This document shows positions 1 through 64,000 of a DNA stretch of 64,000 bases, one piece after another. The notes beneath the pieces are model-generated. The model saw only the letters and a list, made by a program, of their open reading frames with translations. It made no database searches and was not told where the DNA came from. The position numbers were made by a program, and so were the translations under genes. Each line of letters begins with the position of its first letter. Within the stretch, counting starts at the first letter, position 1. Origin of the DNA: Gnetum montanum (lineage: Eukaryota; Plantae; Gnetophyta). The stretch is from assembly GCA_015680685.1 (NCBI GenBank), contig MNCI01001543.1, positions 62,001 to 126,000 of the forward strand, in the 5' to 3' direction.

Positions 1-1153
1 CACTGTGCTACACTACGTAGCATAGCATGACGTAGCTGCTAGCCATGAGAGAAATCTTTCCTAATAGCCAAAACCACCTGTCTAAGGCTTGGCTAGACAA
101 GCAACTACAACCTTATCTTTCATGCTGAAAAGCCTTTAGACCTACTGAGTTCATCCTTGATACACTTTGGCATTTTTCATCCTCACTACGATGTGCTACA
201 CTGTGCAACATAACATAGCATAGTAGCCAATATGACATGCATCCTTGTCTGATCTGCAATGCTTTGTTAAGAAACCTTACTTGAGGCCTAAGGGCTAAGT
301 GGAACAGGTAGTTTTTGAGGCTAAAGTATGGCCAAGTGTAATCTTCTTGCTGGAGCCACTTAGCAAAGGGCCTTCGTGTGTTCTATCCTTGCTACACTAT
401 GCTACATTTCATAGTGTAGCACCCTTTGTTTCTTGGATTTTAACTTATTTTGCAAACATTTTGTTACAGAATGTTGTTTATGTCTCAGTGTATCAACAGA
501 GCAAACCTGTTTGATGGTTGAAGCATAGGAAAATGTGCCTACTCCCTCAGAGCCATCTAAGTAGGAGTATTATCAGAGTGCATCCCTGTTACAATGTGCT
601 ATACTACATAGTATAACATAGCATAGCACTTGAGTGAAGAGGACTTCTGACAAAATTTACCACATTTTTGCTATGTCATGTTGTTTGTGCATCAAGGGTG
701 AAGTGGGGAAGATTCTCTAGAAGGCTGATTCATCATCACTGTGCATGTACGGTACCTATTTAGTATTCTTGAGACTTACTACACTGTGTAGTGTATTATA
801 GCGTACCAGGTTCCTTCAGTTAGAAAAATTTCCAAACTATCTAGCTCATCTTTAACACTTTCGATAGCTCCTAACATGATCTCTGGGTAGACAATCAGCT
901 AGGTCAAGTGCCAAGCTGGGAAGGCTGGAGAGTTCAGTAATCCTATCAGTCCTAGAGATAGAAAACTTGCCAAACCATACAGTTTACCCCTAGTTCCTCT
1001 TTCATGCAAACTGGCCTTGTGGTTGGGTGCCATGTTGACTATGCTACAGAGGGCATTGTCTGCATAGTCCAGTGTGACATCAGACTTACAGGAACCCTTG
1101 TCCACATTTTGGGACTACTGAATCATGAGAGTCCCAAAATTCATGGTGTTTAA
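1..1153 (-). repeat. 3' LTR of element B (partial)
   Basis: Colinear with the distal part of 54551-56697. Ends GGTGTTTAA, a mutated reverse complement of TGAAACACC, next to the PPT. Confidence 0.9.
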
Positions 1154-1170
1154 ATTGCCCCTATTTGTTG
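1154..1170 (-). promoter_or_regulatory. Polypurine tract of element B
   Basis: Minus strand reads CAACAAATAGGGGCAAT directly before the LTR, like the PPTs of A and C. Confidence 0.8.
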
Positions 1171-2574
1171 ATGTCTGGAGGATCTACCTAAGAGACATTG
1201 ATAAAGAATACAAAACACCATAAAGAACCAAACACCAACATCACTCTTTAGTACCTACTTTGATGATTCTTTGCTATGTTTGAGAGTACTAGGAGAGTGA
1301 TGTGAGGAAGGAGGTAAGGGGTGGATTTGAGGGAATATATTTAGGGATGAAATGGGTGTGAGATGTAATGCTTTAAGAAAATATTTCCGTAGCGTGATCC
1401 CTCATCAGAGTGCTTATGAGGGAGTCAGCACACATGGGTGTCTTTCTTTTTTGGCCTTTGACCTCTCACTGGAGTGCTTAGAGATGGTCGATTGGCAACC
1501 AAAGAAAGTGTAAAGAAATTGTTGTGCCATTTTCTCTAGTCTTCTATTTTTTATTATTCTTTTTCTTTACTCTACACCCATGTTCACTTGCAAAAAACCT
1601 ATTGTTGCAAGACAAGTGTTTCCTCCCCAAGATGAGTTATATTACATCCATGTGGGGTTTTGACCTACCTACAGATGCTTCCCATGGGGCGAGTTGTGTT
1701 ATGCCTATCATGGACTGGATGGTTGGGCATGTGGGAGGGCTCTGTGCATCAGGAAAGCTTGTAAAGGGGATACAAGAAATTGAAAGTATGTAAGGAATGG
1801 AGGCTAAACTGGATAAGAAAAAGAGGGAGTAGGGTATGTACTCTCAAACAACGAGGTTAATCGAAGTAGATACTTCAGAGCAATGTAGTGTATTGGCTCT
1901 CATGGTGAAACGTATCTCTGAATGATGCCATCTTGGCTTGTATCCTACAAACACAATAGGGAGAAAACCAAAGAAAATGATCATGAAGTAAAATGAAAGT
2001 AAAGTACCACTTGCTTTAGACACCACTGGAGTAGCGAGTATTGTTGCTGAGATGTGTGATGTCCAAAGTAGGAAGGCCAGCATAGATCCTAGCCACAGCA
2101 GGCTGGGAAGGATGGCATTGAGGATATTAAGAGCTACGATGATGCAAGTACTCAAGATTCCTTACCCAAGGCAAACATAGTGGAGTCCAGCTACAAGGGA
2201 AGAAGCCTACCAACTGAACGTCCTTGTGGCTTGAATGATGGCAAGGGATGGAGAATAGCAATGTTGTGGCTAGGCCACAATAGTGCTAGGACTCTAACAG
2301 CAGGTGTTGATGACAAGATCTACCACTAGGATGAGTGGTTGTGGTAGTGGTAGCTCCAGAAAGTCAGCAAGATGTCAAAAAACATCTCTAGAAGGTCAAC
2401 AAGATGTCAAGGGCAGTGACACTACATTTGTTCTAGAGGGTTTTTTCTTAGCATCTTGAATTGCATTCTAGAACTGCAACATCCCACCCCATGTTGTCCA
2501 GGGAGTTTGAGGTCATCCACACTCACTTGTTCATAGGGTCGTGGATGTTAGCTGAAGAAGTGTTAGGCTGTGAA

Positions 2575-2825
2575 CCCAGTTTAAGGTCTTGGTAGACCAT
2601 TAGATGTGCTGGTTTAAGGTCCCAGTAGACCATGATATGCTAGTTTAAGGTCCTAATAGACTGCTGTGCTAGTTTATCATCATAGCAGACAGTGGATGCA
2701 CTAGTTTAAGGTCGTAGAAGACCGTGCTATGGGTGCTAGTTTTATGTCATTTCCCTAGGACGTGTTATGCCAGTTTATAGTCATAGCGAACTATTTGTGC
2801 TAGTTTTACATCATAGTGGACATTC
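2575..2825 (-). repeat. Degenerate ~30-35 bp tandem array (minus core GACCTTAAACTAGC) after the integrase stop of B
   Basis: About 8 recurrences of GCTAGTTTA(A/T)(G/C)(G/A)TC on the plus strand. Confidence 0.8.
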
Positions 2826-2862
2826 ATCTTACCTTTCTCTATACCTAATGTAATCCTTTTCA

Positions 2863-5800
2863 TTAGACGTAGTATGGCTTGAGATACAAATGGTTGATAG
2901 GATTTGCAAACTCGTTGCCATCCATATTAGTCAATTTGAAGACCCCATTCTTATAGGATTTTGTGACTACAAAAGGACCTTCCCAATTGGCTAAGAATTT
3001 TTTTACATGTTCACAAACAACCTTGAGGACTAGGTCCCCCTTCTTGATTGGTCATTGATGTAAATTATAGTGGTGCTTTTTCCATTGCTTTTCCTGGTAC
3101 CATTCAATGTAATCAAGTGTTCAAGCATGCTCCTCCTCTATGGAGTCAAGATCGATGACTCTTGATTCATTATTCTGGGCCTCATTCAAAATTTTTGAAA
3201 GGATTATTAAAAGTGATGGAACCTATAGTTCAAGAGGTAACACTGCTTCAGATCCATAAACAAGGTTGTAAGGAGTCTTACCTATGGTCATTCTGCACAT
3301 CGTACGGTAAGCCCACAACACATAGAGGATTTGCTCATGCCATCGCTTCTTATTGCTACTAAGCATCTTTTTGAGTAGGTTGATGATGGCCTTTTTTGTT
3401 GCCTCTTATTGAATATTTTCCTGTGGGTAGTATGATGATGAAAAGCATTGCTTGATACCAAGGTTGTTGCAAAAGTTTTTGGTTTCCGTGCTACTAAATT
3501 GTGGCCCATTGTCTATCACAATAGTCATGGGAAGACCAAACCTTATCACTATGTTATCTAAGATAAAGTGGCAAACCCATTGAGATGTAGTGTTTCATAG
3601 GGGAATAGCCTTCACCCAAATTGTGAAGTATTCAGTTGTAGTGATAATGAAGCTATAACCTGTGAAAGACTTGGGTGTGATGGGTCCTATGATGTCTAGT
3701 CCCCATCATTGGAATGGCCATGTGATCTATGCAGGATGTAACTCAGTAGGTGACACATATATGATATTTTCATGGCATTTACATACATCACATGTCCTAA
3801 CTTTGGCAAGGAAATCTCATTCAATGCAAGGCCAGTAATCACCTAGGTGTCTGATTTTTCTACCATAGCCCTACGGGCTATGTATCCTCCACATACTCCC
3901 TCATGGACTTTGTTAATAATTTTCTCTGCTTCTTTCCCACCAATGTAATTTATCAATATCCCATCAAAGGAGTGTTTGCATAAGGTGTTATCTCCTATAA
4001 GGACATACTATCAGGCTTGCTTTCGGATTCCATCCTTTTGAGCGGATGTCATGCTATGTGGGGGTTTGCCATGTTGAAGGTAGGCTTTAATGTTTGCATA
4101 CCATTCTTGGATATCCGTTGCACTAATAGATGTGATGTACACTACTTGATTAATAGGATCTATGCATTCTATTATCGAAGTGGGCAAAGTGACAAACAAG
4201 TGCGATGGCACATTCAATGCTAACGTGGCTAATGCGTTAGTACAGTATTCCCATTACAAGGCACATGTTGAACATCTAACGTTGTAAACTATTTCAACAA
4301 ACTAATAGCTCGATTGAAATAAGGTTGCAAATGTGAAACCTTGCAAGCATATAATTTAGTGATATTGTTGACAACTAATTTCGACTTGCCCCCGATTGCC
4401 AAATGTTGAATTTTTAGCTCTTGGTCTACTAAGAGGCCCCTAAGGAGTCCTTCATACTCTACTACATTGTTCGTAAAAAGGAACATAAAGAAGTATGTAA
4501 AGGCTTAAATTTCCCCTAAGGGAAATGTAATAATTGCGGTGGCATTTCCACCTTGTATGGTTGAAACACCATTAAAGTGTAAAGTTGCTTCAAAATGAAT
4601 AGTATAGGGCTTAGGCTATTGACGTGTTCATCTAGGAATTTGGGTTCTATTATTGCCTAATCATCAACGGGTGAAGTTGTAAGCTATGTGGCTATTTCTT
4701 GACCCTTTGTTGATGATTGGGCTACATAATTTAAATTGAATTTCACCATTATAGCTTTCCATCGGGCTATCCTACTACTCTCATACAATTTTTTTGTGAT
4801 AGCTCGAACTATGTTGCTCTTGCATATGATGTTGACCCTACTACAAAATAGGTAATGTCTTCATCTTTTTAGCACAAATACCAGAGTGAGACAATATTTT
4901 TCTACCTCATTATACTTTGTCTCATAAACTATTAATGCATGGCTTAAGTAGTAGACCAGGATTTCAGACCTGTCATATCTTTTTTGACATAGCAATGTAG
5001 CAATGGATGTGTCCGAAGTGGCAAGGTAAATATAGAAATGCTTGTACCTCTGTGGTAGGTAAACAGTTGGGAGATGCAAAATCTCTTTCTTTAGGTTATC
5101 AAAGGTTTGTTAACATTGATCTGTCCACTTGAAGTTGACCTATTTTTTGAGTAGGTGTTGCATGGGGTGTAGCTTGTCCATCAACTTCGTGATAAACCTT
5201 CTGATAAACTGCACTCTACCTTACAATCTCCATAATTATTTAAGGTTTGTAGGCGGTGCTAAGTTAACAATGGCCCTCACTTTATTGGGGTCCACTCGTA
5301 TTCTTGTTTTCAACACTACGAAACCTAGCATGCATATGGTTTTAACTCCAAAAACAAATTTCTTAGGATTGAAGCATAGGTCATGCCTCTAACAAAGTTG
5401 GAGGACTATGTTGAGATCATTGGGATGATCAATAGCTTCCTTAGACTTGACTACTATATCATCCATGTAATCATTCAATCTCTCCAAAAGGTAGTTTCTA
5501 AAAATGTATGTCATTGCTTGTTGGTAGGTTGCTCCAATTTTTTTGAGCACAAAGAACATCATTGTATAGCGAAAGGTTCTCCAACGGGTCATGAAAGTGG
5601 GTTTATACGGATCTAGTTATAGCCTGAAAACCCATCCATGAAGGATAGTAGGGCATGACCAGTCGTAGTGTCGATAAGTTGATTGATACTTGGTAATGGG
5701 AAATCATATTTAATTGTTGCTTTTTTCAAGTCTCGAAAGTCTATACAAATTCATATACCTCTCATTTTCTTAGAAACTACAACGATGTTCGATACCCATT

Positions 5801-6311
5801 CTGAGTAGTTGATCGCTACGATGAAACTAGCTTGATAAAGCTTGGTGATTTCATTGCGTACAGCTAGTGCAATCTTTGGTTTGATTTTACGAGTTTTTTT
5901 CTTAACTACCTTGACATGCAGGTCTAAGATAATGTTGTGTTGTATAAGCTATGGGTCTAGGCCTAGCATGTTGTTGTATGACCATGCAAACACTTTAACA
6001 TTGTCATGGAGAACTTTGGAAATGTCTTGGTGTACCTGTGGATGTAATAGAGAGCTAACTTTCAAGGTTTTTGCTTCACCTTTAGTTGTAGTTATGAGGA
6101 TTTTAGTGAGAGAGTCCTCGGTCAAATCCCTAGCCTCTAAGTCTAAGGCTTAGACCAGATGTTCGAAACAATCTAGGGATGTTTCCAAAGATGCTACAGT
6201 GTTGTGAAAGGATGATTCAAAGTCCACAAATTCTTAACTCAAGCATCTTATAAACTTGCCTTAGGGACTTGTTAAGGTCAAAGGTGAACAAAGATCACCA
6301 TGCATAGCCAT
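2863..6311 (-). pseudogene. pol: pol (RT-RNase H-archaeal-type RNase H-integrase) of B, with stops and frameshifts
   Basis: Fragments GATYQQAMTYIF..YMDDIVVKS (RT), YLATSD..YYLSHAL..NEVEK (RH), TNNVVEYEGLLRGL (aRH), NWEGPFVV..HLYLKPYYV* (INT end). Confidence 0.92.
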
Positions 6312-6326
6312 TTTTTTCGGGTGGAC

Positions 6327-6350
6327 CTGTTACAACAAGCAAATAAACCA
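6327..6350 (-). promoter_or_regulatory. Candidate 3' splice acceptor upstream of the pol ATG of B
   Basis: Minus strand GTTTATTTGCTTGTTGTAACAG|GTCCACCCGAAAAAAATG; same arrangement in A and C. Confidence 0.6.
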
Positions 6351-6424
6351 AGTCAAGTGATACCTGTTTGAAGTAGTAGCATGACCAAACATATGTAAAT
6401 CAATGATGTAACATAAGCTAATTG

Positions 6425-6685
6425 CCAATTTAAGGTCTTAGTGGACTGCAACAATGTAATAGTTTAGTCTAAAACATAAAAATGAATACTAAAATTACCA
6501 TTTTAAGGTCAAGGTGGACTGTCATTGGGCTGTATTGCATGTTAACATTACTAGTTTAAGGTCTTTGCAGACTATCATATGGACCATACTATAGGTTAAG
6601 ATTGCTATTTTACAGTCTTTTCGAACCATTATTGGGCTGCATTTTAGGTTGATGTTTCTAGTTTAAGGTCTTTGTGGACTGTTAC
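6425..6685 (-). repeat. Dispersed TAAACT-core array upstream of pol in B
   Basis: About 5 copies of (G/A)TTTAAGGTC...GACT on the plus strand. Confidence 0.65.
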
Positions 6686-6849
6686 TGTTTAAAATTTAAA
6701 AATTTAGAGCGAAAATTTTGGGTGCACCCACTTACTACACTGCCTATGAGTGTTACACTACAATGGGACTTCACTATAGTAGCATTACGCTGCAGGGGTG
6801 TCCTGCGTTACTCGGGATATGAAAATGATAAGTTTTTAACCGTGTCAAC

Positions 6850-6857
6850 TATAAATA
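6850..6857 (+). promoter_or_regulatory. Candidate TATA box of the antisense gene of B
   Basis: CTATAAATAGG about 140 bp upstream of the exon-1 ATG at 6997; C has CATAAATAGG at the equivalent distance. Confidence 0.55.
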
Positions 6858-6996
6858 GGAGATTACCCCTTGGTAAACTTGTCATTTTCATTGTAAGAGT
6901 CCAGAGCCCATACATAGCGTGTAGCATGGTCAAACAGAAAGACGAAGTGAATAGGCGTAGCGTTACAGTTGGTACGATCGATTTGTGAGCAAAGCA

Positions 6997-7115
6997 ATGG
7001 TGCGCAAGCATGAGCGTAGGCATAGGGGACTTGATAAGATAGAAGATGTGAAGGAGACTCTGGGACACCTCTCCAAGACACATGTTGAGGTGCGGGAGGA
7101 GGCTCCGTTTGCACA
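6997..7115 (+). pseudogene. Antisense accessory gene of B, exon 1
   Basis: MVRKHERRHRGLDKIEDVKETLGHLSKTHVEVREEAPFA aligns with C exon 1 (HLVLAKVEEVKKTLRHAPQVSVSVWKSTPLI). Ends phase 2 at a decayed donor CA|ATAAGT. Confidence 0.65.
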
Positions 7116-7819
7116 ATAAGTTGCTACGCTACCCTCATTTCCATTATGTAACGCATTAGGTTAGATTTCCATTGCTATTATTATTTTGGCTATCACAGTC
7201 ATCATTGTTGCAATTGTTGTCACTGTTTTTGTTGCTATTTTGGCTATTGCATTGTGGAAATGGCTATTCTAGCCACAGAGTCCATACGGTTGCTACGCTA
7301 TAGTTGTGTGTGACATTGCCCCAGCTTCCATTGTTAAGAATGGTCCCTGCATCGTTGCAGGGGTTTGGACGGTTCTCGACAGCATGGCACATGCCCCACA
7401 TAGTGTACAACCTATAAAAGGGGTAGCATAACATATTACAAGTGTAGCATAGCATGAGCAAAGGGAGGGTTTATTGTGTCCATGTTTTTCCTGACCCTAT
7501 TTCATGGGGCAGGATGGGGATAAGGGGAACACTATCAGTTCTTTGCCATAGATGTTGTTGGGTTGTTGCCTCTTGTTGCTGTTACGCTATGCTATTATAT
7601 TTACAGCTCTGCTAGGTCATTAACCTAGCAATATTTTATGCTCCTATATTTTTAAATTTGTAATGTTGTTATTCTATCAAATTCTCCATACTACTATACC
7701 ACCGAATTTGCTATGCTACTAAATTTTCTATGCTACACTGCTTGTTATGGTGGTCTACCTGTTACATTGTTACATGTCTGATGTATGTTGTATTATTATG
7801 CTTAATTCATGATTTATTT

Positions 7820-9405
7820 TGAAACACCACTAATTTTAGCCTACCACTTTGAAACAACTCAAGCCCTTTCGAAGTTTTAGGAGGAAAAACTTGACCAAGA
7901 CATGGAACTCATGCTGTTAGGTTAGCTTGCCCTCAGTATGAGCAACTCCAACAGCTTTACGATCAAGACAAAAATTGTCCAAATTTGAGGATGTAAGCCA
8001 TCCTCAAGCACCACTAATGATTACTCCAAGCTTTAGCATTTAGGAATTCAAATTTGGAGACAAATTGTTCACATTCTCATGCTGATGTTGTCACTCATGC
8101 TGAGGTCATGTTGGCAGCATGAGTGCAGTGTGAGTAAATCTTAGAGCCCAAAACTGAGCGAAAATGATCTGATTTCCAAGGTGCAAGTCATCATCAGGGT
8201 TCATTATTGACATCTTCAGATTTTGGCCTCTGGAATTCCAAATTTCAGGTCCAAAAATTGCAAGATTTTGCAGCTCACGTTGTGGTCACGCTGCACTCAT
8301 GCTAGCAGCGTGAGTCCAGCATGAGCTACCCAAGAGTGGTGTAAAACAAGTCAAATCAAGCTCAATTTTTGACTTGCAAATCATTCTCAAGGTCAATCAT
8401 AGTTATGAAATCATTACACTTCAAGAATCAGGCTTGAAAAATCAAAATTTGGTGTGAAATATGTCATTTTGGCTCACTCACACTGAGGTCACATTGAGGT
8501 CATGCTGGCAGCGTGAGTGCAGCATGAGTGCAGTGTGAATACTGATCACGCTTAATGGAAAGCACGCCAAACTCACACTGAGGACATGCCAAGATAAGAT
8601 CAACTCACGCTGGAAGCCCTGGTGGACTAGAAATGCTTCAAACAGCCACAAAACCACTTAGATCAACATCTTGCAGCAGTCAATTCAAAGATCAAGAAGT
8701 TTCAAGCGAGCTGGAGTCAAAAACATAGCTTGCCTACACATGTCCAACTCACACACAGCTACCCATCGGACATGTGTCCCATGATCTATTTTCCTCTCAT
8801 CTCTTAGCCATTGATTCCATCTATGAATTTCACACCCAAGCCCACCCAAACCCTATAAATACCCTGTCAATTCACATAAACAAGATTGGCAATTTGAAAG
8901 ATTGATAGCTTAGGACGCACTAACTAGCGACTTTGGATAGTTAGACATACTTGACCCTTAGCATCCAAGCATTTCTAAGACACATCACATCACCCCAGGG
9001 CTTGGTGCTTGACCTGTCATCCACATGTGCAGCTAGGTTTTGACTGATGCACGTCTTTTTTGAGCAATACAATACAGTTCATTTTTCCAACCATTATTTT
9101 GTTTACTCTATTTTACATTCATTTTACATTTTGTTTGCAATACTATTCTGTATACATTTTGTTTGCATTTCTTACATTAATGTTTACATTTTGTAGATCA
9201 TTAGTTACAATAACCCCAGCGTAAGCCATAGTTTACGCTCGGGGAATTCCTTGGTTGATTTGTGTGTAGACCATCCAAGGCACTCCTCCTTTGTTTCCTT
9301 TTCTAGCTTGCCCTCAAGTAAAGGTAGGGCTAGCTATGTCTGCCTAATGATCTTTTAGTGTTTTTTTTCCCTTCTAGCCTTACATCGACAATTTAGGTTA
9401 GTACA
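7820..9405 (+). repeat. 5' LTR of A
   Basis: TGAAACACC...TTAGTACA, direct repeat of 25437-27165; TATAAATA at 8854-8861. Confidence 0.93.
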
Positions 9406-9411
9406 ATAAAT

Positions 9412-9428
9412 TGGCACTAGCAGGATGG
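9412..9428 (+). promoter_or_regulatory. Primer binding site of A (degenerate tRNA-Asn type)
   Basis: TGGCACTAGCAGGATGG, 6 nt after the LTR, versus TGGCGCTAGAAGGAGGG (complement of the plant tRNA-Asn 3' end). Confidence 0.7.
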
Positions 9429-9699
9429 CCACCTGCAAAAAACTTCTTATGTTAATTGAGACTGGAAACCTGCAAAATTCTTATGGAAAGCACTTTAAAC
9501 TCCACCATTAGATCCCAAAATAGCATACACATGCTAGTTAAACAAGCTATTTCATTGATAGTCTACCAAGTAATGTTCCACCACCACCGTTGACCATTCA
9601 CATTGAGCTTCTCTCACCACCTACCCAGCATGTCACGCTAGCTTACACAAGTTTGCCTTGACTTACTCACTCCATTGCCCAATACTTTGTGTTGTCAAC

Positions 9700-9905
9700 A
9701 TAACCTACTCATGCTAGCTCATGCTAACTATCACCTCACGCTGTCAGTCACCTCACACTATTTGTCAGATCACGCTGTCTATCACCTCACGCTGTCGGTC
9801 AACTCATGCTATCTGTCACCGCACGCTATCTATTAGCTCACACTAACTGTTAGCTCACGCTGCAGTTAACTCACATTGTTAGTTCATGCTGATAGTTTCT
9901 CATGC
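9700..9905 (+). repeat. ~17-18 bp tandem repeats (CACCTCACGCTGTC-like) in the 5' UTR of A
   Basis: About 10 CTCA(C/T)(G/A)CT recurrences at short regular spacing. Confidence 0.75.
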
Positions 9906-9939
9906 TCAACTCGTCTAGCCTAGTTTACTTACACTCACT

Positions 9940-12900
9940 ATGAAGTCCTCCCAAATTAACCCAGTGACACTACCGATCTATGACTTTGGGGTTGAAACCT
10001 TGAATCCTATGACTTCTATAGAATCCATAACTATTATTGAATAGATAATCCCCCAAGGCCCTATTCTCTAGTCACTCAGGCTACAGGGCAAAGACCCTAC
10101 TTATGCAACTCTTACACCCAAATAGTATAACTTCATCTATGTCAAGATCCAGGCCAACTTGCCTATCGATCATATAGAGAAGGAAGCGAAGCGAGAGTAT
10201 GAAGTTATTTACAAAGGAGGTCATGAGTTTATCCCCTCAGCATTTGATATAATTCCTCTTTCCAAACATCATCATAAACTCATATCCCAGCTTCTCATGG
10301 CAAGGAGTCAAGCCTTACAACCACCTCCAATAGAGCCTTAGAGTGGAGATGTGGAAGATGACTTCGTAGACCAATCTGAACATGGGGATTTGTACCATAC
10401 CATCAGTCCCCATGCTCATACAAACTCACTATTCCAAACCTTCCTAGAAGAGATCATACTTCTAGCTTTATCTGTGAATGCTTGACCACCAGCTTCTCTA
10501 CTGAAAATACCAACCTCCATTCCTATCTTCTCTAGGCTCAATACTCAATCTCATATGTCCACTTCCATCATACCTCCACAAATATAGTCCCAAAAACCTC
10601 CTCCCCAAACTAATGTAGGACTGACCTTTTGACCTCAAAGAATTGGGATGCCATTGGTTATACCAGCTTCCACGTCCACCCATTACATGCCTCAAGTGCA
10701 AATCCACGGAGCACCATTGATTACTTCAACCCAACACATTCAGGGAGTTACCTCACAACCTGTGGTTGGGCAATGGGTTCCACCACCACTTGTTTAGCAA
10801 AACCTGTCTACTCACTGTAGCATACCACACCCTGTGGTCTCAGCCCCGAATGTCATCCCACTGCAACAAACGATAGTCCAAAAATCTCTCTTTCCACAAA
10901 CGATGCAACAATCGAGTCATTATCAACCACCACCAACTCAGCCCACTGGTATGCCTACCACCCAAGAGTGGGCAAACATGAAAAAAATGATGCACTCATT
11001 AGCAAAAGAACTAAAGCACCTCAAAATTGTAAACACCGAGGAAGTCAAGGTACTGGACTTCTACCAAGATGATACAATTAACCCCTTAGTTCCCCCATTA
11101 ACCTTGCCAAAAGGAGTCTCATTACCCTAGCTAACCAAGTACAATGGAGAGGAAGATCCAAACGCTCACCTAGTAAAATTTTGAATAGAATGCCTATTGC
11201 TTCAGGCATGGCCTCATGTAATTCTGCATGTGTTTGCTATGTCTTTAATGGGAAAATCCTTAGACTAGTACCAAGCTTTGTCCCATAGCTCCATATCTTC
11301 TCTAGAGGACTTGTTACACCAGTTTGTCACCCATTTCAAATACAATCTAAAGCCTAAAGCCACGTTGGATAGCCTAATTCAGATTAAACAAGCATCATTA
11401 GAGCCAACACAAAAATTTATCCAAAGGTGGAATGTAGCCTTGAATGAACTTCACGAGCCCATCCCTGAAACATATCTGCTTACAATCCTTAAGGTAGCTG
11501 TGAATGACTTTATAAAATCAAAACTTTATTATTTGAAAGCTCATGCCTTGAGCCAAGCATTTGTGCAAATTAAGGACATAGAAGAGACAGCACAAACAAG
11601 CAATGGCCCAACTTACTTGACCTTTAGGAGCCAACATATGAGGAAAGATAAATCCAAAACAATGGTAGCAGTGGTAGCAGAGATAGCCTGACCTAACCAT
11701 CCAGGGAAAAAGGGAAAGCAACCTGCTATCCCAAACAGCTATGAAAGAAATACACTCATGCCTACACCCAAACCTTCATCAAATAGAAATACCAATATGG
11801 GTCACTCCCATACATTCTAAAGAAAATAACCCACTCAATACACATCCTTGCGTATGAAGCCTTCACAATTTCTTGATCAACTTCTAAAGGCTGAGTTAAT
11901 AAAACATAAGCAAATGTCTCCCGTGGCATATCAAAAACATGATCCATTTTTTGAGTTGGCCAAGAACCCAGCCTTAGCAAGAGCTAATGAACCCCCCATT
12001 CCAAGAGGCTTTAGGTTGGATAGGTTTTGTGAATATCACTAGTGGTGTGGTCATGGGAGTGATTACTGTTTCACCTTGAAACAGGATATACAATGCATGA
12101 TTGATAGGGGTGAAGTAATATTCAATGATGCAAACCCAGTAAGACCCCAAAACCAACCCATGGGGGTATACAAAGATCCTCTCAATACTAGTGATGCACC
12201 ATATGTGATTAATACTATCCATGTGGACAACAGACAAGATGTCCCATGAAAACATTTTGTGATTAGCAGGCCTTCAGAAAACACACCGACCCCAACATTT
12301 CCTCAAACCCATTTTATCACACACACCTCTCCCGCACCACAAAAACCATTCATCATCCATGCACCTCCTTTTGTTGCAAAAAAAACCACACCATTTGAAA
12401 ATCGACCCATTCCCTTTGTGATCTAGGTGCCAAAACATCCTGACACACAATCCACCTCTGTTCCACCATGACCTCTTTGAGAACGTCTTGCCAATAGGCT
12501 AACAAGAGAGCACCTGGAAAGAGAAAACCATGAGCACAAATTAGGACCACCAAATCCCACACCGCTAAACATTGTTCCCATGAGTCTGTCCACTAATGAG
12601 CTTGGTACGAGTCATCAAAATAAAGATAATGTCACGAATTGTGTCTCGAACCTAACATCCTTAGTTACCAATGCAAAAATTCATCCATGAGAAATACAAA
12701 TGCTGGGTCAAATGGACCAAGTCTCTGTTGATAAAAGTATTCCAAACGGTAAAGACCTAGTGAGCACGTTGACCCAGGTTACATAGGCCTTGAAACAAAA
12801 GAATACTTCTTTAAGTCTGTATGACCTAGTAATGACTTCACCAGTACATCGGGAGGCTCTCATGTGGATGCTAACTTCAATTCTTGTTAGTGAGGACCTC

Positions 12901-13705
12901 CCTGTGGATGAGCCATACATTTAAGCAGTATTGTCCCCACAACCTCAAGAATCAAAGACCACATCCCTAGAGTTTCGTGCTAATGACATTAAGCTAGAAG
13001 AGAAAATAGGAGAAGTCACCATAGCCCCTATGTTCATAATGATATAGGTTAATCATTTCAAGATACATAGAATGCATGTCGATGACGGTGCAACAACAAA
13101 CGTAATACTTTTTCCCATCATCGAAAAACTGGGACTTACTGAACAAATACAGCCCATGACAACTTCTTTCCTGAAATCCTTTAGTGGTTCCCGCGTTGTG
13201 GTGAAAGGCATGATTACCATAGATTTCATAGTAGGGGACCAATTCCCCACATTAGCTGAATTTGTAGTAGTTGATGAAATGCCAAGGTTTAATTTGATTT
13301 TAGGACGTCCTTGGCTAGCTCGATTGAGAGATGTATCTTCACCAATCCATCAAGAAATCCACCTACCTTATGAGGGTGATGAAATCATTATACATGGGGA
13401 TACGATAACATCACTTACTTCCTCACACTTAGGAACAGATCAAGGGTCAGAAATTGAATTTTCTGAGCCTAATCAAGGAACCACAAGCACACTTCAAGAC
13501 ATGAACCCAACACTAACTCAAAACCCTACTAAAATTGAAGAAGCACCAAACAACGCAAACATAGGAGCCATTCCCACCGATGTCTCTTGGTCGGAATTAC
13601 CTTTCGATATCTCCAGTGAGGGGGAAGGTGAGTATAAGATCATACCTGCATGCACCACGCCTCATGTCAAGCTATGAAAGGTTAAGAAGCAACTTAACAA
13701 CTAGA
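9940..13705 (+). pseudogene. gag: gag-protease of A
   Basis: KYNGEEDPNAHL and capsid helices (11278-11691), zinc knuckle FCEYHxxCGHxxxxC (about 12025-12070), protease HVDDGATTNVI...FNLILGRPWL (13072-13677). Confidence 0.9.
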
Positions 13706-13719
13706 GTGAATTACCAATT

Positions 13720-13970
13720 TTCTGGAATGACGTTAAACTACCAATCGTCTGGTACGACGTTAAACTACCAACGAATGTCTGCAATGAAATTAAACTAGCC
13801 ATGGTCAGAAATGTCTGGTTCATCTTGGAGTTTCCCAAAAATTGTTATCACCTTCAGCCCACTATGGCCTAAAACTAGTAATCCCTCATTCTCCTCTTTC
13901 AATATAGATGCGACAGTCCACCATGACTTTAAACTGAGGTGCATAGCCTGAAATGGCTTTAAACAAATAT
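13720..13970 (+). repeat. TAAACT-core repeats after the PR stop of A
   Basis: Three ~27-30 bp copies TCTGG..(T/C)GACGTTAAACTACCAA at 13720-13800, plus dispersed TGGCCTAAAACTAG and GACTTTAAACTG. Confidence 0.7.
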
Positions 13971-14369
13971 TCACAAACTGAGGTGTGATAGTTCACAAAT
14001 ATTCATTACATTATGTCGAATTTTTTTTAGATGTTACAAATTACAATTTCAATTCATGCATTTTCATTACTTTTATTTTTCAAATATTTGTTTTATGTTC
14101 TACTCTACATTTTAGAAACTCACTTTACATTCAGCTACATGCATATGGTTGTGATATACTTGAGAAAATTGGAAGAAAAATAATAGAAACATGGAAAAAG
14201 AAAAAAAATATTAAATGTAAAAGTGGCAATAGAATGCCACCATTTTATACTTCAATCAAATCCATGTCATTACATCAGTTTTCATACATTCCTATTAGGC
14301 ATTTGAAAATACAAAACATCTAATAGCTAAAGCCAAGCTAACAGTCAAACTCATGCATCAATACTAGGA

Positions 14370-17300
14370 AGGGGGCTGATCCTCAAGACCCTCTTCATCA
14401 TCTACTCTTGCTCTATTGGGGCCAGCTCCATCATTAACATGTTCCTATAACAAAGCAGAAAACAAAAAATAAATAGGTAAGAGTAGTAAAGCAAATCATA
14501 AATTTAAAAATAATAACACTAACAATGAAAACAACAAAACCATACAAAAATAAATGCCATAATAAAACACTCACAAGTGAGGAAGGCCTTGAGTTGACCT
14601 CCAAACACCATAGAATCTCCACCTCGAGCACATTTTCCCAAGCCTCATCCAAGCCAAGATCAATACCAGCCAAGGTTTTACCCTTGTCCAGGGAAGTCTA
14701 GGTAGGATGCTCAAGAGAGAACATGCCTATCAAACCTTCCCTGGAGGTAGTGGTAATGGCTCTCTCGGGAGATCCCTCCACCTCAGTGCACTTGACAAAC
14801 TTGTCATAAGTAGGCTGCAAGCCTAACCCATCTATGAACATCTCCATCTGGCGATGTTCAACTGATTCCTCCTTTAACCATTTCTTATATTGATGCTTGT
14901 GGTCCTTTTGGTCTTGGCCCCACTTCTGCACTTTTGCAGCAAAGGACTTCCAATCATGACATTTCCTGTTCAACAAATCCATCTCTACTATTTGTTCTGC
15001 CAAATCCCATGTCGCCTGTACTTTGCTATTCAAAACCATCCAGTAACATGCATAGGTGATTTCAGATGTACACCAAGTTCTATCACCAGACAGTCTAGCA
15101 GCAGCAAGATCATAACGAGACTGGATATCACTCTTCTCCTCTCTCTCCTTTACTAGTGCTTCCTTCAATGAGTGCACCTCATCCCATGGATACTCAACCA
15201 AATGCCTACAAGTCCAAAGAGACTTGGCATTCTGTATGATGCAACCGGTAACTGCATCATACACATTTCTAGGGACTTCCTCAATATTCCCTGGCAGTTG
15301 AGGGAGAGTATCAATGTGAGTAGCTTTAGAAGGATCCCACTGGAGCTTGGCACCTACAGGTGTAAGCACCACACACATGAATCACCTAAAATAAAAAATG
15401 AACACAAAGAAACACAAATAAAACCAAACACTTAGCATAATAGGCAATGTACACATACCTAGTTCTAGATGAGTTTCTTGTAGACGAGTGACCACATCAT
15501 TAATGATGCCCTTAACAAAGTCCATTTTGCTAGGCATCTCAAGCCATGGCCTTAGTTGGTCAGTTGATGTGGGACAAGCAGGGGAGGTCACCTCAATTGG
15601 AACCTATGATCCTGACACCTCTACCCAAGATGTATGTGCCTCAGAAATCTTCGCATCTACCTCTGATGCTAGAAATAATCAAGATAACCTGGAAAAACAC
15701 ATGAAAATTAAAGGATGCAAAACATGGATTAAGCTAAAAGGAACATACCAAAAAGCCCTCTCCTGTTTAGCTTGGGCAAATCACCAAGCTACAAAGATCC
15801 ATCAAAGAAATCATCGAAGACACCTCTTTCATCACTTGAATGCCTAAGTGCATCCAAAGCCTCCACAAGCTTCGTCCCCATGACGTTTGTCACATCTTCC
15901 TCTTGTGAGGTGGGAGGTTCTTCGATCATTTCTTCTCTTTCCTTCACCTCTTCCTCCAGCCTTGTGACAACCACCTCAGGATTAACCATTAGGGCCAAAG
16001 CCTCTCTCTCTCTCTCTCTCTCTCTTAGGATTTTCCTCTAATAATTCCAAAATCTTAGAGTTAGTATAACATAGTATATATAACATGTAGGCCAAAAACA
16101 ACAACAAAAATAATAAATATATAACAATAAAATAAACTACTTATCCTCCACTGGTAGTACAAATTGAATATTATTTGCCCTTGGTGGCATCAAATCTGGA
16201 GCAGGCTCTCTTGGGCATTCATTCCTCTTCACCTTCGTCTTGGACTTCCCAACAGTCTCACCAATCAAATGTTCAGCCCTTTTAACAGACATGAGCAGCC
16301 TAGGCAGTTCCAATCCCAAGCTATCATGGGAATGATGGGAACAGCTGGCCACACCTCAACTAGTAACTGATATTGATTCGTCAATGTCTTCTGGTGGGTC
16401 TTGGGATCTAGTGGTGCTAAAAAAATTATGAATCCAAGGGTGGGACAGTTGTGAACGGTCCCTCAAAATATAGCGATTATCATCATAAACTACTAGGAAC
16501 TCAGCAAACCTACGTAGGTACCCCGTGAAGAAAGAAAATGTGAAATGAGATTTAGCATGGATGTTTGAACATAACATGATGATCTCCCCATGAAAACTAG
16601 ATCCAAGAAACTATTCCCAGTTGTAGTACATTCCTATCTCCAAAATTGCACGAATGACATGTGCAGACTCAATTCCAAGGTTTCTTCCTTGGGAAAGAGA
16701 TTTGGGGAATGCCCGTGCCCGGAAGAGAGGATACAGGAAATTCATCGCCACTGATCAGGTATCATCTCGCATGGCAAAGCCCTTAGGACCCCGAGACATG
16801 CCTAACCACTCCTCCAGCTCTCTTATGACCTAACCCTCTTTAGCTTCTTTATCTATAGTCACCCTGGCATCATCCATGGGTACACCAAAAAGATCAGAAA
16901 GGAACTCAATGGTCAGGTGAAAACATACCTTGACTCCTCGAACCTGCATGGTGAAATGGAAAGCATCGTTACTAAAAGAATCAACAATGGTGATCATCTT
17001 AGTAGCCGGAATACTAGAAGTCAAAGCTGTGAACAAGTCCATCAGACCTACCTGGGTAAGGTGGCTGATGATCAAATTAGAAGCTCTCTTCTGCAACCAT
17101 TGTTGTGATTGCTCTACCTCCCCATATTTCATTAAAAGGGTGGCCTTAGTACACCCTGTTATAATAGTAACTTCTTCAGAGGTGATGGTTGTTGTAAAAA
17201 GCGAAATATAAAGTGAAGAGTTTAAAAGAAAACATAATACCCAAGGGTGCAACGAAAAAGAAAACAGAGTCTACAGTGTGGTCATTTACCATCAGTAAAT

Positions 17301-19428
17301 GGTGTAGGTGGGGTAGGTGCAGGATCAATTCTTTTAGGGAAAATTGGCCCCTTAGAAGACCAATCCTCATGTAACCTACCACGAGCCTAGCAGTGCTCAA
17401 ATACTCTTGAAACCTACCTATGGTAGTCAACAAGGGCCACCTTTGTCTGGTCCAACACCGCGGCATGAAAAATGGGGCCCACCATGAATATTTGTAACAC
17501 TGTGCACACTAAGGTAAGCCCACCATCATCATCATGCATCCCATGTTCATCAAAACAGGGCCTGCATGGGAAAACAACATTTACATTTAGATGATGACAT
17601 AAAATTTAAAAAGGAATCAAGAAGTAAAGTAAGGCACAAAGGAGCATACTTGTCCACTCTATATACTGTCCCAGGTGGAATCTGGAATACAGTGTGCACA
17701 TGGAGGGCTAGGAAAAGTGTGTTTCTGTTATTGTAATGAATACAAGTAGGTAGCTCCCACACACAAGTCAAGGGACATTTAGATCTAGGACCCTCAGCAA
17801 GGCCTCCCTCAACCCTAAAAAGTCCCTCATCAATATTAGTAATAAAGCCAAGCATGCCTTGTGTATACCCGGGCAACATTGTCTCGATGATATCACGAGC
17901 CAATTGTTTGCTCAGGTGAGACCATAGGACCACACTAAAATTTTGTAGGATGAATGAAAAAAAAACTAACATCGGGGTGAAACCATATCACATGGGGCCC
18001 AATGCGCATGTCATAGGGAGGCGTTTCTGGTCCAAAGAGGCCAAACCAAGCAAGTACACCAACAAGCTCAACTATGAGAAGAGAAGGTTTAGGTCCCCTG
18101 CACACAGCCAAAATATTAGGTAAGTAAAATTCTAAGTGCTAATGATTTAAATGCTTTAAATGCATAGCTTCACCCCATGAGTCAAGGACACCAATATCTA
18201 TTTAGTGTATCTGACGCTCACCGAGGTACATTGAAATCCATTTCACAATAAATCCACATAAAAGTACAGAACATAAGCACTCATTGAAGCAAGGTTTAAA
18301 TCATCCATCGTAGGAAACTAGCAAGTAATGGGCATCCAAGCAAACAACGCACGACTTCATATTTTAGCTCAAGCTGGGGCCTTTCCTAACAAACCCACAC
18401 TAGGTTCCCACATTTTAACTCACACTGGAACCTGGAAGCAAACTCACACTGGGTTCCCACATTCCAGCTCATGCCAGAACCTACAAGAAAACTCACACTG
18501 GTTTCCCACATTCCAGCTCATGCTGGGAACTTGAAACTTGCCTGGAACCCTTGCCCTGTGCACACGCTACCCAAGACCTTATGGTCATGTTGAAAACTCC
18601 CCTTCCCCCTATAATGCCACTCATGTTGATGTTTAGCTGCTCACATTGGGCCTATTTCCATAACTCACGCTACAGTTACCAAGTGACTCACGCTAGGACT
18701 ATCCCAGCAAAACCACGCCATCTCTCCCCAACACTCACACTGGTTTCCTACATCCCAACTCACGCTGAGAATTGGTAGCTCATGCTGCCCAGAGAAATTT
18801 GTGTTCAAATTTCCTAGGGCACAAGAAGAGAAAAAAAGCTTAATGTTGCCCAAGAACCTGGCAATCACGCTACCAACAGAAAAATAGTAGGCCTTCTTGG
18901 CCCACACTCATGTTGGCCCTTTCATTTCCCATACTCATGCTAGCCATTTCCTAGCCTGATGCCCAAGAAAGCTAAAAAAACCCCTACGGACCATGAAGCC
19001 CCAAAAACTTGAAAACCCAACCCACGCTGCCAGGAAGCCCTAAAAGCTCATGTTATCCAGGATATTTTTGGCACTCATGATACTCTTGCCTCAAAAAGAT
19101 GTAAAATGAAACAAAATATAACTTGCATTCATGCCCTGCACACATGCCCTGAGCACTCATGCTCATGTTGACACCACAAAAATCCAAAACAGCAAGCCAA
19201 AACAACCCAAAATTCCAGCAATAGAAATTCTACCCTATGTAACACTATCCACAAAATGGCAAAGAAAAGAAAAAGAAAAAAAATCTACCTGTGTAGGGCC
19301 CCATCCCACGTGGGAATCTTGGCTTGGGGGAGCAGTTGGAGAAGCTCTTCACTCTCCTCCACAAACACTAGATCTGCCAACCTCTTCCCTTTGTCTTGGC
19401 TTGCCTTTCCTTTGCCCTTGTCCTTCAT
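14370..19428 (-). pseudogene. Antisense ~8-exon accessory gene of A (NIF/FCP1-like HAD domain, transposon-associated domain, acidic tract, coiled coil)
   Basis: E1 19428-19289 (MKDKGKGK..., AG|GT phase 2) joins E2 18097-17650 in frame (GPKPSLLIVELVGVL...FILQNFSVVLWSH...YNNRNTLFL). E3 17561-17290, E4 about 17190-16141, E5 about 16030-15749, E6 about 15686-15458, E7 about 15353-14577, E8 about 14444-14370. Homologous to B, C and D. Confidence 0.8.
18390..18545. repeat. ~49 bp tandem repeat (x3) in intron 1 of the antisense gene of A
   Basis: ACTCACACTGG(G/T)TTCCCACATTCCAGCTCATGC-like units at about 18393, 18442 and 18491; a further copy near 18732. Confidence 0.75.
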
Positions 19429-20019
19429 GGTTGCCTTTCCTCACACTGACATTTATGCTATAGCTCACACTATACTCCTAGCTCACGCTACAATCTAAGA
19501 ACTCACACTAGCAAGAATGATGCTTCCTTACTTCAAAACCCCCTTTTAAACCCAAAACATTTTATTTTCTCTTATTTTATTTTATTCTATTTATTTAAAT
19601 TTACCATGTCTAATTTTTTTTTCATTTATGTCATCTTTATTTCATGTTAGCTTAGTATTTCTCCCTATTCTAGCCTCTGGAGATGAGGCCTAAAAAAAAT
19701 CATTATTATGCAAAGGAAGGGATGAAAAGTAAAATCAACAAAAAAATATATACATATATAAACATTTCAAAAATTCATAAAACTTTAAAGTCTCATAAAT
19801 TTATCATTCGTGCAAAATTTAAAAATAAAAAATGCTCTATGCGCTTAGCCCAAATGACAAGTCAACATGAATACTATCGGCCTGGTATGGCCTAAAATTG
19901 CCATCTGGCCTGGTACAGCCTAAAAATGCCATGACTACCACTGTGTATCCCGATTTTTTTAGTACATAGTTGAAATACCCTGTGTTTGTTTACATTTAGT
20001 AACTCTTTCGTCAAGGGGA

Positions 20020-20053
20020 TGTCTCTTACTTCGCTCTTGGTTTAAATTGGCAG
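20020..20053 (+). promoter_or_regulatory. Candidate 3' splice acceptor upstream of the pol ATG of A
   Basis: TCTCTTACTTCGCTCTTGGTTTAAATTGGCAG|GAGCAAGCACATGG; the ATG at 20064 is in frame with the ORF at 20217. Confidence 0.55.
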
Positions 20054-20063
20054 GAGCAAGCAC

Positions 20064-23000
20064 ATGGCCACCAAGAATATCCTTTCAACACTATCTCTCA
20101 GTGGACCATATAGGGAGGTAAAAAGGGCAATCAATCTAGAATCCTTGGGTCTAGACCCATCCATCTATACTAATTTAATAGCCTCCACTCAAGAAACGTT
20201 AGACTAGCCTAAAAATGTGACTAAGAGTTTGGATCTAGAAGCCAATAATATCACTCAAGATCCTCTGGTTGAAGTCCCCATTACTTCATTCAATGGTGAA
20301 GCTAGAACATTGAAATTAAGTGTCCTAATAGACTCACAACTTGTCAGTGACATCACTCAAATACTAAAAGATAACATAAAAACATTTTCTTGGTCATATA
20401 CCGACATGCCAGGATTAGACCCCCGAATCATCCAACATAACATCATTCTTGATGAAAAAATTAAATAGGTGAAGCAATAGGCATGAAAGGTTAGACCTAA
20501 GGTGGCTTTGGCAGTCCATGCTAAAATCACAAAGCTCTACCAGGTAGGTTTCATCCAGGCCATTGACTATTTCCATTGGGTATCAAATATTGTAGTAGTC
20601 CCTAAGAAAAATGGTAGTATATGCATATGCATTAACTTTTGTGATCTTAACACAGCCACTATAAAAGATGACTTCTTGCTACCTAGCATCAATCAACTTA
20701 TTGACATGACTGCTAGGCATGAACTATTATCCTTTATGGATGGATTTTCAGGATACAATCAAATAAAAATCAACCTGGAACATCAACTTTGAACAACTTT
20801 TATGATTCCTTGGGGCATATTCTGCTATACGATGATGCCATTTGGCCTCAAAAATGTAGGAGCTACATATCAATGAGGAATGACATATATATTTTTTGAT
20901 TACATGATCAATTTTCTCAATGATTATATTGACAATATCGTGGTTAAATCTAAAACAACTGAACAACATGCGAAAGATCTAGACCTAGTGCTTAAACGTT
21001 GTCTCAAATATGACCTTAGACTAAATCCAAAGAAGTGTGTCTTTGGTGTCAAAATGAGCAAGATGTTTGGTTTCATAGTCTCTGAAATAGGAATACAGGT
21101 AGACCCTAATAAGGTTAAGGCAATAACTAATATGCAATCACCAAAGAACCTTACCGAACTATGTGGTCTCCAAGATAGACTGTAGTTCATAAGGCACTTT
21201 ATCGAGAGGCTAACAAATACGTTGAGACCTATGTAGCACCTACTACAAAAGAATGTGCTTTTCCAATGGACTCAACAATGCCAAGAAGTGTTTGAGAACA
21301 TAAAGTAAGAACTAGCTCAACTACCAAAATTTTATCCTCCTCAAGGTGATAAACCCTTCTACATCTACCTTGCAACTTTCGATTCTTCCATCACATCCAT
21401 GCTTTGTCAAAAACATCAAGACGGAGTTGAAATCCCAATATATTACCTAAGCCATGCCTTGATTGACTATGAACAACGATACAATGAAGTAGAGAAATCA
21501 TGCCTCGCCCTCATCTTCACCTTGAAGAAATGACAGCATTATCTCTTTCGCAATCAAGTTTACATAATTTGCAAGAATAATGTACTACGTGCTATCACCG
21601 ACAACATCTACAAGTCGAGTAGGATAGCTAGGTGGAAAGCAATGATAGCAGAGTTTCACCTACACTATGTTGCTCAATCTTCTATAAAAGGTCAAGCAAT
21701 AGTCACATAGTTAACCATCTCGCCAACGCATGATCAAGCAACGATAAACCCTGAATTCCTTGACAAGAATGTTAATAGTATAGACATCATACCCGACAAC
21801 TACAAGGAAATCCTCTATTTCGATGGAGCTTCAACCTCCTGAGGAGGAAGTGCTATGACCATTTTAACATACCCCTCTGGAGAAATCCAACCCTTCACCT
21901 ACTGATTAACCTTTCCTTGTACTAATAACATGGTGGAATACAAAGGTCTTCTTAGAGGTCTTCAAGTAGCATTGACTTCAGGAATCTCACATTATGTAGT
22001 TTGAAGTGATTCACAACTAGTCATTAATCAAGTCACTGAGGTTTACACATGTAAGGCTCTCCATTTTCAACCATATTGTGATTTGACCAAACATCTTCTA
22101 AGGAAACTAGTAGAAACATATATACAACATGTCCCTAGGAGCAAAAACACCATCACTGATGCACTCGCTACATTAGCCTTAAACATGACACCTGAAATGT
22201 TCCATGTGTTGCCTAGCTCTATAACAAGTTGCGTTGAACATATAATTAACACTCTTGATGAAATACCTATAGCATATGTTAGCACAACACATGTAATAGA
22301 ATGGTACAATGAGATAAAAGAGTACCTTCTACAAGGTGAACCTTTGCAACATTTGACAAATGCTCAAAAAGACGCAGTAGGAAAATGCTCTCAGTAATAT
22401 GCATTAATAGGAGACACCTTGTGTTGAAAATACTACAAAGGAATTCTTTTGATGTGCATTAGTAGCATCGATGGTCAAAAAATTGTAGAACAAGTCCATG
22501 AAGGACTTTGTGGAGGGCACATTGCACCCAAAGTAATGACGACAAAGATTAGGCACTTAGGCTACTACTGGCCACACATGGAGTACGATTGCATCTCCAA
22601 GGTTAGAACATGTGACATTTGCCAAAGGCATGGTAACCTAATACACATGCCACCTAACGAATTTCACATAACACAAATCACATGACCATTCCAAAAATGG
22701 GGATTAGACTTAATTAGACCGATAACGCCATCATCCTCTGTGGGACATAGCTTTATTATCACTGCAACTGAATACTTCAAAAAATGGGCAGAAACTATTC
22801 CCCTTAGGAAGATCACTTCAAAACATATTTCCACTTTCATAATAGAAAATATCATGACCTGTTTTGGTATTTTGATGACCATCATTACTGAAAGTAGGCC
22901 ATAATTCAGTAGTGCAAATACTAAAAGCTTCTATGAAAGCCTAGGTATTAAACATGCATTTTCATCACCTTCCTACCCACAGAGTAATGGTCAAGAAGAG

Positions 23001-23539
23001 GCTATAAACAAAACTGTGATCATGGTGCTCAAAAAATTCTGAATCAGATCAAGAAATGATGGCATGAACAATTAGTTTACGCATTGTGGGCATACAAAAT
23101 GACACATCAAACATCTATAGGTAAAACTCCATATAGTCTTGTATATGGATCTGAAGTTGTTTTACCTTTAGAATTATAGGTTCCCTCGTTGCGGATAGCT
23201 CTCTTGGGCATCCTCAATGAAAATCAAAACAATGAGCTACACATTACTGACCTCAACTCAGTGGAGGAAGAACGTGTTTGAACACTTGATCAGATTGATT
23301 GGTACCAGAAACAACAGTGGCAATGACACAAACGTGACATGCATAAACGCTCGATTAAAGAAGGATACTTAGTCCTTAAGGCCTCCCGTGAACATCCAGA
23401 CAAATTCTCAAACAACTAGGAACGGCCTTATTTAGTCACCAAGGCATACAATAATGGAGCATTCAAACTTGCTGACATGAATGGAAATGAGTTTGCTAAT
23501 CCCATGAATCACTTGTACCTGAAACGGTACTATGTCTAA
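20064..23539 (+). pseudogene. pol: pol (RT-RH-aRH-INT) of A
   Basis: FSWSYTDMPGLD, WVSNIVVVPKKNG, SFMDGFSGYNQI, YIDNIVVKS, LNPKKCVFG; aRH YFDGAS..TNNMVEY; INT VHEGLCGGH..GYYWP..CDICQ. Confidence 0.93.
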
Positions 23540-23550
23540 TGAACATGAGG

Positions 23551-24230
23551 CACAGAAAAGTCCTGGAATTATGACTTAAAACTGATACCATAGAACAGTC
23601 CTGGCATTATGACTTAAAACTGATACCACAGAACAATCCTAGCATTATGACTTAAAACTGATACCATAGAATGGTCCTAGAATTATGACTTAAAATTGAT
23701 ACCACAGAATAGTCCTAGCATTATGACTTAAAAATGATACCATAAAAAAATCTTGGTATTATGAATTAAAATTGATACCACAAAACACTCCTAGCATTAT
23801 GACTTAAGACTGATACCATACAACAGTCCTAGCATTATGACATAAAATTGATACCACAAAACAGTCCTAGCATTACGACTTAAAACTAATACCACAGATC
23901 ACTCCTGGCATTACAACTTAAAACTAATACCACAGAACAGTCCTAGGGCTATGACTTCAAACTAGCACCATAGAGTGTCCTAGAGTCATGACATTAAACC
24001 AACATCATAGAGCTCTATCTAGTATGACACTAAAATGTCATATTTTTCTGCCATGACATAAAACTAGCACCCAGAGTCCACTAAGACTATAAACTTTTTT
24101 GCCTCTTTATAGTCTAGTACGACTATAAACTAGCAGTGCACTATCCACTACGATGCTAAACTGGCATCGTCCAAAGTGTTATGACATGAAACTAATCCAC
24201 AATAGTCCACTAAGACTATAAAGTGGCTAC
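23551..24230 (+). repeat. 38-bp tandem array (CAGAACAGTCCTGGCATTATGACTTAAAACTGATACCA), about 11-12 copies, then a degenerate tail
   Basis: TCCTGG at 23561 and 23599 gives period 38; regular to about 24000, then shorter GAC..TAAACT units. Confidence 0.92.
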
Positions 24231-25420
24231 ATCATCGATGGCCCAGCAATATTTGAAAATACATGTTGCTGTAATTGGTTGTACTTGTTCCACAAAGAAC
24301 CTTCTGCATAATTTGTCTCATAGATCTTATTGAGGCTGATGTTTTTTATGATGCTATTTTCTTTTAAATTGCACATGGTGTCTCCATATCCTTGTTTGCT
24401 TTCAGGTTTGAAGTGCTTAGCTAACCAAATCATTTGTGGTTTCCCTATCTCCTTGGAGTTGTGTTTGTAGGATGACATGCCTGACGCATTAGTGCATGGA
24501 TGCATTTCATTATCACAACAAGGTATCACATTCTTCCTAAGGCCTGCAACTGGGTTAATCAATCCGTTCATAAGTACATTCCCAGCTCCTAATGCATTCC
24601 CCATTTTCCATCATGTTCCCTTTATCCTATTCAATTACACTCCTAGATACTCCTCCCAAAACCCTTGATACATTGTTGCACACTGTAACTCTCCAAGAAG
24701 TTGCAATGCAAAACACAGTACACGCTACATGATACAAACATAAGCACATGAGCACGAGCATAGCACTAAAAGCAAGCTCATTCAAAAAGACCCAAAGTAA
24801 AATAAAAGAAAAAGAAAAAGTAAAACAAAAGAAAAAGAAAAAAAACAAACAATAAAGAAAAGTAAAAAGAAGAAAAAAAAGGTTAAAGAGAAAAAATGCA
24901 CAGAAAAGGTCTTGATGACCCCATGGACATCTCGGATCAAAGACCATTGGCTCTTCTCATACAAGCCCCAGGTGAGAAGGCAATTGTCTTGGAAAAAATA
25001 GTTAAACTCATGTCTCAAACGATCATGTTGCACATCATTGCGTGGCTTTGGTTGTTTACAATGGGCTCCCATAAACACTCTATGAAAGTCCTGTTTCTCC
25101 AAAGAATGCACCTCCTATGTCTGGGCCCCGAGTCTGCTGAACACTGGCTATTGACAATGACCAAAGATATAGCTCATTCACGTGAGATCATTCCTCTCCT
25201 ACAATTTCGATAGCAATTATAACCCTTGATCAACTCTTGGCTTCCCCTAGTTACAACCAATCTCCTCACATCTTGAACTACATCCCCTCAATCCCATGTA
25301 CTTTTGAAAATGGTGCGATGACATCCAGCCAAGGGTTGACAGATAATGCTTGGTACTTGGTTGTTCATGGGGTTTTTCACTTCTTTGTTGATGCCTCTTG
25401 GGTGGATTCCTACAGATGTC

Positions 25421-25436
25421 AACAAAGAGGGACCAA
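25421..25436 (+). promoter_or_regulatory. Polypurine tract of A
   Basis: AACAAAGAGGGACCAA abutting the 3' LTR. Confidence 0.82.
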
Positions 25437-27165
25437 TGAAACACCACTAATTTTGACCTAACACTTTGAAACAACTCAAGCCCTTTCAAAGTTTCAGGAG
25501 GCAAAAGTTGACAAAGACATGGAACTCATGCTATCAGGTTAGCTTGCCCTTAGTATGAGCAACTCCAACAGCTTTAGGATCAAGAGAAAAATGGTCCAAA
25601 TCTAAGGATGTAAGCCATCCTCAAGGGTCACTAATGACCACTCCAATATTTAGCATTTGGGAATTCAAATTTGGAGACAAATTGTTCACATTTTCACGCT
25701 CACGCTATCACTCACGCTGAGGTCAAGCTGGCAGCATGAACGCAGCGTGAGTAACTTTTAGAGCCCAAAACTGAGTTAAAATGATGTGATTTTCAAGGTG
25801 CAATTCATCCTCATGGTTCATTGTTAATAACTTCATATTTCAACTTCCAGAATTCCAGATTTCATGTCCAAAAATTGCAAGATTTTGCAGCTCACACTAT
25901 GGTCACGTTGCACTCACGTTGGCAGCATGAGTCTAGCGTGAGCTACCTAAGAGTGGTGTAAAACAAGTTACATCAAGCTTAATTTTTGACTTTCAGATCA
26001 TTCTCAAGGTCAATCACAGTTAGGTAATCATTACACTTCAACAATCAAGCTTCAAAAATCAAAATTTGGTGTGAAATATGTCATTTTTGGCTCACTCACA
26101 CTGAGGTCACGCTGGCAGCATGAGTGTAGCATGAGTGCAACGTGAATACTGATCACGCTCAATGGAAAGCACACCAAAATCTATCTAAGTACATGCCAAT
26201 ACAAGATCAACTCATGCTGGAAGCCTTGGTGAAATAGAAATGCCTCAGACAGTCACAAAACCACTCAGATCAACATCCTGCAGTAGTTAATTCAAAGATC
26301 AAGAAGTTTCAAGTGAGCCGGAGTCAATTTCTCTTGTTGTACATTATGATTTTTCATTGTAAATGTTCATCATTTGTGGCCGTACAAAGCTCTTACACTC
26401 CAAATTGTATCTACTTCCACAAGCATAAGCTAGCTTGGGCAAGCCAACACATGTTGTAAGATACAATGCACCTGGTCAAAAATGTAGCTTTCCTACACAT
26501 GTCCAACTCACACACAGTTGTCCATCAGACACATGTCCCATGATCTGTTTTCCTCTCATCTCTCAATCATTGATTGCATCTATGAATTCTACACCCAAGC
26601 CTGGCCAAACCCTATAAATAACCTGTTAATTCACATAAACAAGGTTGGAAATTTGGGAGATTAACGGCTTAGGAAGAACTAACCAGCAACATTGGACACT
26701 CAGACATAGTTGACTCTTAGCATCCAAGCATTTCTAAAACACATCACATTACCCCGATGCTTGGTGCTTGAACTACCATCCACACGTGTAGCTACTCTTT
26801 GATAGGTGCACATCTTTTCTAATAAATACAATACAATTCATTCTGCCAGCCATTAGTTTGTTTACTCTATTTTACATTCAGCTTACAGTTTGTTTGCAAT
26901 ACTATTCTGTATATGTTCTTTTTACATTTCATACATTACTGTTTACATTTTATAGATCACTAGTTATGATAGCCCCAGCACAAGCCATAGTTTACGCTAG
27001 GGGAAGTCCTTGGTTGATTTGCGTGCAAACCATCCAAGGAACTCTACCTTCGTTTCCTTTTCCAGATTACCCTTAAGCAAAGGCAAGGTCAGCTGTGTCT
27101 ACTTGATTATCTTTTCATGTTTTGTTTTCTCTTCCATCCTTACACCGATGATTTAGGTTAGTACA
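25437..27165 (+). repeat. 3' LTR of A
   Basis: TGAAACACC...TTAGTACA, matches 7820-9405. Confidence 0.93.
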
Positions 27166-27535
27166 ATGTCCATCGTACTTGTTCCACTGCTACATTGCAT
27201 GAGGAGTAGTTGTCTAGCTACACTGTGCATAACGCAGCTACCACCCTTATGTGAAGTGTAAATGTTATGCTACATCCTACGATGCATGTCCTCTATGTTG
27301 TGCTATGTAGTGCATAACTATTACTATGTGGGGTGCATCCACTATGTTACACTATGTGGGACTTAATTGCTACACTACGCTACATATGACATTTTGCTAG
27401 GCCATGTTTAACTTTGTTTCATTACGGACACATTGTTTCATGTCAAAAGAAAATCTATAAATGGAGGATCATGATATGAAACATTAGTAATCATTACTTC
27501 AACACAGTGATAATGTTTGGTGCTTTGTTATGCAG

Positions 27536-28346
27536 GGTCATGTTGAAGCCTGTTCTAATTGTCCTTGAACTTTTAGGAGTCTTGTGCTGCCTCAATGAAC
27601 CTGTGACCAACATTCCTTCTCCCTATGCATGTGTGGGGAAATAGGCAGTGTGGTTCTGGTAGGATGCATGGGACTTCCTACAGTTCCTCCTCCACCATTT
27701 TAGTATGATCGTATGGTCACACTTATTGGCCAAGACAACTGCTATACTTACAAAGACGTTGTTGCCTGGGGTAAACCAGGGCATTCTGAAGTTCTTGGCT
27801 AATGGGTTGTTCAGGGGCAAAGGGAAAGGAGGCTCCAACTAGCACCCAAGGGACTTGATGTTTTTAAGTTGGATATGGGATATGCTTAAGTACAAATGCT
27901 ATCATTTATACAACATGCTATACATTGCCCATGACATGGGCACTTACTTTCAGAACCCACCTAGAACCATTTACTATGCTAGCAGGTATGTCCTATGAAG
28001 GTATTTTAATGTTTTGTATGATTTTCGTTACACTAGAAAAAGATGCTAACTGTATTCTTGTATGTTACCAACTTTTACATTGACAAAGGTTGTCTTCACA
28101 GTAACATGGACGCATTGGCGGTGGCCCAGACAGCTCTGCAAGAGTTCTCCTCCACCAGGAACATGCATGTCGGTGTCATATAAAAACTTGGGTTTGAATT
28201 CAAAACCTATTCAACTAGGTATTCCATATTCTATGGGAAGTGTAAGAAAGTTGGCTAGTTGAATAGTGAATGGGCATTATACTGACTAATTACCATCGAA
28301 GATGTTCTGGTGGTACTTCCACCATTTCCTATGTCATTCAAACCTT
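27536..28346 (+). pseudogene. Antisense gene of B, exons 2-3 (NIF/FCP1-like HAD domain)
   Basis: TGCAG| at 27535 and AG|GTATGT at 27986 bound a 450-nt exon: VMLKPVLIVLELLGVLCC..VWFW*DAWDFLQFLLHHFSMIVWSH..YNMLYIAHDMGTYFQNPPRTIYY. Exon 3 limits (about 28071-28346) are less certain. Confidence 0.78.
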
Positions 28347-28385
28347 GTATGTTAGACCATGGATTTGTTCATATGTGTTCAAGTG

Positions 28386-30093
28386 TGAAACACCCTAAAA
28401 AATGTGGGGTTATTCTTGCTTCACTAGGACTTGCGACTCGTGCAGCACCATGACAATTCATTAGGAGGAGAACGTTTTGAGCTCAAGCTGACCAGTTCGG
28501 CAAATTTTCTACTTTGAGCATGGACAGGTTCTACGTCATCCTGCCTGTCCACCAAAGTAGCCTACCCAGCTGACAGCGTACTCAGAAATAGCACACGAAG
28601 TTGGCAGCAGCATTCTGGATGTGCAATAAATAGTTCAGCAAGTTTTCTAAGTCACGAAGTCTGCTACGCCTCATCTTGTAAAGTAGCAAGCTTTAGAAGA
28701 TGATAGTAGAACGAAGTGCTATGCTATGCTACGCCATGTAGCGTAGCATGGCAACAGCTTCACTGCCACCCCCTTTTTCCTAATTTCAATTTCTACAATG
28801 ATGTCACTTTCTGTTAGGAAGCAGTAGACCATGTCTACTACTACGCTACACTAAGCTACATGGTGTAGTGAGGTGTAGCAATCCTATGGAAGAAACAGAA
28901 AGCAACTTGAAGGGAAGAATTAGTGGAGTTCGCAAGACTTGCATCGCAGGAGACAAAAGTTTGCAAATTGGCAAAACTTTCATGGCTAAGGCTAGTTGCT
29001 ATGCTACGCTATGCTACATAGTGTAGCGTAGTGTAGTAAGCAAATAGACATATAGCAGAACGCACGACAAGGTGCTATGCTATACCAAGCATGCTATGCT
29101 ACAAAGCACAACAAGGCATGCGGGTGGTTGTGCGACATCAATGCACTTCACCTGATCGAACCATTGGCACACATCTCCAAACGTTGATGACGTAATTACA
29201 GCATGGAAGGCTAGCAGTTATTGCATGATAGGTTTGCATTACAATGGTCTTGAAAGTCCAATGTTCATACATAGCGCGAGTAGCTCCAGCAAGTCAATGA
29301 AGGCCCGAGGCACGTAGCATCCAAATCATCCCTTTTGCATACCCTTGGCCCTATAAATACCCCGAGGAACAGCATTCAAAGAAACGAAAGGTTGGAAATT
29401 TTCTAGAAAACAACATTCAAAAGAGGTTCGATCTAGTTCAATTCACACTTTTTGCTAAGTCTCCTATTCTCCTTCCATTGGCATTAAAGTTCTCCTCTTG
29501 GCACGTTGTAACATCAAGCATTATAAGCTTTCTGTTTAACACTACAAATAGTTAGCATTTTTAGCTAACATTTTGTTCTTTCCCCTTACTACCACCTTGG
29601 TAGAATCCCCACACTGTCAACACCTAAGTTCGTGCCAAAGCACACCACCTACTTTCCTCGACATGTCCTAGTTACTCTCAGGATCCCTACACTCCGTCAT
29701 GCTATGGAACCGATTGTATCCGCCCTGACAGAGCAAACTTGTAGCTTCGGAGCAATGCATGTTTCTAACTACACTTTACTTTATTTCTTTCTTGTTGTCT
29801 CATTTGCATTATTTTTTTTATTCACTTTCAACCATTACTTCACATTGTTGTCGCATTTTTCTACTTTTATTTACTTTCAAGCATTATTTTGCATTTCCAT
29901 TTTGTCTCGAAAGTACATGTTGTAAAAGGCTATATACACACCGATGTAAGTCCCTATCTGATCGACTAGACCATTCAAGGCACCCCGTATCTACACACAC
30001 CCAGGACAGCCCTCCCACGGGTACAGGGTCGAAACTATCATGCCCACCGACCACCCCGACAATTTCCAGCTACCGACATTTTCGGTCATTACA
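28386..30093 (+). repeat. 5' LTR of C
   Basis: TGAAACACC...GTCATTACA; TATAAATA at 29352-29359; repeat of 45207-46918. Confidence 0.95.
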
Positions 30094-30099
30094 GTTTTC

Positions 30100-30116
30100 T
30101 AGTGCTAGAAGGAGGG
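30100..30116 (+). promoter_or_regulatory. PBS of C (tRNA-Asn type)
   Basis: TAGTGCTAGAAGGAGGG, 6 nt after the LTR, 15/17 to TGGCGCTAGAAGGAGGG. Confidence 0.85.
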
Positions 30117-30149
30117 CCTTTTGGTGTATTTTTCACGTGTCATGGTAGT

Positions 30150-30850
30150 TTTGTAAGCCTTCTATACCCTTATACACATAAGCATAAATGCGACACCCTC
30201 TTGTGGTTGTTTGCACTTTGTGCAGTGCAGATCGGTTTCCTCGATGGTTCCTCAGGAGCTCTACAGAACACAAGGCCTCTGATCGCCGGCTAACTAGCTC
30301 GTTTTACGGTCGTATTGCATGAATTCTATACCTCATCTCATGTGGTATAGAATGGTCACATCAATGGTCCCTCGAGGATCCTACAAGATGCAAAGCCTTC
30401 TTAACCACTAGTTAGCTCGCCCATCTTATGGTTGTCTTGCATGCATTCTGGACCCCATCTCGTGTGGTACAGACCGATCACTTCGGCGGTCCCTCGAGGA
30501 TCATACAAGATACAAAGCCTTCTTGTTAGCTCTCTTATCTTACAATAGTCTCGTAAGCCTTCTACACCCCAATACGCATTAGCATAAACTTGACACCCAT
30601 CTGTGGTTTTTAACGCGTCATGCGGTGTAGATCGGTCACCTTGACAGTTCCTTGGGAACCCTATGAGACATAAAGCCTCTGACAGCCAGTTAAATCGCCT
30701 TCCCTTTTTTACAGTAGTCTTTCACATGCTCTACACCTTATCTCACATAGACGTAAACATGATACCCTGTTGTGGTTGTTTACGCCTTGTGTGGTGTAGG
30801 TCGATCACCCCGATGGTTCCTCCGGAATCCGGCAAGACGTAAAGCTTCTT
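30150..30850 (+). repeat. Five imperfect 120-170 bp tandem units in the 5' UTR of C
   Basis: GGT(T/C)CCTCG.GGA.CC..CAAGA..CAAAGCCT-like block near 30246, 30366, 30488, 30647 and 30815. Confidence 0.8.
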
Positions 30851-30936
30851 TTTACTGCTTTTTCTAACTTTCTTTTTTGATCGCACTCTTTGTCATAGCT
30901 TTTTCACTTTTCTATTGCATAACTACCTACTTAACA

Positions 30937-33900
30937 ATGGATTTTTCAACCACCACTACTAATGCCTTCAACATGGAAATTCCCTTCAACATTGAAGTTC
31001 CCATTGCAGTTCAAGGCACTACTGGTGCTGAACAACTGCCAAATCCGACGGTGGAAGCACGTCGATCTCTCAGAATCCAAAATAGGGAACCTAAGGGATT
31101 AGCCTAGCAACACAAGTGTTATAGTTTCCTTTATTCAAACGTGCAGGTTAATCTTCCCTTGGATTTACATGAACTCGAAGAAAAACGTAGCTTCGAGTTC
31201 ACTTATTGCAACTAGAAGGAATTCGTTCCTACCTCTGGCGTTCCTTTGCTTTTAACGCAAGCATATCAAAGGTTTTTGGACCAATTAATCTAGTTAGCTA
31301 GGCTTAGGGAGAAATAGTACACTGCATCCAACTAGGACAATGCCTTTCAAGATGGATAGGAGGAGCTCGATGCCCAATCTGACTAGGGAGGTCAAGCCAA
31401 CCCCATTCCTATCCCACCTACCCAGTCCTTATGGGACAACCCACTATCTATCATTGCTCCCTCTACCATCACGCCTATGCTTCAGTAGCCTGCAACTGCA
31501 ACTGCAATGGGTATCCATGCTACATTCCTGGTGTATCATTGCCCTTATTCCCCTATTGCATTCGCAGCAACTGTGCCCCCACAAACTGTTTATCAGCACA
31601 TTCTTACAGTGCGTAACATGCCTATTACGGCTACCCTACCACATGTTCACACTGTACCTACTATGCAACCACACATAGCTTCCATGTCAATTCCTACCCT
31701 ATCATCTATTCCACCCATGATGGTGGGCCCTGGCCCGTACATGTGGTGGACCTTGTTCGCTTCTTCGTCTGTTCTACAACTGTCATAGATGTCTCACTAC
31801 TTTCGTCCTCAGACCTACCCAACCCCACAAATGGTACATCCTAGCACGGGGCCATGATCTATCCCGTTGGTAACCCAAACAGTCTATCCGAAGACTCAAC
31901 CCCCTATTACTGCTCCGACAGTACCACCCACCAGGTGGTGGATAATGCAAGCAGCACCTTTAGCGAGGGTGGCCCCAATGACACCGTCGGTGGGTCAACC
32001 TACCACTGCCACCATGCCACATGTGGGAGCTACCTCTGCAATCTCTCAACCATCTACAATGTCTCCAGGTCTAGACCAAGTGTTTCAACTCATCCAGACC
32101 CTCACTGAGGAAATAAAATGCCTCAAAGTTGTTGGGTCTGACACGATACAAGTCATGGACTTTTATCAGGATGACCTCATCAGCCCTGCAATCCCTGCTT
32201 TAACATTACCCCCGGGGATGTCTCTTCCACACTTCATGAAGTATGATGGGGAGGGAGATCCCAATGAGCATCTTGTCACTTTCAGGTCTGAGTCTTTGCT
32301 ATTGCAACAATGGCTGGATATGATCATTCATGTTTTCGCCATGTCCCTAGCTGGGAAAGCCCTAGATTGGTACCACGTGTTGGCACGCTCATCCATTTCA
32401 AATTTGGAAGAGCTCCTAGCCTAGTTTATGACACGCTTCAAGTACAACTTGAAGCCAGAAACCACACTGGATCAGTTGATGAGCATGAATCAAGACGCGC
32501 TAGAACCAGTCCAAAAATTCATTCAACAATGGAGTGCAACCCTTAACGAAATCTGTGATCCCATTGCGGAGGCCCTCTTACTAGCCATCTTTAAGGGTGC
32601 ATTAAACAACTTCATCAAGTTCAAACTGTACTATCTCACTCCTCTCTCTCTTAGTCAATCTTTCGCTTAGACTAAAAGCATACAACACACGGCCGAAGCA
32701 AGTAAAGACCCAGCCTACATCACTTACAAGAGCACCTTTGCAAAGAAAGACAAGGGTAAGGCCCCAACAACCACAGTGGCCACTATGGCAACCGAGGCCA
32801 AGCCCAAACCTAGCGGCAGTGATGGCAAGAATAACAAGAAGCCGGCCATGCCTGCGGCTAACTCTGTGCCCAAACTGGGCCAAGCACCGCAACCTGCTCC
32901 ACCTACGCCCGAGACATCTGCATATACGAAACCCAATTTTGAGAACAAAGATCACTCAAAATACACCCCACTACCTCTCAAACCTTTAGAACTCCCGAAG
33001 CAACTGTTGGTAGCAGGATACATCCAACACAAGAAGATGTTGAAAGAAGGAAATGCAAGACATCAACGCTACTGCGAGCTCCTTAGGAATCCCTCTTTGG
33101 CCCTACCTAATGAGCCTCTAGTTCCTAGGGGTTTTAGGCTAGATAGGTTTTGTGACTACCACCAACTATGTGGTCATAACATGGATTATTGTCTATCATT
33201 GCAAGATGACATCCAAAGATTAATTGATCTAGGGAAGCTGGTGCTGGATGAAAGCAACCTAGTAAACCCTGAAAATCAATCTATGTATGTCTACACAGAT
33301 TTCTCAATTCCAATAATTCCAGTTATGTAATCAACACCATCGGCATTGAAAATGATCCCAGGCCCCCCTGCCAGCCATTTGTGACCCGTGTACCTTAGCG
33401 TAGTGCACCAGCACCACCGATGGTTGGTCTGAGCTCGTAGCTGCCCTTCATCCTGAAAGTCCCACCACAGGCATCCACCTTTGCACCGCCTATTATCAAG
33501 GCTACACGGTCCCGTCAGATAATACATCTAGCTCCATTCATCATCAGGGGGCCAACGTCTTCGACAACCCCTATCCCGCGCAACAGAATCAAACAACCTC
33601 CTCACGCCACAAGGCGAGAAGCCCACTGGTTGAACAAGACGTTGAAGGGAAGTACCATCAAGGGTATCCCCAAGCCTACACCTTCTTCCCTCACAACTGC
33701 ACTTTTGTCATGAAATATAAAGGTCAACACAATTACGTAGCCTGCATTACCTTGCTGACAAGGATCTGAACCCAGGTCTGAAGTTACCCCTCCTTGGGAG
33801 ATCCGCCTTCTGGGACTAATCGAAGAGGAGGAAAGGGTTGAACAAGCGGGTGGCCAAGATCTTCTAGGCGGCCTCACCTAGGTCAAGTAAGCTCTAAAGT

Positions 33901-34775
33901 AGAAAAATGCTACATTGAGCTTGTACAACCTAATTATGACATCTATACCTCATTAAGAGGCTCTAGTCTGCATGTTAACAGCGATTCCAGTCGATAATAA
34001 CATGCCAGCAGAAGAGGAAGCGATCCACTTGGTAATGCTTCCCTCTGTACCTGCAGAGCCTGCACCACCCCAATTAACTTTTAGTGATGATGCCATTAGG
34101 GAAGATCCCGAAAGAGGTCAAGTGACTATGGCACCTCTCTTCATCACAATTCGGGTCCGCCAACACCAAATATGAAGGGTACACATTGATGATGGGGCTG
34201 CCACAAACATCATTTCCTTCCCTATTGTGGATAGGTTGGGATTGGTCAACTAGATCAAACCAACGATGAAATCATGTCTGAGGTCCTTCAACGGGGCACA
34301 TGTCTTGGTGAAGGGCATAGTTCATGTAAACTTTGTAGCAGGGGACCAGTTCCCAACAGACGCAACGTTCATCATAGTCAAAGAAATGCCCAAGTTTAAC
34401 CTGATCTTGGGAAGATCATGGTTAGTGCAACTTAGGGCTATCTCCTCACCTATACACCAGGAAATCCACTTACCATATGTGGGTAGGGAGGTGGTAATCC
34501 ATGGTGATGAAGTGGCAATGCAAGCAATTAGCAACATAAACATTGAATAGGGCTCAGAGGTTACAACCTCTAAGAATGAGGTGCCTTTTCATGCATGCAT
34601 TAATCATTCGATGGAAGGATTGGCTCAGCAAGTTGACTCCCAAATAAAAAAAAATGGGTCGAGTTGCCCTTCCAAGCGGAGGATAACGATGTGAATAAGT
34701 GCCTTGGAAAAATGCCCTGACCTTATGTTCCGATCAACCCACAACGGGTCAAGAAGTAGCTACGCATAGCGTAGA
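30937..34775 (+). pseudogene. gag: gag-protease of C
   Basis: KYDGEGDPNEHL..LAGKALDWY, FCDYHQLCGHNMDYC knuckle, HIDDGAATNII (about 34182) and FNLILGRSWL. Confidence 0.92.
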
Positions 34776-34859
34776 AACCCTACTACTTCCTGCCAAGTTG
34801 CCATCCCTTGTACATTCATCGTTTCCTTTCCTTGTTAGTATGCCATCCTTTCGACATGC

Positions 34860-35122
34860 TACATAATGGCCCGAAATGGCCTAAAACTAGCATCGTTACT
34901 TTCTGCTTTATTAATATGCCATTTTTCTGGCATGCTACGCTAATGGCCCGAAATGGCCTAAAACTAGCATCATTTCTTTGTTATTTTGTTAATGGACTAT
35001 CTCTTTTGGCAATGGCCCAAAATGGCCTAAAACTAGCACTGTTTCCTTTTACTTTGACATGTTGCGCAATGGCCCGAAATGGCCCAAAATTAGCAATGGC
35101 TCGAGATGGCCTAAAACTAACA
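34860..35122 (+). repeat. AATGGCCCGAAATGGCCTAAAACTAGCA repeats (5 copies) after the PR stop of C
   Basis: Copies near 34865, 34942, 35011, 35068 and 35094. Confidence 0.85.
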
Positions 35123-35339
35123 TACGAGAGCATGAAAAGTTTACATGGTACACAAGTTAACATAAAATCGATTTCTTTTCTAAAATTTTCATTTCATTCA
35201 AAATTTTCACCTATTGGCAATGTTTGCAAAATTTTCAAAAAAAAAGGGAAATCCCATGTTATCATGGGTTGTCTCTGGTTGCATCGCCTTCGCTACTTGC
35301 CTCCACTTCATCTACTTATGCATCATCCACCCCTGCATT

Positions 35340-38300
35340 TTCATCTACCGGTTCTTCATTCCCTCCCTCTATGGGTCTCGCACCCTCATCTGGATCCTGC
35401 GTCGCAAGAATGAAGTAGTCAGCTAGGGCAACAACCGCAACAAACACAAGCTATAACATAGCATGAGCATCTACCCATTAAAGTAACTAACCTAAGAGGA
35501 GCCTGTGTCGGTCTCAAGGGGTATCCATTCTAGAAAAAGCCTAAGGCGACACCAAATCTCCTCTATCGTAATATCCATCCAACGCCTGTTACTAGTTTCA
35601 ACATTCGCAGTAGCAGCTTTCTCCCTTTACATGGTCATCCATTTTAGAGATTCTGGGGAAAGGGAGGTGGTTTCGGTCTCTCCTTTAGGAAGGTCCACCT
35701 TCAAGTCAAGAGATTCTGTGACCTTCACCTACTCTTTGAACTTAGCGTAGGCCTCAAAATCACCGATGGAATTCACGAATGCTTCATACGTGAATGCCTC
35801 CACAGCAACGTATTTGTAAAGTCTTCGATGGGTATCGTTCTCTAGCTTGTATGCATGTTTTTGGTTTCTCTGGGTTCACCCCCATTCGAAGACTTTGGCA
35901 CTGGTATCTTTCATATCCTGACACTTTTGGGCTAGCAAGTCCATCTGCATTTGCTCTTCAACTATCTCGCAGGTGGATTCAATGTTCTGGTGAACGACAG
36001 TCCAAAACCTGGTGTAGTCATCTACGGACCTCTTCTAATCGACAGGATCAGGGTTATAATTTATGAGGAATTCAATCCTTGACCTGAGATTCTCCACCTT
36101 GGCAGCTAGCTCAGCCTCTCTTTCCTCAGCCCTTTGGACCCATTTTCACAGGTCCTCGTTAGCGCACCTACATTCCCATAGAGAGCATTCCAAGTGCAAG
36201 ATGCACTTGTAAGCCTCGTTGAACACGTGAAGAGGCACATGAGTCACGTCAAGTGAGAGTGTAGGCATGGTACCAATTCTCATGGGTCGAGTCAGGTACC
36301 ATTTGAGCCAAGAGGTAGTGTCAACATGAGGAACGAAGCAATCAGGTTAGCATAGCAAAATCANCCATGGCATCAGCAGTAGCATCTGTTACATGATTAA
36401 GCATGTCAGTAATGGTCAAAATGGACTATGATAAGGCAAAAGTCCTACCAACTCACCAGTGCCCGACTATGGTCTTTCTTCTTACTGATGCAAGATGATC
36501 ATGGTAGCCTCAGTGGAGGGCCCTACCAAATCCATACAGGCTCCTTCCTCATGCGCTGGTGCCTTTCCTTTGAGGAGACCATCATCTTTTTTATTCAATG
36601 GAGGTGCCTCTTTGTCGGTAGGAGGAGGCTCCCTAATGACAAAATCCACTGTCCTAGAGACGAGAGCTCCCTTATTCCTAATCGAGGCCCTTTCGTCTAA
36701 TACTGGGGCCTCCGCGTCTTTATTCATCACCCCCATCCTTAGGGCTGACACTTCCTCATCACCTTCTTCTTCATCTTCTTCTTCCTCTACTAAGCAAAAA
36801 GGGCATGTTTGTGTTGATTCAAAATGATCTGATTCAAAACAGATGCTACGCTACACTGCACTGCCTAGCATAGAATACTGTGGAAAACTATAGCAAAGTA
36901 AGCATTATACAAAAATGCTTACCAATAGGGGGTTGTGTCCTCTGCAGCTTGAGCCGCAGTCATCATCCCTCCTCTTCATGAAGGGTTTCCCTAGCTGGGG
37001 GAGGTCTCTTCCTTTGCAACTCCTTGGGCACAGTCTCAGCCATGAGATGTTCACCCTGTGTCACACTACCAGTTATGACAGGGGGCATCTCTCCTATGCT
37101 ATCCTGGCCACGAATGCTATGAACTGCCAGATCTTTAGTCATTACAAACAACGACTCCCTGACCATTTCCAGAGGATCCTGGGCTTGCATGATCTAGACG
37201 ACCTATCGAATCCATGGCTTAGGAATCTGATCGCAATCTCACATGGACAAGACGTCATCCTCCTGGACCCCCAGGAACTCCACAAAGCACTTCAGACAAC
37301 CTATGTAGAAGGCATAGTGTATGTTAGAGTGGGACTCCTTTTGCTCATGGAGCCCCAAAATCTCAACCTGCAAGCCACTACATAGGAAATAGGCCCCTTC
37401 TTCCATAACTTCTCACATTACCCAGGCCTACTCAAGCCCCAGGACCTTCCCTTGGGTGAGCAATTGAGGGAATGCGTGGGCACGAATGACCAGGTAAATC
37501 CCCATGGTAGGGCCATCCTTAAGCTTTTCCATGGGGAACCATTTTTGCTCCTTGGTGAGCCTCAACCACTCCTCGATATGCGACTTCTGAAGAGTAAATT
37601 CCTGCTTACCCTTCAACACTACAGGGATGCCATCGACAGGAACATCGAACAGATCCGCAAAGAGCTAGTCATTGATTTCAATGACCACCCGCATGCCCCG
37701 TACGTACGTGCGAAAATGGCTCTCCTTCCTAGAGAAGGAGTTGACCAGGGAGAGCATCTCAATAGTAGAGACGCCCAGGTTTGGAGCCATAAACAAATCC
37801 ATAAGCCCCACCCTTTGAAATTTCTTGAGCAAGGAGTCCAGGGCCCCTCATTCTAACTAGCTCTGGCTCGTCGCTACTTCACCGTATTTGAAGTAGATGT
37901 TTTCCCCCTACCTCTCGACGGTTACCACCATCACCTCACGAGGCTTCTTCACCCCTGTAACAATTTTTAGAAAATGCACTTAGCATAACACTACAGAGAA
38001 TGCAAAGAGTACAAAAACACTTGAGCATGCGGCGCCTACCTTTTGACCCACCGGGTCTATATGGTAATGGGAATAGCGGGAGTTCAACCATCAGAGCTGC
38101 TTCAACCATGACCTATTTGAAGGGCTCTTTCCACTTCTTATCCAACCAACCCTTCTCCCTACACATATTGTAGAGAGTGTAAAGCGTGCATAGATAGGTA
38201 CGGTATTCTCCCCCACACTGACCAATCACACCCACCCGCAGATTCTTGGCAGAAGCAAACTCCCGTAAGGCTAGCTGCACTATAGCTAATAGACCTAGTT

Positions 38301-39499
38301 GGTCGTGAACCCCATCATCATCAATGTAAAACCTAGTGACAAACACGTACTATTAGAATTCAGTCGGTATGACTAGCATTTCACAACAAAGCAAAGAAAA
38401 GATGCAAAACTCACCCGCCAACATAATAGATAGTCCTCTGTGGGTTCTGAAAGTACATCACCATGTCACGTGTGAGAAATAATGTGTTGTACTGGTGATA
38501 GTAGTTGAATTCCAGCATGTCCTAGATCCAAGCTAAATGCCTCAACCTTGTTTAGTGTTGGCTAGATCCTCCTCCCTACCTGCTCATGATTGCCTTGTCG
38601 GTAAAGTATCTTAGGATGCCCCAATTTGTCCCTGGAAACATGGCTTCTATTATGCCGAATGCCTTCTTCTCCTTTAAGGAAGACAAAAAAATCACACTAA
38701 AGTGGTTGAGAAGGAATTGTAAAAAGTCTTGTGCCCCTTCCCTGAACCAAACCACTCGATCTCCCACACATATTGAGGAAGAAGGAGCATTGGCCAAAGG
38801 TCTTCTCACATGGCACAAGACCCCTCCAATGTCCAAAACGATCAACTGGGACCTTGGTCCCACCCTGCATAACACAATTAGCAAATATTAGCATCACACT
38901 TGAATATAATACATGTGTAACATAGCAATGTCTAGCAACCCATACATATAGCATAGCATGACCCTCTGCTCGTACATAGTGTAGCAAAAGCGTGGAATCC
39001 TAGCGTAGTAGGAGCATACAAATAGCCTAGCGTAGCAGCAGGACAACTGATGACATAGCCAAATAAAAACACGTGTCACAGTGCCACATCACATATGACC
39101 AAACCCTCCCAAGGGTTTTACATTACGGCATGCTAGGATCAAGTAGCCTAAACTTCCCCAGCCCCGCGGTTACATCAACAGCGGCGGTGGTAGTTCCAGT
39201 GGCCTTGCATGCAACTACAATGAAATGTTTGCACATCAGCCGTGACCGAAAAAGATGACCACATCGATATAAAGGAAAAAAACCATGACCACAGAAAACA
39301 CAAATAGAAAAATAAATAGGATGCAAAACCAAAGCAGAAAACAATAGAAGGTGCAAAACGAAAAAAGTGAAGGAGACACAAAAACTTACTGGATCAATGG
39401 TGTGCTCTTCCACACTGAAACACTCACTTGTGGTGCATGCCTCAGGGTCTTTTTCACCTCCTCAACCTTCGCAAGCACCAGATGAGTCTTAGGATCCAT
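35340..39499 (-). pseudogene. Antisense ~8-exon accessory gene of C
   Basis: E1 39499-39390 (phase 2, CA|GTAAGT). E2 38864-38415 (450 nt; LIVLDIGGVL..VWFREGAQDFLQFLLNHFSVIFLSS..YNTLFLTRD..FQNPQRT). E3 38332-38040, E4 37954-36923, acidic E5 about 36790-36457, E7 ends about 35492, E8 from about 35397. Confidence 0.82.
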
Positions 39500-39646
39500 G
39501 GTCCTGCTTGCAAATTTAAGCCTTTCACTGTAGAAATTTGCCTAGCTAATTGATCAGCACAATTACTTCATGCTCCAAAATCATCTTATGCTCCGATGAG
39601 GGATCTGCGCTCTTATGGTGAAAATAGTGAAATTACCAAGGTTCAA

Positions 39647-39658
39647 CCCCTATTTATG
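39647..39658 (-). promoter_or_regulatory. Candidate TATA box of the antisense gene of C
   Basis: Minus strand CATAAATAGGGG about 150 bp upstream of ATG 39499. Confidence 0.45.
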
Positions 39659-40384
39659 GCCATAATGGAAAAATGGAAAAACTTATCTCTCTCTCTCCAA
39701 TTAATGCGGAGCATGCCATGCAGCGTAGCATGCTCTCCATGACATCATAACACTATTAGCATTTAAGCCTTGACACGCTTCAATCCAACTACTTACCTTC
39801 CTGAAAACAAAATAATAATAATATTTGTTTTTTGTTAAGGGTCCAAAAAGATCTTAAACTAGAAATCCTAGCGTAGTCGCATCCCTCAAGGTCCGAAGAG
39901 GTCCTAAATCAGTAGTTTCAACCTGTTACGTTCGCAGTCCATAATGATGATAAACTAACAACACCATATGCTTACATCAATAGTTTTCACATCCTTTTCC
40001 ACATTGGTAGTATCGCAATCCCTAGTGGTTTCATGTTTCCACATTTGCAGTCCATATTTCCACATTAATGATTTGATACATCTCATGTTCGCAATTTCCT
40101 GTTTCGCATATTACTATTTTGCATATTAAGGTTTTGCATGTTGCAATATGGTAGTTCAAGATGACACTAAACTAGAAATTTGGCATTTTCATATCAACAG
40201 TTACATAGCTTCGCACTTTACATCAGCAATTTTATACCTTTAGTAATTCTACACTCTTGTACCTTGGCGGTCCGCCATGACCTTAAACTAGCAAACTTTC
40301 AATCTTTACTTTGCCAAACTTACCAAGTTTCATCTCGTCATTGCTTTGTAGATTTTTGTTTCACACAACCTCTTTCCATGCCTT

Positions 40385-40411
40385 AACCAGGCTTTCATCT
40401 TTTGATGACAG
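40385..40411 (+). promoter_or_regulatory. Candidate 3' splice acceptor upstream of the pol ATG of C
   Basis: GCTTTCATCTTTTGATGACAG|GTCGAGCAAAACATGG; ATG at 40424. Confidence 0.6.
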
Positions 40412-40423
40412 GTCGAGCAAAAC

Positions 40424-43400
40424 ATGGGAATCCATCATGACCTTTCCATGCCTTTAACGTTAGCAGGGCCACAGGGCAAGCTCGCTAGACAATTGAACCC
40501 TGGCATGATCCACTGGGGGTTGACTACGACTAGCACTATAGCAACCTTAGAAGCATCCCATGATTGGCCTAGGCACCTAGTCCAAGCTCTAGACTTAGAG
40601 GCTAGGGAGGTACCCGAGGACCCTCTTATCGAGACACCTGTGACCATGTCAAAGGGGGAAGTGAAGACTTTAAGAATCAGCTCCCTCCTAGACACACAAA
40701 CATATAAAAGCGTAGCTAAAATTCTGCAAGATAACATCGATGTATTTGCATGGTCATATAGTGACATGCTGGGTCTAGATCCGCTGCTAATTTAGCACAA
40801 CATCATCCTAGACCCACACATGAAGGAAGTCAAGAAAAAAGCTCGCAAGGCTAAACTGGAAATCGCGCTGGTTATGAGGGATGAAATCATTAAGCTATAC
40901 CAAGTAGGTTTCATCCACGCAGTTGACTATTCAGAATGGGTGTCCAACGTCGTTGTAGTTTCAAAGAAAACAGGAGGGATACAGATCTGTATAGACTTCC
41001 AAGATTTGAACAAGGCAATGATCAAAGAGAACTTTCCACTCTCGAGCATTGATCAGCTCATCGATACCATGGCTGGCCATGCTCTGCTATCCTTCATGGA
41101 TGGTTTCTCTGGATACAACCAAATATTGCATTAACCTAGAGCACCAGCTGTCAACAACCTTCATGACCCCATGGGGGACATTTTGCTATACCATGATTCC
41201 ATTTGGTCTCAAGAATGCTGGATCAACCTACAAGAGAGCCATGACTTACATTTTTTCAGTGACTACATCCTAGAAACATTAAACGATTATCTGGACGATA
41301 TAGCGATCAAGTCCAAAGAGGTGGCTAATCATCCACATGATCTAGGGGTAGTCCTCAAATGCTACCAAAGGCATGATCTATGCCTCAATCCTAAGAAATG
41401 TGTCTTTAGGGTGAATACCAGACGTGTGTTAGGGTTTGTATTATCGAAGGTCAGAATACGGGTGGACCTCGACAAAGTCAAGGCCATCGTCAACCTAGCG
41501 CCTCCCACAAACCTTAAAGAATTACGTGGCTTACAAGGTAGGGTGTAATTCATTCGAAGGTTTATAGCAAGGTTGACCGACAAGTTACACCCCATGCAAC
41601 ATCTTCTAAAGAAGGGGGTTGACTTCGAGTGGACAACCCAGTGTCAACAAGCCTTCAATGACCTGAAGAAGGAGCTCTCGCACCTCCCAACGGTGCACCC
41701 GCCACAAAGGGACAAGCCTTTCTTTATATATCTTGCCACCTCCAACACATCCATAGTGGCATTGCTATGTCAGAAGTGGGATGACGGTTCTGAGATACCA
41801 GTGTACTACCTGAGCCATGCACTAATAGATATGAGACGAAATACAATGAAGTGGAGAGGAACTGGCTAGCCCTAGTGTTCGCACAAAAGAAGTGGCGGCA
41901 TTACCTATTTTACAGCATAACCAACATCATTTGCAAGAGGAATATACTCCTAGCTATCACCAGCAACCTGTACGAAAGTAGCAGGATAGCCTGATGGAAA
42001 GCAATAACCGTAGAATTTGATCTATGTTATGTAAGTCAATCGTTGGAAAAGAGTCAATCCATAGCGACCCAACTCATGGCCTCGCCTGTCGACAACCAGG
42101 AAACCATAGACCTCGAGTTCCCAGACGAATATGATAGCAATGTCAACATCGTCCCGTCACATTTCGAAGCCACTTTACACTTCGACGGTGCCTCAACCGT
42201 GTGAGGAAGTAGCACCGCCTCCACAATCACGTTCCCCTCTGGGGAAATGCATCCATCAGCTTATCGATTTATGTTCCCTTGCACCAACAACATGGTAGAA
42301 TACGAGGGGCTACTTAGAGGCCTCTTAACTACCCGAGCACTACGCATAGAACACCTGGCAATCCGAGGAGATTCACAGCTAGTCGTAAATCAAATCACCG
42401 AAGTCTACACCTGCAAGGCTACACACCTGCAACCCTACTGCGACCTAGCAAAAATCCTACTTAAGCAATTCACAACCGTTGATGTGCAACACGTGCCATG
42501 CAATGAGAACACTATAGCAAACACCTTAGCTACCTTCGCGTTAAACATCCCATCACACTCCTTGGTAAACCTGCCAACTGCAATCATAGAATGCATAGAG
42601 CCTATAACTCAGGCAGAACATGTGGCCTCTATCAGCATTGCGGATGCCCCGAAGTGGTATGCCAACATTAAAGCTTATCTACAGCACGTAGAACCCTTAG
42701 GTGGATTGACATCTAATCAAAGAGATGCAATCCGTAAGCGTGCTTGACAATACGTGCTCATGGGAAATAACGCCTTGTGCTAACGATCCTACGACGAGAT
42801 ATTGCTAGCATGTGTGGGTGGAAAGAAAGCGCAAAAGGTAGTTCATGAAGTTCATGAGGGGCTATAAGGTGGACATATAGCACCTAGGGCTATGGTTGTG
42901 AAAATCAGATTCCTAGGGTACTATTGGCCCTACATGGAGCACGACTGTTTGTCAAAAGTTAAGATATGTGACATGTGCCAAAGATACACAAAGCTCATAC
43001 ACATAGCACCTACAGACCTGCATCCAATGCAAATCACATGGCCCTTCCAATGATGGGGACTAGACCTCATAAGGCCTATCATGCCTAAGTCCTCCGTAGG
43101 GCATAGTTTCATTATCACTACCACAGAGTATTTTACCAAGTGGGTGGAAGCTATTCCCTTGAGGAAAATGACATCTCAGCAAATCTACCATTTCATCCTT
43201 GATAACATCGTAACTAGGTTTGAGCTTCTAATGACTATTGTGACCGACAATGGGCCACAGTTCAGTAGTACAGAAACCTAAACCTTCTGTAGCAATCTAG
43301 GTATTAAACAATAATTTTCTTTCCCTTATTACCCATAGGTGAATTGGCAAGTGGAGGCTACAAATAAGTCCATCATCAACTTTCTAAAGTAGATGCTTAA

Positions 43401-43896
43401 CAACAGCAAGAGGCGGTGGCATGAGAAAATCCTCTACATCCTCTGGGCTTACCGAATGATGTGCCAAACTGCAACAAGTAAAACCCATTATAGTCTTGTT
43501 TATGGATCTAAAGCTGTATTGCCTCTTGAGTTGTAGGTACCCTCACTCCAGATGATCCTATCTGACATCGTGAGAAAAGCCTAAAACAATGAGTCATGAA
43601 CCATCAACCTCAACTCAGTGGAGGAGGAATACATGTAGACTCTGAGATGCATCGAGCACTATCAGAAAAAATAGTAGTAGAAACACCGTGCAGACCTGCA
43701 CCGACAACTAGTGTAGAAGGAATACCTCATCCTCAAGGTCATTCGTGAGCACGTAAGCAAATTCTCAGCCAACTGGAAATGCCCTTACGTGGTCACTAAA
43801 GCCTTTCGAAATGGAGCCTTCAAGCTAGCAGACATGGATGGCAATGAGTTCACCAACCTGGTGAATCACTCGTACCTCAAGCCGTACTACATCTAA
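40424..43896 (+). pseudogene. pol: pol (RT-RH-aRH-INT) of C
   Basis: FAWSYSDMLGLD, SFMDGFSGYNQI, YLDDIAIKS, LHFDGAS..CTNNMVEYEGLL..IRGDSQLVVNQ, TEYFTKWVEAIP..IVTDNGPQF. Confidence 0.94.
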
Positions 43897-43914
43897 AGCA
43901 CAATGGCAACGACA

Positions 43915-44196
43915 AGAATCATCTGTTATGATGATAAACTGGCAACAACACCGAGCAGCATCCAAAATGATGATAAACTAGCAGCATCGAGCAGCGTCTG
44001 CCACAACATTAAACTGGCAGCAACTATCTGCTATGATGTAAAACTGGCGTTGTTAGTCCACTATGACTATAAATTGGTATTGCATGTCCGCTATGATGAT
44101 AAACTGGCATGTATGGTCCACTGGGACCTTAAACCAATACAACGGTCCTTTGGGACCATAAACTAGCACGCAGTCTACCAAGACCTTAAACTAGGT
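43915..44196 (+). repeat. ~30-40 bp TAAACTRGC tandem array after the integrase stop of C
   Basis: About 9 recurrences of (GAT/CCT)AAACT(G/A)GCA-like units. Confidence 0.82.
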
Positions 44197-45190
44197 TCAC
44201 GTCGCATCCCCAGCATGTACCAACACCAGAGACACATCAAACGAGTGGGTGCAATGCTAACATGTGGGTGGGATGTCGTAGCTCTGGAACGCCGCTCATG
44301 ATACACTAAGAACGTAGTTCAGGATGCATGTGATGCCACCACCCTTAACATCATGCTCACCCTTCGAAGACATCATATGGTGTTACACTGGCCCTTCGAA
44401 CCTACCGTCGCCACAGGCCATCGCCCTAACGGTAGTTCCTGGGCTAGTTCCCACATCTAGAGTGCCAGCGGTATTATGGCCTAGCCACAATACTGTTACT
44501 CTCCAGTCCCCTGCCAATGTCACGGCTTGTGCGACATTTAACTATGTGGTAGCCGATCCCATAGCTGAACTAAGCATGCATGCCTTTGGTGGGGATTCCA
44601 GTGCATCTGCACCCATAACGACTCCTGGTGACTCGGAGTCCAGCTCCTCCATGCTGATGATGCCAAGGCTGTTGCTGGCCTTCCTGCTTTGGTTATCTCA
44701 CACCAGCAATGATGCCCAAGAGAGAATGCCAGTAACCAGCAAGACCTGTGCCCTTGTGGCCATGTCTCACTACAGTAGCAAATGCTACAGCATTGCAAAG
44801 TGAGTGCCTTGACTAGCTCAGCTACTTCAGAGTGCAAATTCCAGCACGTGCGTAACATAACTTGTCATATGGAAGGTGTTTGTAGGCTAGTCAAAACCCT
44901 TCACGGATGTAACGTAACTCATCTTGCGAAGGAAACACCTACCCTACAAGAGGTTGAAGAATAGTGCCAGCTAAAGATGAAAATGCAAACAAGCCCCTTA
45001 GAGTACTCCAATGAGGGACTCTACTAAAAATCATCTTTCCTCTCTGCCTTAACTCTGCGAAACCAATTCAACACTCTCAAGTGTGGCCAAGTGACATATC
45101 GACACTCACCAAGCGACAGCCTCAACATTTTGCCTACTACGGTGTTTCATGTTCTTTGCCGACCTCTATCGAGCCTGTTCTCTAGACGTC

Positions 45191-45206
45191 AAAAAAGAGG
45201 GGCCAA
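45191..45206 (+). promoter_or_regulatory. Polypurine tract of C
   Basis: AAAAAAGAGGGGCCAA abutting the 3' LTR. Confidence 0.88.
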
Positions 45207-46918
45207 TGAAATACCCTAAAAACTGTGGGTTCATTCTTACTTCACCAGGCCTTGTGACTCATGCAGTACCATGGCAGTTCATCAGGAGGAGAACATTTTG
45301 AGCTCAAACTAGCCAGTTCGTCAAATTTTCTACTTTGAGCATGGACAGGTTCTGCATCATCCTCCCTGTCCACCAAAGTAGCCTACCCAGCTGACAGCTT
45401 GCTCATAAAAGGCACGTAGAGTTGGCAGTAGCATTTTGGATGCACAAAAATAGTTCGGCAAGTTTTCTAAGTCATGAAGTTTGTTATACTATACCTCACC
45501 TCGTAGCATAGCAATCTTCAGAAGACGATGGTAGAATGAAGTGCTACACTATGCTATGCCACGTAGCGTAGCATGGCAATAGCTTCACTGCCATTTCCTT
45601 TTGCCCAATTTCAAGTCCTGCAATGATGTCCTTTTCCATTAGGAAGCGGTGGACCATGTCTGCTGCTATGCTACACTGAGCTACATGGTGTAGCAAGGCG
45701 TAGCATTCCTGTGGAAGAGACACAAAGTAGCTCGAAGGGAAGAATTAGCGGAGTTTGCAAGACTTGCATCGCAGGAGACAAAAGTTTGCAAATCAAAAAA
45801 ACTTTCATGACTAAGGGCAGTTGCTAGGCTACACTACACTATGTAGAGTAGCATAGCATAGCAAGCAAACACATGTATAGTAGAACACGTGACAAGGTGC
45901 TACACTACGCTAAGCATGCTATGCTACAAAGCACAGAAAGGCATGCTGGTGGTTGTGCGACATCAATGCACTTCACCTGATCGGACCGTTGGCACACATT
46001 TCTAGACACTAACGGTGCAATTATGGCATGGCAAGCTAGCAATTATTGCGTGATAGGTTCACATTACAATGGTCTTGTAAGTCCAATGATCATACATAGT
46101 GCGAGTAGTGCCAGCAAGTCAACAAAGGCCTGAGGCATGTAGCATCCAAACCAGCCCTTTTGTATACCCTCAATCCTATAAATACCTCAAGGAACAGCAT
46201 TCAGAGAAAAGAAAGGTTGGGAATTTTCCAGAAAAATACATTTAAAAGAGGTCCGATCTTGTTCAATTTGCACTTTTCGCTAAGTCTCCTATTCTCCTTC
46301 CATTGGCATTCAAGTTCTCCTCCTGGCACCTTGTAACATCAAGCATTGTAAGCTTTCTATTTGACACAGCAAACAGTTACCATTTTTAGCTAACATTTTG
46401 TTCTATCTCCTTTCTACCACATTGGTAGAATCCCTGCACTGTCAACACCTAAGTCCGTTCCAAAGCACATCACCTGCTTTGCTCGACACGTCCTAGTTAC
46501 TCTCAGGATCCCTACACTCCATCATGCTTTGCAACTGATTGTATCCGCCCTGACAGAGCAAACTTGTAGCTTCAAAGCGGTGCATGTTTCTAACTACACT
46601 TTACTTTATTTATTTCTTGTTTTCTTGTTTGCATTATTTTTTTTATTCACTTTCAAGCATTACTTCGCATTGTTGTCGCATTTTTCTGCTTTTATTTACT
46701 TTCAAGCATTATTTTGCATTTCCATTCCATCTTAAAAGTACATGTTGCAAAAGGCTATATAGACTCTGATGTAAGTCCTTGTCTTGTCGACTAGACCGTT
46801 CATGGTGCCCCGTATCTACACATACCCAGCACGGCCCTCCCATGGGTACGAGGTCAAAAATATTGCACTCGCCAACCCCCCCAGCGATTTCCAGCTACTA
46901 ACATTTTCAGTCATTACA
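45207..46918 (+). repeat. 3' LTR of C
   Basis: TGAAATACC...GTCATTACA followed by the TSD. Confidence 0.95.
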
Positions 46919-46983
46919 AAGTGATGATGTGCTTTTGTCTTTTTTTTTCTAACTTTTTTTTTGTTTGCCATTAACTATTGTAG

Positions 46984-49733
46984 TAGCGAGGGAATCTCAA
47001 GAGGTCACTGTGATCACCTCTGGGCATGACGAGACCAACCTCTTTTTCAAGTATGGGGAGGTGGAAGAGACTCACCATTGGCTTTTCCATGGAGCCCCAG
47101 CCACTCTTGTTCATAACATTCAAGAGGTTGGACTCATGGACTTATTCTTGGCTATAAATCCAAATTTCCTAACTGCAAAAATGCTTTCCCTAGCTGATTC
47201 CTTCACTAAGAAGGCTGACCGCTACCGTACATGTGTTCACGCTGTGTGGGTGGGGTTTGAAATTAATGATCAACTATTTGTAGATCTTTTCAGTGTTCCT
47301 TATGATGGTCTCCTTATAGGAGAAAAATCCAGGAAAGATGCAAACCATCAGGGGGACATTAAGGAATGGCTAGGGATGACTAAGGACCGAAAGGGGATTT
47401 ACATCTACAAGGTCAAGCTAGTGGTGGCCAAAACAATTTACCCTGTCTTCTGTGCTTGTACTTTCCCCAAGCTACTCTCCCAAGGAAAAATCCTTAGAGT
47501 GGAGTAGGCTTGGATAATGAGAGAGATCATGAAGGAAAGAACTTGTTACAACTAGGCTAGGTACCTTTCTAAAGGCTTGCAAGCTGAAATGGTCAAACTT
47601 CGCAAGAAGCTTGAATCCCATTTCAATGTGCATTACACCTTCTTTGTAGCTTGCCTACGATGCTTTGCAAAATTCCTGGTAGTCCATGAAAATGGTTCCT
47701 ACATTTAACAAGATTGTAACTAGATATCAAAGCCATGGATCTACCAGGTTTTCCACACCACTTAATCCCAGGATCCCTAGGAAGCTATCAAGCAATCACT
47801 TTTGATAATGACAAGGGATCAGGTTGGGCATACCTTTCGTGGTTGGGATAGCATGGGAGAGGCACCTCCCATCAACAGAAGTAATTTTTTAAGGGGGGAA
47901 CACCTCATTGTAGAAACTGTAATGACCAGGCTGCAACGTAAGAAGTCTCATCCTACCAAAGAGACTCCCCGTGTGAATGAAGGGAGTGGGAAGAAACTGC
48001 TAATCAAAGTTCATAGGGTACAACCCCTAGTTGGTGAGTATGCTAAACTTGTTTTGTTAGCATAGAATTTGTTATGTTGTGCTACATTGTATAGTTTTGC
48101 ATAGCGTAGTGCCTATTTCAAGTTGGAATATCTGGCTAACTGTGATTATGTTTTATGAGAAGAAGAAGAAGAAGAAGAAGAAGAAGAGATTTTGGCTCCT
48201 GGAACAGGGATGGCTACTGAAGAGGAGGAGAAAGAGGCCTCGACAGTGGAAGAAGAGGCCCCTACTGATGACCCCTTTGTAGAATGTGCTTCAGTGCTCA
48301 AAGGGCATATGAGTGTTGAGGATGCTACCACATTTTTGGATCAGCAGGAAAGAGAGGGGCTGTAATTTTATGCTGGTGAGTTTGACTGATTTCTTGAAAG
48401 TTTCTCAATGGGGGATCCCCCCGCTATCACCCTTGAGGGTTTTCTAGGTAGGAGCTTTGCCCTATCATGTCATTTTTCTTCAACTCTGCTGTTATCCTCT
48501 CTACCATGGCTAACATGTTTTATTATGCAACAGACACTACTGTTAATGCCCCTAATCCTTCATCCTCAATCTGTCTCTGACCCTGGAATAAGACCCCTGA
48601 AAAATTTTCCTTCATGGAGGGGGTGGTCGATGACATGATTGATCACTTGAAGCAAATTGATCTCGAGATTAGTATGTTACAATTGCTACATTAGGCTTTT
48701 GCAGTTGTTACTTTTCTTTTTGTCACTATGACTAACATTCTTCCATACATGGTAGCCTCCCGTCTCAAGTGGGACCCTCGGTAGGCCATCAAGGTTGACA
48801 CTGTGCCCGAGCTTCCACCAAAGGTGACTAAGGTACCTCGTCACATTTACGACGAAGTGAGTAAATGTGCATTGTAATCAGCATGCTCCTTATGGGAGTG
48901 TAGGCATGTGAACGAAGACCTCTAGAAGAGGGTACAAAAACTCAAGAAAGAGAAGACTAATCTAACCACCAAGGTGGGGGATCTCTGATCCAGGAATGAG
49001 TTTCTGGTGGCCCGTGACACCCACGATGGCAGTTGGCATACAGTTGTGATTGACTATGCCAGATACTGGATAGTTGTACGAAACAATAATGATGAAACTC
49101 ATGAAATTATTGTATAGCACATGTAGATGGACCTCCTAGCATAGAAGAACCAAGACTGGAAAGACTATAGTACAAAGGTTTAGAATGGGAACAGGCACGA
49201 AAGAATCATAAACATATGTATAAGATGGAATGTGCCGCCTATTGTAAATAGTACTGGGATGCTACTATTAAATTGCATACCCTTAAGCTATTTCTTGATG
49301 TCATTGGTGCTTTTGGTGCTTATGAGAATTTCATGTAATAGGTGACGATCAGTAAGTCTCCTGAAAGAGAAATAACCTTACTTGCTAGGGAGACCACCAC
49401 CACCACCTTTTCCCCAGGACCACCCAGATGGATAGCCATGGAAAAGAGAAAGGTTGCAACAAGCACTGACCTAGGAGAGGGAAATTGGGCCAACCTCACT
49501 GAGGAGGAGATCTTGTGACATCTTGTAGCTAGCATGGATTAGATACCCTTTGAAATGGACGTGGGGCCATCTTAGGTTAGTCACCTTTTGTTATGTTATG
49601 ATTTATTTTGTAAAACCCTTTATTGTAGTTCAACTCACTATTTTATTTTCTGCCTTATGCAGAATCTGAATGAAGATGCGGGACCTAGTGGAGTAGGAGA
49701 TGGTGATGGAAATAAAGACCCATAGCGTGGTGA
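46984..49733 (+). pseudogene. Antisense gene of B, exons 4-8
   Basis: E4 46984-48033 (FKYGEVEETHHWL..VGLMDLF..FVDLFSVP), donor GTGAGT 48034. Acidic E5 to donor 48376, E6 48534-48671, E7 48756-49575, E8 from 49663. Short T-rich introns, several with CTAAC branch-like sites. Confidence 0.8.
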
Positions 49734-49889
49734 CACAAAATTTTATTTTATTTTTTGCTTTGAATTTGATTGATTTGTAAAAATTATTGATTAACATTGG
49801 ATAGAGAATAAACAAAAAATAGTTTATTTCTTTTCGATTAATGTGTTTCATTTATTTTTTACCCTTTTGGACCCCTTGAGAGCCTCTCG

Positions 49890-50235
49890 TTTTAGTTTAA
49901 GGTCATTCTGGGCCATTTCTTAATGATGATTTTTTTGTTTTTGTCAATGTTTCTTTTTTTCTTTTTGTTATTTCTTTGAGGTAATGAAGTTTCCAGTTTT
50001 AGGCCCTAGCAGGCCATGATGGGTAGTTTAAAGTCATTCCGAGCTATTGCTAGTTTTAGGCCATTTTGGACCACCATTAGTTTTAGGCCATTTTGGGCCT
50101 TTAATAGTTTTAGACCATTTCAAGCTTTTGCTAGTTTTAATCCATTTCGGGCCTTTGCTAGTTTTAGGCCATTTTGGGCCTTATGTAAGGTGATAAAAAA
50201 AAGGTTGACAAGTTTAGGCCTTAGTGGGCCATTTA
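49890..50235 (-). repeat. 27-bp tandem array (minus core ATGGCCTAAAACTAGC) after the PR stop of B
   Basis: Six adjacent TAGTTTTAGGCCATTT-type units at 50023-50180 plus flanking copies. Confidence 0.88.
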
Positions 50236-50399
50236 GTGATGCAAACAATGGGCATATCGTAAACAATATAAATAATGAGGAGAATGCTAAATGTACACAA
50301 TGGATACGAAGCAAGAAATGTAAATAGTGAATGTGACATTGATGTAAGTAGTAATTATGATGCAAGTAAGCGAGTAATTATGCTAATGCAAATGACGAT

Positions 50400-53300
50400 C
50401 ATTCTCACAGCTGCTTCCTAACCCATCGTGGGCTCGTCGATGCATATGGCTAAGAGGCTTTGTTATGATACTCCTCTATGTCACCATCTACCACCTAAAA
50501 GGGTAGCTTAGCCCATGTTGCTTCTTCATTTGGACTAGTTTTGACTTGTTCAAGCGTTTCATTTTGAACAGGGGTATGGTTTTCAGAGATTTTAATCTCT
50601 GAACCTTGCTCCATTCCTATGTTGTTTATGGCTGGGGGAGCCACTTCATTGCCATGAATTACCAATTCCCCTCTCACGTAGGGTAAGTGGATTTCCTGGT
50701 GTATTTATGAGAAAACAGCCCTTAATTGGGCCAACCATGATCTCCCCAGGATTAGGTTGAACCTAGGCATCTCCTCTACCACTATGAACACTACATTTGT
50801 GGGGAACTAGTCCCCTGTCACAAAGTTAATATGGAAAAATCATTTTACTAGCACACACACCCCATTAAAATATTTTAAGCAAGAAGTTGTCATGGGCTTG
50901 ATTTGATCGAACAAGTCCAATTTTTCCACTATTGAAAAGGGGATGACATTAGTAGTAGCCTCGTCATCAACGTGTACCCTTTGGATCTTGTACTGACTAA
51001 CCCGAATTGTGATGAGCATAGGTGCCGTTGTCACCTAACACTTTTTAGGGTCATCCTTAATGGACTCATCATGAAATGGTAACTAAATTGGCCATGGTTC
51101 CTCAACCGTAGAGTGGAGCATGATAGCATGGATTGCTTTCTCTTCAGCTAGTATGTTTTTTTCCACCAGGATAGACATTAATATGTAAACCATGGCCTCA
51201 CGGTGAGTAGTGGAAGTCATTACCAAGTCATACAAGCTCAAAGTTATATTTTTCTATTTCAGGGCCTGCTTAACCTGAGTAAGGGCATAGAGAAGATCAT
51301 GTCCACCATCTTGTTGTTTTCCATCATTTTCCTCCTCCATTCATCCTAAGAGACGAATCTCCCAAGGGGGGATAGTTTCAAGTTGAGAACTAGGCTTCCT
51401 CGGGTGAGAAGGTGACAATTGCGTCTATGTGGAATTATTAGTTGTTGATGATGAGGGGGCCATGGGCATTGAGGATAAGGGGGTAGGCTTGGGGGGACCT
51501 ACTTCAATTTGTTCCCTATCCATCTTGTCCACCAAATGCTCTTCCCATTTTTATGAATGGGGAGGTTATGGTGTCGTTTTCATTGCTTGGTTTTGTGTGG
51601 TAGAGGTGCTTAAATTTTTTGGCACCTTAATGATGAATGATTCTTGTGGTGCTGGCATGAGTGGTGGTGCAACTTTAAGCACAAAGGGTATAGGGATGGA
51701 TGTCTGAGGAGAAACTTTAAGAACAAACAATTGTTGTGATGTTGTGTTTTCTATTGTCAGGGTTGCTACATTATGATGAGGTGCATGCACCACAAATGGT
51801 TGCTGTGGTGGTTTTTCGTTGCTATCAATGCCAATGATGTTGATTGTGTACCCCACTTTATTGGAGTTTAGGGGATCCTTGTAAACATGCATTGACTACT
51901 TTTCAGGATGAACAGGACTACTTTCATCTAGGACTAGCTTGCCCTGATCGATCATGCACTGGATATCATCTTTTAATGCTAAATAATAGTCCATATCGTG
52001 ACCACACAATTGATGTAGCCACAGAACCATTCTAGCCTGAAGTTCTTAGGAATTGGTGGCTCATTGGACATGGCCAAAGAGGGGTTCCTAAGAAGTTCGC
52101 TGTAGCATTGATGCCATTTAATCACTTCCTCTAACATCCATTTATGCTATATATACCCAACTCTCAATAGTTGCTTCAGGAGTTCTGAAGGTTTAATGGG
52201 TAAAGGGGTGTATTTGGAATGATCCTTACACTCAAATTTGGACTTAGGCTGGGTTGATGCCTCAATTTCTGATGTTGAGGGCTGACTGACGTTACTTGAG
52301 CTAGATGTGGCGTTAGTGGGTGCTATGGCTACCTTTTTGTTGTTGCTATTGTTGGGCTTAGTCTCGTTGGCCACAGTAGCCACCGTGGTTGTTGTGGCCT
52401 TTTCCTTCTCTTTGTTTTTCTTGAGGTGTGTGTTTCTATATGTGACATAAGCTGGGTCTTTGCTAGCCTCAGCTGCATCCTGAATGCTCCTGGTCTGAGC
52501 AAAGGCTTGGCTAAGAGAGTGTTGAGCTAGGTAATAGAGTTTAGACTTAATAAAGTCGTTTACTACTCCCTTGAAGATAGCCAACAAGTGGGCCTAAGAG
52601 ATAGGCTCACATGTCTCATTCAAGGTGGTGCTCCACCATTGTATGAATCTTTGCACAGACTCCAACGTATCTTGCTTTAGGCTCATCAGCTAGTCCAATG
52701 TGACCCCCAATTTCAAGTTATACTTGAAGTAGGTAACGAACTGACTTAGCAGCTCTTCCAAAGTTGAGATGGAGGTGCATGGGAGTGCATGGTACTATTC
52801 TAGAGCTTTTCCTATCAATGACATGACAAAGATGCAGATGATAGTGTGGGGACATTGTTACAATAGTAGAGATTTAAATCTAAACATTACCAAATGTGCG
52901 TTGGGATCATCCTCCCTATTGTATTTTGTGAATTGGGGGAGTGGCACCCCAAGGGGTAACGTAAGCATGGGGATGGGCAGACTGATGGGATCATCATGGT
53001 AAAAATCCATGACTTGCACCATGTCAGAACCGATGGCTTTGAGGCATTTAATTTTCTCAATGAGGGTCTAGATAAGTTGAAAAGCTTGATCTAGACTTGG
53101 GGATGTTGTTGATGATTACGGGGCTACTTGAGCAGCCATCATTGGTGGTGTTGTAAGGGCAACGGCCAAAATCATGGGGGTTCCGTTGGGGCCACTCCTA
53201 CAAATGGTGTTGCCTAGGCAGTCCACCACCTAGTGGGTGGTGCTATTGGGGCTATGGCCACTAGTGGTGTTGTGGGGTTTGTAACTTGCCCAGTTGATGG

Positions 53301-54200
53301 GGCAGCCCATAGCCCTATGTTCAATTTTACTACATGTAGAAGCTAGTGCACTTGGGGTTGCACGTAGTGCAACATATAGAAGGTTGCGCAATAGGGAAAG
53401 AAGTACTTGGTGCCCACCATAAGGTTGAGACTGGGTTGGCTACTGGTGGTGGGATGAGTGTAGATGAGGAATCAGAAGCAGAAGCTCTATGAAGCTGTGA
53501 CATAGGGACAATGTGCACATATAGTAGCGTAGCCATGACCGATGCTTGGTATGATGGTAGGAAAAAGTGGGAAGAAAGGGTGACTGGGAAAGAAGTTGAA
53601 GGGCCCACCTATTGGTACATTGAATGTACGAGATGGCTACCCATAGTTCACAAAGGTGTGGGTTGTGGTTGGGTTGTGGTAACCATGAAGGGGGAAAAAG
53701 CAAGGAGCAGTTTTGACCGAAAGATAGTGGTGGGAGGGATAACCATAACGTAGGTCTAGCCACCACCTTCGGAGTGGGATTTTAGGTCTTCCTGTCCATC
53801 CTGGAATGCCTCATCGTAGTGGGATGTCGTATCCCACTCCCTGGACCTACTCACTTGTATCAGTTGGTGCAAGACCCATTAATACGATTCAGTCAATGGG
53901 ATGATGATGTTAGGGGTAGGGATGAATTGCCTCCCATTCTGGTGGAGGAACTCAAAGTTATGTTTAGCTTCAAGTTCCTAGCGATCCAAGGGTATATTTT
54001 CCTATATCTCTATGCAGAGGAAGTCATATTGCTCTGCATCTTGCACCAAGTGTTCAGGTGATAGATGTCGCAACCTAAAAGATTGACAAGGTGCTAGAAC
54101 TGGGTTGGGTACTCACTCAAGACTGGTCATGTTTTGGACCAAGTAGGGATCCTCGAAGTTTGAGGTGGTGGCAATAGTGGTTGTAGGAATCATCTTTTGT
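50400..54200 (-). pseudogene. gag: gag-protease of B
   Basis: HVDDEATTNVIP (50840-51034), LAIFKGVVNDFIKSKLYYL..HSKYTPLP (52147-52587), colinear with gag of C. Confidence 0.9.
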
Positions 54201-54527
54201 TGTAAGGTGGAAACTGTAAAAGAGAGAAAATGAAATAAAGTGCACTAGAGAGTTACGCCTACTATGCTAAGAAGGAGTGTTACACTAGAAGGTTTGCTAT
54301 GTTGCATGAGGTGCAGGTGGTATGAGGAAATAAATAGAGTAAACAAGGTAAGGTAAGCAATCGGTTGGAGGCTTTCATCCTACCAGGTTCCAGAGGAACC
54401 ATCGTTGCAACTAGTCTACATCACATGGTGCGTAGACAAGCATAAGGATGTCACGTCTACCCTAATAGGTGATCGGGTATAGACAGCATGTATGATTATC
54501 CATGATATGAGAAAAGGGCACCAAAGG

Positions 54528-54544
54528 CCCTCCTTCTAGTGCCA
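54528..54544 (-). promoter_or_regulatory. PBS of B (tRNA-Asn type)
   Basis: Minus strand TGGCACTAGAAGGAGGG, 6 nt from the LTR end. Confidence 0.88.
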
Positions 54545-54550
54545 AAAAAA

Positions 54551-56697
54551 TGTAGTGACCAAAAATGTCGATGGCTGGAACACCGAGAGGTTGCCGGGCA
54601 TATAGCCTAACCCTAAATTCGTGTGAGGGTCATGCTAGAGAAATGGAAATGGGGTACCTTGAATGGTCTAGTCGATCAAAAAAGAACTTAATCGGTGTAC
54701 AATAACCTTTTTCAAACATTCATCTTGAAGATACTAGATATAATTTTAACGATGATCGATAAACAAAAATAGATAGAAAATAATGCAAAATACGATAACA
54801 GCAAAATGAAATGAAATAAGCTTAGGTGAGCGAGTGCACCACCCCAAGATTGGGGATCTAACCTTTGTTTGGTTGGAAGGTGTACAAGTGGTGTGCAGCA
54901 TTAGAGAGGTACAACTTACAATAGAGTAGTATGATCATAGGTCCTTGAAATGTAGTCAATAGCTTGCCACCAAGAATCCTCTATTCACCAGCCTCTTTTC
55001 GAAGCCAATTTCCAGAAAGAAAAATGCCAAGAATACCAATCACAAGAAAGACAAAATGCTAAAGGAAGCCAACTAATGCCCAAAAGAGTTCTCCAAAAGC
55101 CAGCCAGAAGCCCAACCCTTGAATGTTGTTTGGATGCCACGTGTCCTGGGTCCCACAAAGTGTAGACTTGAATGTGCCATGTTGCTATGTAATGCTAGGT
55201 GTGAAAAATACTATGTTGTGACCATACCACTAAAATTGCACATGCCAGAATCCAATACACTACCAACAATGAAAGCAAAGTGGATCCTGTGCTCCAGGAC
55301 TACGTCTTTCCTACTCTTGTGAGCAAGGTCAAGCATAGGGACAACTTTGGGGATAGTTAGGGGGATTGCAAAACAATGAAAAGTTGCTGATTTTGTCCTT
55401 TGAAGATATGCCTAGACGAGAGTAAGCGTTTCCAACAAGTTCTAGAGCTAACTAAAGATGTATTTGGGGTTTCCACGTGAGTGTTACACTACTTATGCAT
55501 CCCAACATATTTGCATAGCATAAACACTCGCATGATATGCTATGCTACGCTACGTAGCCTAGCATGGCATAGCCACCAGCCTTGAGAGAAATGTTGCCTA
55601 ACAACCAAAAACACCTATTTGAGGCTTGGCTAGGCAAGCAACTGCAACCTTTTCTTTCATGCTGAAAAGCCTTTAGACCTGCTAAGTTCATCCTTGGGAT
55701 ACCTTGGTGTTTTGCATCCTCACTATGTTGTGCTATGCTATGTAGTGTAGCACAATGTAGAAGCCAATATGACATGCATTCTTGTCTGATCTGCAATGCT
55801 TTGTCAAGAAACCTTGCTCTGGGCCTAAGGGCTAAGTTGGATAGGCCATTTTGGAGGAAGAAGTATGGCCAAGTTCAATCATCTTGCTAGAGCCACTTGG
55901 CAAAGGGCCTCTGTGCATTCTGTCCTTGCTATGCTGTGCCAAGTTGCATAGCGTCGCACAATGTATCACCTTGTGTTGCTCGGATTTTGACTTATTTTGT
56001 AAAAATTTTATTACAAAATGTTGGTCATGTCCCAGCGTGTCAATGGAGCAAACCTGTTCAATGGTTGAAGCATGGGAAAATGTGCCTACTTCCTCAAAGC
56101 CATATGAGTAGGAGTATTGTCAAAGTGCATCCCTGTTATGTTGTGCTATGTTGTGTAGCATAACATAGCGTAGCACTTGAGTGAAGAGGATTTCTGATGA
56201 AATTTACCACATTTTTGCTATGTCGCGTTGTTCGTGCATCAAGGGTGAAGTGGCAGATTCTCTAGAGGGTTGATTCATCATCAATGTGCATCTTCGGTAC
56301 TTGTTCAATCTTCTCGAGGCCTACTACGCTATGCAGCGTATCGTAGGTAGCAAGTTCCTTCAGTTAGAAAACTTGTCGAACCATTTAGCTCATCCTGAAC
56401 ACTTTCAGCAACTCCTAACATGGTCTCTAGGTAGACCATTAGCCAAGTCAAGTGCCAAGCTGGGCAGGTTGGAGAGTTCAATAAGCCTGTCAGTCTTGGA
56501 GATAGAAAACTTGTCGGACTGTATGGTTTATCCCCAGTTCCTCTTTCTTGCAAATTGGCCTTGTGGTTAGGTGCCATACTGACTGTGCTATAGAGGGCAT
56601 TGTCTACACAATCCAGTGTGACATTAGACTTGTGGGAACCATTTTCCACATTTCGGGACTACTGAATCATGAGAGTTCCAAAATTCATGGTGTTTTA
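54551..56697 (-). repeat. 5' LTR of B (about 2.15 kb)
   Basis: Minus strand starts TAAAACACC and ends GGTCACTACA beside the PBS; matches 1-1153. Confidence 0.9.
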
Positions 56698-59600
56698 GGC
56701 AAAACTAGCTTCTCCTCCTCTCCCTCCTTTGGAATGATGATGGGAGAGGTACTTGCTACTGCCTCACCGAAAAAAGCATCTAGATCATCTATACTTGTAT
56801 TAGCAAGTCCTTCAATCATAGGTTTCTCTAAGAGTTCCTCTTCTGCACGCCTTTGTTCTACCTCCATAGTAGCTTGGGTTACTATAACTTGATGCTTATC
56901 TACAACCATAACACATAGAAAACTGGTTAAGACATGAAATGATAAAGTAGCCATAAAGTTTTAAAACATTAACTAGCCAAATTTAAACAAAGCATACATA
57001 AAACTATTTGTTGTGATGGCTTAAGCTTAAACTTAAACTTCTTCATGGTAGGCTGATCTAATGCTGGGGATGCCTCCTCCATAAGCCTCTTGAGTTTCTC
57101 CATAGCTACCCCTTTGGCCTCAATGCATCGTCATCTACCATCCTAGACATTAGGAAGAAATGAAAGGGGCTCATCATCATCAGTACTATTAGGAGACTCA
57201 TACTACTTAACATCGAGATCCTTAATGGTGATCGATAACATATCATCCATCCCTTCTGGTGAGTTTTGGGCCCACACTATTGGATAAATGTGCTTAATCC
57301 AAGGCCTAGAAAGTTGGCTTGGGTCTTGGGAAATCCATTGTCCATTCCTATGCACCACAAGAAACTCTGCAAAGCTCTTAAGATAACCTACAAAAAATGC
57401 AAGGTCCACATGGATTATCGTAGAGGTGTTGACATGGAGTCTAAGGATCTCCTTTCAAAGCCTAGAAGCCAAAGTAGCTACCTAATCAAATCTGATGTCC
57501 TCCATTAGGACCTTCTTAAAGGTCCTCTCCTATGCTAGGTCGATTACCATCTTTTGTTATATCAATCTAGAAAATGAATGAGACCTAAATAAAGGATATG
57601 ATTTCTTTGCATCAAGATTTGTGAAGTTATTCATCAAAATTTCATAGTGGCCCATGTTGGCACCAAACCACTCTAGAACTTCTTCATGATGATCTAATTC
57701 CCTTACTATCCTTGTGAATACCTTTTTCCCATTAGCAAGAACACCAAAAAATTCACAGAAAAGGCCAACACCTATGCCCATGTTCACCTTCACACTTCAA
57801 ATGATGGTGCTAAAATGACCAACCTTCTCATCAAAGGAGTCGATAACATGCAACATCTCCATAGTGGAAATGGAAGGGATAGGTGCCATGAATACATTAA
57901 GCAAACCCTCATGTTGGATGTTCACTTAAATGCATCTAGGTTCTTATCCCTTTAGCCACTCCTATGTTGATGTCACATCACCAAACTCAGGATGATGGTA
58001 TCCTCATGATGTGAATGTGAAAGTGGTATAGTGACATCAACTAAGATGCAAGGTCCTACAAAGCAAAACCAAAGGTTAGCATCAATATGAGCAATTTCAA
58101 CAACTAAGAAAAACAATAAAACTCTAGAGCCATAAAACACTATAAGCTATATGTTCACCTTTACTTTTCATCTATAGTGTGGGGGTTTCATCTACAAGAA
58201 TCTAATCAATGCTATCAGCATCCAACCACCAGTTGTGCATAGTCCTATCATCCTTTCGCTTTCTATATACAAAGTTAAACTTGGTGGTGTATTCATCAAA
58301 GTCCCCTCTTAATTTTTGATACATAATAGCTTTGATTTGAGGACTCTTGGTGAATTCATCGAAGGTAGTTTCAGCCACTACCAAGATTTGATAATTGATG
58401 ATCAAGGCCTAATCATTGACCTTATACTAGCAAGAAGTTGTAAAACCAATGAATTTAGGGAAGGTAATAAAACCAAAATCATAAAAGCATTACAATAACC
58501 ATCTTTACCCTAGTAGATGGTACACAGTGCTAAGATTTGGAATTATGTGTGGGCTTTATGCACCACCATCAGAGTATTGTTAGTATTATACTGACTATAC
58601 TCTAGCATCATCTAGATCTCTAAAAGGTAACATGGACCTATGGCATTTTCCAATCCCCCTACAACCTTAGGAAGTGGCCTATCAATAATATATCTAGCAA
58701 TCAGGTTGAATGCCTGAGGCAATAGGATCTCCATAACAACCCCAGCTACATCCGCAAACAAATGTGACCATAGCATCACACTAATGTTTCCAAGGAGGTA
58801 TGCAAGGAAGTCCCTTGCTCTAGCCTAGAACCACAATGAGAGCTTCCCAAAAGGCATTTCATGTGGTGGAGTGTTGGTCATAGGATGGCCAATATATCAC
58901 AAGATATCATCTAGCTCTACTATGATGAAGATAGGCCTCAAAAAAACCCTGCATGAAGCGAAACACAAAAAAACATTATGACCAATGGAAATTACTTAAC
59001 AAACTTGGGCAAAACATCTAGTCAAAGGTGAAATTAGCCTCTGTAAAAAATTATAAGGTGTTTATCTTAATCGGTCTAAGTAATTCCATAAGAAAATATT
59101 ATTACAACCTTGCATAACCTTTCATCAGGACTAATATGAATTTCTTAACAAATTTAGAGAAAACTTCCTAAGACAAAGGTGAAATTAGCCTATCTAAAAG
59201 CATTATTACCATATTTTATAGCCTTCATAGCCAAAATTTCATAGTCCAAAACTATGTCTTAGTCTAAATTATGCATAAATTTAGATAAAGCATCTAAATT
59301 ATGCATAAATATGGAAAACGTAAACATAAGCTTAGGAAAAAATATCTAAATCATGAAAAGCATGCATAAATTTAGAAAAAATAATCTAAGCTATGCACAA
59401 ATTTAGAAAAAGCATGATAAACTTAGAAGAAGCCATGCAGGCATAGTAAAAGCTTATTTAAAATAGAAAAAGCTTTTACTCTTCTTGAAAAAGAAAAATT
59501 AAGCATTGATTTTACATATTTACAAAATAAAAACATAAGTTATACATATTAACCACTTCTATGTTCAAATGGGTAATGTACTACAACCGTGAGTTTTTCC

Positions 59601-60617
59601 TTGATTCATATAGCCATAGCAAAAAATTCATAAAAAATCATTTTAGCTCCAAATGGAGTGATTCCAACACTATTTGAAAGCTTAAGTCAAGACCTACATA
59701 TACATGCTTAGAAAAAATTCAAAACCTTTGGCGTTAATGGAAAAAAATTCATCAATTTGGACAATAGTTTGAAAATGGCACAAACATCCTTATTATAGAT
59801 GCTTAGTAAAAGATTCATAAAAAATTCATTTTAAATCCAATAAAAGTTATTCCACCTCTATTGGAAAGCTAAAGCTAAGGCCTACCCAACCATGACCAAA
59901 AAATAGCCAAAAATTTTGCCGTTCCTTTAGGAAAAAATTGTAAAATTACATAAAATTACAAAAGCAGCACAAACAAGGTAACTACGCAACATTAGGAAGA
60001 CATCTATAACTTCATTTCAAGGTCAAATTAAATGAGACAATAGGCATCAAAAAGCTTTAAAAAAGGATTATAAACCCATAACCTTTAATTTTAGAAATTT
60101 ATAGCTATTCTACCATGAAAAAAATATACAACATTGATTACTTTTTTATATCAAAACTTCAAAAATCTCAAAAACTAGATTTCATATAGCTGTGGAAATA
60201 TTTGAAGTAGTCAAAATCATTAAAACCTACTAAAATTCATGCCAAAATAATGGTGTAGGATTTTGTTAAAATTTAATTTTAACAAATCCTAAGGGCTAGA
60301 TCTAAAAAGTATAGCCATACCCCAAAATTTTGGGAAAAAGATATGAAACAACAAGTTCTATTTTTAAAATTGAATTTGCAAAAGCTAAAGGAAAAAATAG
60401 CTAGATCTAAAAAACACCACTAACACATATGAAGCAAAAAACTAGAAAAACCACAATAAATAAAGGCAAACATAGCTAGAACTGCCTACCTTAGAGTAGT
60501 AACAGAAGAAGCATGGATGGAGATGGGCCTGGGAACTTCTTCTAACTCCTAAGCATGCTCATCTATCCTCTGTATGATATGATTTTTGCTCTTTTCCCTT
60601 TGCTACTTGGATGTCAT
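56698..60617 (-). pseudogene. Fourth homolog of the accessory gene (element D), exons 1-5, interrupted by B
   Basis: E1 60617-60490 (phase 2, AG|GTAGGC). E2 58948-58509 (LRPIFIIVELDDIL..ARDFLAYLLGNISVMLWSH..YNTNNTLM). E3 about 58427-58159, E4 about 58054-57000 (FFVGYLKSFAEFLVV..LSRPWI), E5 from about 56899. Confidence 0.78.
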
Positions 60618-61639
60618 GGCAAGTTCAATGTTGAGGATGATGGGGAATAAGAGAAGATAGGAGTTCTACACTAGCTATACAGGAGATGGGAGGCTTCCAC
60701 ACTAGGAATTGGTTATGGCTTGCCTAAGAACCTCTATCAAATCTCTTTTCCAATGTGTGGTTTCTATAGAGTGATAGTTGTGATCAAAACTTGCAAAATT
60801 TTACATATAATACCCATCTAAAACATAAATGCACACCTTGAAACCTCGACTTCTAACATAGTGCACCATAACTACAAGTGCACTGAAGTGCAAGGGGGGG
60901 AATTTTGGTTCATGTTGGTTTTGGATGGGAAAAAACTTCACTTTTCAAAATTTTAAATTTTTGGATTGTGGGCCCCAGTTTTTTCCTTCAACTTTTGACC
61001 AAAACTTGCATCAATGCTAAGATTTTTACCAACTATGACATGTAAAATATTATGGAAACCTTAACCCCATGCATCCATATTGGGAATACCATGCCTAGCA
61101 TGGAAACATGCCTTATATTTTATAAATTCATTAAAATTATGAATATTTTTCTATTTTATGTAACCCAAACCTCCTATGTTCAACCCTTGGTCTCCAAAAG
61201 TCGATAAGACATTATCAAGGCTAAACACCATGGATTTCCATGCTGAGGATAGTAATCCCTAACATGAAAGAAGGGGATTAACACTCACTCTTGCCTCCCA
61301 ACATTCATCTAGCATAATTTTTATCCCAAAGTGGGCCCCAAATGATCTACAATCCCTCCATGCATTTTTGGTAGCCTTAGAATCCCACCAGACCTAGTCA
61401 AAACTAGTCAAAATCTAGGATTTGGTGTTTTCCACAATGGGAGAACCTTCTTCCACACTGAGCCTCTTACAATCAATGTGGATAGATGGGGGAAGTAAAA
61501 AAGTAACCAAAATTGGTGACCTAATGGCCATTTCTCGATGCTTAGTGATTCCTAGACCTTGTTGGAATTCTCTAGAGCTTCCAAAAGCCCTAAATTTGGT
61601 CAAATATCACAAAAAAACTATCATCCTTCTTTCATCCAT

Positions 61640-63780
61640 GTTGAGGTTACCATTCCCAACATGGAAGAAAAGGGGGAGATTGCATGAGGCACTTAGAAGC
61701 CTCCAGATTATCAAATCTTAAACCATTTACACTGGCAACCCTAGAGGTTGACATGCATGGTTGATTAGCTGTCGATTTGGCTTAGATCTAACTTTCTTGA
61801 TTGGGGGAGATGTATTCCACACTAATCCTTCCACCCTCAATCTGAAAGAAATGGGAAAAATCTAAAAACCCTGTGAGAGCCTCCAAAATAACAAGATCTT
61901 GACCTTAGACACTGATGGCCAACACCAACAACCTTGTAAACACATTCATAGCCAGATTGACCATAAAAAGATAAAAAACCCTTCCCACTTAATTTTCCAC
62001 ATTGGGCATGGAAGCCCCAATTTGTAAAATTTTTGGGAAGCCCAAAAAATTACCTACTAGCCCTTGAAATAACCAAATTTCAACATTATATGGCAACAAT
62101 CAACGCTAGCAACCTTAAGAGCCTACATGCATAACTGAAAGTGAGAAAAAATGGCCAAAAAGCTTTCCCCTTAATTTTCAATGCTAATCATGGAAGCCCC
62201 AACATGGAAAAAGGAGTGGAAGCCCAAAAATTACCTAGTGATCCTTAAAAAAACCAAATTTTAACATCAAGTTGCAATAGTCGATACCAACAATCTGAGA
62301 AGCCTACATGCATAACTGAAAGTTACCAAAAATGATCAAACATCTTTCCTCCAAATTTTCCATGCTAAGAATGAAAGCCCCAGAATGGAAGAATTGGAAG
62401 AATGCCAAAAACTGCCTGGTGACCCTTGAAACAACCAAATTTTGACATCAAGAAGGATCAATTAATTCCAACAACCTTGTAAGCCTGCATGCATAACCAA
62501 AAGTGACAAAAAATGATTAAAAAGCTTTCCCCCCAATTTTACAAGCTAAGCATGGAATCCCCAACCTAGAAAATTTTTGGGAAGCACAAAATCCAATCAT
62601 CAACCTTCAAAACAACAAGCTTTTAACACCATGCATTGACCATCATCACTAATAACCTCAAGGACATACTTGCATGATAAAAAATGATGCAAAAGTATGG
62701 AAATCTATTTTTCCCCCAATTTTCCATATTCAACATACTATCCCTAGTGTGAAAAATATGGGGAATCTCAAAAACCTCTTCGAAAACCTATAAACTAAGT
62801 AGTTTTATGTCTAAATCCCAGTCTTCAACCTCAGCAGCCCTGAAGGCTAACATGCATGGTCAATTGAAGTTAAAATTGGACTAGATATATGTTTTATGAT
62901 GTCTCCATGTTAGGTATTCTCCCTTGCATGTTTCTCATTGTGTAAATTAATGAGGATACCCATTTTGGATCCATAAAAACCTTAGAAAAACATTAATTGG
63001 ACTTGCATGTGCTCTAGGACCCTGCCAACATCATTTGGAGCTTTCAAACTTCAAGAAACTAATGCTAGGAGGTCAAAAATTTATTTTCCTTAGTTTCCCA
63101 TGGTAAGCATCCTAGTCCTAGCATGGAAAAAGGGGGGGAAGCCCAAAAAATTCTTAGAAATACTCAAAATTACTAGAACTTGACATCAAACCCTAATCCT
63201 CAACCTCGATAACCCTAGAGGCTAACATGCATAGTTGATTGAGATTAAAATTGGTCTAGATCTAAGTTGCATGATTCTTCTACACTAGGGATCGCCTTTT
63301 CCATGTTGAGGATGGTATCCCTAGTATAGAAACTCAAGGGAGAACTTGTTTGATGCTCCTAAACACTTCATAATGACATTAAATGACCATTCATACACTC
63401 TAGAACCATGGCAGTAGCCATTGGAGACCTTAGAATTCACAAAATTGATCCCATATAGTCAAAAATCATTTCCCATTTTATTCCATATTGAGCTCTCTAT
63501 CCCTAATGTGGAAGTAGGGGGAAAGCCAAAAAACCACTTAGGGATGCTCAAAATTACTAGCTTTTGATATGGATCCATAGCCCTTGACCCTAGCAACTCT
63601 GAAGGTAACATGCATGGTTGATTATGACCTGAATTGGCCTATATCTAGGATTCTTGCTTCTTCCACATTTGAGTAACTTCCCTATCATGGAAACAAAGAG
63701 TGAAAGTTGTGTTTCCACTTTTGGAGGCAAGATGACATCCCCAAAAGCCAAAGATCTACGCTAGAAAAGCCCAAGACTTG
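61640..63780. repeat. Degenerate ~180-190 bp tandem array (about 11 units)
   Basis: AAGCCCAAAAA-type landmark near 62039, 62221, 62401, 62582, 62762, 63139 and 63523, each with CATGCATAAC/CATGCATGG and TTTCCATG motifs. Confidence 0.8.
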
Positions 63781-63860
63781 ATAGCCTTAAGATTTTGCTT
63801 TTTTGACCTAATTTCAACCTCTAAAATCCATTCCCCTCATTCTTCCATGTTGGATTAACA

Positions 63861-63894
63861 CCCCCCCCCCCCCCCCCCCCCCCGCCCCCCCNCC
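63861..63894. repeat. Poly(C) tract
   Basis: About 32 C with one G and one N. Confidence 0.9.
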
Positions 63895-64000
63895 ACTTCT
63901 TTAACAATTTTTGACATTATTATTATCTTGAATTTTTTTTTTACATGTTAAAGCCCCTTTTCTCAATGTTGGTCACCATGGAAACAAGGGTGAAATGCTT

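Follow-up and report, generated by a model that had tools for sequence, protein, structure and literature searches.

In the Ty3/gypsy lineage described here, which is of the Tat type, the separation of about 6 kb between gag-PR and RT most probably holds a complete antisense gene of eight exons, which has descended with the element and has been kept by selection (this reading is given a probability of about 0.8). All comparisons are based on a single window, that is, the whole 64-kb stretch of DNA analysed, in which four Ty3/gypsy elements that have diverged from one another (A, B, C and D) are nested together (Table 1). The evidence consists of the structure of the elements, the exons and introns on the opposite strand, the mismatch pattern in the antisense frame and the divergence of the gene relative to gag and pol.

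Nested Elements and the Borders of the Gap

Elements A and C both lie within the PR-RT gap of B, and B lies within that of D; A (7820-27167) sits in intron 1 of the antisense gene of B, and C (28386-46918) in intron 3. The LTRs can be aligned only within each element, except for one short B-C stretch. Counted from the putative splice donor next to the PR stop up to the acceptor ahead of RT, the gap is 6373 nt in A, 5664 nt in C and 6215 nt in B when A and C are subtracted, in agreement with the 5.5-6.5 kb or so that the initial annotation had given for these three elements. The first gag similarity begins just 0.7-1.0 kb after the 5' LTR, and no conserved coding pieces of at least 40 residues were found between LTR and gag. 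An Rfam search of the window gave no match.

The Tat clade is recognised by an extra (archaeal-type) RNase H besides the gypsy RNase H (PMC6317226). In the pol of C, RVT_3 (E = 9e-17) comes after RT_RNaseH_2 (E = 7e-16) and before Integrase_H2C2 and rve, an order also seen in Ogre and Retand. The extra RNase H between RH and integrase supports the Tat assignment already made in the initial annotation, a support drawn from this RNase H and the domain order only and not from an RT tree. When the extra-RNase-H piece was compared with a word-indexed library, no proteins were found.

At the gap borders, candidate sense splice sites are conserved in A, B and C, namely a GT donor that precedes the PR stop by 4-7 codons and has a pyrimidine at +3, and a CAG acceptor followed 10-15 nt later by a conserved ATG. 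They would join PR to RT in frame in B and C and are off by one base in A; the codon of B homologous to the PR stop TGA of A is CGA. The whole gap looks like a giant sense intron of the Ogre type.

Element A has a motif array at 19879-19932, before the RT start, related to the one just behind its PR stop, and a 21-nt direct repeat (13854-13874 and 19877-19897) flanks the gap. Both the repeat and the similar arrays at the two gap ends are what might be seen if the segment were an independent transposon or gene inserted into each element, or if the elements had been inserted again and again around a host gene family. However, the same motif array is also present after the integrase, so the flanking repeats of A are not insertion scars. 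Inverted repeats or target duplications bracketing the segment, which would mean independent insertions of the kind the initial annotation had asked about, were looked for and none were found. Moreover, position, orientation and exon order are identical in four elements with separate LTR pairs, and the divergence of the segment tracks that of gag and pol, so that repeated insertion is considered highly improbable.

Table 1. Features of the nested elements and of their antisense genes (positions in the window)
Feature	Position	Strand	Remarks
Element A	LTRs 7820-9407, 25437-27167	+	own LTR pair
Element C	LTRs 28386-30093, 45207-46918	+	own LTR pair
Element B	LTRs 3-1151, 55540-56695	-	own LTR pair
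Element D	right of 56696		surrounds B
A gag-PR ORF end	13072..13677	+	stop TGA 13675-13677; candidate sense donor after base 13680
A tandem array, TTAAAC core	13712..13771	.	just behind PR stop
A exon 8	14364..14444	-	stop TAG 14366-14364
A exon 7	14575..15353	-	C-terminal conserved block, charged helical stretch; one in-frame TAG 14700-14698
A exon 6	15459..15668	-	
A exon 5	15749..16037	-	acidic, poorly conserved
A exon 4	16141..17190	-	large central domain, about 1.05 kb; four in-frame stops
A exon 3	17418..17561	-	
A exon 2	17650..18097	-	448 nt, one frameshift; NIF/FCP1-like HAD domain (probable)
A exon 1, coding part	19289..19428	-	140 nt; ATG at 19428, purine at -3
A spacer, antisense ATG to RT start	19429..20053		TATA-like box about 170 nt upstream of ATG
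A RT ORF restart	20054..20468	+	candidate sense acceptor CAG before 20054; conserved ATG 20064
B exon 1	6997..7115	+	119 nt; donor AT, not GT
B exon 2, intron 2, exon 3	27536..28180	+	exon 2 27536-27985, 450 nt; exon 3 about 28071-28180, splice sites decayed
B exons 4-8	46984-48033, 48160-48375, 48534-48671, 48756-49575, 49663-49725	+	
C exons 1-5	39499-39390, 38864-38415, 38332-38223, 37954-36923, 36786-36457	-	gene 35396..39499
C exons 6-8	exon 6 from 36385; exon 7 about 36318-35492; exon 8 from 35396 downward	-	
C pol	40412..43893	+	RVT_1, RT_RNaseH_2, RVT_3 (extra RNase H), Integrase_H2C2, rve; ATG 40424 behind candidate sense acceptor
D exons 1-5	60617-60490, 58948-58509 (exons 1, 2); about 57990-56950 (exon 4); exon 5 56899 to 56696	-	56696..60617

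Exons and Introns of the Antisense Gene

Antisense stop-to-stop pieces of A have colinear matches in each of the other three elements, with 30-45% protein identity. The gene they make up was resolved in A, B and C as eight exons and seven introns, and in D exons 1-5 are present, the fifth being truncated by the LTR of B at 56696. Exon 1 is 140, 119, 110 and 128 nt long in A, B, C and D, respectively, and ends in phase 2 in all four, while exon 2 measures 448, 450, 450 and 440 nt. The initial annotation had described an opposite-strand gene of about eight exons with the first five in D, and its exon count, both sets of lengths, the phase and the in-frame joining of exon 1 to exon 2 were all recovered, the lengths to the nucleotide.

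Nearly all intron ends are canonical (GT..AG), and they lie at homologous points in homologous phases: intron 1 is in phase 2 in the four copies, introns 4 and 5 are in phase 1 in B and C, and intron 7 is in phase 0 in A, B and C. The non-canonical ends are B donor 1 (AT), B acceptor 2, B donor 3 and A acceptor 3. In exon 4 of A the acceptor AG could not be identified, hence its 5' end is approximate. The splicing of the gene is predicted from the comparison between copies. It might be supposed instead that the conserved blocks are coding but unspliced, either as separate small antisense ORFs or as one decayed long ORF, and several apparent exon limits in A are indeed single in-frame stops inside exon 4. 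Yet the seven intron intervals vary in length, carry stop codons in all frames and are AT-rich (GC 0.20-0.37, against 0.44-0.50 in exons). Exon lengths are stable (450/450/448; 1050/1032/1049), and exons 2, 4 and 7 align between copies (z 11-158 versus shuffles), whereas introns 1, 2 and 4 fail to do so (z < 1.5). Like the LTR bodies apart from the short B-C stretch, these introns are therefore as unalignable between copies as had been annotated. In addition to the GT starts and AG ends at homologous points with matching phases, there are frame changes across introns that splicing alone resolves, such as the step from the phase-2 exon 1 onto exon 2 in 4 of 4 copies. An unspliced origin of the blocks is thus very improbable.

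Exon 5 contains an in-frame stop shortly upstream of the donor in A, B and C, which could be an alternative end of the protein instead of decay; the idea that the donor overlaps this stop codon was rejected because the phases misfit. Exon 6 of C is mostly missing, with an N at 36364. All four antisense copies are broken by stops, frameshifts or insertions, and the copies in the window are long-dead pseudogenes.

Coding Frame, Selection and Descent

The codon pattern was tested on DNA alignments built blind to frame. Between A 17146-16374 and B 47032-47798 the mismatches amount to 45% at the first, 30% at the second and 61% at the third antisense codon position (chi-square p = 1e-11), and a frame-blind alignment of B with C over 1082 nt gave the antisense pattern with p = 2e-9. 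This three-base pattern, together with the antisense Pfam NIF match described below, identifies the antisense frame as the coding one. The possibility that the sense strand codes for an extra protein, of which the antisense frames are mirror images, draws on the sense ORFs of 134-201 codons in the gap of C and on sense-frame pieces of C that match B with 34-36% identity. Antisense identities, however, are higher (42-48%), and variation peaks at antisense position 3, so that read in the sense frame it would be greatest at codon position 1. The NIF match and the splice signals are also antisense, so a sense-coded protein is extremely improbable.

The protein identities allow the gene to be compared with the rest of the element. 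Between A and B they are 50% for gag-PR, 57% for pol and 38% for the antisense gene; between A and C 50, 58 and 38%; and between B and C 57, 64 and 48%. The antisense gene diverges faster than gag and pol but in step with them, and therefore it is vertically inherited cargo and not the result of repeated insertion. Judged from these comparisons, it belongs to the element and descended with it.

The pN/pS ratios are 0.41-0.57, with pS saturated at about 0.73; they come from protein-selected segments and are biased downward. It is conceivable that a single capture brought in a host gene, introns included, in antisense orientation, and that this gene was then carried as a passive passenger in neutral decay by elements amplifying for unrelated reasons. 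Such a passenger would agree with the pseudogene state of all four copies, with the faster evolution of the gene relative to gag and pol, and with exon 5, which is without any conservation between copies. But neutrality lasting to synonymous saturation would have left neither the codon pattern nor exons of equal length nor GT..AG ends, yet all three persist, and the truly unconstrained introns no longer align. Passive carriage is hence regarded as improbable. As the initial annotation had held, the exon structure appears to have been maintained by selection, since intron positions, phases and GT..AG ends outlast the saturation of synonymous sites, and the sequence comparisons show purifying selection on the antisense gene during the divergence of the lineages.

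Some stops of B and C lie at shared codons. A dead common ancestor was considered as their source and rejected, because the number shared is about that expected from hot spots; they fall at sites occupied in other copies by Gln or Arg codons that a single C-to-T change would turn into a stop.

The Encoded Protein

The predicted protein has about 1000 residues. It begins with a short peptide, which leads into a NIF/FCP1-like HAD domain and a large central domain; an acidic stretch follows, and the C-terminal region is charged. Protein searches were done exon by exon. Pfam PF03031 (NIF) matches C 38579-38887 (E = 1e-4; 22.4 bits against a curated cut-off of 21.8), C being the sole copy above the cut-off, by less than 1 bit; the pieces of A, B and D gave no match to this profile. 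Atlas features of the exon-2 piece of A gave a NIF score of 0.93, and the nearest clusters were NIF in 30 of 30. Exon 2 covers positions 2-89 of the 160 in the PF03031 profile, and the hydrophobic strand before the active site as well as the core after it are recognisable in the four copies. The fold is probably that of a member of the NIF/FCP1-homology family. The NIF piece of A found nothing in the word-indexed library, and three exon pieces gave no match to PDB sequences.

HAD phosphatases have a catalytic DxDx(T/V) motif with both aspartates. At this position the copies read DIGGV (C), ELVGV (A), ELLGV (B) and ELDDI (D). The second aspartate has been lost from A, B and C, and Glu takes the place of the first in A, B and D. 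Because the motif is degenerate, the product is probably a pseudo-phosphatase, and an active enzyme from the exon 2 domain is unlikely.

No relatives of the remaining approximately 850 residues were detected. A 226-residue C-terminal piece searched against 1.84 billion representative proteins gave one match and no relative, the match being rejected as a tandem-repeat artefact, and a profile from a seven-row alignment of the central domain found nothing in the word-indexed library. A short stretch around G-V-P-x-D-G may resemble a motif of the plant mobile domain or transposase-28. The central-domain pieces of A, B, C and D, however, gave no match to PF10536 (plant mobile domain) or PF04195 (transposase-28) at E up to 10. 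A weak DUF7709 match in A was dropped as it is absent in B. AlphaFold, run on the central domain with the shallow seven-row alignment, gave a pLDDT of 41, too poor for use.

Proposed Mechanism and Significance

As reconstructed, the antisense gene would be complete, with an upstream region bearing a TATA-like box, an ATG in good context, eight exons, seven GT..AG introns and a stop; the spacer of A between the antisense ATG and the RT start would hold the putative promoter. The gene would be transcribed from this promoter of its own and from integrated DNA only. Its introns may come through reverse transcription intact because the sense genomic RNA contains them as reverse complements, which the spliceosome would not see. 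This shielding of introns by antisense orientation is a sound inference that fits the data. The gap itself may act as a very long sense intron of the Ogre type, the partial removal of which would join PR to RT, and the antisense protein would be an accessory factor of the element; the best guess is that it binds, and does not dephosphorylate, a phosphorylated protein, for example the tail of RNA polymerase II or a factor involved in silencing. The scheme as a whole, in which an active lineage keeps a promoter-bearing gene of seven introns backwards in a 6-kb Ogre-type intron and the NIF-like pseudo-phosphatase docks on a phospho-target of this sort in favour of the element, is put forward tentatively, as possible rather than probable. 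If it is true, a single stretch of DNA serves the sense RNA as an intron and the antisense RNA as a split gene.

Introns are normally lost in reverse transcription, and the cargo of retroelements is expected to be intron-less. A gene of seven introns that appears to have been maintained by selection over many retrotransposition cycles would mean that antisense placement permits a split gene as cargo. The Ogre design would be extended from a gag-PR/RT spacer of a few hundred non-coding bases to one of 6 kb bearing a gene, and a phosphatase-like fold would be added to the short list of accessory-gene domains in plant retrotransposons. If young copies are expressed, the roles of plant antisense accessory proteins and the setting of polyprotein dosage by splicing become testable. 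In genome annotation, such genes will be taken for host genes of the NIF family or masked out altogether.

Comparison with Known Systems

The placement of an antisense gene between PR and RT and its multi-intron structure were not found described in the transposon literature searched, but each has partial parallels. Ogre elements likewise have a gag-PR ORF apart from an RT-RH-aRH-INT ORF, and their spacer is an intron removed in part of the transcripts (PMC6317226; PMC4408406). The Ogre subclade also has its extra RNase H between RH and INT (PMC6317226), as is the case here. In contrast, the Ogre spacer is non-coding with a mean of 274 bp (PMC6317226), whereas the gap here spans 5.7-6.4 kb with a whole antisense gene. 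Furthermore, Ogre possesses an extra ORF upstream of gag with a plant mobile domain and a coiled coil (PMC4408406), unlike the present elements with no conserved coding sequence between LTR and gag. Ogre and Retand have been placed in flowering plants (PMC6317226; PMC4408406).

Retand, Grande and RIRE2 have antisense ORFs, which are single ORFs between pol and the 3' LTR and mostly encode transposase-28 or the plant mobile domain, and the papers describing them also mention retroviral antisense genes including HBZ of HTLV-1 (PMC7264820; PMC11963269). The present gene resembles these plant ORFs as a lineage-wide, opposite-strand accessory gene that has a (here putative) promoter of its own, an unclear function and often a coiled-coil-like part, but it differs in its location between PR and RT, its seven introns and its NIF-like domain. 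HBZ is expressed antisense from integrated DNA and can be spliced; its start lies in the 3' LTR, it contains a single intron, and its product is a bZIP protein. Both are antisense genes of reverse-transcribing elements, although the gene here lies inside the element, contains seven introns and has no sequence relationship to HBZ. Compared with cellular HAD phosphatases of the NIF/FCP1/SCP type, the domain core is alike, but the motif is degenerate and the domain is fused to about 850 residues without relatives. Finally, orchid Ty3/gypsy elements are reported to have acquired an m6A demethylase domain (PMC9289625). In both cases a host-type domain has become fixed in a gypsy lineage, which is rare, there as an acquired protein domain and here as a separate antisense gene with introns.

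The Antisense Gene Between PR and RT

The four diverged Ty3/gypsy LTR retrotransposons in the window (A, B, C and D) carry a gene on the opposite strand within the gap, that is, the stretch between the gag-PR stop and the RT start. Antisense stop-to-stop pieces of the gap of A have colinear matches in B, C and D with 30-45% identity; a standard DNA search (window self-comparison) detected no similarity between elements in the antisense blocks of the gaps. The initial annotation had described about eight exons, and eight are found in A, B and C; the five attributed to D are its first five, exon 5 being cut by the LTR of B. The lengths given for exon 1 (140, 119, 110 and 128 nt in A, B, C and D, respectively, with a phase 2 end in all four) and exon 2 (448, 450, 450 and 440 nt) proved exact, and the introns said not to align are indeed unalignable between copies in the case of introns 1, 2 and 4 (z < 1.5 against shuffles).

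Exons 2, 4 and 7 are alignable between copies (z of 11 to 158 against shuffles), and exon lengths are kept (450/450/448 and 1050/1032/1049 nt), while intron lengths differ. The GC content is 0.44-0.50 in these exons against 0.20-0.37 in introns 1, 2 and 4. The acidic exon 5 is alone in showing no alignment between copies. Seven introns are predicted, with junctions in C at 39390/38864, 38415/38332 and 36923/36786 among others. Canonical splice sites, predicted from the comparison, stand at homologous block ends: at exon 2, every copy has TGCAG before a G as its acceptor and GTATGC, GTATGT, GTGAGT or GTAAAG as its donor, and GT is present at donors 1-7 in A, at 1-5 and 7 in C and at 2, 4, 5, 6 and 7 in B. 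Intron phases also agree: phase 2 for intron 1 (four of four copies), phase 1 for introns 4 and 5 (B and C) and for intron 6 (A and B), and phase 0 for intron 7 (A, B and C). Donor 1 of B is AT, the ends at B acceptor 2, B donor 3 and A acceptor 3 are unrecognisable, and most of exon 6 is gone from C, adjoining an N; such non-canonical and missing ends fit decay. The N is a single one at 36364, where most of intron 6 is absent as well, and this loss may reflect a gap in the assembly instead of a real deletion. In addition, intron 1 of copy A contains a 49-nt tandem repeat.

Positions of elements and features in the window
Feature	Element	Position	Strand	Remark
LTR pair	A	7820-9407 and 25437-27167	+	about 85% identical (window self-comparison)
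LTR pair	C	28386-30093 and 45207-46918	+	85% identical (window self-comparison)
LTR pair	B	3-1151 and 55540-56695	-	82% identical (window self-comparison)
Fourth element	D	right of 56696	+	
Nested insertion	A	7820-27167		within intron 1 of B's antisense gene
Nested insertion	C	28386-46918		within intron 3 of B's antisense gene
Nested insertion	B	3-56695		within exon 5 of D's antisense gene
Candidate sense donor/acceptor	A	13680/20054		off by one base
Candidate sense donor/acceptor	C	34747/40412		in frame
Candidate sense donor/acceptor	B	50423/6326		in frame
Short tandem arrays	A	13712-13771, 19879-19932, 23551-23963		
Short tandem arrays	C	34835-34979		
Short tandem arrays	B	50047-50182, 2578-2723		
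49-nt tandem repeat	A	18391-18523 and 18730-18780		intron 1 of antisense gene
Long-period tandem repeats	D	62036-62573 and 62701-63667		181 nt and about 380 nt; expected site of pol

The Coding Strand

Copy C also has sense ORFs within its gap, and sense-frame pieces match B as well, so the strand was tested without choosing a frame, by frame-blind DNA alignment with small words. When A 17146-16374 was aligned with B 47032-47798 (773 nt, 6 gaps), mismatches amounted to 45, 30 and 61% at antisense codon positions 1, 2 and 3 (chi-square p = 1e-11), and B against C over 1082 nt gave the same pattern (p = 2e-9). Since position 1 of a sense codon coincides with the antisense third position, a sense frame would need most variation at its position 1; the most variable base is the antisense third position, which contradicts a coding sense strand. 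This third-position variability identifies the antisense frame as the one on which selection acted. Protein-guided codon pairs of the antisense gene gave a pN/pS of 0.41-0.57, a value biased downward by the choice of pairs and obtained at a saturated pS of about 0.73; of the two approaches, the frame-blind alignment gives the cleaner evidence.

Nesting and Inheritance With the Element

Protein-level mapping located gag-PR and RT-RH-INT in each element. The PR-RT gap of B houses both A and C, that of D houses B, and C is flanked by a clean 5-bp target duplication. Each of the three nested insertions lies within the antisense gene body of the element that received it; this body makes up roughly 28% of an element, so the chance is about 0.02, a hint that insertion may favour the region. 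At the expected site of the pol of D there are long-period tandem repeats, and pol pieces of A and C found no match in D across 62036-63667.

Protein identities in gag-PR, pol and the antisense gene are 50, 57 and 38% for A-B, 50, 58 and 38% for A-C, and 57, 64 and 48% for B-C. Because all three rank the copies in the same way, the antisense gene descended with the element, and by these identities it evolved faster than gag and pol. Target duplications or terminal inverted repeats of the segment's own, which the initial annotation had named as signs of independent insertion, were looked for, and no inverted repeats or duplications bracketing the antisense segment were found.

Decay of the Copies

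Stops occur in every copy, together with a frameshift in exon 2 of A. Several breaks in A which resemble exon limits are not introns; they are single in-frame stops inside exon 4. A few stops of B and C lie at the same codons; other copies encode Gln or Arg there, by codons that a single C-to-T change would turn into a stop, so parallel deamination is a sufficient explanation for them. The TAG stops that B and C share in exon 4 (47505 and 37430) and in the final codon of exon 7 (49573 and 35494) are consistent with deamination of methylated CAG. In A (15790), B (48360) and C (36470), the frame of exon 5 meets a stop a short way ahead of the donor, at a distance of four codons in both B and C. 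This exon is symmetrical, with phase 1 on both sides, and could be a cassette exon yielding a short and a long protein; alternatively, its stops could stem from Gln codons changed by parallel C-to-T mutations.

The Encoded Protein

Protein searches were run exon piece by exon piece. For exon 2 of C, the Pfam search gave NIF (PF03031) with E = 1e-4 and 22.4 bits, barely exceeding the curated cut-off of 21.8; the pieces of A, B and D gave no Pfam match. In an Atlas feature search the piece of A scored 0.93, and all 30 nearest clusters were NIF. The catalytic DxDx(T/V) motif has degenerated in every copy, which makes a pseudo-phosphatase likelier than an active enzyme. None of the searches turned up relatives for the 350 central residues, the acidic stretch or the 280 residues at the C-terminus. 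The antisense gene may bear a motif resemblance to the plant mobile domain or transposase-28; neither domain has Pfam support in it. Extra ORFs with these domains are known in Tat elements (PMC4408406; PMC11963269).

Gene Signals and a Possible Sense Intron

B and C have a TATA-like box in common at about 150 nt ahead of the ATG in exon 1, with weaker ones in A and D, and a purine is found at -3 of this ATG in all four copies. On the sense strand, a conserved tail closes the gag-PR frame, with a GT 4-7 codons before the stop, and candidate donors are AAG/GTTAAG in A, TGG/GTTAGG in B and CGG/GTCAAG in C. The RT frame resumes with a conserved ATG that lies 10-15 nt downstream of a conserved CAG. 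From these signals, the odds are about even that the whole gap is an Ogre-type sense intron of about 6 kb, the partial removal of which would fuse PR to RT; the candidate donor is a weak one, and chance could account for the frame match (about 1 in 9). Alternatively, the ATG at the RT start may begin a separate pol message. Short tandem arrays with a core like ATGRCNTWAAACT, whose units measure 27-38 nt, or 77 nt in C, occur at three matching places in each element: directly behind the PR stop, directly ahead of the RT start and downstream of integrase. The antisense gene is enclosed by those at the first two places.

Comparison With Known Elements

The pol of C has the Pfam order RVT_1, RT_RNaseH_2, RVT_3, Integrase_H2C2 and rve, therefore an extra RNase H lies between RH and integrase, the order that Neumann et al. 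2019 (PMC6317226) report for Ogre and Retand, both of the Tat clade. Full-text searches, in a library lacking most subscription journals, brought up neither an antisense gene with introns in the PR-RT gap nor an LTR retrotransposon with a NIF domain. In a review of extra ORFs (PMC7264820), a survey of Retand (PMC11963269), a paper on the RNase H of Tat elements (PMC4408406) and the REXdb paper (PMC6317226), the PR-RT intron of Ogre is short and non-coding, and antisense ORFs are described between pol and the 3' LTR only; unlike these ORFs, the antisense gene here is situated between PR and RT and has predicted introns.
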